In this document: positions 1-64,000 of the stretch, piece after piece
How positions within the stretch are numbered: position 1 is the first letter of the stretch
Layout of the letters: the number at the start of each line of letters is the position of its first letter
NCBI GenBank assembly: GCA_020137815.1
Contig: CM035361.1
Span: forward strand, 3,224,001-3,288,000
DNA length: 64,000 nucleotides
Direction: 5' to 3'
From: Hormiphora californensis
Lineage: Eukaryota > Animalia > Ctenophora
Notes under the pieces: generated by a model
What the model saw: the letters and a program-made list of their open reading frames with translations, nothing else
Told to the model about the DNA's origin: nothing
Database searches by the model: none
Made by a program: the position numbers and the translations under genes

Positions 1-1523
1 CCACAACCCTCACATTCCCCGACACCAATGACATCAACATTGATTCTACCTACACCTGCGAGTTCTCATTTGACGACTCTCCTGATCTTGATGCTTACAA
101 GCAGACCATAGAGGTTGTCGTACGACGTAAGTACACATACTAGAATCTAGTATTACTATATTCACGGCCTTCAAGTTGTTTAATTACCCTCTCGCAACTA
201 ACATGTCCTTCTTCTTTGCAGTTGCCCAGTCAGAGGATAACATCTTTGCACGAGAGGGAGATGCCAAGGTAGATCTGGAGTGTACCCTGTTGGGTTCAGA
301 AACAGAGAACGGTGCAACTTGGACCACTGGTTCAACAACCATCACTACTGGAGGGGACTACACCATCACCACCACCGCCAAGAAAACTGTACTGAGTATA
401 GCGAACCCTACCCATGATGAGAGAGATGGGGAGTACACGTGTAAATTCGACTTCGAAAATCAGCCCAATTTCTTCCCGACATCCGTCATCAATCTAGATG
501 TCCTATGTAAGTAATTCGTTATGAGCAATCTAGTTGGCCACACATTTCTTTCAGGGTCGAGGTCATTTAGAAATTTAACTACATGTTATTACTTTGAATT
601 ACATTTCAACCCTAGAAAGCTTCTCTCTCCTCTAATTGCCGAGATTTGCATGCCCACTCGTTTGAGTGTTTTCACGTCCTTCCCTTACTGTGTTTGGGTA
701 CGGCACCCCTATTCGTCGCGAGACCTGTACTGTCGACTCAGAACGAAATAGAACCCCCTTCTCAGCGATAACAACTGAACCTCCCCTCCCCAGTGATAAC
801 AACTGAACCTTCACCCTCCCCAGCGATAACACCAGGGCACCGTGATGTGATAACAGGCACTGAAACAGCACTGACATGCCTGGTAGAGGGCCAACAAGAC
901 GCTGTCACTTTCCAGTGGACAGACAGTTCCTCCTCCGCAGTGACTTCGGGAGTAGTATCAGACACTGACATCACTAACAACGAACAGAAGAGTGTATTAA
1001 CGGTGATACCTATAACTGCGGACACCACTTATACGTGTGAAGTAATCGGAACAAACCCAGCGAATACCATCAAAACGACCATCAACGTTAGAATTTTTGG
1101 TAAGTTATATCTATACCATGTCATATTTTGTTGCTGATTTCTCTCATGAACCCCTGAAGTTGAAGTCAGGGATACATTTGCCTGGCTAGACTGTGTTTCG
1201 GGCGCCGCGCCCCCGAATCACCTTCCTACCTTTACAAATGTAAAAGGGATGGTTAGAACATATAACAAGGATACATGGCACACTGGATACATTACAATAA
1301 TGTCATGTTTTCATCTGAACCTTCCAATGTTATTCAATTTTTATTTCAGTGCCCTGTCCCGGTTTCACGGTTAATGGATCAAAAACAACAGTGCAGGACT
1401 CTGATCTGGATGTCATAGTAACTGTTGAATGTCAGAAGAAGCATGTTTTGAAAGGAACAGCAACATTGACCTGTCAGAGTGATGGAACTTGGTCGAGTGA
1501 AATTCCAACGTGTCATAGAGTTG
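1..1523 (+). CDS. 3' part of a multi-exon Ig-like domain + sushi/CCP domain protein (exons ~<1-127, 222-506, ~824-1099, 1350-1523)
   Basis: Ig motifs LEC...W...GEYTCKF and LTC...FQW...YTCEV, then a sushi motif CPG...VEC...LTCQSDGTWS...PTC. Each exon is bounded by AG/GT. The start is outside the window and the last exon is uncertain. Confidence 0.8.
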
Positions 1524-1888
1524 GTAAGTTTATCGGGGCGGGAGGCTAGAACTTTTATTAAATTAGGTGATTGTGTTTTTTACCTTCGTCCTTAGTTTGT
1601 TATGGCGATTGCTATGATCGTGACACTTCAAATTTGTCTGTAAGTTGTAACTTCAAAAGTGTTTAGGGGCACTTTTGTTGTTTACTACTGACACAATAAG
1701 TTGTATCTGTGTATCTGTATCTGTATCTGTATGTGACAGACTGACGAAACCACATGATTAGTTTTCCTAACAGAGTACTCAATTACTGTGTACTTTGTTA
1801 GGAAAACTAATTAACTATTACACAATTATGTATCATATAACAAAATTGTGTTTTAAATAACCATTATTTTACTATTTCAACTACTAAC

Positions 1889-3767
1889 CGTTGCTATATC
1901 ATCCGGTGCTATATAAATATGGGGAGGAGTGGCCGATAAACTCTTGAGCTGTTCTATCGCCTCTGTTAGTGTGGCACTGAGAAAAAGGTAAGATAAAAAC
2001 AAAATTATGTTTATTAGATTAAAATTAGGTTAATTAGACTAATTAGTTTAATTAGTTTAATTAGGTTGAGTAGATTTCTTTTGTAAAGCAATTTATAAAA
2101 TTATTTTGAATTCTAGTTACCTGAAAAGAAGAGTCTGTCGTTTTTTTGGCAAATTTCCAAACACATCCGCTAAGTCCTTCTGGAAGCACGGTTCAAAAAG
2201 ACGATCTGCTTCATCGAGTACTAAGAACTGAATTTTACTGAGATCTAAACCGTCACCTGATGAGCGAATTAAAGGTAAGGTAAGGTTGAAACCCGATTTT
2301 TGTTGAAATCTACAACTCTATTAAATTTACCTGCCCTAAATTCTGTCGAAGTTCTACCGACATGCCAACAACTCAACTACTGTGTACTTATTGTAAATGA
2401 ACACAACAACAAAATATTTCAGGTTTTACCAGAGTTTATGTGATCAGCAAGTCGGCCCGGTGTAGCCACAATGACGTGTGGTTTTCGGGCTAGCTCGACA
2501 CTCTGGGTCAACATGTCCATTCCACCAACTATGACACTAACTCTCACACCTGAATGTTACGTGGATTCACCATGGTTACACTAACTCTCACACCTGATTC
2601 AGTTGTAACGTGGATTAAAAAGACTATAATACCATGGTTACCATGGTTACACTCACTCTAATACCATGGTTACCATGGTTACACTCACTCTAATACCATG
2701 GTTAAGAAATTTTGCTTACCAATATGAGCGCCGAGTGCAACAAACTGATCTTTGATTTGAAACGATAACTCCCTGGGAGATTACAGATCCGTTATAGCCG
2801 AGTTGAACTGTTTTTTGTGTCCTTTTTTAGCTTTTTTAGTGTGTCTGTTTTTAGTGTTTTTTAAATTCTTTTAGCAAATATCGTATGTGGGAGCACACTG
2901 AAGTAAGGACTGTTTTTGTGTGTCTGAATAAATTTTTACAATTATTGTCCTATACTATTTTAACTTCAAATCAATTCAAATTCTGTCTATTATATTGTGT
3001 ACCTGGTAGGTGTAAGTACAACTGCAAATATTCCATAAGGATCTGAGCTAAGCTTGTCGAGGATGGGCAGAGCAAAGGCGGCAGTTTTTCCTGAACCCGT
3101 CTTAGCACAACCAATACAGTCCTTACCTGGAGAGGGGGGGGGTGGAGTACTTAGTAAGTAGCGGGGGGTACTTAGTAACTAGTAAGTAAGAGAGAGAGAG
3201 TGGGGAACTTAGTAAGAAAGCTGGAAGGGAGATGGACTTCAAAAGAGATTCAACCAGAAGAGTACAGTGAGAAATATAGAAAGTACAATGAAATAGTGTT
3301 TATTTAGGACTGTAGACGACTCGGAGATTTATTTCAGGAAAGATAATACGGGACGGTTTCGACGTTTAACGTCATCATCAGCTCAAATTAATTTGTTTAA
3401 AGTAGTGTTGAAAAAACTTTTCAACACTACTTTAAACAAATTAATTTGAGCTGATGATACGTTAAACGTCGAAACCTTTCCTGAAATAAATCTCCGAGTC
3501 GTCTACAGTCCTAAATAAACACTATTTCATTGTATCAAAACTATGCGACTCAAAAACAGCCGATTGGTCAACTTATTGATTCAAAATAGAAAGTAATTGC
3601 CTTGTTTGAACAAAACATAGTTCAAAGTAAGAACTAAGAAGTTTCGCGGTCATACCTTCCAGTATGCTGGGTATACAGTTCAATTGTACAGGTGTTGGTG
3701 ACTTCATACCCAGACCACTACACTGCTGTTGTAACCATGTCTTCAATCCCAGCCCCTCAAAGGTCAT
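1889..3767 (-). CDS. DDX49: DEAD-box RNA helicase DDX49/DBP8, N-terminal half (exons 3767-3656, 3126-3003, ~2772-2720, ~2550-2429, ~2256-2121, ~1977-1889)
   Basis: Spliced translation gives [82 protein letters not shown] 1-nt frameshift follows DEADRL (~2196-2199). C-terminal exons were not found in the window. Confidence 0.85.
3284..3534. mobile_element. Head-to-head inverted pair of SL-capped hammerhead-core (Penelope-like/retrozyme-like) retro-copies in DDX49 intron 1
   Basis: ~125-bp arms form an inverted repeat. Each arm reads SL + CTGATGAT(G)ACGTTAAACGTCGAAAC... outward from the centre. Confidence 0.7.
3382..3450. other. Two spliced-leader exon copies back-to-back (minus 3382-3414, plus 3415-3450)
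   Basis: TTTTCAACACTACTTTAAACAAATTAATTTGAG on both strands. Identical to the sequence at the LINE 5' end 61956-61988 and matches the ctenophore SL as I recall it. Confidence 0.8.
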
Positions 3768-4036
3768 GGTGTAACTTGGGGAGATGGAAGTTACTTAGCA
3801 GATAAAATGACAAAAAGTATTTTAAAACACTGTTAAATCGATCCCATTGGGTCGAGGGTTACGAATATTATATAGATGATGCGGGTAGTACCGATCTTCT
3901 GAGGATGTCAAATAAAAACAGCACAAATTTAAAATGGAAGAATAAACACAACTTATAATATAGCACACGAGCCTCTTCTTATCATCTCTGTCAGCAAGCA
4001 CGATCATTGTTCAATAGAGTCCCTTTCTCTCTCTGA

Positions 4037-4994
4037 TTAGTACTTGTACTTTGTACTATAATCTTTAGGACTAATTACCAAACCCCGACCCTTCCTCGCT
4101 CCCCTGTAGACTGTCTCAACAATATCAATCATCTCCTGTTTGTCATCAATTGACCAGTTTATCTTGTTATTATTTCCTGGAAACATGTTTAAACATGAGC
4201 TTTGTCATTTACAATTCAATTATGTTTCAACTTTGGTTAGCACTTTTCCCAAAATGATCACAAATGACATCCTGTGAGTGCTCAGCAACTTCAAAAAGAT
4301 TTCACAATCAACCAATTAGATATATTTCATTTGATCGGGGTTCGCACAAGTGATAATAAATTATTGAATAATCATTACCTGTTCCCAGATCAATCATGAT
4401 GTGTTTGTTTCTGTAAAAGAACATCACTGTACACGGGTCATACAACTCGTACATTTTGTTGAAATCTGGGACCTGGTGAAATGAGGGTATGTCCATTGAT
4501 GATTGGTAGGGGATTAGCTTGAGAAGTGTTGAAATGCTTTGCCACCAATTTGGGAGAAACTTAGACTAGCAAACTTAGGGACATTAATTAATTATTAATT
4601 ATTAATTAGGGACAAACCTCAGTAATATCGACAAGATATATCTGGGCGAAGTTTCTAACTTTATCAGCAATACCATACAACGTTTCATCCATTTTCATAC
4701 AGGTCGGGTCCCAATCGTGGCCAAACCTAGAAAAAAAGTTAATAGTTTACACTTTAGTGTTCATTTATGGGTTTAGAGCTACAAAAAAACCCTGAATCAT
4801 GGATTTGAAAGACGTTATATCCTGTCCAAATATTCCCAGAGAATCAAGGATGAGATTAGCAGGATCAATATGGATCAAGGGCGCCACCCAACTACCAAAT
4901 ATTCCCACCTGAAAATGATTGCCCTATCCTCTTCAGACATGATTGCTTGGTCCACTTGCCACCCATTGTGAAGATGGGGCAACATGTAGGACAT
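4037..4994 (-). CDS. TXNL4A: U5 snRNP protein DIM1/TXNL4A (4 exons: 4994-4909, ~4727-4618, ~4473-4379, ~4177-4037)
   Basis: MSYMLPHLHNGWQVDQAI...RFGHDWDPTCMKMDE...VPDFNKMYELYDPCTVMFFYRNKHIMIDLGTGNNNKINW...VYRGARKGRGLVISPKDYSTKYKY*, with canonical splice sites. Confidence 0.97.
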
Positions 4995-5119
4995 GGTGCA
5001 ACCTAAAAAAGGAGGGTTTATTGAATTAGTTCTCAGTTCTGTCGCCCAGGGTACTTGTTGAAACGCCACCGAGAGCAAAAATTGTTGAAGTATGCTACAG
5101 GCCCCTCTGGAGAAGGTCG

Positions 5120-6600
5120 TTGTGTACGGTGGTCGTTCCATATGGGTCGGTACACGAGGGGTCCAGGGGCGGTGCGCAGCGTTCAGCCGTTCTGGTCAAA
5201 ATGCGGCCGAAATATTTTTAACTCGCGCGTTCCGTCGAAATACCCAATGCGGATGGTCCGCATTGGCTATTTTGACGTAGCGGACCGATAAAAAATACTG
5301 CGACGGCAAAAAAACCTGTGTGGCACACGGATTTCACTAAAAATCTCATTTGAAACATCAAATTTTGAAAAAAATTGACCCTTTTCCTTGAATTTTTTCT
5401 TCTTCTCTCCGTGATCCAAAGTAAAAATGCGGACGCGTCTGCATCGTCCGCATGGCAGAGCCGCCCCTGGAGGGGTCTGTGTCGCATGTCAGAGAAACTT
5501 GCGACAAAAACTGTTTTCTAAAATTTTTTTGAAAATTCACTAACCCTAACACCGATTGGCATCACTTTCCAACAGCCGAAGAGAAGCTGCCGAAGAGAGA
5601 AAGGGGGTAACCGTATGAAGAGTTAATCGCGATGAGTCTCATTCACATTGGGACTTGGGTTCGATCATTTGCCCCCGGTGTTGGGGTTAGTAACAAATAA
5701 ATATTAAAATCACTCACTCGAATAAACAATAAATCTTACAAATAAAATCTCACACAAGATTCAGATATTGAAGTCAATGCTACCAAGTCCTACTGGGGTG
5801 TATTTTGTTCGACACCCCCTCAGAGATCTCAAGGTTGCGATTAGTAAGCAGAATCTCAGCCTCCTTCTGATAGCTGCCAACGCCTCGCTGTACATCTCTC
5901 CGTGCTTGTCCTCGATGTGTCTGACTGTCTTCTTCATCGCCCTGTCCATTTCTGGGCCAACACCACCTGTTGTTGTAAAGGTCCCCCAAACTACTATGTC
6001 CCTTGCTGCGCGCGACCGGATTTTAGACGGCCATAGCTCCACCCCCTGATAAGATAGAGACTTGAAATTTGTTTTGTAGGGAGATCATATCGAGTTCTTC
6101 CTACAAAACAAATTTCAAGTCTCTATCTCATCATGGAGTGGAGTTATGACCGTGGGAAATTTCACAAAACCCGAGTGAGGGACATAGTAGTTTGGGGTGT
6201 ACTTTAAACACCAGTGGAGGTTCAAGTTTAAATTTTTGGCAAACATGAACTCGTCCAGCAGCGCAGCGCGGCGCGACTCGAGGGTAACCACGAATGCGCG
6301 CCGTTTTTGGCATCGTTTGTTGGAATTTTTCGCGGGCACCGTTTAAAAGGCAGCGCAAATTCGATTAAGTGAAGGCGCCGCGCATATGTTGATTAAAATT
6401 AATAAATTTTAAAAAGCCAGTTTTTTTAAATTCAAAAGTTTCACTTCCGAAAAGTGGTTCTTACTTCTTTGTCCGCTTTTAACTTCCAATTTGAACTTGA
6501 ACTCGAAAAATGCTTCCGATGTTGTTTTAATTTCACGATTTGAATTTAATTTGAATTTGAGCTTTTAAGTCTAATACCAGAAGCGTGTTTGCTCCGTTGC
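5120..6600. repeat. Unclassified interspersed repeat, inverted copy at ~62140-63350
   Basis: Blocks 5126-5163, 5474-5522 and 6290-6600 match the reverse complement of 63316-63352, 63260-63309 and 62140-62500. Confidence 0.7.
5690..5985 (-). mobile_element. 5'-truncated RLE-type (CRE-like) non-LTR retrotransposon 3' end
   Basis: FTTTGGVG...YSEA...IRRRLRFCLL.ATLRSLRGCR resembles the C-terminus of animal CRE-like RT-RLE ORFs. It is followed by a T-rich 3' end. Confidence 0.6.
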
Positions 6601-6730
6601 ACGCTTTCAGCCACTCAGACAGACGTTTCAGACAAAGGTTGTCAGTCAAAAAAGCTTAGGATAGGTCAACATAGCCGTTAATTTTTCAGTTCCAACAATA
6701 TTAGTTGGTACCGGCACTTTAAACGTTTAA

Positions 6731-8841
6731 CCCTTTGACGGCGACAGAGCATATATGCTACAGTATATTCTAGGCGGCCTGGAAGTCCTTATGTTTTATC
6801 TAGGTGGCCCATATTTTGTCACAAGCTAGTTTTAGGGATTATGAACCTAAAACCACGTCCAGATCAGCTCAGAAAATCAAGAAAAAATTTTTATAGCCCT
6901 TCTAAGGAGGCTAATTTCGGCCTTTTTTTAAAAACATTTCTCATTTTTTTGTTTTTTGGGGGCACAACTAATCCTTTGAAGGAATAAAAGTGCTCGACAT
7001 AACCGACCGAATGCAAAAAGCCGCATCAAAAAATATTGAAAATTGAATGAGTTATTAACATTTAAGGTGCCTTATCATATATGATACTATCGAATTCTAC
7101 TGGGAATTCTAGTAACAAATCTAAATTGTACAAGTTTGTGGGTGCTATGGCATAAATTTATGCTTTTATGTGGTATGTAGCTACAAGTTCTACAATCGTG
7201 AACGGTTTTTACCAGGAAAAGAACCCAAATTAGAGATTTGTATCATATATGATACTATCGTCCTAAGGGTAAATTCTCCTAAAACATACACAATTCGGGC
7301 TAGAAAAGGAGCTAAGAGACAAATCAGGGCACTAAAATGTGTAGAATCATCGCATTAGTGGGGGTAGAGCACATATTTAGGTCGCTATCTGGATCCATAA
7401 TTGAGATAATTGGATAATTAGCTAATTAGTTGCCCTGGAGCGCTAATAAATGAGACTAGGCGGAGTATGCAAGACAAGTGAGGGCACTAAAATGTGTAAA
7501 ATCATCGCCTTAGCGGGGGTAGAGCACATAGCTGAGTTTCTATTCCCACTCCTAATTGAGATAATTGGATAATTTGCTAATTGACAGTTGCACACCGTCC
7601 ACTTTTCACCAAATCCCGTGGTTTCTAGGTAATCCTGAGCTCTTTTGCTCAATCTAAGGATTTTCTGACAACCCCTAACCCCATTTGTATCACCTTTGAC
7701 TCGTTTTACACAATAGTATAGCACTCGATACAACCCTAGACACTGCCTTCAGCTCTTTAGAACCCTCTTGCTCCATCCTAGACCTCTCATACATCCAAGA
7801 TCCAACTAGGTACAATCCTATAGAATTTTTATATCCTATTGCTCCTACAACACGTTCAACCTCTAATTGTACTACAGTTTCCCATGTTTATTGTTTGGAC
7901 ACACGGTTATAGGGGTTTAGGGATATTAGGGGATGTCAGAAGATCCTTAGATTGAGCAAAAGACCTCAGGATTACCTAGAAACGACGGGATTTGGTGAAA
8001 AGTGGACGGTGTGCAACCGTCAATTAGCTAATTAATAATTATCCAATTATCTCATTTAGGAGTTGGAATAGAAACTCAGCTATGTGCTCTACCCCCGCTA
8101 AGGCGATGATTTTACACATTTTAGTGCCCCTACTTGTCTTGGATACTCCACAAAGTCTCATTTATTAGCGCTCCAGGGCAACTAATTAGCTAATTATCCA
8201 ATTATCTCAATTATGGATCCAGATAGCGACCTAAATATGTGCTCTACCCCCACTAATGCAATGATTCTACACATTTTAGTGCCCCCATTTGTCTCATAAC
8301 TCCTTCCCAGAGCAAAGTTTCATGAATAATTAGCACACGCAGGACAGATAATTAGCTAATTATCCAATTATCTCAATTAGGGATCCAGATAGCGACCTAA
8401 ATATGTGCTCTACCCCCACTAATGCGATGATTCTACACATTTTAGTGCCCTGATTTGTCTCTTAGCTCCTTTTCTAGCCCGAATTATGTATGTTTTAGGA
8501 GAATTTACCCTTAGGACGATAGTATCATATATGATACAAATCTCTAATTTGGGTTCTTTTCCTGGTAAAAACCGTTGACGATTGTAGAACTTGTAGCTAC
8601 AAACCTCATGAAAGCATGAATTTATGCCATAACACCCACAAACTTGTACAATTTACTAATTTAGATTTGTTACTAGAATTCCCTTACGGACGATAGTATC
8701 ATATATGCTACAGTGGGCCCAGCAAAAACTACATGTCGGAATTACAAATTTCCTTTTCGAGGCGTTTTGTGTTGATAATATCTACTTATAAACGAAAAAT
8801 TAGACAATTCTATCGAGCCAATCCTTCACGCCGTCAAAGGG
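6731..8841. mobile_element. Non-autonomous piggyBac-type element with internal long inverted repeats
   Basis: TTAA|CCCTTTGACGGCG...CGCCGTCAAAGGG|TTAA. The paralogue at ~42632-42650 has the empty site with a single TTAA. Internal IR ~7070-7740 versus 7900-8710. Confidence 0.9.
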
Positions 8842-8970
8842 TTAAAGCTTTTCAGTTTTTCGGTTTTTTTGTTCACTACTCTCCTTCCGGCTTCCCGTAC
8901 GAACCACAATGTGTTTATCATTTATCCTTAGCATTATTCTCAAGCCCAGAATGTGATTTGAACAACCATT

Positions 8971-11900
8971 ATGACGTCATATCTTACTATCGTACTACTT
9001 GCAATTTTCCACACAGGTAGGTATTGTAAATTCTATTATACAGTCGGACCCCGATTTAGGGGCCCCCGATTTAGTGGCACCCCAATTTAGGGACAGGATT
9101 TTTTCCCCCGATATAGGAAATTAACCTTATTTGACCCCGATTTAGTGGACACCCCGATTTAGTGGACAAGAGCCTTTCCCCCGAGGGTGTCCCTAAATCG
9201 GGGTCCGACTGTAGCTACAGGAAACCTCTTTAAATAGTGTCACCTCTATCATATTATGTTGACAATTGTAACCCATAGTTCCTCCTCAGGATTATCCCGC
9301 GAAGAATGCTCCGCTACAACCCGAACCTTGGGCAGGCCCACCCGTCTCATTATGCAGGAGCACAATCGTTATCGAGCCATCCACGGCCAATCCCCAATCT
9401 GCTACGGGAGTGATACAGCCACTTTCTCAGCGGAACCTTGGGCAAAATCAATCTCCAAGAAATCGGATCTGATCCACAGTGCCTATTATAACAGGGGTGT
9501 GTTTGGCGAGAGTTTGGCGGGAAATACGGATAGTTTGGAGGAGGAAAAGTTCCTGTTCACAGCTATTAAAGACTGGTTTAATCTGTGTAACTTTATTCCT
9601 GTTAGTGAGCTAACTCTAACAGATGTAAAGAGAGATAAACGTGTTGAGTCCTGTTTACAGATTCTCACAGCTACAAATGTGGAGTGCGGCTGGGATGATA
9701 AGGTGGTGGTATGTCAGTACTGGCCGGCTGTTAAAAAGGGGTTTCCAGTTCTTCCCAAAGCGACCGATTGGAAGTTGATGGATGGTAAAATGGAGAGGAA
9801 AAATTTTATAAAAACAGCTCTGGATGATCTGCGTCCACAGATTGTCCAGGTGAAAGTACCACCTGAGAGACTTGGTGATACTTTATTGGATGTTACTTTC
9901 TCTTATTCTCTCTCTTCGGCAGTCGACACTGGGCTAGGCATTAGTTATATAGATAAACCTAACTCGGCGACTGCATTGGATATCGGATGTGGAAAGTTTC
10001 CCCTCGACTCGGAAGTTCCTAAAACGTGGAAAACGCTGGTATTTTCTTATAACGTTACTGGAAATCTTGATTGGAGTAACAGGGAAGCAATTGTTGGAGT
10101 AAATGGGAAAGAAATTGCTAATCTCGCTCCTAAAAAGAGAGGGTAATTAATAAATTAAATCCCCCCAAGACATATTTTCACGTAGCAACAACAAAGTTGT
10201 AAAAATATTTTATCTTCATTTTCCTAGGTGTTTTAAAGCGGAGTTTCTATTGCACAGAATGGACCTAAACTGGGTGGGTGTCAACACGGGATGGCCCTTT
10301 GACGCCAGATTACTCACAACAATTACTGATCCCCTACCTATTGTGGACAAAATTGAGAAACCAGATGACGAAAAAGAGAAACCAGATGACGAAAAAGAGA
10401 AACCAGAAGATGATGAGGGATCAGTGAACGATAGGTTACTGCCTGGTGAAGATTCTGTTTTGTTTACTGAGGCATCCTACGGAACTGATGATGATGAGGT
10501 CACATTGGATGGAAAGAAAATTATCTTTCCTCAGGTAACTAATTGGTTTGTTCAAACTCTTTTATATAACAGTCTAACACTCTAACTTGGCAAGTAATTA
10601 ATTTAGTTGCTAAGTAACATGAAGCAGGTGTGTTTAAGAATTCAGGTTGCTAGGTAACATGTTGCTAAGTATGACGTTTCTAGACAGAATAATTCTAGAC
10701 ATTGGATTGCACTAGGTTGCCAGGTTGTTACTTATATCGCAACACCAGGTTTGGCTTAATATTATGTAGTAGGTTGCCAGGTTGTTACTTGAATGACAGC
10801 TCACAACACTCAAATCCCATAAAACCTGCAGGTTCACGTTACGTTTATGGAGGTGGGAACCCACCAAGTCACAATATACCTGGATCACAGTGGGGAGTTT
10901 GAGGGAATTTCAGGGTTACAGTTGATCTTAGTACCTGACAAAGTCGAGGATAAAAATGCCTTTAAAACTACTGTTAACACTTACCAAGATGCAAAAAGGA
11001 GCTTCAAGGTGAGGAGAATGAAATGATGGCAGAATTGTTAAAAGTAGCTCTGTTCAAAGCTCTGTTCAAAGTCCCTCAGCTCAGAGAACAATAACATGTT
11101 ATATCACATTATATATGATTTGGGTCGTGGAGAGTAGAAATCGCTGTTACATCTCTCCCTCATTTCTCGAACTGCTCCAATCAATGCCCTAAAATTTCCC
11201 CGCCGTGCAGGATAAGAAAGGTGAACTGACAGTGCCCTAACATTTCCCCGCCGTGCAGGATAAGAAAGGTGAACTGACAGTGCCCTACATAACTGCCGAG
11301 TTTACGGAACTACCTGATCACTTTGTAATCGGTGATGGGTTGTTGTATGGGGAGTATTACAATGGACCCTTATTGGTGGCACACGGGCACGCCAAGTACA
11401 GTGTGAGGGTCAGGGGTATCGTAATGGGGAAGAAGGGAAAGGTATGATATATCTGATATTTTCTAACATGACTTATACCCATCTTTTTTTCCGTGCAAAT
11501 GTGTGGTAATTCTTAGATTCCAAATGGTTCAAATACTTGAGTACAAGTACAAGTAACAAGTACAAGTACAAGTACAAGTACAAGTACAAGTACAAGTACA
11601 AGCACAAGCACAAGTACATACAAGTACATGTTATACAAGTACAAGTACAAGTACAAATACACAAGTACAAGTACAAGTACAAGTATGACACATGATTTCC
11701 CCTCATACAGAGATGGTTCATTGACTCTGATATCCTGGGTGTGTTTGACACGGCCACCGCCAGCTATGCAGGACTTGGTTTGTTGGCTGTCTTATTTCTG
11801 GTAACATTTGGCGCATGTTACAGTGCCCGAGTTAGGAAGAGACGGCGTATGAAGGAGGTTAGATTTTCCCGAATCGTATACATTTCTTGTGATTATAAAT

Positions 11901-12523
11901 GGAGTTTTCAGTTGGAATAGCTACCTGAAATATGAAATACTGCACAGAATGTGTAGATATTTTAGGCTCTTCAGTTTGTACAATTATTGTGCCAATGTAC
12001 CTTGTACAATTATTATTTCCTCCAAAATATGAGATTATCTCTCTCCCCAGGTTGCAGTCGCACTCAACAAACTGAACGATCTGGTAAACGAGAGAGTGGA
12101 TGATCGAGATGAGATCAGTAACGATGGTTGTGGGGTACGGAGAGAGGTGTCTCAGTGGGAGAGGGATGAGTGGTGGTCTGTTTCAACTGCAGGAGTTGCC
12201 ATGAACTACGATCAGGATCTTCAAACAAGTGAGTTGTTTTTACTGTTGCCGCGCTCAACATCATGACTAGTGAAATGAATAATCCGTCATACCAGGCCTA
12301 CGACTGCCAATTTCAAGGACTGATTTGATAATGATCACTATAATCTGGATACCTCATGACCTTCCGGCTTCCTTCTCTGTAAGGCCCATGCTCTGACCAC
12401 AGTTCTCGCGTGCTCCGAGAATAGGGTCAGGTCAATGCTCTGACCTTCCTTCTCGTATTTAACCATCTTGTATTTCTTTCAGATGACCAAGATCAAGAAG
12501 AGGTTTATCATTATTCCTACTGA
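8971..12523 (+). CDS. CAP/SCP-domain single-pass membrane protein (signal-peptide exon 8971-9016, 9290-10142, 10228-10534, further exons, TM exon ~11711-11857, 12051-12228, 12483-12523)
   Basis: Signal peptide MTSYLTIVLLAIFHT. CAP motifs EHNRYRAIHG, LIHS, FGESLA, VVVCQYWP. TM segment GLGLLAVLFLVTFGACY followed by RKRRR. Splice phases were compatible where checked; middle exons are approximate. Confidence 0.75.
9041..9211. mobile_element. Tc1/pogo-type MITE
   Basis: TA|CAGTCGGACCCCGATTTAG...CTAAATCGGGGTCCGACTG|TA. Absent from the paralogous intron at ~42440-42455. Confidence 0.9.
11541..11685. repeat. (TACAAG)n microsatellite
   Basis: Direct reading; intronic. Confidence 0.9.
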
Positions 12524-13149
12524 TCTACCAGTGAGTACTGTTCATCCATTGCAACCACCTGCCACAACCACACGACACAACCACTGCACCCAAGGAACCA
12601 CCCACCACAACCACACACCACAACAACTTATCACCATCACCCGCCACAACAACTTATCACAACCACTCATCGCAACTACTCGCCACAACCAGTCAAAGAA
12701 TCACAACCACGCATTATTGAAACCAATTGGCTAATCAAAGATCACCCTGTTAAAAAGCTGGACTTTTATCTGTAATTAGGAACTGAATTTTGAGGTTAGG
12801 TTTTGAGGTTTAGAGACTTATTGGGGCTAAACAGACCTCTGATAAATAAGAATACCGGGGCTAAAAGACATTTTTTAAAGTTTCTGTTCATATAACTTTG
12901 ATTTTAAAACATTTTGCTAAACTTATGCTTACTTTCGAACTCAAGTGAGAACTAGCCGGTTTTGGCAGAAATCTGGTACAGGTCAGACTCAAACTGAAAA
13001 TTCAATTAAAAAACTAAAAATGATCAAGTAAACAACAATAAAATTACGTCATAACTTTCTTACGTCACCTCACAACAATATATATTATATCGAAAACGCC
13101 CACAATGCAGTCCCAGATCTATTACATTATTGTTTATTATCACTGTAAA

Positions 13150-33247
<20,098 letters not shown>

Positions 33248-36141
33248 AACAACCACCTTGGAGGCATTGTGGTTAGTGGTTAAACTGGGTTGAAGTGGTT
33301 AGTGAGATGAACGCACAGTATTTGTCGTAGGAAAATGAACTGTCGAACAAAATCAAATCACCAAAAAAATAACCAATAAATGGTGCCGGGACGTTCACTG
33401 TCAAGAAATATAAGTGTACTGCAGTGGCCGCAGCTCGGTAGAAACCAACTTGACTGCTTGAAATGGAAGTGAGATAAAGAATACAGGGGTGAAAACTAAC
33501 ACCACCCGGCGAGATAACAGGTCACATGCGACCTGGTATACGCATTTTGTGACTCCCTGGTCTCACACGTAGTATGCACTATTTTTATCTTTATCCTGAA
33601 GTATAAAATATATAACGTTTCAAGGGCGAATCAAGGAGTGATAAACGTTATCTGGCTTGTGCTGAAATCACGTACTTCACCGGCAGGTACCTGCAGGGTT
33701 AAAAACTGTGCTAAAATACGCTTGTGTCACGGACAGGCATACAGTTCGATACAACCTGGTAATTGTTGTAAAGGCGGAGTACCGGCTGTGAAGGGGGTAG
33801 ACCATGGTGTCTTATCAGATGAAATTAGCCCGAAACTAGAGCAGCTTTTGAATTCGTGACGTCACAGTTCTCCAAGGAACGTTCTCCAGGGAATATATCA
33901 CGGGACTTCACTGATAATGTCGAAAAGTGCAGCTTTTTGGATGACTGTCAAGTTAGATCACCTTCATGCACGTAAATACTTTTATAATGATAAGGAATCT
34001 ACACGGTCCCGCAGGACCTATTTCAAGAAATTTATTCCTGTTTTTTACAAAAGGAATAAAAAATCAAACTCACTTTTTCACCCCTCATAATTGTTTTAAT
34101 AATCCCCATCCCCCACATCTCCAAAAACATTGACGAGTTTTTGTTTTCACCGCTGTAACACGATCGATAGCTCAATACCCTCTTTTCTGAGTTTATCTCG
34201 TCACTGCTGTAACACACAACACCCTCTCAGGATGTAGCCATGTCGGTCAGCAACACAACAAAGCTACTCTCCAAATCCCAACTCTCTCTCTAAGATCGTA
34301 AGTACGAAATGTATACACGTTTGTTGCCTTGTCTGTGTTTGTTTAGTCCTTTCCCAATAATATTAATTCCCTCTTTTCCAAATGATGACAAATACAATGG
34401 AGGAATGGGAATGGGAATTCACAATAAAGTTAGGTCGACCTAGGTCGTGCAATATGAATTCTTCTTTTCCCCCTCTTGTTCATAAAATCCTAAACTCCAA
34501 GGACGGGCTGAATATTACTTCTACTCGATTCGCTCATTTAGTAAGGGAATAATAGTAAATTTTATCCGCAAAATTTTTAACAAGCTCATTTCTTCACCAG
34601 TAGGTCCGGGTAGGTGTCTAGTATGACCAAAAAAAAGATACGATAATCGGAAGTGCGCACACGCACTGAGCGCGCAAAAAGTAAACACATGTAAATACAT
34701 GTTTTTCTAGCCTGGCATGAAAACCCAAAAACCATCTTAGGAGACGAGTAGAGAAAAAATCAAGGGCACTAGATTGTGTAGCGTCCTCGCATTAGTGGGG
34801 GTAGGTGCTGGAATTAAGTCTCTATCTCATCTGGTTAATTAGATAATTGGATAATTAGATATGCACATAACCGTATTTTGGCTATATGGCTATAGCCACT
34901 TAGGAATGGTTTAGAGACTTTTCACTGGTGCCATTTTGTAGGCAATAGCCAAGTTATGGGGAGTCGACGTCGGACTTTTAAGCTATATCTCCAACCGTTT
35001 GGCCGTTATTTGGCTTTAAAGATGCTCAAAATGAGCAAAAACGGTAAAAAGCCCGATTTTGAGCATCTTTAAAGCCAAATAGCGGCTAAACGGGTAATAT
35101 GGTAGTTCTGGGCTGAACACTTTCGACCGCTTTAAAGCGCTTTAAAGCGTTTGAGAAAGCGCTATAAAGCGCTTTAAAGCGCTTTAAAGCGATACCGCTT
35201 TAAAGCGCACCGCTTTAAAGCGCTTTTAAAGCGCTAAAAGCGCTTTATAGCGGTTTTTGTAGCGATATAAAGCGCTTCCGAAAGCGCTTTAAAGCGCTTT
35301 CAAAAGCGCTTTAAAGCGCCACCGATTTAAAGCGCTTTTTTTTGATGGCGAGAAAAAATAAAGCGCTTTAAAGCGCTTTAAAAGCGCTTTTAAAAGCGCT
35401 ATAAAGCGCTTTTCAAAACGCTTTATAGCGCTTTAAAGCGCTTTTAGCGCTTTCAAGCGCTTTTAAGCGCTTTAAAGCGGTGAATATCGCTTTAAAGCGC
35501 TATAAAAAGCGCTTTTAAAAGCGGTGTTGAAAAAGCGCTTTTTAAAGCGCTTTACAGCGCTTTTAAAAGCGCTATAAAGCGCTTTTTAAAGCGCTTTAAA
35601 AAGCGCTTTATAGCGCTTTTAAAAGCGCTGTACAGCGCTTTAAAAAGCGCTTTATATCGCTTCAGAAAGCGTTTATAAAAACGCTTTAAAGCGCTTTAAA
35701 GCGCTTTTAAAAGCGCTATAAAGCGCTTTTAAAAGCGCTTTCTAGAGCGCTTTAAAGCGCTTTAAAGCGCTTTTAAAAGCGCTTTTTAATGCACTATAAA
35801 GCGCTTTAAAGCGCTTCTTATAGCGCTTTAAATAGCGCTTCATAGCGCTTTATAAAGCGCTTTATAGCGCTTTATATAGCGCTTTAAAGCGCTATAAAAA
35901 GCGCTATAAGAAGCGCTATAAAGCGCTTTATAGCGCTATAAAAAGCGCTATAAAGCGCTTTATAAAGCGCTATATAAAGCGCTTTGTAGCGCTTTTTATA
36001 GCGCTATAAAGCGCTTTATAAAGTCTTTTAAAAAGCGCTTTAAAGCGCTTTTTATAGCGCTTTATGAAGCGCTGTAAAGCGCTTTATAGCGCTTTATAAA
36101 GCGCTTTCAAGCGCTTTAAAAAGCGCTATAAAGCGCTTTAA

Positions 36142-37531
36142 GGGTACGCTAACCAAAAATTTTTTTCGAGTGCAGGGAAATCTCTCACCGTTGGGTTGTA
36201 GGCCATGCCAAGGAGACCTCAAATATGCAATTTGAGCTCTCAAGTCGAATTCATATTTTTGCTACAGCTGCTTGAAAAATGAACTGAAAATAAGGTTTTG
36301 GCATCTTAAAAATACATTTGTAAAGATAGGATCATAAAAATTTGTGGATTTGAAAAGGACAAAGAGGTGAGTAGCCACAAAAAATTTTTTTGCAATCCGA
36401 GCTGATTTCCGGTCCTGAGATGGATTTCTTTTTTTCCACTTTAACGCCATATTTGGCAAAGTTCCGAAAACATGTGAAAGCTGTAAATTGGTGAAAAGTT
36501 GCGTCTAACGATTATCTAAGTGGCCATAAATTTTGGGCGTGTCCTTATTTGAGATAAGCTGTACAGAGTTTTTTATGTGAAAGCCGTCATTTCAGAAATA
36601 AATAAATTCCCTGTATCTCAAAAACGGCTGATCGTAGAGACCTGAGACTATGCTTAAACGATTCAGAAGGTCCGATTTTGGGGGGGTCTTCTGAGAGACA
36701 TTTTGCTCCTACTTCAACCGTTTTTGCTGTAATTGCGAAAAACAAATTCTATGAAATGGGCAAAAGCTAAACTCCAATATCCTGTAATTAGGGAATTTTG
36801 GCTAAGAAAGGACCGAAACTATGGAAAAATGTGTAACAAGCTGATTCCTTCACTATTTGGTCCATATGGGTCCCTATAATCACCAAAAACAAAATCACAA
36901 AAAATCCACGATGGCGAAGATGGGTTTTTGTTTTTCGCAATTACAGCAAAAACGGTTGAAGTAGGAGCAAAATGTCTCTCAGAAGACCCCCCCAAAATCG
37001 GACCTTCTGAATCGTTTAAGCATAGTCTCAGGTCTCTACGATCAGCCGTTTTTGAGATACAGGGAATTTATTTATTTCTGAAATGACGGCTTTCACAAAA
37101 AAAACTCTGTACAGCTTATCTCAAATAAGGATACGCCCAAAATTTATGGCCACTTAAATAATCGTTAGACGCAACTTTTCACCAATTTACAGCTTTCACA
37201 TGTTTTCGGAACTTTGCCAAATAGGGCGTTAAAGTGGAAAAAAAGAAATCCATCTCAGGACCGGAAATCAGCTCGGATTGCAAAAAAAGTTTTTGGGGTT
37301 ATTCACCTTCATGTCCTCTTCAAATCCCCAAATTTTCATGCTCCTATCTTTAAAAAAAATTTTTTGAGATGCCAAAAACGTTTTTACAGTTCATTTTTCA
37401 AGCAGCTGTAGCAAAAATATGAATTCGACTTGAGAGCTCAAATTGCATATTTGAGGTCTCCTTGGCATGGCCTACAACCCTACGGTGAGAGATTTCCCTG
37501 CACTCGAAAAAAATTTTTGGTTAGCGTACCC
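36142..37531. mobile_element. Non-autonomous Kolobok-like element
   Basis: TTAA|GGGTACGCTAACC...GGTTAGCGTACCC|TTAA (RR..YY termini, TTAA TSD), ~600-bp TIRs. Confidence 0.85.
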
Positions 37532-38281
37532 TTAAGAAGCGCTTTATAGCGCTTGTTAAAGCGCTCGAAAGCGCTTTATAAAGCGCTTTTTATAGCGCTT
37601 TCTAGCGCTTTATAAAGCGCTATAAAAAGCGCTTTAAAGCGCCTCTTAAAGCGCTTTTTATAGCGCTTTATAAAGCGCTATAAAAAGCGCTTTAAAGCGC
37701 TTTATGAAGCGCTATAAATCGCTTTTTAAAGCATTCTATTCGGTTTTTGAATATTATTGTATGTAAATCCCACTTTTTCGTGATCACTTCCACTCCTTTT
37801 CAGATTAAACTGCGTTTCTGTTGGGGGCGATTATAATTTGGGTGCCTTGCAGCCTGTGTACAGGTGTGCGCTACCAAAAGAGTACACTTAGACCGAGTTT
37901 TTCAAATGTCTATAGTCATGCAACCACAAGGCCAATTTGAGTTAACTAAAGTCTCTTTTTGGGAGAGAGGGAGTGAAAGAGAGGGTACACCACGGAGCAC
38001 AGTTGCAGGTATGATATCCCCTCTTTCTTCTATCCTCCCGCGCTGTCTCTCTCAGTCTCATGTTATCGCGTGCGCTATGTTTAGTTCGGGATGGGGGCGA
38101 GTGAGGGATAGAGAAAGAGGGTATACCATTACCACGGAGGATTTTAATAGGTGCGGCGTTTTCGGGTGTGGCGGGCGCCATGTGAGGTTCACAGCCATAT
38201 CATGATGCTTTTCGGAATTTCTAGGGGGTGTAATTTTTACGCCGTAATCTGGCTGGTGGCTCCGGCTGGTTGAGACACAGT

Positions 38282-39035
38282 GGGGGGTACGTCACCTTTT
38301 TTTTTGCCCACTGCCCACATTATTCTTAAATTTTGAATTTGCCCACATGGGCAAAAGTGGGCAAAAGTAGGCAAAAGTAGGCAAAAGTAGGCAAAAAATT
38401 TAAATCCCATAAAAAATATATGCTATCAACCAGGTAATCGTCTGTGACAAAGGTTTTTCACCACCAATGTCCTCCTAGAGGTCCCCCCTATCGATTCCAA
38501 CCGATAATTTATTTGCTCAGGGTTGATAAGGCTCCATATCCAACTGGGGAAAATGGGCAAAATATGTTGGCAAAATTAGGAAAATTGGTCATTTTAGGCA
38601 CGTTTCTCACATGGTTGGAGTGGAAAATTTTTCTGGTTTTCCTGGGACCCCATTGGAGTACAATGCAAGTGGAAAACCTTTGTTATGTATCAGTTCCCTA
38701 AATAGCCCCAAAATGACGAAAAATCACTGGCCTTTGCCTAATTTTGCCAAAATTTTTTGCCCACTTTTGTCCAGTCGGACATGGAGCCTTATCAACCCTA
38801 AGTCATAAGAAAGTACATTAATTATCGGTTGGAATCGATAGAGGGGACCTCTTGGAAGACATTGGAGGTGAAAAACATTTGTCACAGAGGGTTTTCTGGT
38901 AAAGTTTTGATGCTTATAATATTTTTGCCCACTTTTTGCCCACTTTGCCCACATTATACCTGTTTTTTGAGATTTCAGTTTGCCCATGTGGGCAAATGTG
39001 GGCAAATGTGGGCAAAAAAAGGTGACGACCCCCCC
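38282..39035. mobile_element. TIR element with poly-G termini and 8-bp TSD (MULE/Merlin-like)
   Basis: GACACAGT|GGGGGGTACGTCACCTTTT...AAAAGGTGACGACCCCCCC|GACACAGT. Confidence 0.85.
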
Positions 39036-42000
39036 GACACAGTCTACAGCTAAAACAGTGTAAAGATGTTAGTTATGAGACTTGAATGGTCAATGGTGAC
39101 GTCAGACGTGTGTGTAGCTGGTATCAAGTCAATTGATTGAGAAATACGAATACAAGTGGCAAGTGCTGAGTCATGAGAGCAAGTCGAGAATCTCAACTCT
39201 CAAGACTCAACGGCAGACCGCAGACGGCACTCGGCAGAAGTAAGTGAAAACAAAGAAATGAATTCACTGCCAACTTATATTTGAGTCTGAACGGGCATGT
39301 TCCTTGGGTACGGTGCACCCTCTCTTTTTGGGAAGGGGGTAGGAGAGAGGGAGTGAAAGAGAGGGTACAACACGGAGCACAGCTTATTTGGACATATGCC
39401 GAGTTTTATTAGTGCAAATTTTCCCACGGCCGTGGGAAACTATGAAAGCTTCATGTGATGAGCTCGTTTTACTATAAAAAGCGCTTTCAAGCGCCTTAAA
39501 TAGCGCTTTTAAAAGCGCTTTAAAAAGCGCTAGAAAGCGCTTTTAAAAGCGCTAGAAAGCGCTTTTAAAAGCGCTTTATATAGCGCTTTAAAGCGCTTTA
39601 TATAGCGCTTTTTAGCGCTATTTAAAGCGCTTTTCAGCGCTAGTTAAAGCGCTAAAAAGCGCTTTAAAAAGCGCTATAAAGCGCTCTAAATAGCGCTTTA
39701 TAGCGCCTCGAAAAGCTCTTTAAGAAGCACTTTATAGCGCTTTATAAAGCGCTATAAAGCGCTTTTTAAAGCGCCACAAAAAGCGCTTAAGAGCGCTTTA
39801 TAGCGCTATAAAAAGCGCTTCATAGCGCTATTTAAAGCGCTTTATAGCGCTTTTTATGGCGCTTCAAAGCGCTTTAAAAAGCGCTAAAAAGCGCTTTGAA
39901 AAGCACTTTATAAAGCGCTAGAAAGCGCTTTTAAAAGCGCTTCCTAGCGCTTTTTAAAGCGCTTTTCAAAGCGCTTTTTAGCGCTTTATAGCGCTTTATA
40001 GCGGTTGAAGTAGCACATTTTATATCGCTTTAAAGCGCTTTAAAAAGCGCTTTTTAGCGCTTTAAGAAGCGCTTTTTAGCGCTTTAAAAAGCGCTTTATA
40101 AAGCGCTTTTTAGCGCTATAAAAAGCGCTTTTTAGCGCTATAAAAAGCGCTTTAAAGCGCTTTCTAAAGCGCTTTTTAAAGCGCTAAAAAGCGCTTTTAA
40201 AAGCGCTGTATAGCGCTATAAAGCGCTTTCAAATATGCTATATAAAGCGCTTTAAAAAGCGCTATAAAGCGCTTTGCAGCGCTTTATAGCGCTATTGAAA
40301 GCGATTTCTAGCGCTTTTAAAAGCGCTATAAAGCGCTTTATAGCGCTTTTAAAAGCGCTTTCTAGCGCCATTTAGCGCTTTATAGCGCTTTTAAAAGCGC
40401 TTTCGAAAGCGCTATAAAGCGCTAAATAGCGCTTTAAAGCGATCTGACGAAGCGCTTTATAGCGCTTCATAGCGCTTTTTAAAGCGCTTGCAAAACGCTT
40501 TAAAGCGCTAAATTTTGAAAATAAAGCGCTTTAAATCGGTGGCGCTTTAAAGCGCTTTTAAAAGCGCTTTATAGCGCTTTCGAAAGCGCTTTATATTGCT
40601 TCAGAAACCGCTATAAAGCGCTTTTAGCGCTTTAAAAGCGCTTTAAAGCGGTGCGCTTTAAAGCGGTATCGCTTTAAAGCGCTTTAAAGCGCTATAAAGC
40701 GCTTTCTCGAACGCTTTAAAGCGCTTTAAAGCGGTCGAAAATGTTCAGCCCAGAACTACCATATTACCGCTAAACGGTTAGAGATAGAGCTTAAAAGTCC
40801 GACGTCGACCCCCCATAACTTGGCTATTGCCTACAAAATGGCACCAGTGAAAAGTCTATAAACCATTCCTAAGTGGCTATAGCCATATAGCCAAAATACG
40901 GTTATGCGCATATCTAATTATCCAATTATCTAATTAACCAGATGAGATAGAGACTTAATTCCAGCACCTACCCCCACTAATGCGAGGACGCTACACAATC
41001 TAGTGCCCTTGATTTTTTCTCTACTCGTCTCCTAAGATGGTTTTTGGGTTTTCGTGCCAGGTTAGAAATACATGTATTTACATGTGTTTACTTTTTGCGC
41101 GCTCAGCGCACGTGCACACTTCCGATCATCGTATCTTTTTTTTGGTCATACTAGACACCTATCCGGACCTACTGGTGAAGAAATTAGCTTGTTGAAAATC
41201 TGATCCCTAATGTGTGGAATCCCATACCTGGACTTCTTAGGAACTGTATCAGCTCATCATGATCTGCACTGTTTCCACTCTCTCCTGGCATGAAGCCAAG
41301 TAGCATGCAGGCTCACGCCTAACTACAATTTGCCTTCATGCTGCGTACTTCAGTGCTTCACGCGTAGAGATGATGGCGTGAGGAACGTACGCGTACTGTT
41401 GGGTGTTATTTGCTGAGAGTTCATGATGAGTTGGGGATATTTTTCTTCTTCTGGTTTTTTTAACACACTGTGTATAACGGTTTTTTTTTTTTAATAAATA
41501 ACTCTATTAAAACAGTATAATATTAGTTTGATGCACAGATCTGTAGATAAACAATCAACTGTTATATATCGGGTTGATTCTGTAATTTCCAGAGTCCAGA
41601 CAAAATTTTCTTATCACAAGCTCGTCGAAAGATTACCTGTGATCACTATGCTTCATCAAAACTCAGAAGTTCAACTACCATTCCCAAAATAACAAGCACA
41701 ACGTGTCCTCTCTGTCTCTCTCGTGCTAAATCTAGCTCTATATCGTGTCTGGATTCTCGCTTCTATCTCTATCTTCGATCTCGCGCTATACTAGATCTAT
41801 GATCTACTCTCTCGTCTCTTCTAGAGCGACTCTCCATCTCTCTTCGCGCGAGCGATTGAATTGCGGATCTCTCGCGCGCCTCGCTCCGATAGCTCTCTCT
41901 CGCTACCGCTATCTTTTATCTCTCTTCTCTCTCTCTCTCCTCTGCTCCCCTCTACTCTCTCCTCTCTCTCTCTGATCTTCGCTCCGATACTCTCTCTCTC

Positions 42001-42049
42001 TCCTAATCTCTCGTCTCTCTCTCCCTCTCCTCTCGCTCCTTTTACCCAA

Positions 42050-42514
42050 TCTGTCAGAGTTAGCTCACTGACAGGAATAAAGTTACACAGATTAAACCAG
42101 TCTTTAATAGCTGTGAACAGGAACTTTTCCTCCTCCAAACTATCCGCATTTCCTGCCAAATTCTCCCCAAACACACCCCTGTTATAATAGGCACTGTGGA
42201 TCAGATCCGATTTCTTGGAGATTGATTTTGCCCAAGGTTCCGCTGAGAAAGTGGCTGTATCACTCCCGTAGCAGATTGGGGATTGGCCGTGGATGGTCCG
42301 ATATCGGTTGTGCTCCTGCATAATTAGGCGAGTGGGCCTTCCCAAGGTTCGGGTTGTAGCGGAGCATTCTTCGCGGGATAATCCTGAGGAGGAACTATGG
42401 GTTACAATTGTCAACATATAATAGAGGTGACACTTTCCTGAAGCTATAATAGAATTTACAAAACCTACCTGTGTGGAAAATTGCAAGTAGTATGATGGTA
42501 AGATATGACGTCAT
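42050..42514 (-). pseudogene. 3'-truncated inverted copy of the CAP-domain gene (exon 1 and part of exon 2)
   Basis: Near-identical to 8971-9622. Breaks after ELTLTD into a (GA)-rich tract. Confidence 0.85.
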
Positions 42515-43136
42515 AATGGTTGTTCAAATCACATTCTGGGCTTGAGAATAATGCTAAGGATAAATGATAATCACATTGTGGTTCGTACGGGAAGCCGGAA
42601 GGAAAGCAGTTATAAAAACCGAAAAACTGAAAAGCTTTAAACGTTTAAAGTGTTGGTACCAACTAATATTGTTGGAACTGAAAAATTAACGGCTACGTTG
42701 ACCTGTCCTAAGCTTTTTTGACTAACAACCTTTGTCTGAGACGTCTGTCTGAGAGTCTGAAAATAATGATAATAATAATAGTAACAGTTTATATCCCGCA
42801 CTGACACAGTTTATATACAGACAACTCGTTTTCCTTAATTTGAAAGGGACTGCAGTAGACTGCCTGCTCCTAGCACGGTTCTCTGATAACGGTGAGTTAG
42901 TGGGGAACTATCCCACTTGGATAACATTATTACGGATGAAGTAGCAGCCGTCAGGATCTTCTGATCGTATCCTCTTCAAAGTGGACCTTAGATTATTATT
43001 ATTATTATTAAATCTAAAATGTATACATTGGATAAAATACAACATATACTGCCCCTTTTTGTGGGCTAAATTGATAGTCATAAGGTTCCTTTTGAAGTCT
43101 CTTTAGAGTACAAATTAGGGGAGACTTGACCCATAT

Positions 43137-44994
43137 GGTCAGTTTAAAGTACGTCTGTACACTTTTCGGGGTGCCTCAGTCATAATTTTATGACTGCTAT
43201 TACTAAAATCAATGCCCAGCGACATGTGGAGCAATTGAGACATCCAAATTTGGGTATTATAACCCAAATACTATGCTTAATAGTTTCAACCGATCAAATA
43301 CTTCATGGTCCAACCGATGTGGAGCCTATGACGAGGAGAAACCAGGCTTTAATGAAATCTCCATAGAGAAATAATCATAAATTATTTTTCATATTTTTTT
43401 AACCAAATCCATTAGCAATCAATCAAGGAATCCACACACCCCCGGTTGGGCCGGTTTTGACGCCCAACCTATGTGGAGCAATCATGAAAAGAGTGACTGA
43501 TTTTCGAAGTTCTATTTAGCTAAAATAATGAGCAAATTTTTACGACCTTACGACGGGAATATATTCGAAAACATTCAACTTATTGAACTTAGTAGCGTTT
43601 TTAAGTTTTACGAGCCCAACCAGAGTGGAGCAAATTTTTAAGTGAGTAATAGGGAAAATAAAATCACAAAATTGATTTTTACTGCCATTGTTTCAAATTT
43701 ATAGTCACCAGATATCATATAAACTGTTGTACTTGCTATTTACTAACTATAAAAATGATTTCCATTCAAAAATGGATGGCCCAACCGAGTGGATCCTTAG
43801 TTTTAAGTAAGGAGTTTCGAAATTGTTAAATTAAATAATATTGAAGCATATTAACGAATATTTTATCATTATTTCATCGAAGGGTATAGCAATAAACAAT
43901 TTGAACTAGTAAACAATGCGAAATATCCAGCCCAACCGTGTGGAGCACTGAAAAATAGCCTATGAGGGGCCTGTAAGTTTATTTAGATTAATCCTACCCA
44001 TTATTGCCCTATAGCTCCTCATGGTTGGGCACAGATATATCAAGAGGCTCCACATGGTTGAGATATTGTCTAACAAGCCAATAAATGGCCTAAAATTGAT
44101 TAAATCTCGATTTGTATCGTGGTTCAATCATTTAAAGTTCATTTCCAATACAGAGTGCTGCATGCATGGCGCTCAATAAGTGTTAGATCCACACTGGTTG
44201 GGCCGATTTTCAGGTTTTAATTATTTTATAAGTGCACATAATTGGTTATAAGAGCAACCCATAATGAATTCAGGGAATTAAACTCAATGTCCAACCGTGT
44301 GGAGTGTTTTGAATCGTTTAAAACCACTTTGCTCCACACAGTTGGGCCGAATAACACTTCAGCATGCTCCACAAGGTGGAAACATACATCATCTCCGATA
44401 TTATTGACACAGAATGATACTATTTTACATTATAGTGGAATTTTAACCAAGTATTAAAAGAATTTAGTAGTTAATAAATCTTTAGATTTTAGTCCACCTT
44501 TTTCAAAAGCCAGCTCCACATCGGTTGGGCAGTTTTGAGTATAAAATTCAAGTCTAAAAAATCAAAAATTGCATAGAGTTAACTCTTGTGAAAATCGCAT
44601 GATTCTATCGGAACGTTACACCCCGGTTGGGCCAGCTTGAAGCCAAAAATTTGGTCAAAATTGCCCAGCTCCACATTAGTTGGGCCTCCATTTCGGAAAA
44701 AAAGTGTCAGAAAATATTCGTCTTATTAACTAGATGCTTCAATAAAAAAACCAGAATTTTAGAAATTAAAATGTGGCCACTACAGCCCTGCTCCACAAAA
44801 AATGTGCTCCACAAAAGTTTGCACTAGTATCTCCGGCTCCACAACAGATATTGACTTCGTTCCTTCAGATAATGATCATTTATTAACTTTCTGACCAGAT
44901 AAAGTATTGAGAATTCTCTACACAATTAGTTATCATATCAACAAGCCTGTTTGTAAAATTTTGCTAATTTGTACAGACGTACTTTAAACTGACC
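43137..44994. mobile_element. 1.86-kb non-autonomous TIR element, 4-bp TSD (Sola-like?), inserted in the pogo left TIR
   Basis: ATAT|GGTCAGTTTAAAGTACGTCTGTACA...TGTACAGACGTACTTTAAACTGACC|ATAT. Confidence 0.85.
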
Positions 44995-45961
44995 ATATGG
45001 AACACTTGCCCAAATGGAATTTTTCTCTTGGGAGCCCAATATACGATTTTCAAGATTACTTCACCCTGGAATGTGATACAAATAGGCTCAGTACCATTTC
45101 CAGCCCTTGTAACTACCCATTGGACAGTCAATGAAATTTTTGGCGAACGAAAAAAACCAACAAAAAAAAACTAGAAATTTTGCCAGTCTGATACCATTTA
45201 TTTTGTGCACCCATGTTTACCGAACCAAAATCTATCGTACAGGAGTTGGACTTCAGACTTTGTTACAGCATATCTCGTCGATTTATTTTACATTAAACAG
45301 TTAACTTGGTAGGAAATCACTAAAACCTGAAGATACCCAATTTTGGTCAAATGGCATACTTTTTTGTATCAATATGGAATATTCCATTTGACCAAAACTT
45401 ACTATACCATTTTGGCAAAGTTTTACGTATTGCGCGTAATTTAATTAAGTTATCTGCTTTCCTGAGCCGCGCAGCACGGCAAGTCATTAATGAACCTTTT
45501 TTTAAATTTTCAAAATTTGGAAGTCATTTTGATCACGCTAGCCGGCAGAAAAAAGAATTTCTGTACTACCCTGGTGGGTCGTGTTATTTATTTCCGTACT
45601 ACTCTTTCTGATCCTGCGGTGTTGGGTTGTTGTTTCCGTACAACTCTGGCTGCTCCTGTTCTATAGTTAATGATACCATATTTCTTATTGCTACTATCCC
45701 GGATGTTCGGTGAGCTATCCCGCTTGTCATCCGGAAATCCAGTTTTGTTTATGTGCGGGAGAGAGATAGTGACGATAGCTAACACAACACTTGCCCTGCG
45801 TGCTTTTATTATTATTTGTAGATTCGTTGTTCCGGTTGTTCTGCTCTTTTTTGCATACCACTTCAAGCTGAACATATTTTGATTGGTTAATTGATTTATT
45901 GATTGATTGATCGGTGTGTTAATTCTGCAATTAACGTCTTCTATATATTAGAATCTGCTAG

Positions 45962-46177
45962 ATGCCGCGAACAACTCGCCCCTGTAACCACTGGATGTGT
46001 GGAAGGTGTAAGCTAGTTAACCGGGGGTCAGGGATCAAGTGTACTCGTTGTGGGGAGCTGAAGAAAAATGGCACGAGTTTGGAAAAGAGAGCAGGAGATT
46101 GGTTGTGTAGTTGTGGGGAGAACAACTTCCGTTGGAGGATAAACTGCTATCGATGCGACCTTCCAAAACCCCATTAG
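45962..46177 (+). CDS. 71-aa protein with two RanBP2-type zinc fingers, inside the pogo element
   Basis: WMCGRCKLVN....IKCTRCG and GDWLCSCGENNFRWRINCYRCD.PK; intronless. Confidence 0.75.
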   Translation: MPRTTRPCNHWMCGRCKLVNRGSGIKCTRCGELKKNGTSLEKRAGDWLCSCGENNFRWRINCYRCDLPKPH

Positions 46178-46239
46178 ACAATAATTCCTCCCTACTGCAG
46201 TCGTAATTCCATCACAGTTTATTACACCCGTCATCCATC

Positions 46240-47186
46240 TAGTAGAGTCGATAAGAACACTCACCTCCTCCGATTTCAGTAAAACTTCTCACATGCTAAA
46301 ATATGATAATGGAGGTACAAATACCGCTTATTTTAGGTCCAAAAAGTTTTTGGTTCGTTAATTATCGCTAATTGAAAAACGCCAAAAATGGGCTAAAATG
46401 GCCCTTAAGGTGGATTTGAAATTTTGGAGTTGGAACTCCAGACTTCGTACAGGTGTCCGCTAGGATGCCAATATGCACCACAGGCGGGCTCAGGCCTAAA
46501 TTCGTCCGAATTTTTGCGTAAGACCGGATGGCGTAAATCTTGGTCACGTGACCTCGGCTAACTTCTGAACCGCTCAAGTAAGGGATGTTTATAACCTGCT
46601 TAATCGATGCAGAATATGATGAAAATGACACGTTTTGACATCATTTTTCATCCCAGACGCACAGGAAAGACACAAATCGCCTTACAAAATTGACGCCATC
46701 TAGTCTCCCGCTCTTTTTTTGCAAAACTCTAACTTCTGAACCGTTGAAGTAAGGGAGGTTCATAGCCTGCTTAATCGATGCAGAAAGAAAAATAAATGAG
46801 AGGAAATGGCCTTATTTTTCATCTCCGGCGTGCAGGAAAGGCACAAATAGCAAAAAACTGATTTTTTGCCCAAATCACGTGACCAAAATTCACGCCATCC
46901 GGCCTTACGCAAAAATTCGGACGAATTTAGGCCTGAGCCCACCTGTGGTGCATATTGGCATCCTAGCGGACACCTGTACGAAGTCTGGAGTTCCAACTCC
47001 AAAATTTCAAATCCACCTTAAGGGCCATTTTAGCCCATTTTTGGCGTTTTTGAATTAGCGATAATTAACGAACCAAAAGTTTTTCGGACCTAAAATAAGC
47101 GGTATTTGTACCTCCATTATCATATGTTAGCATGTGAGAAGTTTCACTGAAATCGGAGGAGGTGAGTGTTCTTATCGACTCTACTA
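46240..47186. mobile_element. Palindromic Academ-like MITE
   Basis: ATC|TAGTAGAGTCGATAAGAACAC...GTGTTCTTATCGACTCTACTA|ATC (TAG termini, 3-bp TSD). Confidence 0.85.
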
Positions 47187-47313
47187 ATCTGTTTGTACTG
47201 CATTTTTAATCATTTTATTTCGGTTGAAGGTTGATTGTCTCAATGGTGTCCCTAACCTTACCCACTCCAATCTATTAAATGTAATCTCTACCTATCTCTC
47301 TCTCTAGCACTCC

Positions 47314-50300
47314 ATGGCACCAGTTTATCGGTATAACAAACGTTCAAGAACAACATCCCGTCAGTCATGGTCTCCAAATAGTATGAAGTGCGCCATCGCC
47401 GCCATCCACAACGGGGCATACGGGTATGATAGAGCGTCCAAGATTTATAATGTGCCGAAAGCCACGCTTTTTAGGAGGGCCAAAGGTACAAACAAGGTTG
47501 CCAGTGGAGTCCAAAAGGTTCTTGGTTCGGGGAGAACAGTGCTTACACGCGATATGGAGAAGAAATTAGCCGGCCATATATTAAAGATGGAGGAGATGCT
47601 ATTCGGTTTGGGGATTCGTGATGTCTGTCGGTTGGCGTACGAGTTAGCTGAACGAAACGGCCTGGCCCACAAATTTAATCGACGGACCAAAATGGCAGGG
47701 TACCATTGGTTTTATAGTTTTATGAGTAGGTTTCCTCATCTGTCGGTGAGAAAACCTGAATCTGTATCAGCTCAAAGGTCCCGATCTTTCAGTAAGAAGA
47801 ATGTTGACGAATTTTTTCATACGTACAAGATACTTCTGGATAAGGTCAAGTTTCTGGTCGTTGCGAGGATTTTTCACAAATTTTCATTTAGATATTTTAA
47901 TATGTTCCTATGATGACTGGTACTCATAATACCACTAGACCGGTGTACAATTGTTTACTCTAAATTTCTGTGAAAACTAGAACTCAATTGCTTGCTCTAA
48001 AGCAAAGTTATAGCCGTTTTAACACGTGCGGAGCAAAATTGTGCGGAGCCCCCTCTGGAGGTGATGTTTTCATCCTTTCTCCATGAAATTTTTGTATATG
48101 TTTAATCAAATTATTTCTACATATACTGTTTAAAAATGAAAAGTCGGGAACTCAAATTGTGCGGAGCACATCGATTTTTGTGGCAAATCTTACTCATTGG
48201 GGTTACTTACATTGACTTAACATTTTATTTATAAACTATTTGATTCTAGAGACATTTTAGGAGCTCATGGAGTCATCAGCTGGATCAATAAGTTTACTCA
48301 AATTAGTGTGGAGCCGATTTTTCCATATAACCAAAATATAGTCGTTGGCCGATCTGTAGTAATACTTCCAAATAGAGTAATAAGTCAAAAAGTATTAGGG
48401 GTAGCTTCTTTAAATAAGTGAATTAATTTGGCAAAACGATAGTGGAGCAAGATTCTTGTATATTTCGAAGATACTAACTCAAAATATGTGGAGCAAATAC
48501 TGATTTTTTGACAAAAACTGCTCCACATCGTTTGAGTTGCGGTTAAACCGGTTCTTGATTTAAAAAATTAGTTGTGCAGATAATTGGGTACCAACAACTT
48601 ACCATTTCAACCAGAAAAAGTTACTCAATTTGTGTGGAGGAGCCCCTAAAGGAGCCGTATCTGTGTCCAGACAGTCACAAAATTCGCCCAAAACCTTATG
48701 GCATGCCCTGTTTCTGATTCTCAGAGAGGAAAATCATTGCTCCCCTAGTTTTGAGTAAAGCTATACTAATGCTTGGTTAAATTATAACTAATATTTGGTT
48801 AAATACTCAATTGGTTGTAGTATAACTCGATTTATCAAGGCCAAAGCAACTGATGGTATTCCATGGTTTTATGTGTAATTGCTCCACACAATTTGAGTCC
48901 CATGATTAGGCAATATTATTACTGTAATATTATGGTCTGATGAACGTTATTTTGATGCAAATAAAACTTATTCTGTTATTATTCAAGGAGATAATTTATA
49001 CTGCGAAAATGGAGGGGGAAATCATGTTTTGCTCCACAAATTTTGAGTCATAAGATTAAATTACTGATAAAATAAGTACTGGTATGTTATTGTTGCCACT
49101 TAGCATACGTTTTTAGTTTGATTGCTTGTGAATTGAACCCGCAAAGTATCGAAGTAAAAAATAATAATTTGGACCCATGAATATAACACCTGCTCCTCAC
49201 AATATGAGCATATCAGGGTACATTTTTTTAGCATGGATACTTATTTTTAACATTTAGGAAAGGAGTTCGATTAATTTTAGAATCTAAAATTATGTTTATC
49301 TTTCCTCAAATGGGCAATAAAAAAGCTTCCCCTTCAAGCAGCTCTGGCTCCGCAAATTATGAGCAAATCGTTACTCATCGGTAATCACGGTTTAGTTTCA
49401 TAAATTATCTTAATATTTAAAAAGGTCCTACTGCTAAACTGATAAAACCTAAAAATCCAGAGAGCATTTAGCATCGTTGGGCTTGGGCTCCACATTATTT
49501 GAGTTTAAGTTCTAAAACGCATGTAGTATACTAATTTAAACATATTTACATAAGTATACTAAATTTTATGTTGATTCAAGTACTCTAAGATGTCCTAATA
49601 AAGGTTTTAAAAATTTTGGTGGAAAATCCAACACCAACTTTTCCCAAAATCCTCGCAACGACCAGAAACTTGACCATAAGCATTCGTTTCCACCCCACCT
49701 CATTTTCAATATGGATGAAAAGGGTGTAAGTACGGTTCCAAACTGTCCTCCTAAGATTATAGGCATGAGGGGTAAGAAACAGGTGGGAACAATGACAAGT
49801 GCAGAACGGGGAGTTAACACCACCGTTGTCGTATGTGGGAACGGGTCTGGAGAATTCATACCGCCGTATTTCATCTTCCCCCGTAAAAAGAAGAATCCAG
49901 AGTTCATGAAAAATGCTCCACAAGGTTCTGACTATCACGCCGAGACCTCTGGTTGGATGACCTATGAGGGGTTTAATCAATGGTTGAAATTCTTTATCGC
50001 AAGAGTCGGATGTACGGTGGAGAGGAAATGTTTAGTTATCCTTGATGGCCACATAACACATGTGAACAGCATAGCGGCGATTGAATTAGCAAGAGATAAT
50101 GGAGTGGAGCTCCTGAAATTTCCGCCACACTGTACACATAGAATGCAGCCCATGGACGTAACTGTGATGGGGCCTCTACAGACTGGATTTGCGAAACATT
50201 GTGCACTCTGGATGAGACAAAATCCTGGTTCCCAGATTAGTATTTACCAAATAGCTGAACTATTCGGGAAAGCTTTCGAGGGAACACGAATGACAGGAAA

Positions 50301-52970
50301 TTTAGCGTCCGGATTTAAAAAGTGTGGCATATGGCCGGTAAAGGAGGACATATTTGAAGGACAGTATGTGACAGCCCATCAGAACCCCTCAACAAGTGCC
50401 TTACCCCTGGGCCCTGGGCATCAGTCTGCCTCCGATCTCTCATCTGATGAAGGACATCCGGACACCAATTCCATTGACCCAGCAGACATAGTACCCCTTC
50501 CCACCATCACCTACAGTGGTGAAGGAAAACAACGGAGGAGAACCAACAGCAGTGCTGGTTCAGTGGTAATCACCAGTAGCCCGCACTTGAACAAGCTGAG
50601 ACTAGAGGACGAGAACCGGACCTTAAAAGAAGAGGTTAAAAGATTAAAAAGAGAACTGAAGGGTAGCAAGAAGACAATCCCCGATACCGACACGAGATCA
50701 GGAAAATCCTACAAGTGCAAGGCACGGGTGAGGAAACAACCACCTGCCGTGAACAGTAACACTGACGATGATCTCCCTCCTGTATCTCCAGTCCCACCAG
50801 GTAGGAAAAGAAAGTGTAAATGATAACTGGGTGTGAAGATTTACAGTTTTAATTCAATTCCATTCCTTTTTCACAACTCACGCCCCCTCCAGGTACAAGC
50901 AAGGGCAAGGCACGGGCCAGAAAACAACCACCTGCCGTGAACAGTAACACTGACGATGATCTCCCTCCTGTATCTCCAGTCCGACCAGGTAGGAAAAGAA
51001 AGTGAAATGATAACTGGGTGTGAAGATTTACAGTTTTAGTTCAATTCCATTCCTTTTTCACAACTCACGCCCCCTCCAGGTACAAGCAAGGGCAAGGCAC
51101 GGGCCAGAAAACAACCACCTGCCGTGAACAGTAACACTGACGATGATCTCCCTCCTGTATCTCCAGTCCGACCAGGTAGGAAAAGAAAGTGTAAATGATA
51201 ACTAGGTGTGAAGATTTACAGTTTTAATTCAATTCCATTCCTTTTTCACAACTCACGCCCCCTCCAGGTACAAGCAAGGGCAAGGCACGGGCCAGAAAAC
51301 AACCACCTGCCGTGAACAGTAACACTGACGATGATCTCCCTCCTGTATCTCCAGTCCCACCAGGTAGGAAAAGAAAGTGAACTGAAAACTGGGTGTGAAG
51401 ATTTACAGTTTTAGGCCCCTGTCTACCCTAATTCTGTTCCATGCATTTTTTACAACTCACGCGCACGTCCCTTCCAGTTACCGGCAAGTGTAAGGTACAA
51501 GCCAGGAAAAAGCTAACTTATCCCCCGAATCTCGACGATAATCTCCCTCCTGTATCCCCAGTCCCACCAGGTAGGAAAAGAAAGTGTAAATGATAACTAG
51601 GTGTGAAGATTTACAGTTTTAATTCAATTCCATTCCTTTTTCACAACTCACGCCCCCTCCAGGTACAAGCAAGTGCAAGGCACGGGCCAGAAAACAACCA
51701 CCTGCCGTGAACAGTAACACTGACGATGATCTCCCTCCTGTATCTCCAGTCCGACCAGGTAGGAAAAGAAAGTGAAATGATAACTGGGTGTGAAGATTTA
51801 CAGTTTTAGTTCAATTCCATTCCTTTTTCACAACTCACGCCCCCTCCAGGTACAAGCAAGGGCAAGGCACGGGCGAGGAAACAACCACCTGTCGTGAAAA
51901 TTGACGATAATCTCCCTCCTGTATCCCCAGTCCCACCAGGTAGGAAAAGAAAGTGAAATGATAACTGGGTGTGAAGATTTACAGTTTTAGGCTCTAGATC
52001 CGGTTTAAGTTAACTGGGTGTGAAAATTTACAGATTTAATTCAATTCCATTCTTTTTTCACAACTCACACCCCCTCCAGGTACAAGCAAGGGCAAGGCAC
52101 GGGCGAGGAAACAACCACCTGTCGTGAAAATTGACGATGATCTCCCTCCTGTATCTCCAGTCCCACCAGGTAGGAAAAGAAAGTGAAATGATAACTGGGT
52201 GTGAAGATTTACAGTTTTAGGCTCTAGATAGTAGATCCGGTTTAAGTTAGTTAGATCACACCCTGGTAAATGATAACTGGGTGTGAAGATTTACAGTTTT
52301 AATTCAATTCCATTCCTTTTTCACAACTCACACCCCCTCCAGGTACAAGCAAGGGCAAGGCACGGGCCAGAAAACAACCACCTGTCGTGAAAATTGACGA
52401 TGATCTCCCTTCTGTATCTCCAGTCCCACCAGGTAGGAAAAGAAAGTGAAATGATAACTGGGTGTGAAGATTTACAGTTTTAGGCTCTAGATAGTAGATG
52501 GGGGGGGGGGGGGTTCCAACCTATTTCTTGTATGTTTGTACAAAAATATACAAAAAAGTACAAAAAAATAAAAACAGTTTTATATGGTAATTTACCATTA
52601 CTAGCGCACCCATTGGGTGCGCCTCAAGTAAGGGCTTTTTGATAACCTATCCGGCTTCGCCGGGTGGTTCTTTTCGCCCCTTTTACCGTCAAAAACATGG
52701 TTGCCATGGCAACTGAATTGGTAACTATGGGGACTGGCGTCTTAAAATTCATTCGAAAATATAAACAAACTTCGACTGGAAGTTCCAAAAATGTAAACAA
52801 CAGCTTTGCAGCTTTGTGCACACAAAGTATTTTATGAAGGAGCAGTCTGTCGCGTAGATACCGCCTAACGAACGACCACTTCGACGTTCATCTCCAAATT
52901 ATAATAGAGACTAGAAAGCCCGTTGGTTGGACCCCGTTGATGTCTCTCTCTCCATCTCTCTCTCTTCCCC

Positions 52971-53051
<81 letters not shown>

Positions 53052-53330
53052 ACTCTCTAACTTCATCTCTTCATCATATCCGTGTCGGGCTGAAGAATAT
53101 GGAGGTTGGTAGAGTGACAGGGATGGTGATGCTAGAAAGCCCGTTGGATGGACCCCGTTGATTGATTGAACTCCGTTGATATCTATCTTTCTCTATCTCT
53201 ATTTTTCTCCATGTATCTCTCTATCTCGCTTTCCCTCTATCTCTCTATCTCTCTCGCTCTATTTAGCTCGCTGTCCCTCTATCTCTCTCGCTCCATCTCT
53301 CTCAGCTCCCTCTATCTCTCTTTGTCTCTA

Positions 53331-53419
<89 letters not shown>

Positions 53420-54496
53420 ATCATGTCGGGCTGAAGAATATGGAGGTTGGTAGAGTGGTAGGGATGGTGATGAATATCAAGGGTCTTTGTTAGATGGCTG
53501 CTTGAAACATGCCGAATTAGGTGATAAACATCTGTAGAATTGTAGCTGTGTAGAGTAATTATCGGGGGTACGTAGGTAGAATAGATCTGGAAATCATCGG
53601 GGCAGCAACAGTAGATGCCATCACACCTCAAAACACCGCAGGAACACACAACAAACAACCAACAACATGCACGTGCAGTATTCAAACCCTTGCCCACCAA
53701 CCATAACAACCCCTTGATTTGCACGGGCAAATGGGGCAAATTGTTGCACGCTAGTGTTGCAAGCTAGGATACTATTTCTTACCGAGAAAATTTTCTCGAA
53801 TCGTATTTTCTAAGCGAGAAATTTCCCCGAATCGCAATTTCTTACCGAGAAATTTTTCTCGAATCGTATTTTCTAAGCGAGAAATTTCCCCGAATCGCAA
53901 TTTCTTACCGAGAAAATTTTCTCGAATCGTATTACAAAAAAATACAAAAAAATAGGTTGGAACCCCCCCTAGTAGATCCGGTTTAAGTTAGTTAGATCAC
54001 ACCCTGGTAAATGATAACTGGGTGTGAAGATTTACAGTTTTAATTCAATTCCATTCCTTTTTCACAACTCACACCCCCTCCAGGTACAAGCAAGGGCAAG
54101 GCACGGGCCAGAAAACAACCACCTGCGATGAACACTGACAATTTTCCTGCTGCTCAAGATAGAGTTTATCCACAGAGTTTGAGACCCGGGCAGTTTGTTC
54201 TGGTCAAATTCGATGTAAAAGATGGGGCATGTCATTACGCCGGTTTTACTCGGGAAATGGTCACTTCTGAAGGAATCGAGATCAAGTTTCTGCGACGGGT
54301 TAGACGGGCTATAAACCCGTCTCGTACGAAACTAAGATTTGAGTACCCTTGCGAAGAAGATATTAAAAGGGTACCAGCGAAAGACATTGTGATGGTGCTG
54401 CAGGTACCGGAAGTGAGGCCGACATCTAGCAAGAGGATTTCAAGCCAGTTGATATTTGATGACCATAGATTTGAACATTTCTTCCCAATCTACTGA
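47314..54496 (+). CDS. pogo-family transposase (HTH-psq, CENP-B HTH, DD36D), interrupted at 47844-49679, then 8 repeat exons and terminal exon 54084-54496
   Basis: Removing the insert gives LLDKHSFPPHLIFNMDEKG. Catalytic motifs NMDE/LDGH/QPMD. C-terminal GQFVLVKF...YAG...IKFLRR...FEYP..ED domain. Confidence 0.88.
47844..49675. mobile_element. 1.83-kb non-autonomous TIR element, 4-bp TSD, related in design to the 43137 element
   Basis: ATAA|GGTCAAGTTTCTGGTCGTTGCGAGGATTTT...AAAATCCTCGCAACGACCAGAAACTTGACC|ATAA. Confidence 0.9.
50705..52490 (+). repeat. Tandem ~188-bp intron+exon units of the transposase
   Basis: Repeated CCACCAG|GTAGGAAAAG...CCCCTCCAG|GTACAAGC. Confidence 0.9.
52500..53969. 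mobile_element. TIR element with poly-G termini and 8-bp TSD, in the last transposase intron
   Basis: TAGTAGAT|GGGG...TTCCAACCTATTT...AAATAGGTTGGAACCCCCCC|TAGTAGAT. Confidence 0.85.
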
Positions 54497-55687
54497 ATTT
54501 CTATTCCTATTTTATCTTTTTTAGATATTGAAAACTGTTGTCGTAATAGTATTAGCAGGGGCCATTCAAAAGGGACGTCCGTGATTTTTGTTCATTTTTC
54601 GACCCTCGGCCTCCATCCCCTTGTCCGAGTTTCGTGCACAATGCACACTCTCGGTCGAATTTCCCCTCTCCCTACCCTCGGACGTCAGTTTTGAATGGTC
54701 CCACAGTAAATAAAAGAGGGAGGCAAATAAACTGGCTGTAACAGTTCGTGTTCCACGTTCGCGTGTGTGTCCCACTTTCGTGTCTGACCTGTCCTTCGTC
54801 CGAATTCACCATCAGTAACGCGCTGAGGAAATGAACCAATCAAAGTTCATGTGCGCCATGTGTGGGTGCGCCTTTTTAGGAGGCGCGTTCGTTTGTTCCC
54901 GGGAACCAGATGCGTTTAGTCCATACCTTCTGTGTTTGTTATCGTTTTTATCCATGTTTGTACCTCGTTGGGTTATGGGAAGGGCCCAGTGAAGATGAAA
55001 ACAGTGCAGGTTCATTTATATGATGGTGCCGTAACCGTTTAACTCATTGGGATAGTTTTAAGGTCAAATGGGATAGGCCATATTGGCAAAACATTTGGTC
55101 ATATGGGATATCCCATTTTGCCAAAATGGACTATCCCATTTAGCCAAATAAATGCTATCCCGTATAACCTAATTTTTAAAACGCTGTACATTTTTTTTCC
55201 CAAATGGAATACCAGCATATCTCTACTAAGGGCTTATTTTAAGCTTTAAATGACACATTGGGGAAATAAAATGAATGATTTAATGACCATCTACCAAAAA
55301 ATTTTAGGTATTAGACTAAATCGTTGAACAGGACAGACCTAAACAAGATAGTGGTTCATATGGGTCAAGTCTCCCCTACATGTAGCAGGTCAGCCACATT
55401 TAATTACCCCCCTGCTAACCCAGTATCGTCCATTCGGATTGTCTCGCCTCAGTCCTTTCACTGTATCAACGAGAGTTTTCCGCTCTCGCTGCTCCTCCGG
55501 TGTTAGGTCGGGGGAGAGAAACACCGAGGAGAATTTCTCTGAATCTCGGAGCTGTTTTGCTTTTCTTAGAAGTTGTAACAAAGTTTCCCTCCTTTCAAGT
55601 GTAACAATTACTGGTCTCGGTCGGTTATCAGTCTTTACCTTAGAGCTTTTTGCTCTTTCAGTTCAGAGGGCGTAAGATCCGGAGAGA

Positions 55688-56791
55688 TTTATTTATTTAT
55701 TATTTATTAAATCTATATAATAATTTACACAGTTTGATGTATAAAATTATCAGCCCCTTTTTGTGGGCAAAAATCGGTTGATCAAAGATATGAGTCCATT
55801 TAAGAGTCCAGTTTATATAGATAGTCTATGAAAAGTTTATCGCTCCTTTCCGTATCCGAAATTGTCTTTCGGGATTCGATTCCCTTAACTCCTTCAATGT
55901 AAGGTGGAGTTCCCTCCTCTCCGTTCTCTCTGCGAGTGACATATCTCTTGACAAGTATACACCGCAGTACGATTCGGACTGTTTCAACTGCCTAGCCTTC
56001 TGGAGAAGGCTCAGCAGCATTTCTCTACTCTGTAGCTTCACGATCACGGGTCTCTCCCTTCCTTCCCGTTTCAAACCCACCCTTTTAGCTACAACAATAG
56101 GTTTCTCATCAAGCTCAGCCAAAACATTCTCTATCTCACATTTCAACACAGATTCAGATTCCGCCTCAACTTCCGGTAGACCAAACACCATCAGATTTTT
56201 GGATCTGTCTGGATCTGGACTCGAATCAACTTTTTTGCCATGAGCTTTCCCTTCATCTTTCTTGATATTTTTCGGTGCAAGAGCAGACCTACAATTCTGC
56301 GTCAAGACCGTTGAGAAAGAACGCAGATCTTTCTGTACTGTTTCGGTTACTCGATGTAGTTGAGTGTCCTGGAGCTCAATGACCTGCTCTTGTAACCTAA
56401 CAGTCTTTCTCAACAGGTCATCCATCTCAACTCTCAATATCTCCTCTTTTTTCTGCAACTCCAAACTCTTTCTCAACAGTTCATCTCTTTCTTCCTTTAA
56501 TTCCAACTCAGGCGACTTCTCGACGTTGAAATGATGTTGGAAGTACTTTAGAAGTGGCAAGGTCGACAGAAATACATCTTCTAATACAGATGCCAAATCA
56601 CGTTTCGAGTGGGATGAGTGGATATTGAAAGATGTCGGTATTTCCCTGATATCCTCGGGGCTAGCCCTTAACTTTCTGGTTAAATCCGGTGAAGGAATCC
56701 CTGCATACTTGACCATGGTCAGGATCCGGCTCGCATACCAATCCAAATCAGCCTGAGTCAGCTCCTCTTGATGTACTGGAATAACTGTCAT
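55688..56791 (-). mobile_element. ORF1-only derivative A; ORF 56791-55826 (321 aa, coiled coil + L1-like RRM/CTD-type ORF1)
   Basis: NLMVFGLPE...RPVIVKL...VYLSRDMS.AER..R. The stop is followed by a 138-nt 3'UTR and (TAAA)n tail; no RT. Confidence 0.85.
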
Positions 56792-57514
56792 ATAATAATA
56801 ATAATAATAATATCGAATATTTATATCCCGCTATCATGCGTTAAATATGCTAGTTCACTACTCGTTTAAACTAGAACTTAAAGATATACTTAAAGAACAC
56901 CGAGATTATCGTTAAAACTAACACCGCGTCTATAGCGGCCTTCTCATAGCCAGAGGAATGCCATTCAAGCTAATTTTGATCAAGAAATAATAATAAAGAG
57001 AGAAGATTTAGTCCGAGGAAAAAAGTATAAAAAATACGTTATGGTATAAAAAAGAAGAAAAGATAGATGATTGTGATTTGAATATTGTTAATTAGTAAGA
57101 ATTAGGGTGGAGTCATGTTGAAATAGTGTGAGGGAAGTGAAATAAGTTGAAAAAGTTCATCGAAGTGGATAATGTGGAAAGGCAGTGACTAAGGTTGGAC
57201 AAAATTGATACAACAAAAAAAAAAAAAAAAAAAAGAAAGAAAGAAAAGTGAGTGATAACAGCTGGGTAGCTTGAGTCAGATTGAATAATACAGATTACTT
57301 TTTGATTAAAAATAATAAGTTAATTGGGTGATTAAAATAATAAATTAGTGGATTAAGAATATTTTTATCATAAAAATAAATTATAATCAGTTGTAGCAAA
57401 ATAAAGTGATGTGCTGTGATTAAATTGTGTGTGTGTGGGCTTGTCTTTACGGATCTAGTCTTGTCTTTTCTTTAGCTCAAAGTTAGTCAACTAGGACCCA
57501 TAGACAAAGATGTA

Positions 57515-60500
57515 TTATCGGCAGGATGGGTTTAGAATCTTGGCCTTCGATTTACGTGGTTGAGTCACTGTGTTCGTACCACTGTTACTATCTGGATAAG
57601 CGACGGTGAAAAGATGAGTTTTCAACATTTGCTTGAAAGTTTCAAGAGATGATACTTCTCTTAGGCTTTTAGGTAGTTTGTTCCAAATCTTAGGTCCGCA
57701 TACACTGAACGCTTTCTGAGTGGTAAGATATTTTGTATCATGGCGTTTTTCCACTAGGGTTAGGTCATCATCAAGACGAACTTTTCTGGCCTTCGGCTGT
57801 CTGCGCATAATCATGTCTGACAGATACTCAGGCACAAGTCCATGTATACATTTATAGACCAGGAGGCAGACTTTGAAAACGATTCTTTGCTCGACCGGAA
57901 GGAAATGAAGTTTCTTCCTCATTTCAGTAACTCCTCGCTTTCCTTTCGATCCATAGATAAATCTAGTGGCACTGTTTTGCACTTTTTGTAGTCGTTGCAA
58001 ATCCCGTTTTGAAAGTCCAACGAGTAGTCCATTACCAAAATCTAGCCTTGAGTGAACAAGTTGATGTACAAGTTGAGTCTTTAGCTGTACAGTGAGTCCT
58101 TTCCTGATCCTCCATAGATTTGCCAGCTGGCTCCAACACGACTGGATAACTCGGGACACATGGGATGACATTGAGAAGGTTTGGTCAAACCAGACACCTA
58201 AATTTCGAGCTTCTGTGGATGGTTCAGTCGGGATTTTGTCACTCTTTTGCAGGAAGATCGATGTCGGATTAGGTGACTTGTCTGCTTTATTGTTGATCAC
58301 GACAATTTCGGTTTTACCTGAATTTAGCTTTAGATAGTTAGCTTTCATCCACCATTTGATGTGTTGAAGGCAGTCTTGGATTTTCTCAAAAATGATGTCC
58401 TCATTGGCTGGATCAAAGCTGATATACAACTGGGTATCATCTGCATACATGTGCACGTGTAGCCCATAGATACCTGCAATGTCTTGAATCTCTCGTGTAT
58501 ACATAATAAAGAGGATGGGACCCAAGATTGATCCTTGAGGGACACCTATCTCGATTTCGATTGAAGGAGACATTTCATCTCCTGTATCAACCGAAGACGT
58601 TCTACCAATCAAGTAGGATTTGAACCACTTTAAGGCCGTCTGCTTGATGCCATAGTAATTATACAGCTTGTCTAACAGAGTGGTATGTTTAACAGTATCG
58701 AAAGCTGCGCTTAAATCAAGCAACAGTAGAATCACTTTTGATTTGCTATCCATCAACAGAAGAATGTCATTGAAGATCTTAAGTGTCGCTGTCTCACAGG
58801 AATGATACTTCCGGTAGGCCGATTGCTTGGTGGGCAAGAGCTTGTTTGCTTCGAGATATTCAATCAGTTGTAATGAAGCGCATTTTTCAACAACTTTTGA
58901 GACAAAGCTAAGGTTGCTTATCGGCCTATAACTGTTTAGTTCCTCAGAATCCAGATCCTTACCTTTAAACGACGGACGGATGATGGCTTCTTTGAAGACT
59001 TTTGGAAATACACCTTTTGTTAAACTGTCGTTAACAATCCGTGATAACACAGGTATAAGCTCAGGAAGTGCGTCACTGACCATACTTGAAGGCATTGGAT
59101 CCAGAGAACAATGCTTCTTGTTCATATCACGAATAGTTCTGGCCAGTTCCTCATCGGTCACAGGTCTAAACTTAGTAAGCGATGATGTACAGGTTATTGG
59201 TTCAGGTTGAGTTGTTGGGGTTGGAACATCCTCAGCCTCAATCACAGAGTATATTTTTGTTACTTTAGCTTTGAAGAACTCGTTGAATCTGGTTGCTAGT
59301 GGAGTTGCTTCCTTTTTTGATGGCAGTGTTGAAGGTGTTTTTTCCTTTCCAAGCAAACTGTTGACCACTCTGTGTGTAGATTTCGGGTTTCCTTTTACTC
59401 GTTCTAGTTTTTTACTGACAAAACTAGCTTTGGCATTACCAAGAACTTTGGATGCGAACTTGCTGGTGCTTTTCCAACAGTGGTATTTTAAGACAAGTTT
59501 CTTAGGATTTGTCTTCTTTAGACGAGCACGTCTCCAGCGTCGTTCGGCTCCTCTACGTATTCGACGAGCATTTTGGCAAGTAGGCGTTCTTATCCATTGG
59601 GGTTGGTCTGGGTGCTTTATCCTCTTTTCTTCTTCAGGGGCAACTTTGTCTGTGATGGACTGGAGAGTTCTGTTGTATAGCACAACACATTCTTCTTGGT
59701 CGGCTGGAAGCGCTTCAGAAAGTTTGGAGTTTCTAATGAGTTCACGAAGATTCGCTGGGTCAACTTCTTTGAAATTTCTGCATTTTTTCAATACTTCGTC
59801 GTCCTTCATCTTTAGTGGTATTCCTGCTGTGCACTTTACTAAATAGTGGTCTGGGGCAGGAGGCACAGGGTATGACTCTATTTCAGTTACTTCAATTCCA
59901 TCTGGCATTCCATGAAATAAATGTGGAATGTGTTCTTCATTTATTTCGTCAAGTTTGCTGCTGCGGAACGGGGCACCAATGGTGTCAGAGAGTGGGGCAA
60001 TATCCTGGGTAAGGATAAGATCCAGTGTGCCTCCTTTGATGTGGGTCGGTCCAGTTACTTTATTTCTCCAACCAAACTGGTTCAGAAGTTCATTGAATTT
60101 TCGCGTTTGGGGATCTAGGTTGTCCTCGACATGAATATTGAAGTCTCCACATATTAAACAGCGCTCTTTCCTCTCTGCTAATTTCAGAAAAAGATCCTCT
60201 AGTTCATCTAGAAACGCAGTAAACTGGCCCGAGGTGCCAGGCCGGTACACTACAACTATCCTGGTATTAGTAGGTTCTTTGAGGAGAACCTCAAGGCATT
60301 CGAACTGCTTAAACTTGTGACAATACTTACTTGTTTTCGTCCTCCTTCTGGTAACTAAAGCTACACCACCTCCTCTACCTACACGTGGATGTGATACTAT
60401 GTTGAAACCTGCTTCTTTGAAAAGAGCACAGAGAGCACCATCGTCCTTTTTCATCCATGTTTCTGTTAGTGCAAAAGCGTCTAAGTCTTCATCTACTGCA

Positions 60501-60613
60501 AGTTCCAGGATATCGATTGCTTTGTTCCGCAGAGAAAAGCAGTTAAGGAGCCCAAACCTGAGCCTTCTGGACACAGTTAGTTTTTTGACATGTACTGGAG
60601 ACGGATGGGGCAT
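57515..60613 (-). CDS. LINE ORF2: apurinic endonuclease + reverse transcriptase (1032 aa, intact)
   Basis: LTETW, GDFN, PTH..G.TLDL, DH; YRPISNL, LLDLSAAFDTV, GVPQGSILGP, YADDTQLY. Confidence 0.97.
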   Translation of the reverse strand: MPHPSPVHVKKLTVSRRLRFGLLNCFSLRNKAIDILELAVDEDLDAFALTETWMKKDDGALCALFKEAGFNIVSHPRVGRGGGVALVTRRRTKTSKYCHKFKQFECLEVLLKEPTNTRIVVVYRPGTSGQFTAFLDELEDLFLKLAERKERCLICGDFNIHVEDNLDPQTRKFNELLNQFGWRNKVTGPTHIKGGTLDLILTQDIAPLSDTIGAPFRSSKLDEINEEHIPHLFHGMPDGIEVTEIESYPVPPAPDHYLVKCTAGIPLKMKDDEVLKKCRNFKEVDPANLRELIRNSKLSEALPADQEECVVLYNRTLQSITDKVAPEEEKRIKHPDQPQWIRTPTCQNARRIRRGAERRWRRARLKKTNPKKLVLKYHCWKSTSKFASKVLGNAKASFVSKKLERVKGNPKSTHRVVNSLLGKEKTPSTLPSKKEATPLATRFNEFFKAKVTKIYSVIEAEDVPTPTTQPEPITCTSSLTKFRPVTDEELARTIRDMNKKHCSLDPMPSSMVSDALPELIPVLSRIVNDSLTKGVFPKVFKEAIIRPSFKGKDLDSEELNSYRPISNLSFVSKVVEKCASLQLIEYLEANKLLPTKQSAYRKYHSCETATLKIFNDILLLMDSKSKVILLLLDLSAAFDTVKHTTLLDKLYNYYGIKQTALKWFKSYLIGRTSSVDTGDEMSPSIEIEIGVPQGSILGPILFIMYTREIQDIAGIYGLHVHMYADDTQLYISFDPANEDIIFEKIQDCLQHIKWWMKANYLKLNSGKTEIVVINNKADKSPNPTSIFLQKSDKIPTEPSTEARNLGVWFDQTFSMSSHVSRVIQSCWSQLANLWRIRKGLTVQLKTQLVHQLVHSRLDFGNGLLVGLSKRDLQRLQKVQNSATRFIYGSKGKRGVTEMRKKLHFLPVEQRIVFKVCLLVYKCIHGLVPEYLSDMIMRRQPKARKVRLDDDLTLVEKRHDTKYLTTQKAFSVCGPKIWNKLPKSLREVSSLETFKQMLKTHLFTVAYPDSNSGTNTVTQPRKSKAKILNPSCR

Positions 60614-61890
60614 TGCGGATCAGCTGCATTGTGAGTATGAGCAAATGATTGAATGGATGGGTTACGTGATTTAGAACAATTAGAACATTTAAAGGCAGAC
60701 CAATTTTTCTTGTTAGGGCATTCTCTGGCAGAGTGCTTCTCAGAACAACGGAAGCATGTTGGATCCTTCGCTTTACAATCACTCGCATAATGACCGAAAT
60801 TTTGACACTTAAAACATTGTTTTACAAATACTCGCTCTTCTACAAAACAGTTATAATTGCCAACATGAATAGAACCACTGCTAAGAATCAGATCACCAAC
60901 AGGTTTGCTGACCTTCAACCCAATAGTGGCTTCATTCTCATTTCGACTGTGCCTCTGAAACGACACAACAGACATCTTCTCTCCTCTTTCCAACAATTCA
61001 GCAACTCTTGGGTTAAGCTCACAAATAGAATCTAAAATCATCGTATCTGTCTCATCCCTGTCAGTAATGTGCTTAGCAATAAAAGAAACATCAGCACCTC
61101 GAATAGATAGTTTAGGCTCATGTACAAATTTTCTCATATCAACATTCACATTTTGAGATGCGACTTTTGTCACTGCCTCGTTCATTTCGTCAGCACTTTT
61201 GAACCAGTATTGTACTGATCCGTCTTTCTTATTCTTCTTATACTCAGTAGGAATCTTGGCAAGTACACCATTAGCACTGTTGATATCATTAGCTTCTCCG
61301 GATATAACAAGCCGTGCACTGCCCAAATGAGCCTCAGAATAAGGCACAGAATAGGGCACATTTGTTTGTCCATCAGCGGCTGCAATTGGCTCTTTTTGTT
61401 TAGCAACTTCGGTAGACACGGTTGATGTTATAACAGCAGCGATTTGTTCCTCAAATTTCCCTAGCATAGATTGCTCAAATGTTGCCAGTTTATCCTCAAG
61501 AATCCTCTGGGTTAAAGGGGAAGGCTCATCTTCATCCTTGTTGTTACAGGTAGGACAGAACCAAGCTAGACCCTCGTTCTGATTTATGAGGGCACACATT
61601 CTATCATCATCCAGTGTCTTAGAGCATGACTTGTTTCGGCACGTTATTGTATTGTCTCCGGTTAGAGTTGATGGGGCATTGGAGGACGCATCAGTTTGAG
61701 CCTCTACTAGATCTTTGGACAGTTTAAACGACTGCTTCAGTAGCTTCAGAAGGACTGCACGAGACGGATTGTCAGCCGGGGGTTTGTTGGTACCTTTTAG
61801 GACATAGGTTAGTAGTCCTTTTGCCTCTAGGTCATTCCCCAAGCTTATCACCTTATCGCTCAGCTTTATCATCTGCTCCTTGTTTATCAT
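60577..61890 (-). CDS. LINE ORF1 with partial PHD-like motif and three Cys/His knuckles
   Basis: WFCPTC; CFKCQNFGHYASDC, CFRCSEKHSAREC, CSNC...H....PQC. Met 61890 is conserved in the second copy, where the upstream ATG frame is closed. Confidence 0.9.
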   Translation of the reverse strand: MINKEQMIKLSDKVISLGNDLEAKGLLTYVLKGTNKPPADNPSRAVLLKLLKQSFKLSKDLVEAQTDASSNAPSTLTGDNTITCRNKSCSKTLDDDRMCALINQNEGLAWFCPTCNNKDEDEPSPLTQRILEDKLATFEQSMLGKFEEQIAAVITSTVSTEVAKQKEPIAAADGQTNVPYSVPYSEAHLGSARLVISGEANDINSANGVLAKIPTEYKKNKKDGSVQYWFKSADEMNEAVTKVASQNVNVDMRKFVHEPKLSIRGADVSFIAKHITDRDETDTMILDSICELNPRVAELLERGEKMSVVSFQRHSRNENEATIGLKVSKPVGDLILSSGSIHVGNYNCFVEERVFVKQCFKCQNFGHYASDCKAKDPTCFRCSEKHSARECPNKKNWSAFKCSNCSKSRNPSIQSFAHTHNAADPQCPIRLQYMSKN

Positions 61891-61955
61891 GACTATCGAT
61901 GTCGGTTTTCGTGTTATCTGCCCTTCGGGGCGGTCACATAGCATTCATCTTCCTG

Positions 61956-61997
61956 CTCAAATTAATTTGTTTAAAGTAGTGTTGAAAAGTTTGAAAC
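61956..61997 (-). other. Spliced-leader exon fused to the LINE 5' end
   Basis: GTTTCAAACTTTTCAACACTACTTTAAACAAATTAATTTGAG|CAGGAAGATG. Confidence 0.85.
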
Positions 61998-63451
61998 AGC
62001 CGAAAACTGTTTGGAGTCTTTGAGGTTTCGTGCCTTTCTGAGGAGCGCGAGGAGAGTCGCTCTCTTCTCCAGGGATACTAAGAGCGGTCTAGGGCGCTTC
62101 TCATTTCTTTCGCCGATGCGTTTTATCGTAGTCACTTGAAAGCGTGCACGGGCAACGGAGCAAACACGCTTCTGGCATTAGACTTAAAAGCTCAAATTCA
62201 AATTAAATTCAAATCGTGAAATTAAAACAACATCAGAAGCATTTTTCGAGTTCAAGTTCAAATCGGAAGTTAAAAGAAGAAGACAAAGAACCACTTTTCG
62301 GAAGTGAAACCACTTTTCGGAAGTGAAACTTTTGAATTTTTTAAAAAAACTGGCTTTTTTAAATTTATTAATCAAAATATGCGCGGCGCCTTCACTTAAT
62401 CGAATTTGCGCTGCCTTTTAAACGGTGCCCGCAAAAAATTCCAATAAACGATGCCAAAAACGGCGCGCATTCGTGGTTACCCTCGCCGCGTTGCTGGACG
62501 AGTTCACGTCGGATTTTTTGAAGTTGTCACCCCCCTTTTCGTGCGCGGAATGTTTTTGCGCGTCACATCACATGTTAACGTGTGGTGTGCGCGTCAAAAT
62601 TGATAAATTTCACATGCGCGGTCATTTTGGGGTGACAACTTCAAAAAATCACGTTTGGCACGACCAAAAATTTAAACTTGAACTTTTTAGTTGGAATGCG
62701 CTGCAGCCCCCTCATGCGCGCACCCCCGCAACGAGGGGACTGGAGGGAATGCCGCGCGCGCGTTTGGCCTGATCCCGGCTGGGTCGAAGATAACTTTGCG
62801 GTCGAAAAAACGGCGGTGCTTATAACTTTGGCTCCTGAAGTCCGTTTGACTTGATTCTTTCACCAGTTGTTAGATCTGACGATTATCTACCTTGCTGTTT
62901 TTGAGAGAAGTTAATTGGACTTAAGGAGGCTGAGCAATAGCCGTTGAAAGATGGGTTGTTTTCAAAAAGTGACGTCACAGATTCTTGCAGGGACACCTTT
63001 TTTAAAATTTCATTCAAATTTTGATTTTACCGCACTCGATTTTGCGGAGTTTGGTTCATATCTCCTGTTCCTGATAAGATAGAGACCTGAAACCGGTTGC
63101 ATTTGAAAGCTGTTATCTTCCTCTTTCCAACGCTACCAAAACGATTTCTGTACCTTATCTGGAACCGGAGATATGATTGATTATGTATTCCCCCCTAGCG
63201 CGGTATTCCCTCCAGGCCCCTTATATTATATTATAAGGGGCCTGCAACGTATGCCAAACTTTTTAGAAAACAGTTTTTGTCGCAAGTTTCTCTGACATGC
63301 GACACAGACTGAAGACCCCTCGTGTACCGACCTCTGTGGAACGACCACCGTAAAGTCCATTTTTATTCAACTGTTCACCCTCCAACTCGTGCGCGTACGA
63401 TATTTTAATTTACGCTGCGCGCGCTGCACGTTAACATGTGATAGACGCGCA

Positions 63452-64000
63452 AAACTTTCAACACTACTTTAAACAAATTAATTTGAGGAAGATGAATGCT
63501 ATGTGACCGCCCCGAAGGGCAGATAAACACGAAATCCCTGACATCGATAGTCATGAAGAACACGGAGAAGATGATAAAGCTGAGCGATCAGTTGGCAAGC
63601 CTGAAGAATGAACTAGAGGGAAAAGGACTGCTAACCTATGTCGTAAAAGGTACTCACAAGCCCGCTTCCGACAACCCAACGCGTGGAGTCCTGTTAAAGC
63701 TCCTAAAAAAGGCATATAAACTGTCCGAAGAGCTAGTAAATGCCCAAACTGACGCGTTCTCCAATGCACCATCAACTGTAACTGGAGAAACTACAATCAC
63801 GTGCCGTAACAAGTCGTGTCCTAAGACGCTGGATGATGACAGAATGTGTGCCCTTATAAACCAGAACGAGGGTCTGGCTTGGTTCTGTCCTGCCTGTAAT
63901 AACAAGAACGATGAGCCATCCCCTCTAACACAGAGGATTCTTGAGGATAAACTGGCGACATTTGAGCAATCAATGCTAGGGAAGTTTGAGGAACAAATCG
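63452..64000 (+). mobile_element. Second LINE of the same family (diverged subfamily): SL 63452-63487, ORF1 from 63553 runs off the window
   Basis: AAACTTTCAACACTACTTTAAACAAATTAATTTGAG|GAAGATG. MKNTEKMIKLSD...WFCPAC is homologous to the ORF1 at 61890. Confidence 0.9.

Follow-up and report, generated by a model that had tools for sequence, protein, structure and literature searches.

An inverted repeat in the ctenophore Hormiphora californensis is very probably a pair of head-to-head 5'-end copies of a Penelope element, which arose as a single insertion from capped sense RNA that had been trans-spliced to the host spliced leader (SL). The window, i.e., the complete stretch of 64,000 nucleotides that was analyzed, was compared with the contigs of three DNA runs (X2, X5, and X6) and one RNA run, and all data of DNA and RNA runs considered here are short-read contigs. 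Copies headed by SL occur in two organisms, in which they make up a family with many members. The features of the locus are listed in Table 1.

Table 1. Coordinates of the insertion, its parts and its host site in the window.
Feature	Position	Strand	Basis or remark
Left copy of target-site duplication	3276..3285	.	10-bp repeat; its final 2 nt are shared with the element
Left arm, 5' UTR part of Penelope pLTR, no tail	3286..3344	-	Stops where similarity to the 3' pLTR of the parent stops
Left arm, intact hammerhead-like core	3345..3381	-	Sequence and pairing tests
Left core, CUGAUGA	3381-3375	-	
Left core, 5-bp helix II	3373-3361	-	
Left core, GAAA	3360-3357	-	
Left core, GUC	3354-3352	-	
Left core, 3' strand of helix I	3351-3345	-	
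Left arm SL (3' 33 nt of 44)	3382..3414	-	Match to published leader
Head-to-head junction	3405..3427	.	Recurrent palindromic SL-SL junction minus 6 nt
Right arm SL (3' 37 nt of 44)	3414..3450	+	Match to published leader
Right arm, damaged hammerhead core without cleavage triplet	3451..3476	+	1-nt and 13-nt deletions
Right arm, 5' UTR of the element	3477..3542	+	Alignment and run contigs
Putative Penelope tail: start codon and first 14 ORF codons (MRLKNS...)	3543..3585	+	Profile of full-length relatives
Right copy of target-site duplication	3586..3595	.	10-bp direct repeat
Host intron holding the insertion	3127..3655	-	Translation
DEAD-box helicase gene, first two coding exons flanking the intron	~3656-3767 and 3003-3126	-	Translation

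The palindrome is part of a 300-bp insertion (3286-3585) with 10-bp direct repeats on either side, and because these repeats bound the whole structure, it can be regarded as one insertion. When pairs of 20-nt windows were drawn at random 5000 times, one pair shared at least 10 bases. The host gene was recognized by its downstream exon (Pfam DEAD, E=1e-11), and a Pfam search with the upstream exon returned no match. One contig of run X6 joins position 3281 to 3590 and lacks the palindrome; since its length exceeds that of a clean empty site by 4 nt, it may represent either a variant allele without the insertion or a deletion that occurred afterwards. The left flank has no coverage in run X2, an absence that carries no weight. 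In the host pre-mRNA, the whole insertion is computed to form a single extended hairpin (-188.5 kcal/mol).

Read on the minus strand from 3414 to 3284, the left arm consists of SL, CTGATGA, T, GACGT-TAA-ACGTC, GAAAC, and CGTC, which matches the original description of SL followed by a hammerhead core and GUC. The same description had the right arm short of one G and about 13 nt including the GUC, and alignment of the arms confirmed both losses (13 nt in the second case) with no substitution elsewhere. Its view that the unit had been retro-copied twice needs modification: the head-to-head arms are real, but they result from a single event, and the insertion belongs to a family with many copies instead of consisting of two rare retrocopies. 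Low depth at 3455-3469 indicates that the deleted core of the right arm is a rare variant in the sequencing runs. Both leaders are 3' parts of the 44-nt ctenophore SL (PMC8527503), which assigns the DNA to a comb jelly of that type, and since no GT follows them, the arms are not SL RNA genes. The fold of the tail was unremarkable (z 0.04), as were those of the arms. Further core-like strings at 2257 (+) and 13565 (-) were discarded for their unconvincing stems, and a supposed resemblance of one UTR frame to the RT-EN linker was dropped because the parent element places this stretch outside the ORF.

The parent of the arms was found among metagenome contigs, in which a motif scan yielded 78 loci; one of them, L024, was the sole member of the family of the window, and the same scan of viral contigs gave no matches. 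L024 is about 92% identical, not identical, to the window copy (91.7% over 108 nt between the left arm and L024 1255-1362). It is a 3' fragment holding the 3' part of the ORF, split by a frameshift, with an RT active-site stretch (YxDD) and a GIY-YIG domain match in two frames (E=0.0016, 19.1 bits, under the cut-off of 22.6). A CX2-5CxxC linker lies between RT and EN, as pattern search also found in four of five full-length relatives, and a CxxC between GIY and YIG together with downstream His residues corresponds to the CCHH motif as defined in PMC8557442. With these features, L024 qualifies as an EN+ Penelope-like element with Neptune/Nematis-type features, and the Penelope-like origin proposed originally is supported. 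Relatives of 926-940 aa exist; among four that were scanned, P0003 matched RVT_1 and GIY-YIG, two matched GIY-YIG only, and one had no match. When the endonuclease piece served as protein query, none of 294 candidates matched, and contigs of run X5 showed no differences from the ORF of L024. Only this 3' part was recovered, with no full-length parent carrying a 5' pLTR seen. The other 77 metagenome loci are at most putative Penelope kin, a weak endonuclease match (E=2e-4) being present only in L066.

The two arms end differently: the left one stops where similarity to L024 stops, and the right one continues for 51 nt with one ATG (3543). The peptide encoded there resembles the N-termini of full-length relatives (e.g., MRVKNSQLVSYLKQ in P0037), whose pattern is MR[LIV]x[NS]. 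A held-out profile of six previously unused relatives placed the tail start first among 968 ATG-started frames of the window (15.5, next 4.8); in an earlier six-residue test, it had tied for second of 1413. Judged by sequence, the right-arm extension is the one-sided Penelope tail, and the window contains no ORF pieces beyond it. The insertion as a whole combines inverted head-to-head pLTR parts, a one-end tail with the ORF start, and a target duplication.

The position of the leader bears on the template. The stop codon of L024 is followed by a GA-rich stretch and by ACTAAC, which resembles a branch point; next come a pyrimidine tract and a TAG that abuts CTGATGA. One X6 contig represents an unspliced acceptor region with a different pyrimidine tract and the same AG before the core, so that the native acceptor AG that had been postulated immediately upstream of CUGAUGA was seen in two variants, and acceptor-bearing forms were found in both organisms. 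In the arms, SL is joined exactly at this 3' splice site, without a GT donor after it, and replaces everything upstream of the acceptor AG. Because each arm starts with SL at the acceptor of the parent, both were likely copied from capped sense RNA. The predicted SL-CTGATGA join was also present in the runs: loose ends at L024 1263 continue as SL in at least four X6 contigs (agreement 0.98) and in at least one contig of RNA run X15 (depth 8.5, with DNA or read-through of a genomic copy as possible sources), and it was absent among the loose ends listed for a second RNA run. As the X15 contig has the helix II loop of L024 and the window another, the SL join occurs on two sequence variants. Summed contig depth in X6, which is only a rough indication, is about 900 on the upstream side of the acceptor in L024 and 30,000-54,000 across the core, implying that the native upstream part is probably missing from most X6 copies. 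In X5, the corresponding summed depths are about 4,000-27,000 upstream of AG and 33,000-69,000 over the core, and unspliced forms are commoner than in X6.

Several further observations concern the acceptor region. L024 1178-1183 reads GTAAGT and thus resembles a splice donor; in three runs, loose ends show GTATGT. Lying 87 nt before the acceptor, this site could allow cis-splicing of an 87-nt intron, as in Drosophila virilis. No cis-splice joint from L024 1178 was seen in a comparison that skipped the adjacent GA repeat (1141-1176), and the computed helix I of the predicted cis-spliced form is no better. An unspliced RNA contig of X15 over L024 1177-1362 (depth 2.2) differs at 29 places; the changes listed for the run are 20 A>G and one T>A, and include the A of the acceptor and two A residues of the core. 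The A>G changes, for which there is no matched DNA, fit ADAR hyper-editing of double-stranded repeat RNA as described in PMC9989829. The flank after the pLTR (L024 1363-1420) is itself repetitive, with high depth in run X5, and may be a favored target.

A search of the runs showed that the SL-headed stretch is present in DNA of two organisms. Summed contig depths, which are not copy numbers, are approximately 5,000-7,500 over SL, core, and UTR versus 7-8 over the flanks in X2, and 50,000-80,000 versus 50-290 in X6, a rough contrast of two to three orders of magnitude. According to run contigs, the family sequence extends rightward to about 3583. The family is homogeneous in X2, where 1265 of 2146 contigs are at least 99% alike, SL-only contigs being counted too.

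Head-to-head joins recur in the same data. A 6-nt insertion at 3413 was detected in one contig each of X2, X6, and X5, and in none of the RNA run; the centre of the window copy equals this recurrent junction minus 6 nt. Contigs with the recurrent junction have summed depths of 103, 829, and 833 across all three DNA runs, although these three contigs may end short of the hammerhead and may derive from other SL-headed elements. Their two spellings are the two strands of one junction, which is a palindrome save its central base, reaches SL nt 2, and is centred on SL nt 2-12, a self-complementary stretch. An 86-nt contig of X5 bridges core to core through the head-to-head centre, and X2 and X6 contain one further, shorter head-to-head join each. 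As DNA, the junction motif was computed to be far more stable as a dimer (-7.5 kcal/mol) than as a hairpin (-0.3 kcal/mol). Of 100,000 shuffled SL sequences, 2783 had an equally large inverted motif close to their start, so the one at the 5' end of SL need not be selected.

A likely pathway for these structures can be outlined, and parts of it have precedent. In vitro, both target strands were extended by the Poseidon element PAc of Anolis carolinensis, reverse transcription started at two internal sites, and the tail maps between them (PMC11167929). In the ctenophore, SL trans-splicing would take over the acceptor that in Penelope elements ordinarily serves a 5' UTR intron, and the protein of the element would nick both target strands and prime reverse transcription at two internal sites. 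Each cDNA would extend to the cap, and the two cDNA ends would then anneal through the self-complementary nt 2-12 of SL and be repaired into a palindrome, a step for which the chances appear even. The palindromic products, having neither promoter nor ORF, would be dead ends, whereas unspliced RNA would rebuild pLTRs. A broader proposal is that SL trans-splicing is a fork in the life cycle, capped mRNA with a disabled ribozyme leading to dead palindromes and unspliced RNA, with ribozyme and promoter retained, to live copies, and that head-to-head junctions of Penelope elements generally come from paired ends of sense-RNA cDNAs instead of antisense self-priming; this proposal as a whole is tentative and on balance rather unlikely.

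The same trans-spliced sense template might also have served only once, with a single cDNA folding back at the 5' end of SL and an endonuclease trimming one arm at the pLTR end. This alternative is a serious one, though it has clearly less than an even chance: it yields exactly the same junction and arms free of mutual substitutions (arms without differences are as compatible with one template as with two), and Craig et al. (PMC8557442) ascribe the tail to endonuclease-mediated resolution. The computed hairpin at the SL end is nevertheless marginal compared with the dimer, and the two arm ends match the two in vitro start sites of reverse transcription, where both target strands are extended (PMC11167929), which favors two cDNAs. 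Alternatively, SL may have been captured only once, the unit of SL, core, and tail then spreading in a SINE-like manner from read-through transcripts and without fresh trans-splicing. The great excess of SL-headed over acceptor-bearing sequence in X6 and the homogeneity of the family in X2 agree with such a history, but a junction that reaches SL nt 2 is expected from a stop of reverse transcription at the cap, not from read-through RNA. Since the unit in addition has no evident promoter and is not tandem, and SL is found on two sequence variants while acceptor-bearing forms persist in both organisms, a single capture appears improbable.

That the palindrome is a fold-back artefact of assembly or library preparation can hardly be maintained. 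It is true that, among the contigs listed for DNA runs X2, X5, and X6 and the RNA run, none spans the centre or the ends of this exact allele. However, the sequences flanking the palindrome are unrelated to each other, the arms differ by two deletions and by 51 nt in length, the site has a 10-bp duplication and a counterpart contig that lacks the insertion, and three runs from three studies contain head-to-head junctions. Paired 5'-end copies of SL-trans-spliced Penelope RNA, inserted in one event, are the preferred reading.

What the hammerhead motif does is a separate question. The CUGANGA core, GAAA, and a NUH triplet are present in the left arm and L024, the triplet being lost in the right arm, and an extra base after A9, a G10.1-C11.1 pair, and a helix II of 5 bp were found as in minimal type I forms (PMC4209133). 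The computed probability of the first helix II pair is 0.42 in the native form and 0.64 in the SL form. Native helix I, for which minimal type I forms have 4-5 bp, comprises a G-C pair, an A/C mismatch, and three pairs (two of them G-U in L024), i.e., four of five positions, compared with two of five in the SL form; in terms of registers, the native form has either four of five with a second-position mismatch (GUC) or four contiguous pairs including two G-U (GUA), and the SL form has one or two contiguous pairs. The claim that SL replaces the 5' strand of stem I holds for the upstream strand, which is indeed swapped, but positions 2.1 and 2.2 remain unchanged on splicing because AG is common to the acceptor and SL. 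Moreover, the parental stem I expected to pair with CCGTATT was not found, as L024 has no clean complement. Helix I has near-zero ensemble probability in both computed forms, in which the core pairs instead with sequence downstream of GUC. Helix III is an odd 5-nt stretch with a central C/C mismatch, and the palindromic 15.2-16.2 and loop 3 for dimer cleavage are absent. The hammerhead covariance-model scan that had been suggested gave no Rfam hammerhead match at E up to 1 or 10, with models that may or may not cover minimal forms; otherwise, Rfam returned only hairpin-driven miRNA matches below cut-offs and weak chance matches.

As SL takes away two of the four helix I pairs, SL-headed RNA is predicted not to cleave. 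In the original proposal, the position of the acceptor would let trans-splicing inactivate a working ribozyme and so decide whether the RNA cleaves itself or becomes capped mRNA. The fall in helix I pairing from four to two positions, a G/A variant at L024 1261 that keeps pairing with U, and the spliced and unspliced forms of D. virilis Penelope, which also define different helix I (PMC4209133), are in line with such a switch. Nevertheless, it is doubtful that it operates here: native helix I is mismatched at its second pair and hardly populated in the ensemble, no Rfam hammerhead matched, and helix III has no even palindrome, in contrast to 14 of 20 other AT-rich motif variants in the same scan (many of them interrelated). 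In addition, in the sole element tested, ribozyme mutants had no effect on insertion and no RNA-seq ends were found at the cut site, according to the text of PMC11167929.

With respect to folding, window 3343-3349, just past GUC, is complementary to 3373-3380 (-) of the core and dominates the computed fold, and the 13-nt deletion of the right arm removes this stretch. The same minimal core occurs in AT-rich metagenome loci (L002, L003, L013, L017, L025, L045, L078, and others), in most of which helix III is palindromic and helix I short; AG directly precedes the core in none of the 20 AT-rich motif variants. A second core-sharing group (L007, L039, L040, L042, L051, L061, L069-L071, and L076) has upstream sequence that, judged by eye, looks complementary to the stretch after GAAAC, as in type III-like hammerheads.

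Each ingredient of the locus has precedent, and what the locus adds is SL as a strand tag on head-to-head Penelope copies. Inverted pLTRs, a one-sided tail, and target duplications of 9-10 bp are described for Penelope-like elements in PMC3846280 and PMC8557442, and the Neptune/Nematis-type EN+ members in these sources share with the present element RT with a C-terminal GIY-YIG, the CX2-5CxxC linker, CCHH, a hammerhead pLTR, inverted head-to-head pLTRs with a palindromic junction, an ORF-start tail, and a 10-bp duplication; unlike theirs, the 5' ends of the window arms are host SL and hence come from spliced sense RNA. In D. virilis Penelope, too, the 5' strand of helix I is where a 3' splice site falls, with helix I differing between spliced and unspliced forms, but this element is spliced in cis to its own first exon (PMC4209133), whereas the window element is spliced in trans to the host leader and its spliced product is fixed in DNA in many copies. 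Two internal 3' ends also define the ORF-start tail of PAc, whose target is similarly AT-rich; its ORF, however, starts within helix II rather than, as in the ctenophore element, about 105 nt after the core start, and it is described in PMC11167929 without SL. In dinoflagellates, a DNA copy of SL reportedly marks retrocopies of processed RNA in a similar way (PMC5585692, PMC12014239), and about 30% of Iso-Seq reads of Hydra transposable elements carry SL (PMC12220107); as far as these accounts go, the present locus differs from them in that the element is a Penelope, a ribozyme lies at the join, and the SL end closes the palindrome. Non-LTR retrozymes (bioRxiv 10.64898/2026.07.22.740005) are also short, non-autonomous, hammerhead-bearing derivatives of Penelope-like pLTRs, but they are head-to-tail tandems bounded by ribozyme cuts, whereas the window unit is inverted and SL-bounded with its cut site uncut; classification as a retrozyme was rejected, since the unit is an inverted pair and not a tandem with a hammerhead per unit. 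No report of SL joined to Penelope or its hammerhead was found among papers searched by title and beginning of abstract, and passages of PMC7986045, PMC11067881, and PMC12460157 contributed nothing further.

The origin of Penelope head-to-head repeats and the RNA strand involved were left open in PMC3846280, where, as far as its account goes, palindromic junctions are read as self-priming on an antisense template, which is favored, tests are called for, and intron retention is stressed. Because the addition of SL requires sense RNA with a splice acceptor, the leader is a natural tag of both strand and 5' end, and SL-headed arms with their apex inside the leader bear directly on this antisense model. 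The family also supplies paired native and SL forms for probing what Penelope hammerheads do. Furthermore, 718 genomic copies of the leader have been reported for a ctenophore genome (PMC8527503), and the data suggest that some of these copies are retrocopies rather than SL RNA genes, which would matter for annotation.

A second retroelement class had been proposed to use the SL pathway, and the APE+RT LINE of the window indeed also starts with SL. It lies at 57515-61999 (-) with intact-looking ORF1 and ORF2, and a related second copy at 63453-64000 (+) is SL-headed as well, the two diverging 1.45 kb apart. Their SL joins differ by one CAG, as tandem alternative acceptors would give. Elsewhere in the window, 47308-50823 (+) contains fragments of DNA transposon origin, in which a DDE_1 domain was recognized (E=1.8e-19), and after them a tandem repeat of about 188 bp. 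Other palindromic or inverted repeats are located at 5967-6214, 15362-16004, and 34573-41199, and the inverted repeats of the window include a large inverted pair of complex arrays. Finally, 9238-10146 (+) and 41821-42510 (-) are related intronless peptide-coding stretches, part of a repeated unit, whose peptide is presumably CAP/SCP-like.

What the first reader, a model, noticed from the sequence alone, without database searches (positions are those of the whole stretch)
42763..62136. Russian-doll nest of ORF1-only retroelements, all sense, inserted ~50 nt apart
Seen: element C (~420 bp) was hit by element B (8-bp TSD ACCTTAGA) and, ~50 nt away, by element A plus the full LINE. All four are on the same strand. 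A, B and C encode diverged homologues of the same ORF1 C-terminus, and the stop is followed by ~140 nt and a tail, with no RT. Inference: a family of half-LINEs that prefers to insert into its relatives. For promoterless SL-dependent elements, sense nesting would create polycistronic retroelement arrays resolvable by trans-splicing.
Basis: partly seen in the sequence, partly recalled or inferred. Interest (0 to 1): 0.8.

Follow-up and report, generated by a model that had tools for sequence, protein, structure and literature searches.

The report
Leader-capped half-LINEs nested in comb jelly
Three related jumping genes that encode only an RNA-packaging-type protein and no copying enzyme sit nested with a full LINE in comb-jelly-type DNA; a complete relative starts with the host's spliced leader, so they likely spread as leader-capped passengers of LINEs, while a preference for landing in each other is not shown.

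Summary
The nest is real. An empty paralogous site and sequencing contigs fix every junction: C (416 nt, TSD TTTCA) carries B (8-nt TSD) and, 51 nt away, LINE+A; B carries a pogo-like transposon. A, B and C encode diverged LINE-1-type ORF1 proteins followed by a 120-140 nt end and a microsatellite tail. Found here: half-LINE families share a ~40-nt head motif with the autonomous LINE, C also shares its 3' end, A and B share another 3' end, and the ORF1 is under purifying selection (dN/dS about 0.2). Not supported: self-targeting and polycistronic arrays. Strand and spacing are unremarkable for 2-3 events (P 0.125-0.25), three other insertions hit non-relatives, four DNA elements pile into the same spot, and A, B and C have lost their leader. 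ORF1-only LINEs are known (HAL1, HeT-A, Ag-Sponge); leader-capped ones in a ctenophore are a new variant and may explain part of its dispersed leader copies.

The parts
62137..62141 (-). 5' copy of C's target-site duplication (TTTCA)
   Evidence: single copy at the empty paralogous site 6605-6609
61994..62136 (-). Element C, 5' piece (5'-truncated ORF1; family proteins 318-345 aa)
   Evidence: other copies continue upstream of 62136
61956..61997 (-). DNA copy of the spliced leader heading the LINE; GTTT (61997-61994) is shared with C
   Evidence: same sequence as the published ctenophore leader (PMC8527503); heads unrelated contigs in runs X13 and X22
61917..61955 (-). ~40-nt head motif (core ACCGCCCC-R-AAGGGCAGA) shared by both LINE copies, L001, and A- and C-family relatives
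   Evidence: loose end at 61917
60577..61944 (-). LINE ORF1, 455 aa, zinc knuckle; not homologous to the A/B/C ORF
57515..60613 (-). LINE ORF2, APE endonuclease + reverse transcriptase, open (L2-like C-terminus, motif recalled)
56792..57514 (-). LINE 3' region ending in GCGGGATATAAA, 7 nt, (TAT)n tail; same end motif and spacing as C
55688..56791 (-). Element A: ORF1 321 aa (56791-55826), lacking at least 6 N-terminal codons, head and leader; two-hairpin 3' end; (TAAA)n tail
   Evidence: (P0001)
55645..55687 (-). Element C, middle piece; about 3 nt of C lost at the LINE+A site (inferred from family protein P0218)
55637..55644 (-). 5' copy of B's 8-nt TSD (ACCTTAGA on +)
55377..55636 (-). Element B, 5' piece (last 81 codons of a 352-aa ORF1 family, stop at 55390-55392)
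   Evidence: 98.8% to P0075
43118..55376 (+). pogo/Tigger-like DNA transposon (HTH_psq + DDE_1, 20-nt TIRs, TA duplication) inside B's 3' UTR, itself holding four inverted-repeat-bounded elements and a tandem array
42993..43115 (-). Element B, 3' end (GCCCACAAAAAGGGGC hairpin, second hairpin, (TAA)n tail)
42985..42992 (-). 3' copy of B's TSD
42763..42984 (-). Element C, 3' piece: ORF1 end, 3' UTR, LINE-like end motif and (TAT)n tail
42758..42762 (-). 3' copy of C's TSD
6243..6736 (+). Paralogous empty site of the whole nest
63450..64000 (+). Second leader-headed LINE copy (85% identical), inserted in a non-ORF1 target; runs off the window

Best explanation
A, B and C are 5'-truncated copies of ORF1-only LINE derivatives whose complete form, seen in one relative, is spliced leader + short head + LINE-1-type ORF1 + LINE-type 3' end, and which are likely copied in trans by the reverse transcriptase of autonomous LINEs. 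Shown: the anatomy, the nesting order (C, then B, then pogo into B; LINE+A into C), the leader and missing ORF2 in L001, the ORF1p fold, purifying selection on the ORF, and shared heads and tails. Inferred: the RNA is trans-spliced each cycle, since the leader stays identical while the bodies diverge and its junction falls at different AGs; the 3' end recruits a partner RT (the window's L2-like family for C, an unseen partner for A and B); ORF1p packages its own RNA. Inferred, about 45%: the LINE landed just behind the head of a full-length A and resolved its 5' end by pairing with A's leader and head, deleting them. Inferred: the pile-up reflects a transposon-dense sink and a high-copy C family, perhaps with weak target-sequence preference, not family-specific homing; this locus is not a working polycistron.
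For: L001: leader at 462-499, ORF 548-1504 (318 aa), (TAA)n tail to about 1621, host flanks on both sides, no ORF2. Of 63 database rows with a complete (>=300 aa) family ORF, longest contig median 1311 nt, 2 of 63 >=3 kb, 0 >=4 kb; LINE ORF1 relatives 3 of 4 >=3 kb (Fisher P 0.0008). Top Foldseek hits are human LINE-1 ORF1p (E 1.9e-6); VIA top hit 2w7a Z 10.0, rmsd 2.7, 85 aligned. dN/dS A vs L001 0.24 over 316 codons, 0.20 over 229. A-B 3' similarity beat 2000 of 2000 shuffles; C-LINE was reached by 14 of 2000, and the 12-mer occurs only twice in the window, each 7 nt before a TAT tail. Head motif in L001, both LINEs, 7 A-family proteins and C-family P0220 (8 of 280 N-termini, 0 hits beyond residue 45). 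Non-relative targets: C, L001, second LINE. Four inverted-repeat elements inside the pogo.
Against: Only one complete copy with flanks was seen, and it is an A relative at about 65% protein identity (P0004-type), not A, B or C themselves. Contig lengths are indirect: rows are not independent and the control has 4 rows. Under uniform insertion and assumed copy numbers a doubly hit C would be rare (expected 0.001-0.007 per genome; 0.14 with 20-fold local enrichment), so some targeting is not excluded. No partner LINE with the A/B 3' end was found. The C/LINE 3' end shows no folding signal (z 0.58 and -0.3). The LINE clade rests on a recalled motif.
Confidence: 0.7

Rival explanations
1. The half-LINE system homes in on its own relatives in sense orientation and builds arrays that trans-splicing can resolve.
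For: Two or three sense hits within one 416-nt element; rare under uniform insertion with assumed numbers. Shared leader and head give about 80 nt of homology (85% L001 vs LINE) that could favour sense 5' joins. B's site and L001's site are alike (42 of 20000 random sites score as well; about 0.013 after 6 comparisons; post hoc).
Against: Strand P 0.125-0.25 and spacing P 0.23. 0 of 3 insertions not selected for nesting (C, L001, second LINE) hit a relative; L001 shares B's site likeness yet is not in a relative; A's site does not match it. Unrelated DNA elements accumulate in the same spot. A, B and C have no leader here, so the array cannot release complete elements.
Confidence: 0.15
2. LINE+A is one chimeric insertion: RT primed on A RNA at the site in C, then jumped to the LINE RNA's tail, or a source locus with the LINE upstream of A was transduced. 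C was then hit only twice. This changes the junction story, not the identity of the elements.
For: LINE tail abuts A directly, with no TSD and no A remnant upstream of the LINE; one target site with about 3 nt lost and 4-nt microhomology at the leader.
Against: A breaks about 9 nt behind the head motif that it shares with the LINE, which is what homology-resolved insertion would leave; template jumping more often starts from an RNA's 5' end (recalled).
Confidence: 0.5
3. A, B and C are retrocopies of domesticated host ORF1-like genes, or sub-genomic RNAs of LINEs that do carry ORF2, not self-standing elements.
Against: Microsatellite tails, not poly(A); conserved LINE-type 3' ends and heads; at least three families at 38-49% protein identity; 0 of 63 rows on a contig of 4 kb or more.
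Confidence: 0.08

Closest known systems
HAL1 (half-L1) of mammals (PMC5753468 and PMC5786205, passages; Bao and Jurka 2010 not held)
   Same: Non-autonomous, encodes only ORF1p of the coiled coil-RRM-CTD type; arose repeatedly.
   Different: HAL1 derives from the L1 clade in mammals; here the tails are microsatellites, the ends match an L2-like LINE with an unrelated ORF1, and complete copies start with a spliced leader.
HeT-A (Jockey clade) and Ag-Sponge (CR1 clade), ORF1-present non-autonomous LINEs (PMC5786205, passage)
   Same: ORF1 only; depend on an autonomous partner; keep LINE ends. HeT-A forms same-strand arrays (recalled).
   Different: HeT-A arrays are head-to-tail at chromosome ends (recalled), not nested in the coding region; no leader; no dedicated target shown here.
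L2/CR1 LINEs with exchangeable ORF1 types (PMC4120745, passages)
   Same: Type II (L1-like) and type I (CCHC) ORF1s both occur in L2 and CR1; ORF1 swapping is proposed to arise from truncated insertion into another element.
   Different: Here the type II ORF1 travels without ORF2, bracketed by a head and (for C) a tail shared with a CCHC-type LINE.
Leader-bearing transposon transcripts in Hydra (PMC12220107, passage) and 718 dispersed leader copies in a ctenophore genome (PMC8527503, passage)
   Same: Transposon RNAs use host trans-splicing; leader copies are scattered through ctenophore DNA.
   Different: The passages read do not describe leader-headed genomic LINEs or half-LINEs; here 2 of 4 leader copies in the window head LINEs, the other two head a short repeat, and L001 heads a half-LINE.

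Membership tests
ORF1-present non-autonomous LINE (HAL1/HeT-A/Ag-Sponge kind) | Single ORF homologous to a LINE ORF1p | tested here: met
   Foldseek top 11 hits are LINE-1 ORF1p; VIA Z 10.0. Pfam and sequence search of PDB gave no hit.
ORF1-present non-autonomous LINE (HAL1/HeT-A/Ag-Sponge kind) | Complete copy lacks ORF2 | tested here: met
   L001 complete with both flanks; indirect for the B and C families.
ORF1-present non-autonomous LINE (HAL1/HeT-A/Ag-Sponge kind) | Marks of target-primed retrotransposition: tail, 5' truncation, TSD or small deletion | tested here: met
   Tails, TSDs of 5 and 8 nt, truncations.
ORF1-present non-autonomous LINE (HAL1/HeT-A/Ag-Sponge kind) | Ends shared with an autonomous partner | tested here: inconclusive
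   Met for C (head and tail shared with the window's LINE); head only for A; no partner with the A/B tail found.
HAL1 in the strict sense | Derived from an L1-clade element, poly(A) tail (tail type recalled) | tested here: not met
   Tails are (TAA)n, (TAAA)n and (TAT)n; ends match a LINE with an L2-like ORF2. It works like HAL1 but is not filed as HAL1.
L2 clade (the autonomous LINE) | RT phylogeny with L2 references | not testable with these tools
   No reference set on hand; APE + RT shown; the L2-like C-terminus and 3' end are recalled motifs.
Target-specific LINE systems (R1/R2, Tx1, HeT-A, SL-gene elements) | One conserved insertion site | tested here: inconclusive
   1 of 6 site pairs alike (B vs L001, 42 of 20000); the other 5 pairs not; no site resembles the leader.
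Spliced-leader trans-spliced RNA | 5' leader identical to the host leader, joined at an AG | tested here: met
   shown on DNA copies. Trans-splicing of the element RNA itself is inferred.

The most novel reading that the evidence does not exclude
Comb jellies host a modular LINE system in which a renewed spliced leader plus a shared 40-nt head and LINE-type tails bracket exchangeable ORF1 cargo; because every complete copy begins with the same ~80 nt, incoming cDNAs pair with resident relatives, giving sense-biased nesting and ORF1 swapping, and these elements make up most of the hundreds of leader copies scattered in ctenophore genomes.
Probability: 0.2. Interest if true: 0.75.

Novelty: new variant of a known kind. 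Interest (0 to 1): 0.52.

Why it matters
It gives a concrete, testable source for dispersed spliced-leader copies in ctenophore genomes (718 reported, PMC8527503), which can confuse gene and operon annotation. It adds young, multi-family ORF1-only elements under selection, useful for asking why half-LINEs keep ORF1p. The shared heads and tails around unrelated ORF1s show a possible route for the ORF1 swapping inferred in L2/CR1 evolution. These ORFs are invisible to Pfam and get fused into host gene models.

Tried and rejected
No genome is held, so no genome-wide count. Protein-pattern scans for A relatives found none in metagenome, viral or GTDB contigs (0 of 600, 71 and 149 pattern matches). 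Motif scans: 0 in viral contigs, 0 in GTDB, 1 in metagenomes. Pfam and the PDB sequence search did not recognise the ORF. The C/LINE 3' end and the head motif gave no folding signal (z -0.3 to 0.84). Read depth is no copy number and was used only to say that C looks more abundant than A. One search skipped the repeat at 56785-56819, so what lies upstream of A's start in other copies, and whether the LINE-A junction recurs, stays open. Rfam found no ribozyme at 3200-3620. Earlier-findings look-ups by place and by sequence were empty. Dropped before the contig count: rows under 300 aa, rows without a contig, and cluster 10 (a distant family).
Full report
Observation. Read on the minus strand, 62136-42763 is one insertion stack. 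A diverged duplicate of the flanks at 6243-6736 lacks the stack and has a single TTTCA where the filled site has one at each end. Element C totals 416 nt in three pieces. B sits in C between two ACCTTAGA copies, the only two in the window. 51 nt upstream, C is split by a leader-headed LINE (61997-56792) followed directly by element A (56791-55688). B is split by a pogo-like transposon (HTH_psq and DDE_1; TIRs at 43118 and 55376) that holds four more inverted-repeat-bounded elements. Public contigs laid on 55300-62300 (4 of the 22 listed runs) show C without B, B without the pogo, and upstream continuations of B and C, so both are 5'-truncated. X1 may be the window's own source; X5 and X13 are other studies.

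Host. The leader matches the one printed for the ctenophore Hormiphora californensis (PMC8527503, passages), heads unrelated contigs in runs X13 and X22, and a source names a close protein relative as Pleurobrachia bachei. I take the window to be from a pleurobrachiid comb jelly.

The protein. A's 321-aa ORF has no Pfam or PDB sequence hit. Its model (11 sequences, mean pLDDT 71.6, pTM 0.34) has a long helix, an RRM and a small C-terminal domain; the top 11 Foldseek hits are human LINE-1 ORF1p, as are the top 3 VIA rows. This is the type II ORF1 also found in L2 and CR1 (PMC4120745, passages). A profile finds 3602 representatives at E<=0.001. Full-length family proteins exist for A (P0001, 98%, six more N-terminal residues), B (P0075, 352 aa) and C (P0218-P0220); the families are 38-49% identical. 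The LINE's ORF1 is a different, zinc-knuckle type. dN/dS between A and L001 is 0.24 (0.20 from residue 90), with synonymous sites near saturation.

Complete form. One metagenome contig matched the A/B 3' motif. L001 reads host flank, leader, about 50 nt of head, a 318-aa ORF, about 95 nt, a (TAA)n tail, host flank, with no ORF2. Its flanks had no tblastn hit to the family proteins then held or to the LINE ORFs. Indirectly, 63 rows with a complete family ORF lie on contigs of median 1311 nt, none 4 kb or longer, whereas 3 of 4 LINE-ORF1 rows lie on contigs of 3 kb or more (rows are not independent; rows under 300 aa, rows without contig and one distant cluster were left out).

Shared ends. A, B and L001 share an invariant GCCCACAAAAAGGGGC hairpin, a second AT-rich hairpin of variable sequence and AGATTTAA before the tail (z -1.75 to -2.65). 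C instead shares GCGGGATATAAA, 7 nt before a TAT tail, with the LINE. At the 5' end L001 and the LINE are 85% alike over 80 nt including the leader. The head motif, translated, starts 7 A-family proteins and C-family P0220, whose QEDESDVTAPKGR compares with the LINE head's QEDECYVTAPKGR; two X1 contigs follow the LINE head to 61917 and continue with codons matching P0220's next residues. So the C family likely has the LINE's head and tail around an unrelated ORF1.

Mechanism. Inferred from these: leader-capped element RNA is translated into ORF1p, its 3' end recruits a partner LINE's ORF2p, and target-primed reverse transcription yields mostly truncated copies, with complete ones carrying the leader as DNA. 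The leader's 29-nt core is identical in all four window copies and L001 matches 37 of 37, while the two LINE bodies are 85% alike, and the join falls at different AGs (leader-CAGGAAG, leader-GAAG, leader-TTTCAG); this favours renewal by trans-splicing over inheritance. An internal promoter in the head is not excluded; a shared 5' promoter is known for L1Tc and NARTc (PMC1874656, start of abstract in the search listing). For LINE+A there is no TSD, about 3 nt of C is lost, and GTTT is shared at the leader join. A breaks about 9 nt behind the shared motif. I put insertion into a full-length A with homology-resolved 5' end at about 45%, a template jump at 35% and transduction at 20%; these odds are judgement. 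One search skipped this junction, so it stays open.

Is nesting targeted? With 2-3 events, all-sense has P 0.125-0.25 and the spacing P 0.23. C, L001 and the second LINE sit in non-relatives, and three database gene models join family ORFs to other sequence, two to recognisable host domains (PB1/PDZ, PSF3). DNA elements crowd the same spot. Against my reading: with assumed copy numbers a doubly hit C is rare under uniform insertion, and the B and L001 sites are more alike than 19958 of 20000 random sites (1 of 6 pairs, post hoc), which hints at a weak sequence preference. The polycistron idea fails at this locus because only the LINE keeps a leader.

Known and new. ORF1-only LINEs are known from L1 (HAL1), Jockey (HeT-A) and CR1 (Ag-Sponge) (PMC5786205, PMC5753468, passages). 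About 30% of Hydra transposon long reads carry a leader (PMC12220107, passage). Six searches listed no paper on ctenophore half-LINEs or leader-headed genomic LINEs; the library lacks most subscription journals and Repbase, Bao and Jurka 2010 was not held, and no supplements were read, so repeat libraries may already hold these families. Unchecked notes of this scan report similar leader-headed LINEs in other lineages; they are leads only. Verdict: real, a new variant of a known kind, interest 0.52.

Noticed in passing
window 3284-3534: Two head-to-head leader copies in a 250-nt palindrome, each followed by CTGATGA...GAAAC, a hammerhead-like core (recalled as typical of Penelope-like elements); Rfam gave only generic hairpin matches.
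   Followed up: partly
window 63450-64000: Second leader-headed LINE copy on the + strand, 85% identical; its leader joins 3 nt further in (lacks CAG), as alternative trans-splice acceptors would give.
   Followed up: partly
window 43118-55376: pogo-like transposon with split but open transposase frames, holding inverted-repeat elements at 43131-45000, 46240-47186, 47841-49678 and 52507-53969 and a ~180-nt tandem array at about 50700-54130 in the transposase's 3' part.
   Followed up: partly
window 61224 and 61956 (run X1): A joint links the leader to an AG inside LINE ORF1, skipping 731 nt; it may be a retroposed, internally trans-spliced LINE RNA, but rests on 1 contig with 20 letters on the short side.
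   Followed up: no
window 6243-9624 vs 62509-62149 and 42762-42049: The flanks of the nest are duplicated in inverted orientation earlier in the window, each copy with different later insertions.
   Followed up: partly
window 55637-55648 / 42973-42984 and L001 450-461 / 1622-1633: B's and L001's insertion sites share AGG-x-CCACTTT-(A)-GAAG; 42 of 20000 random sites score as well.
   Followed up: partly
L001 409-438 and window 62690-62719: A 30-nt, 87% match between L001's left flank and the repeat upstream of the nest (E 6e-4).
   Followed up: no
proteins P0025, P0079: Gene models fuse the half-LINE ORF1 to host PB1/PDZ and PSF3 domains, probably mis-annotation of insertions in or near host genes.
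   Followed up: partly
window 34570-41200: Large palindromic satellite-like block of short internally repeated units bounded by inverted repeats.
   Followed up: no

Follow-up and report, generated by a model that had tools for sequence, protein, structure and literature searches.

A pogo-superfamily transposon in the window (the whole stretch of DNA analysed, 64,000 nucleotides) carries, inside its terminal inverted repeats (TIRs), a 71-codon open reading frame (ORF) for a microprotein with two RanBP2-type zinc fingers. Does this ORF belong to the transposon as a second gene and, if so, what might its product do? In our main reading, to which we give a probability of about 0.5, it is an intact accessory gene carried by the pogo element, with a second finger predicted to bind GG-containing RNA and thereby likely to influence processing of the element's own transcripts.

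We assigned the element to the pogo superfamily on its transposase domains (PF03184, E=1.4e-19; PF05225, E=7.2e-7), its perfect 20-bp TIRs and the TA found on both sides; target duplications in the superfamily are TA, TAA or TAAA. Cutting out four nested inserts by coordinates, every one flanked by a target duplication of its own, leaves an element of 6133 nt. The element, its ends and its inserts are as follows.

43118–55376, forward strand: pogo-superfamily DNA transposon with 20-bp TIRs, TA flanks, and HTH_psq and DDE_1 domains
43118–43137, forward strand: 5' TIR, perfect 20-bp inverted repeat with TA on its outer side
55357–55376, reverse strand: 3' TIR, perfect 20-bp inverted repeat with TA on its outer side
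43137–44994, no strand assigned: nested non-coding insert in the 5' TIR, 4-bp duplication ATAT
46240–47186, no strand assigned: nested MITE with TAG ends and a 3-bp target duplication ATC
47844–49675, no strand assigned: nested insert that splits the transposase in the window copy, 4-bp duplication ATAA
52500–53969: further insert, within the last predicted transposase intron

The arms of the MITE at 46240–47186 are 322 nt long and 96% complementary, and it is putatively Academ-like. The inserts at 43137–44994 and 47844–49675 are each about 1.85 kb, with GGTCA ends, 4-bp A/T duplications and a common, multiply repeated internal GCTCCAC motif; they are presumably Sola-like. The insert at 52500–53969, which is presumably Merlin-like, has an 8-bp duplication, G-run termini, CT microsatellites and a 31/32-nt tandem repeat. 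The 3' region of the pogo element also contains, at 54558–54702, a 145-nt MITE-like element with imperfect inverted ends.

The rest of the window holds several other features. A large inverted repeat (34573–41199; 79% over 1.6 kb) is filled with a palindromic AAAGCGCT satellite and encloses a nested inverted repeat at 35938–37739. A LINE on the reverse strand (57515–61944) has a 1034-residue endonuclease and reverse transcriptase frame with a zinc-knuckle frame upstream. Two reverse-strand frames with ephrin-receptor-like cysteine repeats (PF07699; 18334–18963 and 31133–31528) are probably exons of a host gene.

The ORF and its two fingers lie on the same strand as the transposase.

45962–46177, forward strand: gene for the 71-residue two-finger RanBP2-type microprotein, with no internal stop
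45992–46051, forward strand: finger 1 (W11–C30), which lacks the aromatic and arginine RNA face and has a family-specific loop
46097–46156, forward strand: finger 2 (D46–C65), FUS-like, keeping D46, F56, W58 and R59

Two stretches of the ORF match PF00641 (E=1.5e-8, 34.2 bits against the Pfam cut-off of 27), and both fingers fit the consensus W-x-C-x2-4-C-x3-N-x6-C-x2-C, a motif of which not even one arose in 5000 base shuffles of the 1241-nt leader. With the inserts removed, 982 nt separate the ORF start from the left end of the element, and without the MITE at 46240–47186 its stop lies 186 nt before the transposase ATG. This bears out the sequence-only reading, which had placed an intact 71-residue ORF inside the TIRs, on the transposase strand and about 190 bp upstream of the transposase start. 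The AlphaFold model of the microprotein reached a pLDDT of 73.6 in one of five models and 32–46 in the other four; a Foldseek search with it returned nothing at E 0.001. The ESM Atlas gave only generic RanBP2 clusters (at most 0.90), with a recognition value under its threshold.

The microprotein has relatives of the same build. A phmmer search against 1.84 billion representatives gave 1275 matches at E 0.001, and the best 150 of these were mostly multi-finger proteins, with two end-to-end matches among them, P0162 (69 residues) and P0072 (a tandem double). A profile search (7 matches from 605 candidates) added P0210 and P0211; a word-based search with the ORF alone found no match. P0162, P0072/P0203, P0210 and P0211/P0215/P0216 are 42–57% identical to the window microprotein and have in common with it the MP start, the length, the linker pattern, a ninth cysteine (C8) and the finger cysteines, one of which is substituted in P0211 and retained in its cluster mates P0215 and P0216. 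On the family profile the best non-family protein scored 52 bits, the members' own scores of 117–125 bits being circular. Since four proteins at 42–57% identity share start, length and cysteine pattern, the 71-residue ORF is, on sequence grounds, a real gene of a conserved stand-alone protein family. These members are ENA proteins, known from protein sequence rather than from genomic context, and none of their listed contigs (for P0162, the longest of three listed) corresponds to a contig of the cluster of P0205, the closest full-length transposase. In P0072/P0203, two near-identical whole units (97% alike) stand in tandem and make a four-finger protein.

Two other origins were considered and rejected. 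Judged on the best 150 of the 1275 phmmer matches, the fingers are unlikely to be fused to the transposase: the ORF ends in its own stop, P0205 begins at the same methionine as the window's transposase, and family members end near residue 70, except for the P0211 cluster with its 33-residue tail. A viral origin was set aside after IMG/VR gave only an 11-residue and a 19-residue match and no relative of the transposase.

Whether the ORF travels with the element was followed in public sequencing runs, 20 of 24 of which contain the leader or part of it. Seven were compared in detail, and one of X1, X5 and X9 is possibly the window's own source. In X1 (organism A), a single 2094-nt contig consists of 45890–46236, 47187–47839 and 49676–50760, skipping both intervening inserts; its depth of 57 is alike over ORF and transposase, and it ends where the repeat array starts. 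Over 45890–46236 it differs from the window at four positions, two of them listed, with only T46059C (L33P) in the ORF; the two unlisted differences presumably lie at the start of the contig, outside the ORF. X5 (organism B) covers 45657–46239 with no differences, the whole ORF being identical, and X9 (organism B, different study) covers 45985–46233, again with none. A second X9 contig bridges 33 nt of the ORF's 3' flank to the transposase, and contigs of both X1 and X9 are missing the MITE at 46240–47186 as well as the insert at 47844–49675. In X14 (metagenome), X15 and X17 (both RNA) the ORF is uncovered, and its absence from these contigs is no evidence.

The ORF belongs to the element family because the X1 contig carries ORF and transposase together without the inserts, and we consider it very probable that it is a fixed part of the window's pogo family. 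The earlier proposal of an accessory gene that travels with the element is upheld by these runs: the ORF is present and intact in X1, X5 and X9, lies on one contig with the transposase in X1 and is identical in X5, in lineages that are only about 98% alike. Between X1 and the window, the ORF shows one change in 216 nt, a non-synonymous one, and the transposase part of the contig shows 35 in 1738 nt (Fisher p=0.08), a comparison of close copies only.

Other X1 and X5 contigs represent derivatives of the element. At a loose end in X1, position 45488 is joined to the sequence at 55017, which marks an internally deleted derivative; therefore both element ends belong to one family. Loose contig ends in X1 and X5 join the 5' TIR directly to the leader, and X5 contains a longer pogo derivative extending to about 45683. 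Summed depth in X1 at the element's 5' end (44999–45250) is 50,000–77,000, against 57 over the ORF, a difference which suggests that the window's pogo has given rise to a MITE family of very high abundance.

A small host gene, or a coding part of one, could instead have been captured and carried without benefit, its conservation reflecting selection on host copies; we regard this as somewhat unlikely. In its favour, the finger gene was missing from 36 of 36 distant pogo loci (metagenomes, 30–47% identity), which showed no motif and no profile match below E 0.1, so pogo transposition does not need it. The homologues' lack of a known transposon context and the non-significant excess of ORF conservation within the element also suit a passenger. 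Against it stand the intact ORF in all three DNA runs that cover it and the lack of a second, diverged ORF copy (at least 80% likeness) among those listed in X1, where contigs can drop rare variants. Any capture would be old, because X1 lists no such copy and ORF depth equals transposase depth. Near-identical homologues also occur on several contigs, one of them as the tandem double, which fits a mobile gene or repeated sampling. Upstream ORFs in the distant loci, including a 102-residue ORF with eight cysteines in locus L002, were discarded as non-coding read-throughs without the motif.

Returning to the accessory-gene reading, we compared the fingers with those of known function. The closest solved structure is the FUS finger (E=2.8e-5), followed by those of RBM10 and RBM5, all matching finger 2. 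In the numbering of PMC6384913, finger 2 has D46 at position 4, F56 at aromatic position 17, W58 at 19 and R59 at 20. At positions 14 and 24, where asparagines recognise the U of GGU, finger 2 instead has E53 and Y63; the portion of PMC6384913 available connects such a replacement with less strict recognition of the third base. Finger 1 has H10, R21, S23 and G24 at the RNA-face positions and none of the binding residues. GG-containing RNA is accordingly a predicted ligand of finger 2 alone, with no ZRANB2-like pair, because finger 2 keeps the RNA face and finger 1 has none.

The microprotein might act through protein contacts (as a transposase partner, by binding Ran or the nuclear pore, or in counter-silencing) rather than on RNA, which we judge improbable. 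Such a role would suit finger 1, which has no RNA face and whose nearest matches, weak ones at E about 0.01, are to the Ran-binding fingers of Nup153 and RanBP2. Its family loop type occurs in none of 784 other fingers fetched; helper proteins are, moreover, encoded by other DNA transposons, as the available text on VANC describes (PMC5735166). It sits less well with the D4, F17 and R/K20 of finger 2, kept in six of six aligned family units. The Foldseek matches, every one above E 0.3, fail to discriminate among Ran-, ubiquitin- and RNA-binding fingers and so do not favour it.

The target of an RNA-binding finger could lie in the transposase gene, whose predicted parts are listed here.

47314–47843, forward strand: N-terminal part of the transposase (HTH_psq)
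49680–50800, forward strand: DDE part of the transposase (DD36D)
50801–54083, forward strand: tandem intron–exon repeats with nine CAG|GTAGG donors and eight in-frame exons of 90–96 nt (predicted splicing)
54084–54496, forward strand: predicted last transposase exon, with a C-terminal domain common to P0205 and P0002

Once the inserts are removed, the transposase reads open through HTH_psq and DDE_1. Its linker has grown by tandem duplication of a unit of about 188 nt, intron plus exon, and inclusion of all eight repeat exons would give a predicted transposase of more than 900 residues. The C-terminal domain (54086–54493) is about 100 residues long and has no Pfam match; several other transposase relatives end in a Cys/His-rich, PHD-like tail (for example P0006). 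P0205, a single called protein of 683 residues, is 56% identical; it can be aligned over its full length and has no counterpart of the repeat block. A tree of 48 of 50 rows (two were dropped for short alignment, and no reference Fot sequences were included) unites the window's DDE domain, P0205 and two proteins of Pleurobrachia bachei in a clade with 100/100 support, which makes a ctenophore host likely. DD36D occurs in 25 of the 48 rows and a spacing of 35 in 18, five rows not being parsed. P0001 and P0002 are pogo-type transposases in Pleurobrachia bachei.

ZRANB2-like splicing regulators combine two RNA-binding fingers with an RS domain. According to the part of PMC6384913 available, ZRANB2 is a proposed reader of AG GUR 5' splice sites, and the sequence-only reading had suggested that the microprotein regulates splicing of the AG|GUAGG repeat exons in this manner. 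The donors and exons do exist: the element has nine AGGTAG sites, clustered in the repeat region and found nowhere else in it, and all repeat exons are in frame. The regulatory part of that proposal fared poorly, and we consider it very improbable. The microprotein has one RNA-type finger and no RS tail, with the third-base residues N14 and N24 changed; AGGTAA does not occur on the element's sense strand; and the nine donors are copies of one duplicated donor. Skipping an exon would merely alter the length of a low-complexity linker, and, as a more indirect argument, the repeat block is missing from P0205.

That the ORF is an independent retrocopy or arose by chance within the element, as a short, intronless frame might, is hardly credible and largely refuted: a check for its own target duplication or tail found no flanking direct repeat of at least 9 nt and no downstream A run longer than 3, the motif appeared in none of the 5000 shuffles, and the ORF occupies the same position in another lineage (X1) and belongs to a conserved family.

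How, then, might an accessory gene in this position be expressed? The sequence before the transposase ATG contains four candidate processing signals.

45710–45715, forward strand: candidate 5' splice donor (G|GTGAGC, motif scan) for an intron in the 5' UTR
45945–45961, forward strand: predicted splice acceptor whose final TAG adjoins the finger ATG
47274–47279, forward strand: ATTAAA, possibly the poly(A) signal of the finger mRNA, a motif present in 567 of 5000 shuffles
47288–47307, forward strand: predicted acceptor, a tract with pyrimidines at 15 of 17 positions followed by TAG; the transposase ATG comes 6 nt later

A transposase start was mapped in 19 of the 36 distant loci, with at least 450 nt upstream in 15 of the 19. 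YAG lies no more than 12 nt from the ATG in 17 of these 19 (10 of 12 distinct contexts), a count that has no shuffle control, and directly before it in 8 of 12 distinct contexts. Because YAG lies so close to the transposase ATG in 17 of 19 mapped loci, elements of this pogo group seem as a rule to have an intron in the 5' UTR. For the finger gene, dropping one base brings five residues of the read-through upstream of P0215 into agreement with the window's upstream sequence, a post hoc observation equalled in 1 of 1500 shuffles and a hint that the acceptor before the gene is conserved. The read-through upstream of P0210, by contrast, showed no match to this acceptor region, its score being reached by 1412 of 1500 shuffles.

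RNA support for the ORF comes from one 155-nt contig over 46067–46211 (depth 7.6) in X16, one of three RNA runs. This contig may be DNA carry-over, because X16 also contains the element's 5' end. X17 has transposase pieces at low depth (2–4), and none of the three RNA runs showed a splice or other RNA joint linking the finger gene and the transposase. We infer that the two genes are co-transcribed, and alternative use of acceptors, in cis or by spliced leader, is a likely route of expression for both, because the relatives' transposase ATG usually follows an acceptor and here both ATGs do. In a ctenophore, at least 56% of full-length reads carry a spliced leader, as stated in the accessible part of PMC8527503.

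On the two-acceptor proposal, the finger gene would have been placed in what is, in related pogo elements, a 5' UTR intron, and one upstream promoter would feed both genes. Use of the acceptor at 45961, in cis or by spliced-leader trans-splicing, would yield the finger mRNA; the transposase mRNA would result when the acceptor at 47307 is used. The two products would be alternatives, because each mRNA would come from its own acceptor, and the ATTAAA at 47274, a short way upstream of the second acceptor, could mark the end of the finger mRNA. More speculatively, the microprotein may feed back on acceptor choice or on transposase mRNA stability and so tune transposase output. The fullest version of the accessory-gene reading, a ctenophore-associated pogo clade that has long carried an intron-nested gene for an RNA-binding microprotein working as an autoregulatory switch at the splice acceptors, is in our estimate doubtful. 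If true, the locus would be a two-gene pogo element that is autoregulated at the RNA level.

Few accessory proteins of DNA transposons are known, and a conserved second gene whose product has a finger predicted to bind RNA would extend them by a helper that works at the RNA level. With a 71-residue protein and two acceptors, the locus would offer a small, tractable system for two-gene transposon expression in a host that trans-splices spliced leaders; should the finger gene be no more than a passenger, it still brings to light a microprotein family that had no name. Ctenophores have been surveyed for Tc1/mariner/pogo elements, and those surveys could mention the window's family. A literature search on RanBP2 or accessory proteins together with transposons, in which most subscription journals lay outside the search, found no pogo passenger gene of this kind, and the available part of PMC10027918 contained nothing on the finger gene.

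The pogo survey PMC7386202, as far as its available text goes, provides the closest comparison. Like the HTH_psq-type pogo elements described there (Fot/Fot-like and unclassified clades), the window element has short type 1 TIRs (at most 40 bp), a TA duplication, and HTH_psq and DDE_1 domains. Fot/Fot-like elements are almost all DD35D, with four DD36D exceptions allowed (PMC7386202), a pattern from which the window's DD36D transposase deviates. Pogo elements are described with one or two ORFs that encode the transposase and none that is separate and upstream (Table S1 of the survey could list related elements), whereas the window element has such a gene. At 6.1 kb without inserts, it also exceeds the range of 1.2–5.2 kb given in that text (PMC7386202) because of its repeat array. 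In the same text, pogo is listed as absent from Ctenophora (PMC7386202), a published absence on which the transposase clade with two Pleurobrachia bachei proteins bears.

Finger 2 shares with the fingers of FUS/EWS/TAF15, RBM5/RBM10 and ZRANB2 (6g99, 2mxv, 1n0z; PMC6384913, available part) the consensus, D4, the aromatic residue at 17 and R20, and its W19 is as in FUS and EWS. Unlike those proteins, the microprotein is 71 residues long, has no RRM, RS or RGG region and carries a ninth conserved cysteine.

The second protein of Harbinger is a transposon helper that acts on DNA or chromatin and is unrelated in sequence to the microprotein; the zinc-finger protein of the ciliate TBE elements is large and kinase-like, not a RanBP2 microprotein. 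TBE, an element of the IS630-Tc1-mariner group, resembles the window element in having extra ORFs, including one for a zinc-finger protein, and differs in its clade, its ciliate hosts, its three ORFs and its telomere-like ends, according to the portion of PMC7325037 available. VANC of VANDAL is likewise a second gene in a DNA transposon that potentially aids its element (PMC5735166, in part); it acts on DNA or chromatin and is unrelated in sequence, whereas the role of the window microprotein is predicted at the level of RNA.

Follow-up and report, generated by a model that had tools for sequence, protein, structure and literature searches.

A two-ORF LINE of the ctenophore Hormiphora californensis was found to begin, at the DNA level, with the spliced leader (SL) of its host, and was very probably copied from an SL-capped RNA template. 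Two diverged copies are present in the window, i.e. the whole stretch of 64,000 nucleotides that was analyzed. As an explanation of how this 5' end is kept, promoterless renewal of the leader by trans-splicing at the integrated SL's own end is slightly favored.

The preliminary description had named the motif as the ctenophore SL, and alignment to the published SL agreed: positions 61956-61997 (-) match 42/42 of the last nucleotides of the 44-nt H. californensis leader. This leader is reported on 56% of Iso-Seq reads, and 718 copies are reported in the genome, their nature being left unexamined in the accessible part of that source (PMC8527503). Exact SL 3' ends occur four times in the 64-kb window, at 3382 (-), 3450 (+), 61956 (-) and 63487 (+); by chance, 3e-9 occurrences of a 24-mer of the SL are expected. 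None of the four (0/4) is followed by a GT donor, and the window copies are not exons of SL RNA genes, which are recognized by a GT donor and the SL intron. SL genes with their own donor were seen elsewhere, as a tandem pair on a single contig (L087 and L088, 778 bp apart), where the SL is followed by GTAAG.

A pattern scan of public marine metagenome contigs gave 121 loci with the SL motif. The contig started with the motif in 108 of them, with different ORFs behind it, and most of the 121 were mRNA-like, in agreement with the proposal that the motif sits on host mRNA 5' ends. The median position of the first ATG in the 108 contig-start loci was 11.5 nt, and one of these loci (L015) is an ORF1-only element. 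The first trinucleotide after the SL was tallied for the 108 mRNA-like contigs, a tally that is uninformative on acceptor choice without genomic DNA.

LINE copy 1 and its surroundings comprise the following features:
61994-62135 (-): upstream target half, the C-terminal part of an L015-like ORF1-only element, 88% to L015 767-908
61956-61997 (-): 42-nt DNA copy of the SL exon heading copy 1, its sole AG being the last two bases and its first 4 nt (GTTT) common to the target, i.e. a microhomology
61891-61955 (-): leader of copy 1, 65 nt, beginning with CAG
61948-61934 (-): short upstream ORF in the leader, ending in ATG-stop
61931-61920 (-): GCCC-loop-GGGC hairpin in the leader
60577-61890 (-): ORF1, 437 aa from the likely start Met at 61890
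57515-60619 (-): ORF2, 1034 aa stop to stop, APE endonuclease and RT
56792-57514 (-): LINE 3' UTR with a terminal (TAT)n tail
55689-56791 (-): piece of an ORF1-only element, abutting the LINE tail within the same split target
55826-56791 (-): 321-aa ORF of this piece
55753-55768 (-): 3' hairpin of this piece, followed by a (TAAA)n tail
55635-55688 (-): downstream target half, 80% to L015 912-962

Both ORFs of copy 1 are open, as had been claimed. The ORF1 frame runs from stop to stop over 60577-61944 and gave one Pfam match (zf-CCHC, E 1.7e-4); by eye, a PHD-like Cys cluster and three knuckles were recognized, resembling ORF1 of type IC. ORF2 is without stop or frameshift and carries an N-terminal APE domain (PF03372, E 1e-14) and an RT domain (PF00078, E 2e-28). 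With this ORF2, a 3' simple-repeat tail and no LTR, the element is classified, as judged from its sequence, as a Jockey-group LINE of the L2/CR1 lineage. The L2 clade label is consistent with the anatomy and rests on C-terminal motifs that we take to be those of L2. The spacing of about 65 nt between SL and ORF1 given previously is correct for the Met at 61890, where a relative (P0011) also begins; a second in-frame ATG lies 11 nt past the SL, and in a second species (organism B) 5 nt are inserted between the two candidate start ATGs. The first ~40 nt of the leader are common to ORF1-only families. Likeness of the leader to a ribozyme, or to the 3' end of an upstream LINE, is limited to the GCCC/GGGC hairpin. 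Rfam gave no meaningful family for the 64-kb window, only sub-threshold hairpins among the matches listed (150 of 205), and no family for eight SL loci.

The insertion probably extends to 55689 and does not end at the LINE tail (56792), because one half of the target site lies at 61994 and the other at 55688. The ORF1-only piece at 55689-56791 is likely either 3'-transduced or a nested earlier insertion. No target-site duplication was found, and about 2-3 nt of target were lost. The empty target was seen in contigs of run X5. In run X3 the junction contig had a depth of 199 and the body 196, contig depth sums not being taken as copy numbers.

The second copy lies on the opposite strand:
63452-63487 (+): SL DNA copy heading LINE copy 2, 36 nt, 32 exact plus AAAC
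63488-64000 (+): leader and 5' part of ORF1 of copy 2, Met at 63553, without CAG, cut by the window end

Copy 2 is visible only as far as the window end at 64000. Its SL, in which one T of the T-run is missing, is joined through A-run microhomology to a repeat, and a sister repeat at ~62520-62600 shows the empty site. The two copies could be aligned, at 85% identity, only over 61440-61993 and 63450-64000. Over 149 ORF1 codons they differ 21/9/39 times at codon positions 1/2/3, a skew which points to diverged coding lineages and not to a fresh duplication. The original observation of two diverged copies starting at the same SL (42 nt in copy 1, 36 nt in copy 2) was reproduced, with alignment limited to the element, as were the junctions one NAG apart: the SL is followed by CAGGAAGATG in copy 1 and by GAAGATG in copy 2.

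The remaining SL copies of the window belong to one feature:
3284-3534: inverted pair of short SL-headed non-LINE elements, with SLs at 3382-3414 (-) and 3414-3450 (+)

This feature is an inverted repeat (88%) in which each SL copy is followed by the same ~100-nt sequence. The preliminary description of an unrelated RNA capped by the SL at 3382-3450 was right in that the SL is also present on unrelated sequence, but the single RNA cap proved to be two head-to-head SL copies in DNA. We infer that the pair is of RNA origin, in which case the SL heads other retroposed RNAs besides the LINE. No match to a hammerhead was found with Rfam at 3250-3415.

Four more two-ORF LINE families from the public marine contigs (L028, L039, L042 and L064) start at an exact SL of 40-43 nt; the scan selects for the SL, so SL-free LINE families are uncountable by it. 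ORF2 is full in three of the four and is 33-39% identical to that of copy 1, compared to 56-66% among themselves. Intact ORFs are found in SL-led L039, L042 and L064 as in copy 1, and the (TAT)n tail is also present in L042 and L064. The leaders of the four families are unrelated to that of copy 1, and the five families share nothing obvious but the SL. ORF1-only elements also begin at the exact SL. The SL length kept varies across copies from 33 to 43 nt, i.e. 5' erosion is uneven. In 11/11 retrocopy-type loci compared, the sequence in front of the SL is unlike that of the SL gene, and the SL-gene sequence 5' of the exon is absent from all retrocopies compared. In an RT tree built with a quick method from 64 rows (4 SL-led and 60 of 120 relatives), the SL-led lineages were not separated relative to the Mnemiopsis rows; a single origin of SL-led elements is compatible with this tree. 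Viral contigs gave no match to two sequence patterns or to alignment A2, and PDB sequences and Pfam gave no informative hit to a further alignment (A3).

The 5' ends of the copy 1 family were compared across four runs (X3, X5, X9 and X1), representing three samples and two species labels. The loose-end test used a reference with only 18 nt of the SL, and the complete loose-end table had 11 rows. A longer SL-free 5' UTR, which according to the preliminary description would speak against a template with SL, was found in the contigs of none of the four runs; minor variants are lost in contigs, and an SL-free master could be hidden in this way. Three samples had the same SL-LINE junction in their DNA-type contigs, and X1 had it as well. 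Leader-sharing families keep CAG after the SL, and SL-CAG is the main form in the abundant leader-sharing contigs, which are 10-20-fold deeper. In RNA-like X1, SL-CAG had a depth of 58.8, with no CAG deletion listed. The copy of organism B has the SL followed by GAAG, i.e. without CAG like copy 2. Compared over 144 nt, the organism B copy differs from copy 1 at 6 letters and carries 2 indels; the copy-2 type differs at 12 letters and has 3 gaps over 107 nt. Since CAG is missing in both and the organism B copy is nearer to copy 1, either two NAG-exact losses or a loss and a regain are indicated. In another leader-sharing family, 5 nt of the SL stand behind an AT-rich flank (X3 record 9), which is either a 5' truncation or a native acceptor.

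A cycle of promoterless renewal could proceed as follows. By established LINE biology, the element RNA is reverse-transcribed at a target nick made by ORF2p, starting in the (UAU)n tail and ending near the cap. Sequence upstream of the trans-splice site (outron and promoter) could not be copied, and the new copy would be without an upstream promoter. Flanking transcription would read into the integrated copy. The AG-free, U-rich SL copy ends in its first AG, and this AG, or the CAG 3 nt on, may accept a fresh SL. The old leader would thereby be replaced and not stacked, 5' erosion would be repaired and no tandem relics would build up; use of the second AG would trim exactly CAG. An exact SL across families with ORF2s only 33-39% identical and differing leaders is easier to reconcile with renewal than with inheritance. 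SL-led 5' ends were seen in several families and under two species labels, and microhomology joins lacking target-site duplications were seen as well. The NAG-exact absence of CAG in copy 2 and in the organism B copy, the unequal 5' erosion of the copies, the lack of loose ends upstream of the leader in the contigs of the four runs and the similar X3 depths of junction and body are in favor of renewal. So are contigs that pass from flank into SL in RNA-like runs (X1 record 6; X19 records 12 and 14-16; L081), X1 and X19 being assigned as RNA by inference or guess only and these contigs possibly being DNA.

Other observations speak against renewal. GAG is generally the weakest NAG acceptor. L071 and L081 keep TTTTAG/TTTCAG 6 nt after the SL, and these acceptors, together with the persistent SL-CAG, argue against routine re-splicing, which would be expected to erode or trim them. 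The X5 depths (866 for CAG, 932 for the copy-1 body) fit simple inheritance by subfamily. At one X3 joint a partial SL stands ahead of the SL, compared to a single SL match per locus in the contigs of 80/80 loci listed. An upstream cis donor is also reported to outcompete the SL (PMC4558846).

A rather unlikely alternative is that the SL was captured occasionally and has since been handed down with the 5' UTR. Transcription would then begin at or near the first base of the SL, driven by an internal Pol II promoter of the leader, with re-trans-splicing as an occasional refresher. This would account for the persistence of SL-CAG, SL-TTTTAG and SL-TTTCAG. Elements whose ORFs are unrelated have the 40-nt leader motif in common, a point against renewal, and this motif could be such a promoter. 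Internal promoters are also described as the rule among LINEs, e.g. Pr77 of L1Tc with its unspliced transcripts. However, the leaders of the five LINE families have no obvious common sequence beyond the SL, the SL-gene upstream sequence, where a promoter would be expected, is missing from all retrocopies, and uneven 5' loss would build up without renewal.

It is also conceivable, though improbable, that trans-spliced RNA comes from one or several SL-free masters, each equipped with a true promoter and an outron, and that the SL-led copies are mostly dead on arrival. This is the ordinary logic of host genes, rare paths are dropped from contigs, and X3 record 9 could represent an upstream sequence of this kind in a sister family. 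Against it, no SL-free upstream sequence was found for the copy 1 family in any of the four runs, a LINE is unable to copy its outron and every diverged family would thus depend on a fortunate master locus for its persistence, and the ORFs of SL-led copy 1, L039, L042 and L064 are intact.

LINE RTs switch templates, and the SL might have been added at integration when the RT moved to an SL RNA or to an RNA capped by it, or the junction might be chimeric, with cDNA assembled into it; the composite 3' part could reflect a jump of this type. The junctions lie exactly at the exon end and never include the SL intron, the same junction recurs in X1 as well as in the DNA-type contigs from three samples, and the empty target is seen in X5, all of which make this very improbable. 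Site-specific insertion into SL RNA genes in the NeSL/CRE style, for which there are published precedents (PMC3636483) and tandem SL genes here (L087/L088), is hardly credible and largely refuted by the flanks, which are unlike L087 upstream and intron, differ upstream from the SL gene in all 11 loci and continue downstream as an ORF1-only element, not an SL intron, and the element has an APE enzyme and two ORFs.

If promoterless renewal holds, it may extend further: tentatively, and with some doubt, promoters could have been lost altogether by the LINEs of these ctenophores, by the ORF1-only elements partnered with them and by small RNAs that were retroposed. The integrated SL would then be the next trans-splice acceptor, the spliceosome would excise each element from passing transcripts, cap it and repair its 5' end in every round, and retroelement heads would make up the majority of the several hundred genomic SL loci. 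To our knowledge, LINEs must either carry a promoter inside their RNA or be cut from a co-transcript as in R2. Use of the spliced leader would add a third way, which the host provides, and activity would depend on the landing site and on trans-splicing. The SL head would also be a built-in tag for 5'-complete copies. The results suggest that many of the 718 H. californensis SL matches are retroelement heads and not SL genes, with consequences for annotation and for the understanding of how SL sequences have been dispersed.

The R2 transcript has a self-cleaving ribozyme. R2 is co-transcribed by 28S read-through (PMC3636483), and R2 and L1Tc Pr77 obtain a defined 5' end from a co-transcript or from their own first bases, whereas the 5' end of the present element would come from the host spliceosome, cap included. 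L2/CR1 LINEs of type IC (L2 subgroup 2, CR1 subgroup 3) are alike in an APE and RT ORF2 and a simple-repeat tail, and possibly in an ORF1 with PHD, RRM and three CCHC, but the 5' end here is the host SL (PMC4120745). NeSL/CRE elements likewise adjoin SL sequence, but have a single ORF and a restriction-like endonuclease and are inserted in SL genes, compared to two ORFs, APE and a position outside SL genes here (PMC3636483). In Hydra, ~30% of TE Iso-Seq reads carry the SL and TEs use host trans-splicing; the accessible text is at the RNA level, with no statement on genomic copies starting with the SL (PMC12220107). SL-headed LINEs in ctenophores were not found in print. The idea is in print in passing for parasitic flatworms, where some LTR and LINE retroelements are associated with partial-SL loci (Calvelo et al. 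2025, PMC12582326). As far as the accessible text goes, this is a remark on discarded loci without family anatomy, junctions, intact copies or a renewal model, whereas the intact families described here normally start with an almost complete SL. The dinoflagellate relict-SL retrogenes carry a DNA-encoded SL tag and can be retranscribed and re-trans-spliced (PMC12014239, PMC5585692, PMC6050394), and in the window copies, too, a retroposed sequence opens with an SL encoded in the DNA. The dinoflagellate retrogenes are host genes copied in trans that stack SL relics in tandem; here it is the retrotransposons themselves, and the AG at the end of the SL would replace the old leader instead of stacking a new one upon it.

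The start of LINE copy 1 (61956-61997, minus strand) was identical to the last 42 nt of the published 44-nt H. californensis spliced leader (SL), which the genome paper places on 56% of Iso-Seq reads, with 718 matches in the genome (PMC8527503). A 10-mer of the SL had four exact matches within the 64-kb window, and a search with 30 nt, allowing up to eight mismatches, returned the same four sites and no further ones. Scanning of public metagenome contigs with an SL 24-mer gave at least 121 loci, 41 of them with only about 300 nt per side. In 108 of the 121 loci listed, the SL ended at most 44 nt from the contig start and was followed by differing ORFs; the median distance to the first ATG was 11.5 nt. 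The 42-nt identity and the mRNA-like contigs headed by the SL bear out the preliminary description, which had named the motif as the ctenophore SL. The remaining 13 listed loci comprised three mRNA-like sequences with a few extra letters, one fold-back chimera, tandem SL RNA genes (L087/L088), the two-ORF LINEs L028, L039, L042 and L064, the element L071, which has ORF1 and no ORF2 (ORF1-only), and the unassigned L081 and L085. The candidate SL RNA gene had a 43-nt exon, a GTAAG donor and a tandem period of 778 bp, and was without an Rfam match. Since this exon is 43 nt long and preceded by C, the first G of the published leader may come from the cap. A PSE-like motif lies about 60 nt upstream of the exon.

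Copy 1 carried ORF1 and a 1034-aa ORF2 with APE and RT, stop-free, and ended in a (TAT)n tail at 56792. Copy 2 (plus strand, SL 63452-63487, running into the window end) was 84.6% identical to it over 149 codons, with differences biased to the third position, and the flanks did not align to each other, confirming two diverged, SL-started copies in unrelated surroundings. The closest named relatives of ORF2 were Mnemiopsis leidyi proteins (44%). The DNA accordingly comes from a ctenophore that uses an SL of the Hormiphora type. The copies are in head-to-head orientation, and the 1.45 kb between them (61998-63451) consists of repeats, with 62149-62509 matching 6243-6603 at 87% and a short inverted repeat at 62512-62650.

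One metagenome assembly gave five SL matches (L028, L039, L042, L064 and L085), none of them a host mRNA. It was taken as DNA because flank precedes the SL in L028 (about 100 nt) and L039 (38 nt), and because L042 and L064, with an upstream flank of only 5-6 nt, continue past their (TAT)n tails. ORF2 with APE and RT was intact in L039, L042 and L064, at 33-39% identity to the window ORF2 and 56-66% among themselves; the four ORF1s shared 43-59% with each other. Their leaders (SL to first ATG) measured 145-188 nt and did not resemble the window leader, and despite this each family started with 40-43 exact SL bases. The start of LINEs at the SL is real and wider than claimed, in a 24-mer scan that picks SL-bearing loci by design and is blind to the number of SL-free LINE families. 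L042 ORF2 also contains about eight in-frame, Gly-rich tandem units of 12 aa between endonuclease and RT.

Contigs of four sequencing runs, X3 and X5 (two samples of organism A), X9 (organism B) and X1, were aligned to 61830-61973, a stretch with only 18 nt of SL. Eleven loose contig ends were seen, ten downstream (nine at the divergence point of leader-sharing families, one inside a copy-2-type ORF1) and one upstream, which belonged to a different family and retained 5 nt of SL. No SL-free 5' end of the window family, the longer 5' UTR that would have spoken against the preliminary description, was found in these contigs, from which rare variants are dropped. One X9 contig covered the entire stretch in the form SL|GAAG (SL end, then the next bases). 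SL|GAAG reached a depth of 199 in X3 and SL|CAG 866 in X5. X1, though listed as 'DNA?', behaves like RNA; its depth was 3.9 million on the SL versus 5.8 on the LINE body. It also contained the 5' region of copy 1 without change, and a contig across an SL|CAG junction (depth 58.8) that came mainly from a leader-sharing family.

X5 contigs ran from 61994 directly into sequence found at 55660-55688, and both sides matched adjacent parts of L015, an ORF1-only element; 55689-61997 therefore lies within a single interrupted target, which is not duplicated and shares 4 nt of microhomology at the join. The LINE tail at 56792 stands, but the insertion probably does not end there as first described.

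Sites of the ORF1-only family
Window 55689-56791, within the insertion, past the LINE tail
Window 55393-55688, beside the insertion
Window 61994-62138, on its other side
Window 42908-42991
Metagenome loci L015 and L071

Directly past the tail lies an ORF of 321 aa that has a separate hairpin and a (TAAA)n tail and is a member of the ORF1-only family with 26 relatives (P0134-P0159), nearly all those with contigs being on contigs of 0.9-2.0 kb. Most likely the LINE landed first in an ORF1-only element and read-through RNA then carried both (3' transduction), in which case an integrated copy acted as source; the alternatives are a later insertion precisely at the 5' end of that element, or a template jump. 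SL-headed ORF1-only elements measured about 1.1-1.4 kb, and no RT was seen in them. Their predicted coiled coil-RRM-CTD fold (model pLDDT 65.5) matched human L1 ORF1p (E 2.5e-6). L015 started with SL|CAGGAAGATG and had its first 40 nt in common with the window LINE; in DNA-type runs, leader-sharing ORF1-only contigs exceeded the LINE 10-20-fold in depth. These elements, much commoner than the LINE, are likely its non-autonomous partners. In the leaders of both, a very short upstream ORF that closes with ATG-stop immediately precedes a GCCC/GGGC hairpin (61934-61948, 63492-63506; L015, L071), possibly for translational control or as a packaging signal. Insertions that carry a tail and share one 3' hairpin (42850-43070, 55635-55690) lie repeatedly in the C-terminal part of L015-like elements, possibly by target preference or in a TE-rich patch.

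In the inverted pair at 3284-3534, CTGATGA, a 5-bp stem and GAAAC come after each SL, and then AATAAA. We take the CTGATGA/stem/GAAAC part to be like the minimal hammerhead core of Penelope-type elements, with the SL in place of the would-be 5' strand of stem I; the core had no Rfam match. The pair may be intronic, given a DEAD-box helicase exon at 3000-3130 (minus strand; motif read by eye). Elsewhere in the window were pogo/Tigger-type transposase pieces (47308-47913, 49540-50823; HTH_psq and DDE_1 matches), self-complementary low-complexity arrays of AGCGCT and A/T runs sharing flanks in inverted orientation (35128-36141, 37537-37732, 39472-40733), a 95% identical duplication (9236-9624/42049-42434) within two ORFs (302 and 229 aa) that had no match in Pfam, and an Ephrin_rec_like domain in an ORF piece (18334-18963), likely a host exon.

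Elements unrelated to one another are all joined precisely where the SL exon ends, so the LINE template was very likely an SL-capped RNA. Transcription would then restart, somewhat probably, by read-through and re-trans-splicing at the integrated SL. This route is mildly favoured over an internal promoter and hidden master loci because no SL-free form was found for the window family, the SL is exact despite deep divergence of families, 5' loss is uneven without building up, the only AG in the SL copy is the one at its end, and two lineages, neither of them the other's nearest relative, lack CAG. Against re-trans-splicing, GAG is generally a poor acceptor, SL|CAG predominates in abundant families and X1, and strong-looking acceptors just past the SL are retained in L071 and L081. 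All three points are better explained by transcription restarting from an internal promoter, an unlikely reading, or by hidden master loci, which are less likely still. NeSL/CRE-type targeting of SL genes was rejected: GT followed none of the four window SLs directly, and no retrocopy flank compared resembled sequence upstream of the SL gene.

A promoterless, self-renewing 5' end is accordingly put forward as a proposal with a slight balance in its favour. The ctenophore genome paper, in its passages on the SL, does not link SL matches to TEs (PMC8527503). The phenomenon is real and belongs, as a variant, to the known retroposition of trans-spliced RNAs: one flatworm article carries a passing suggestion for 597 loci (PMC12582326), a Hydra article gives the SL on about 30% of TE reads (PMC12220107), and relict-SL retrogenes are described in dinoflagellates (PMC12014239).
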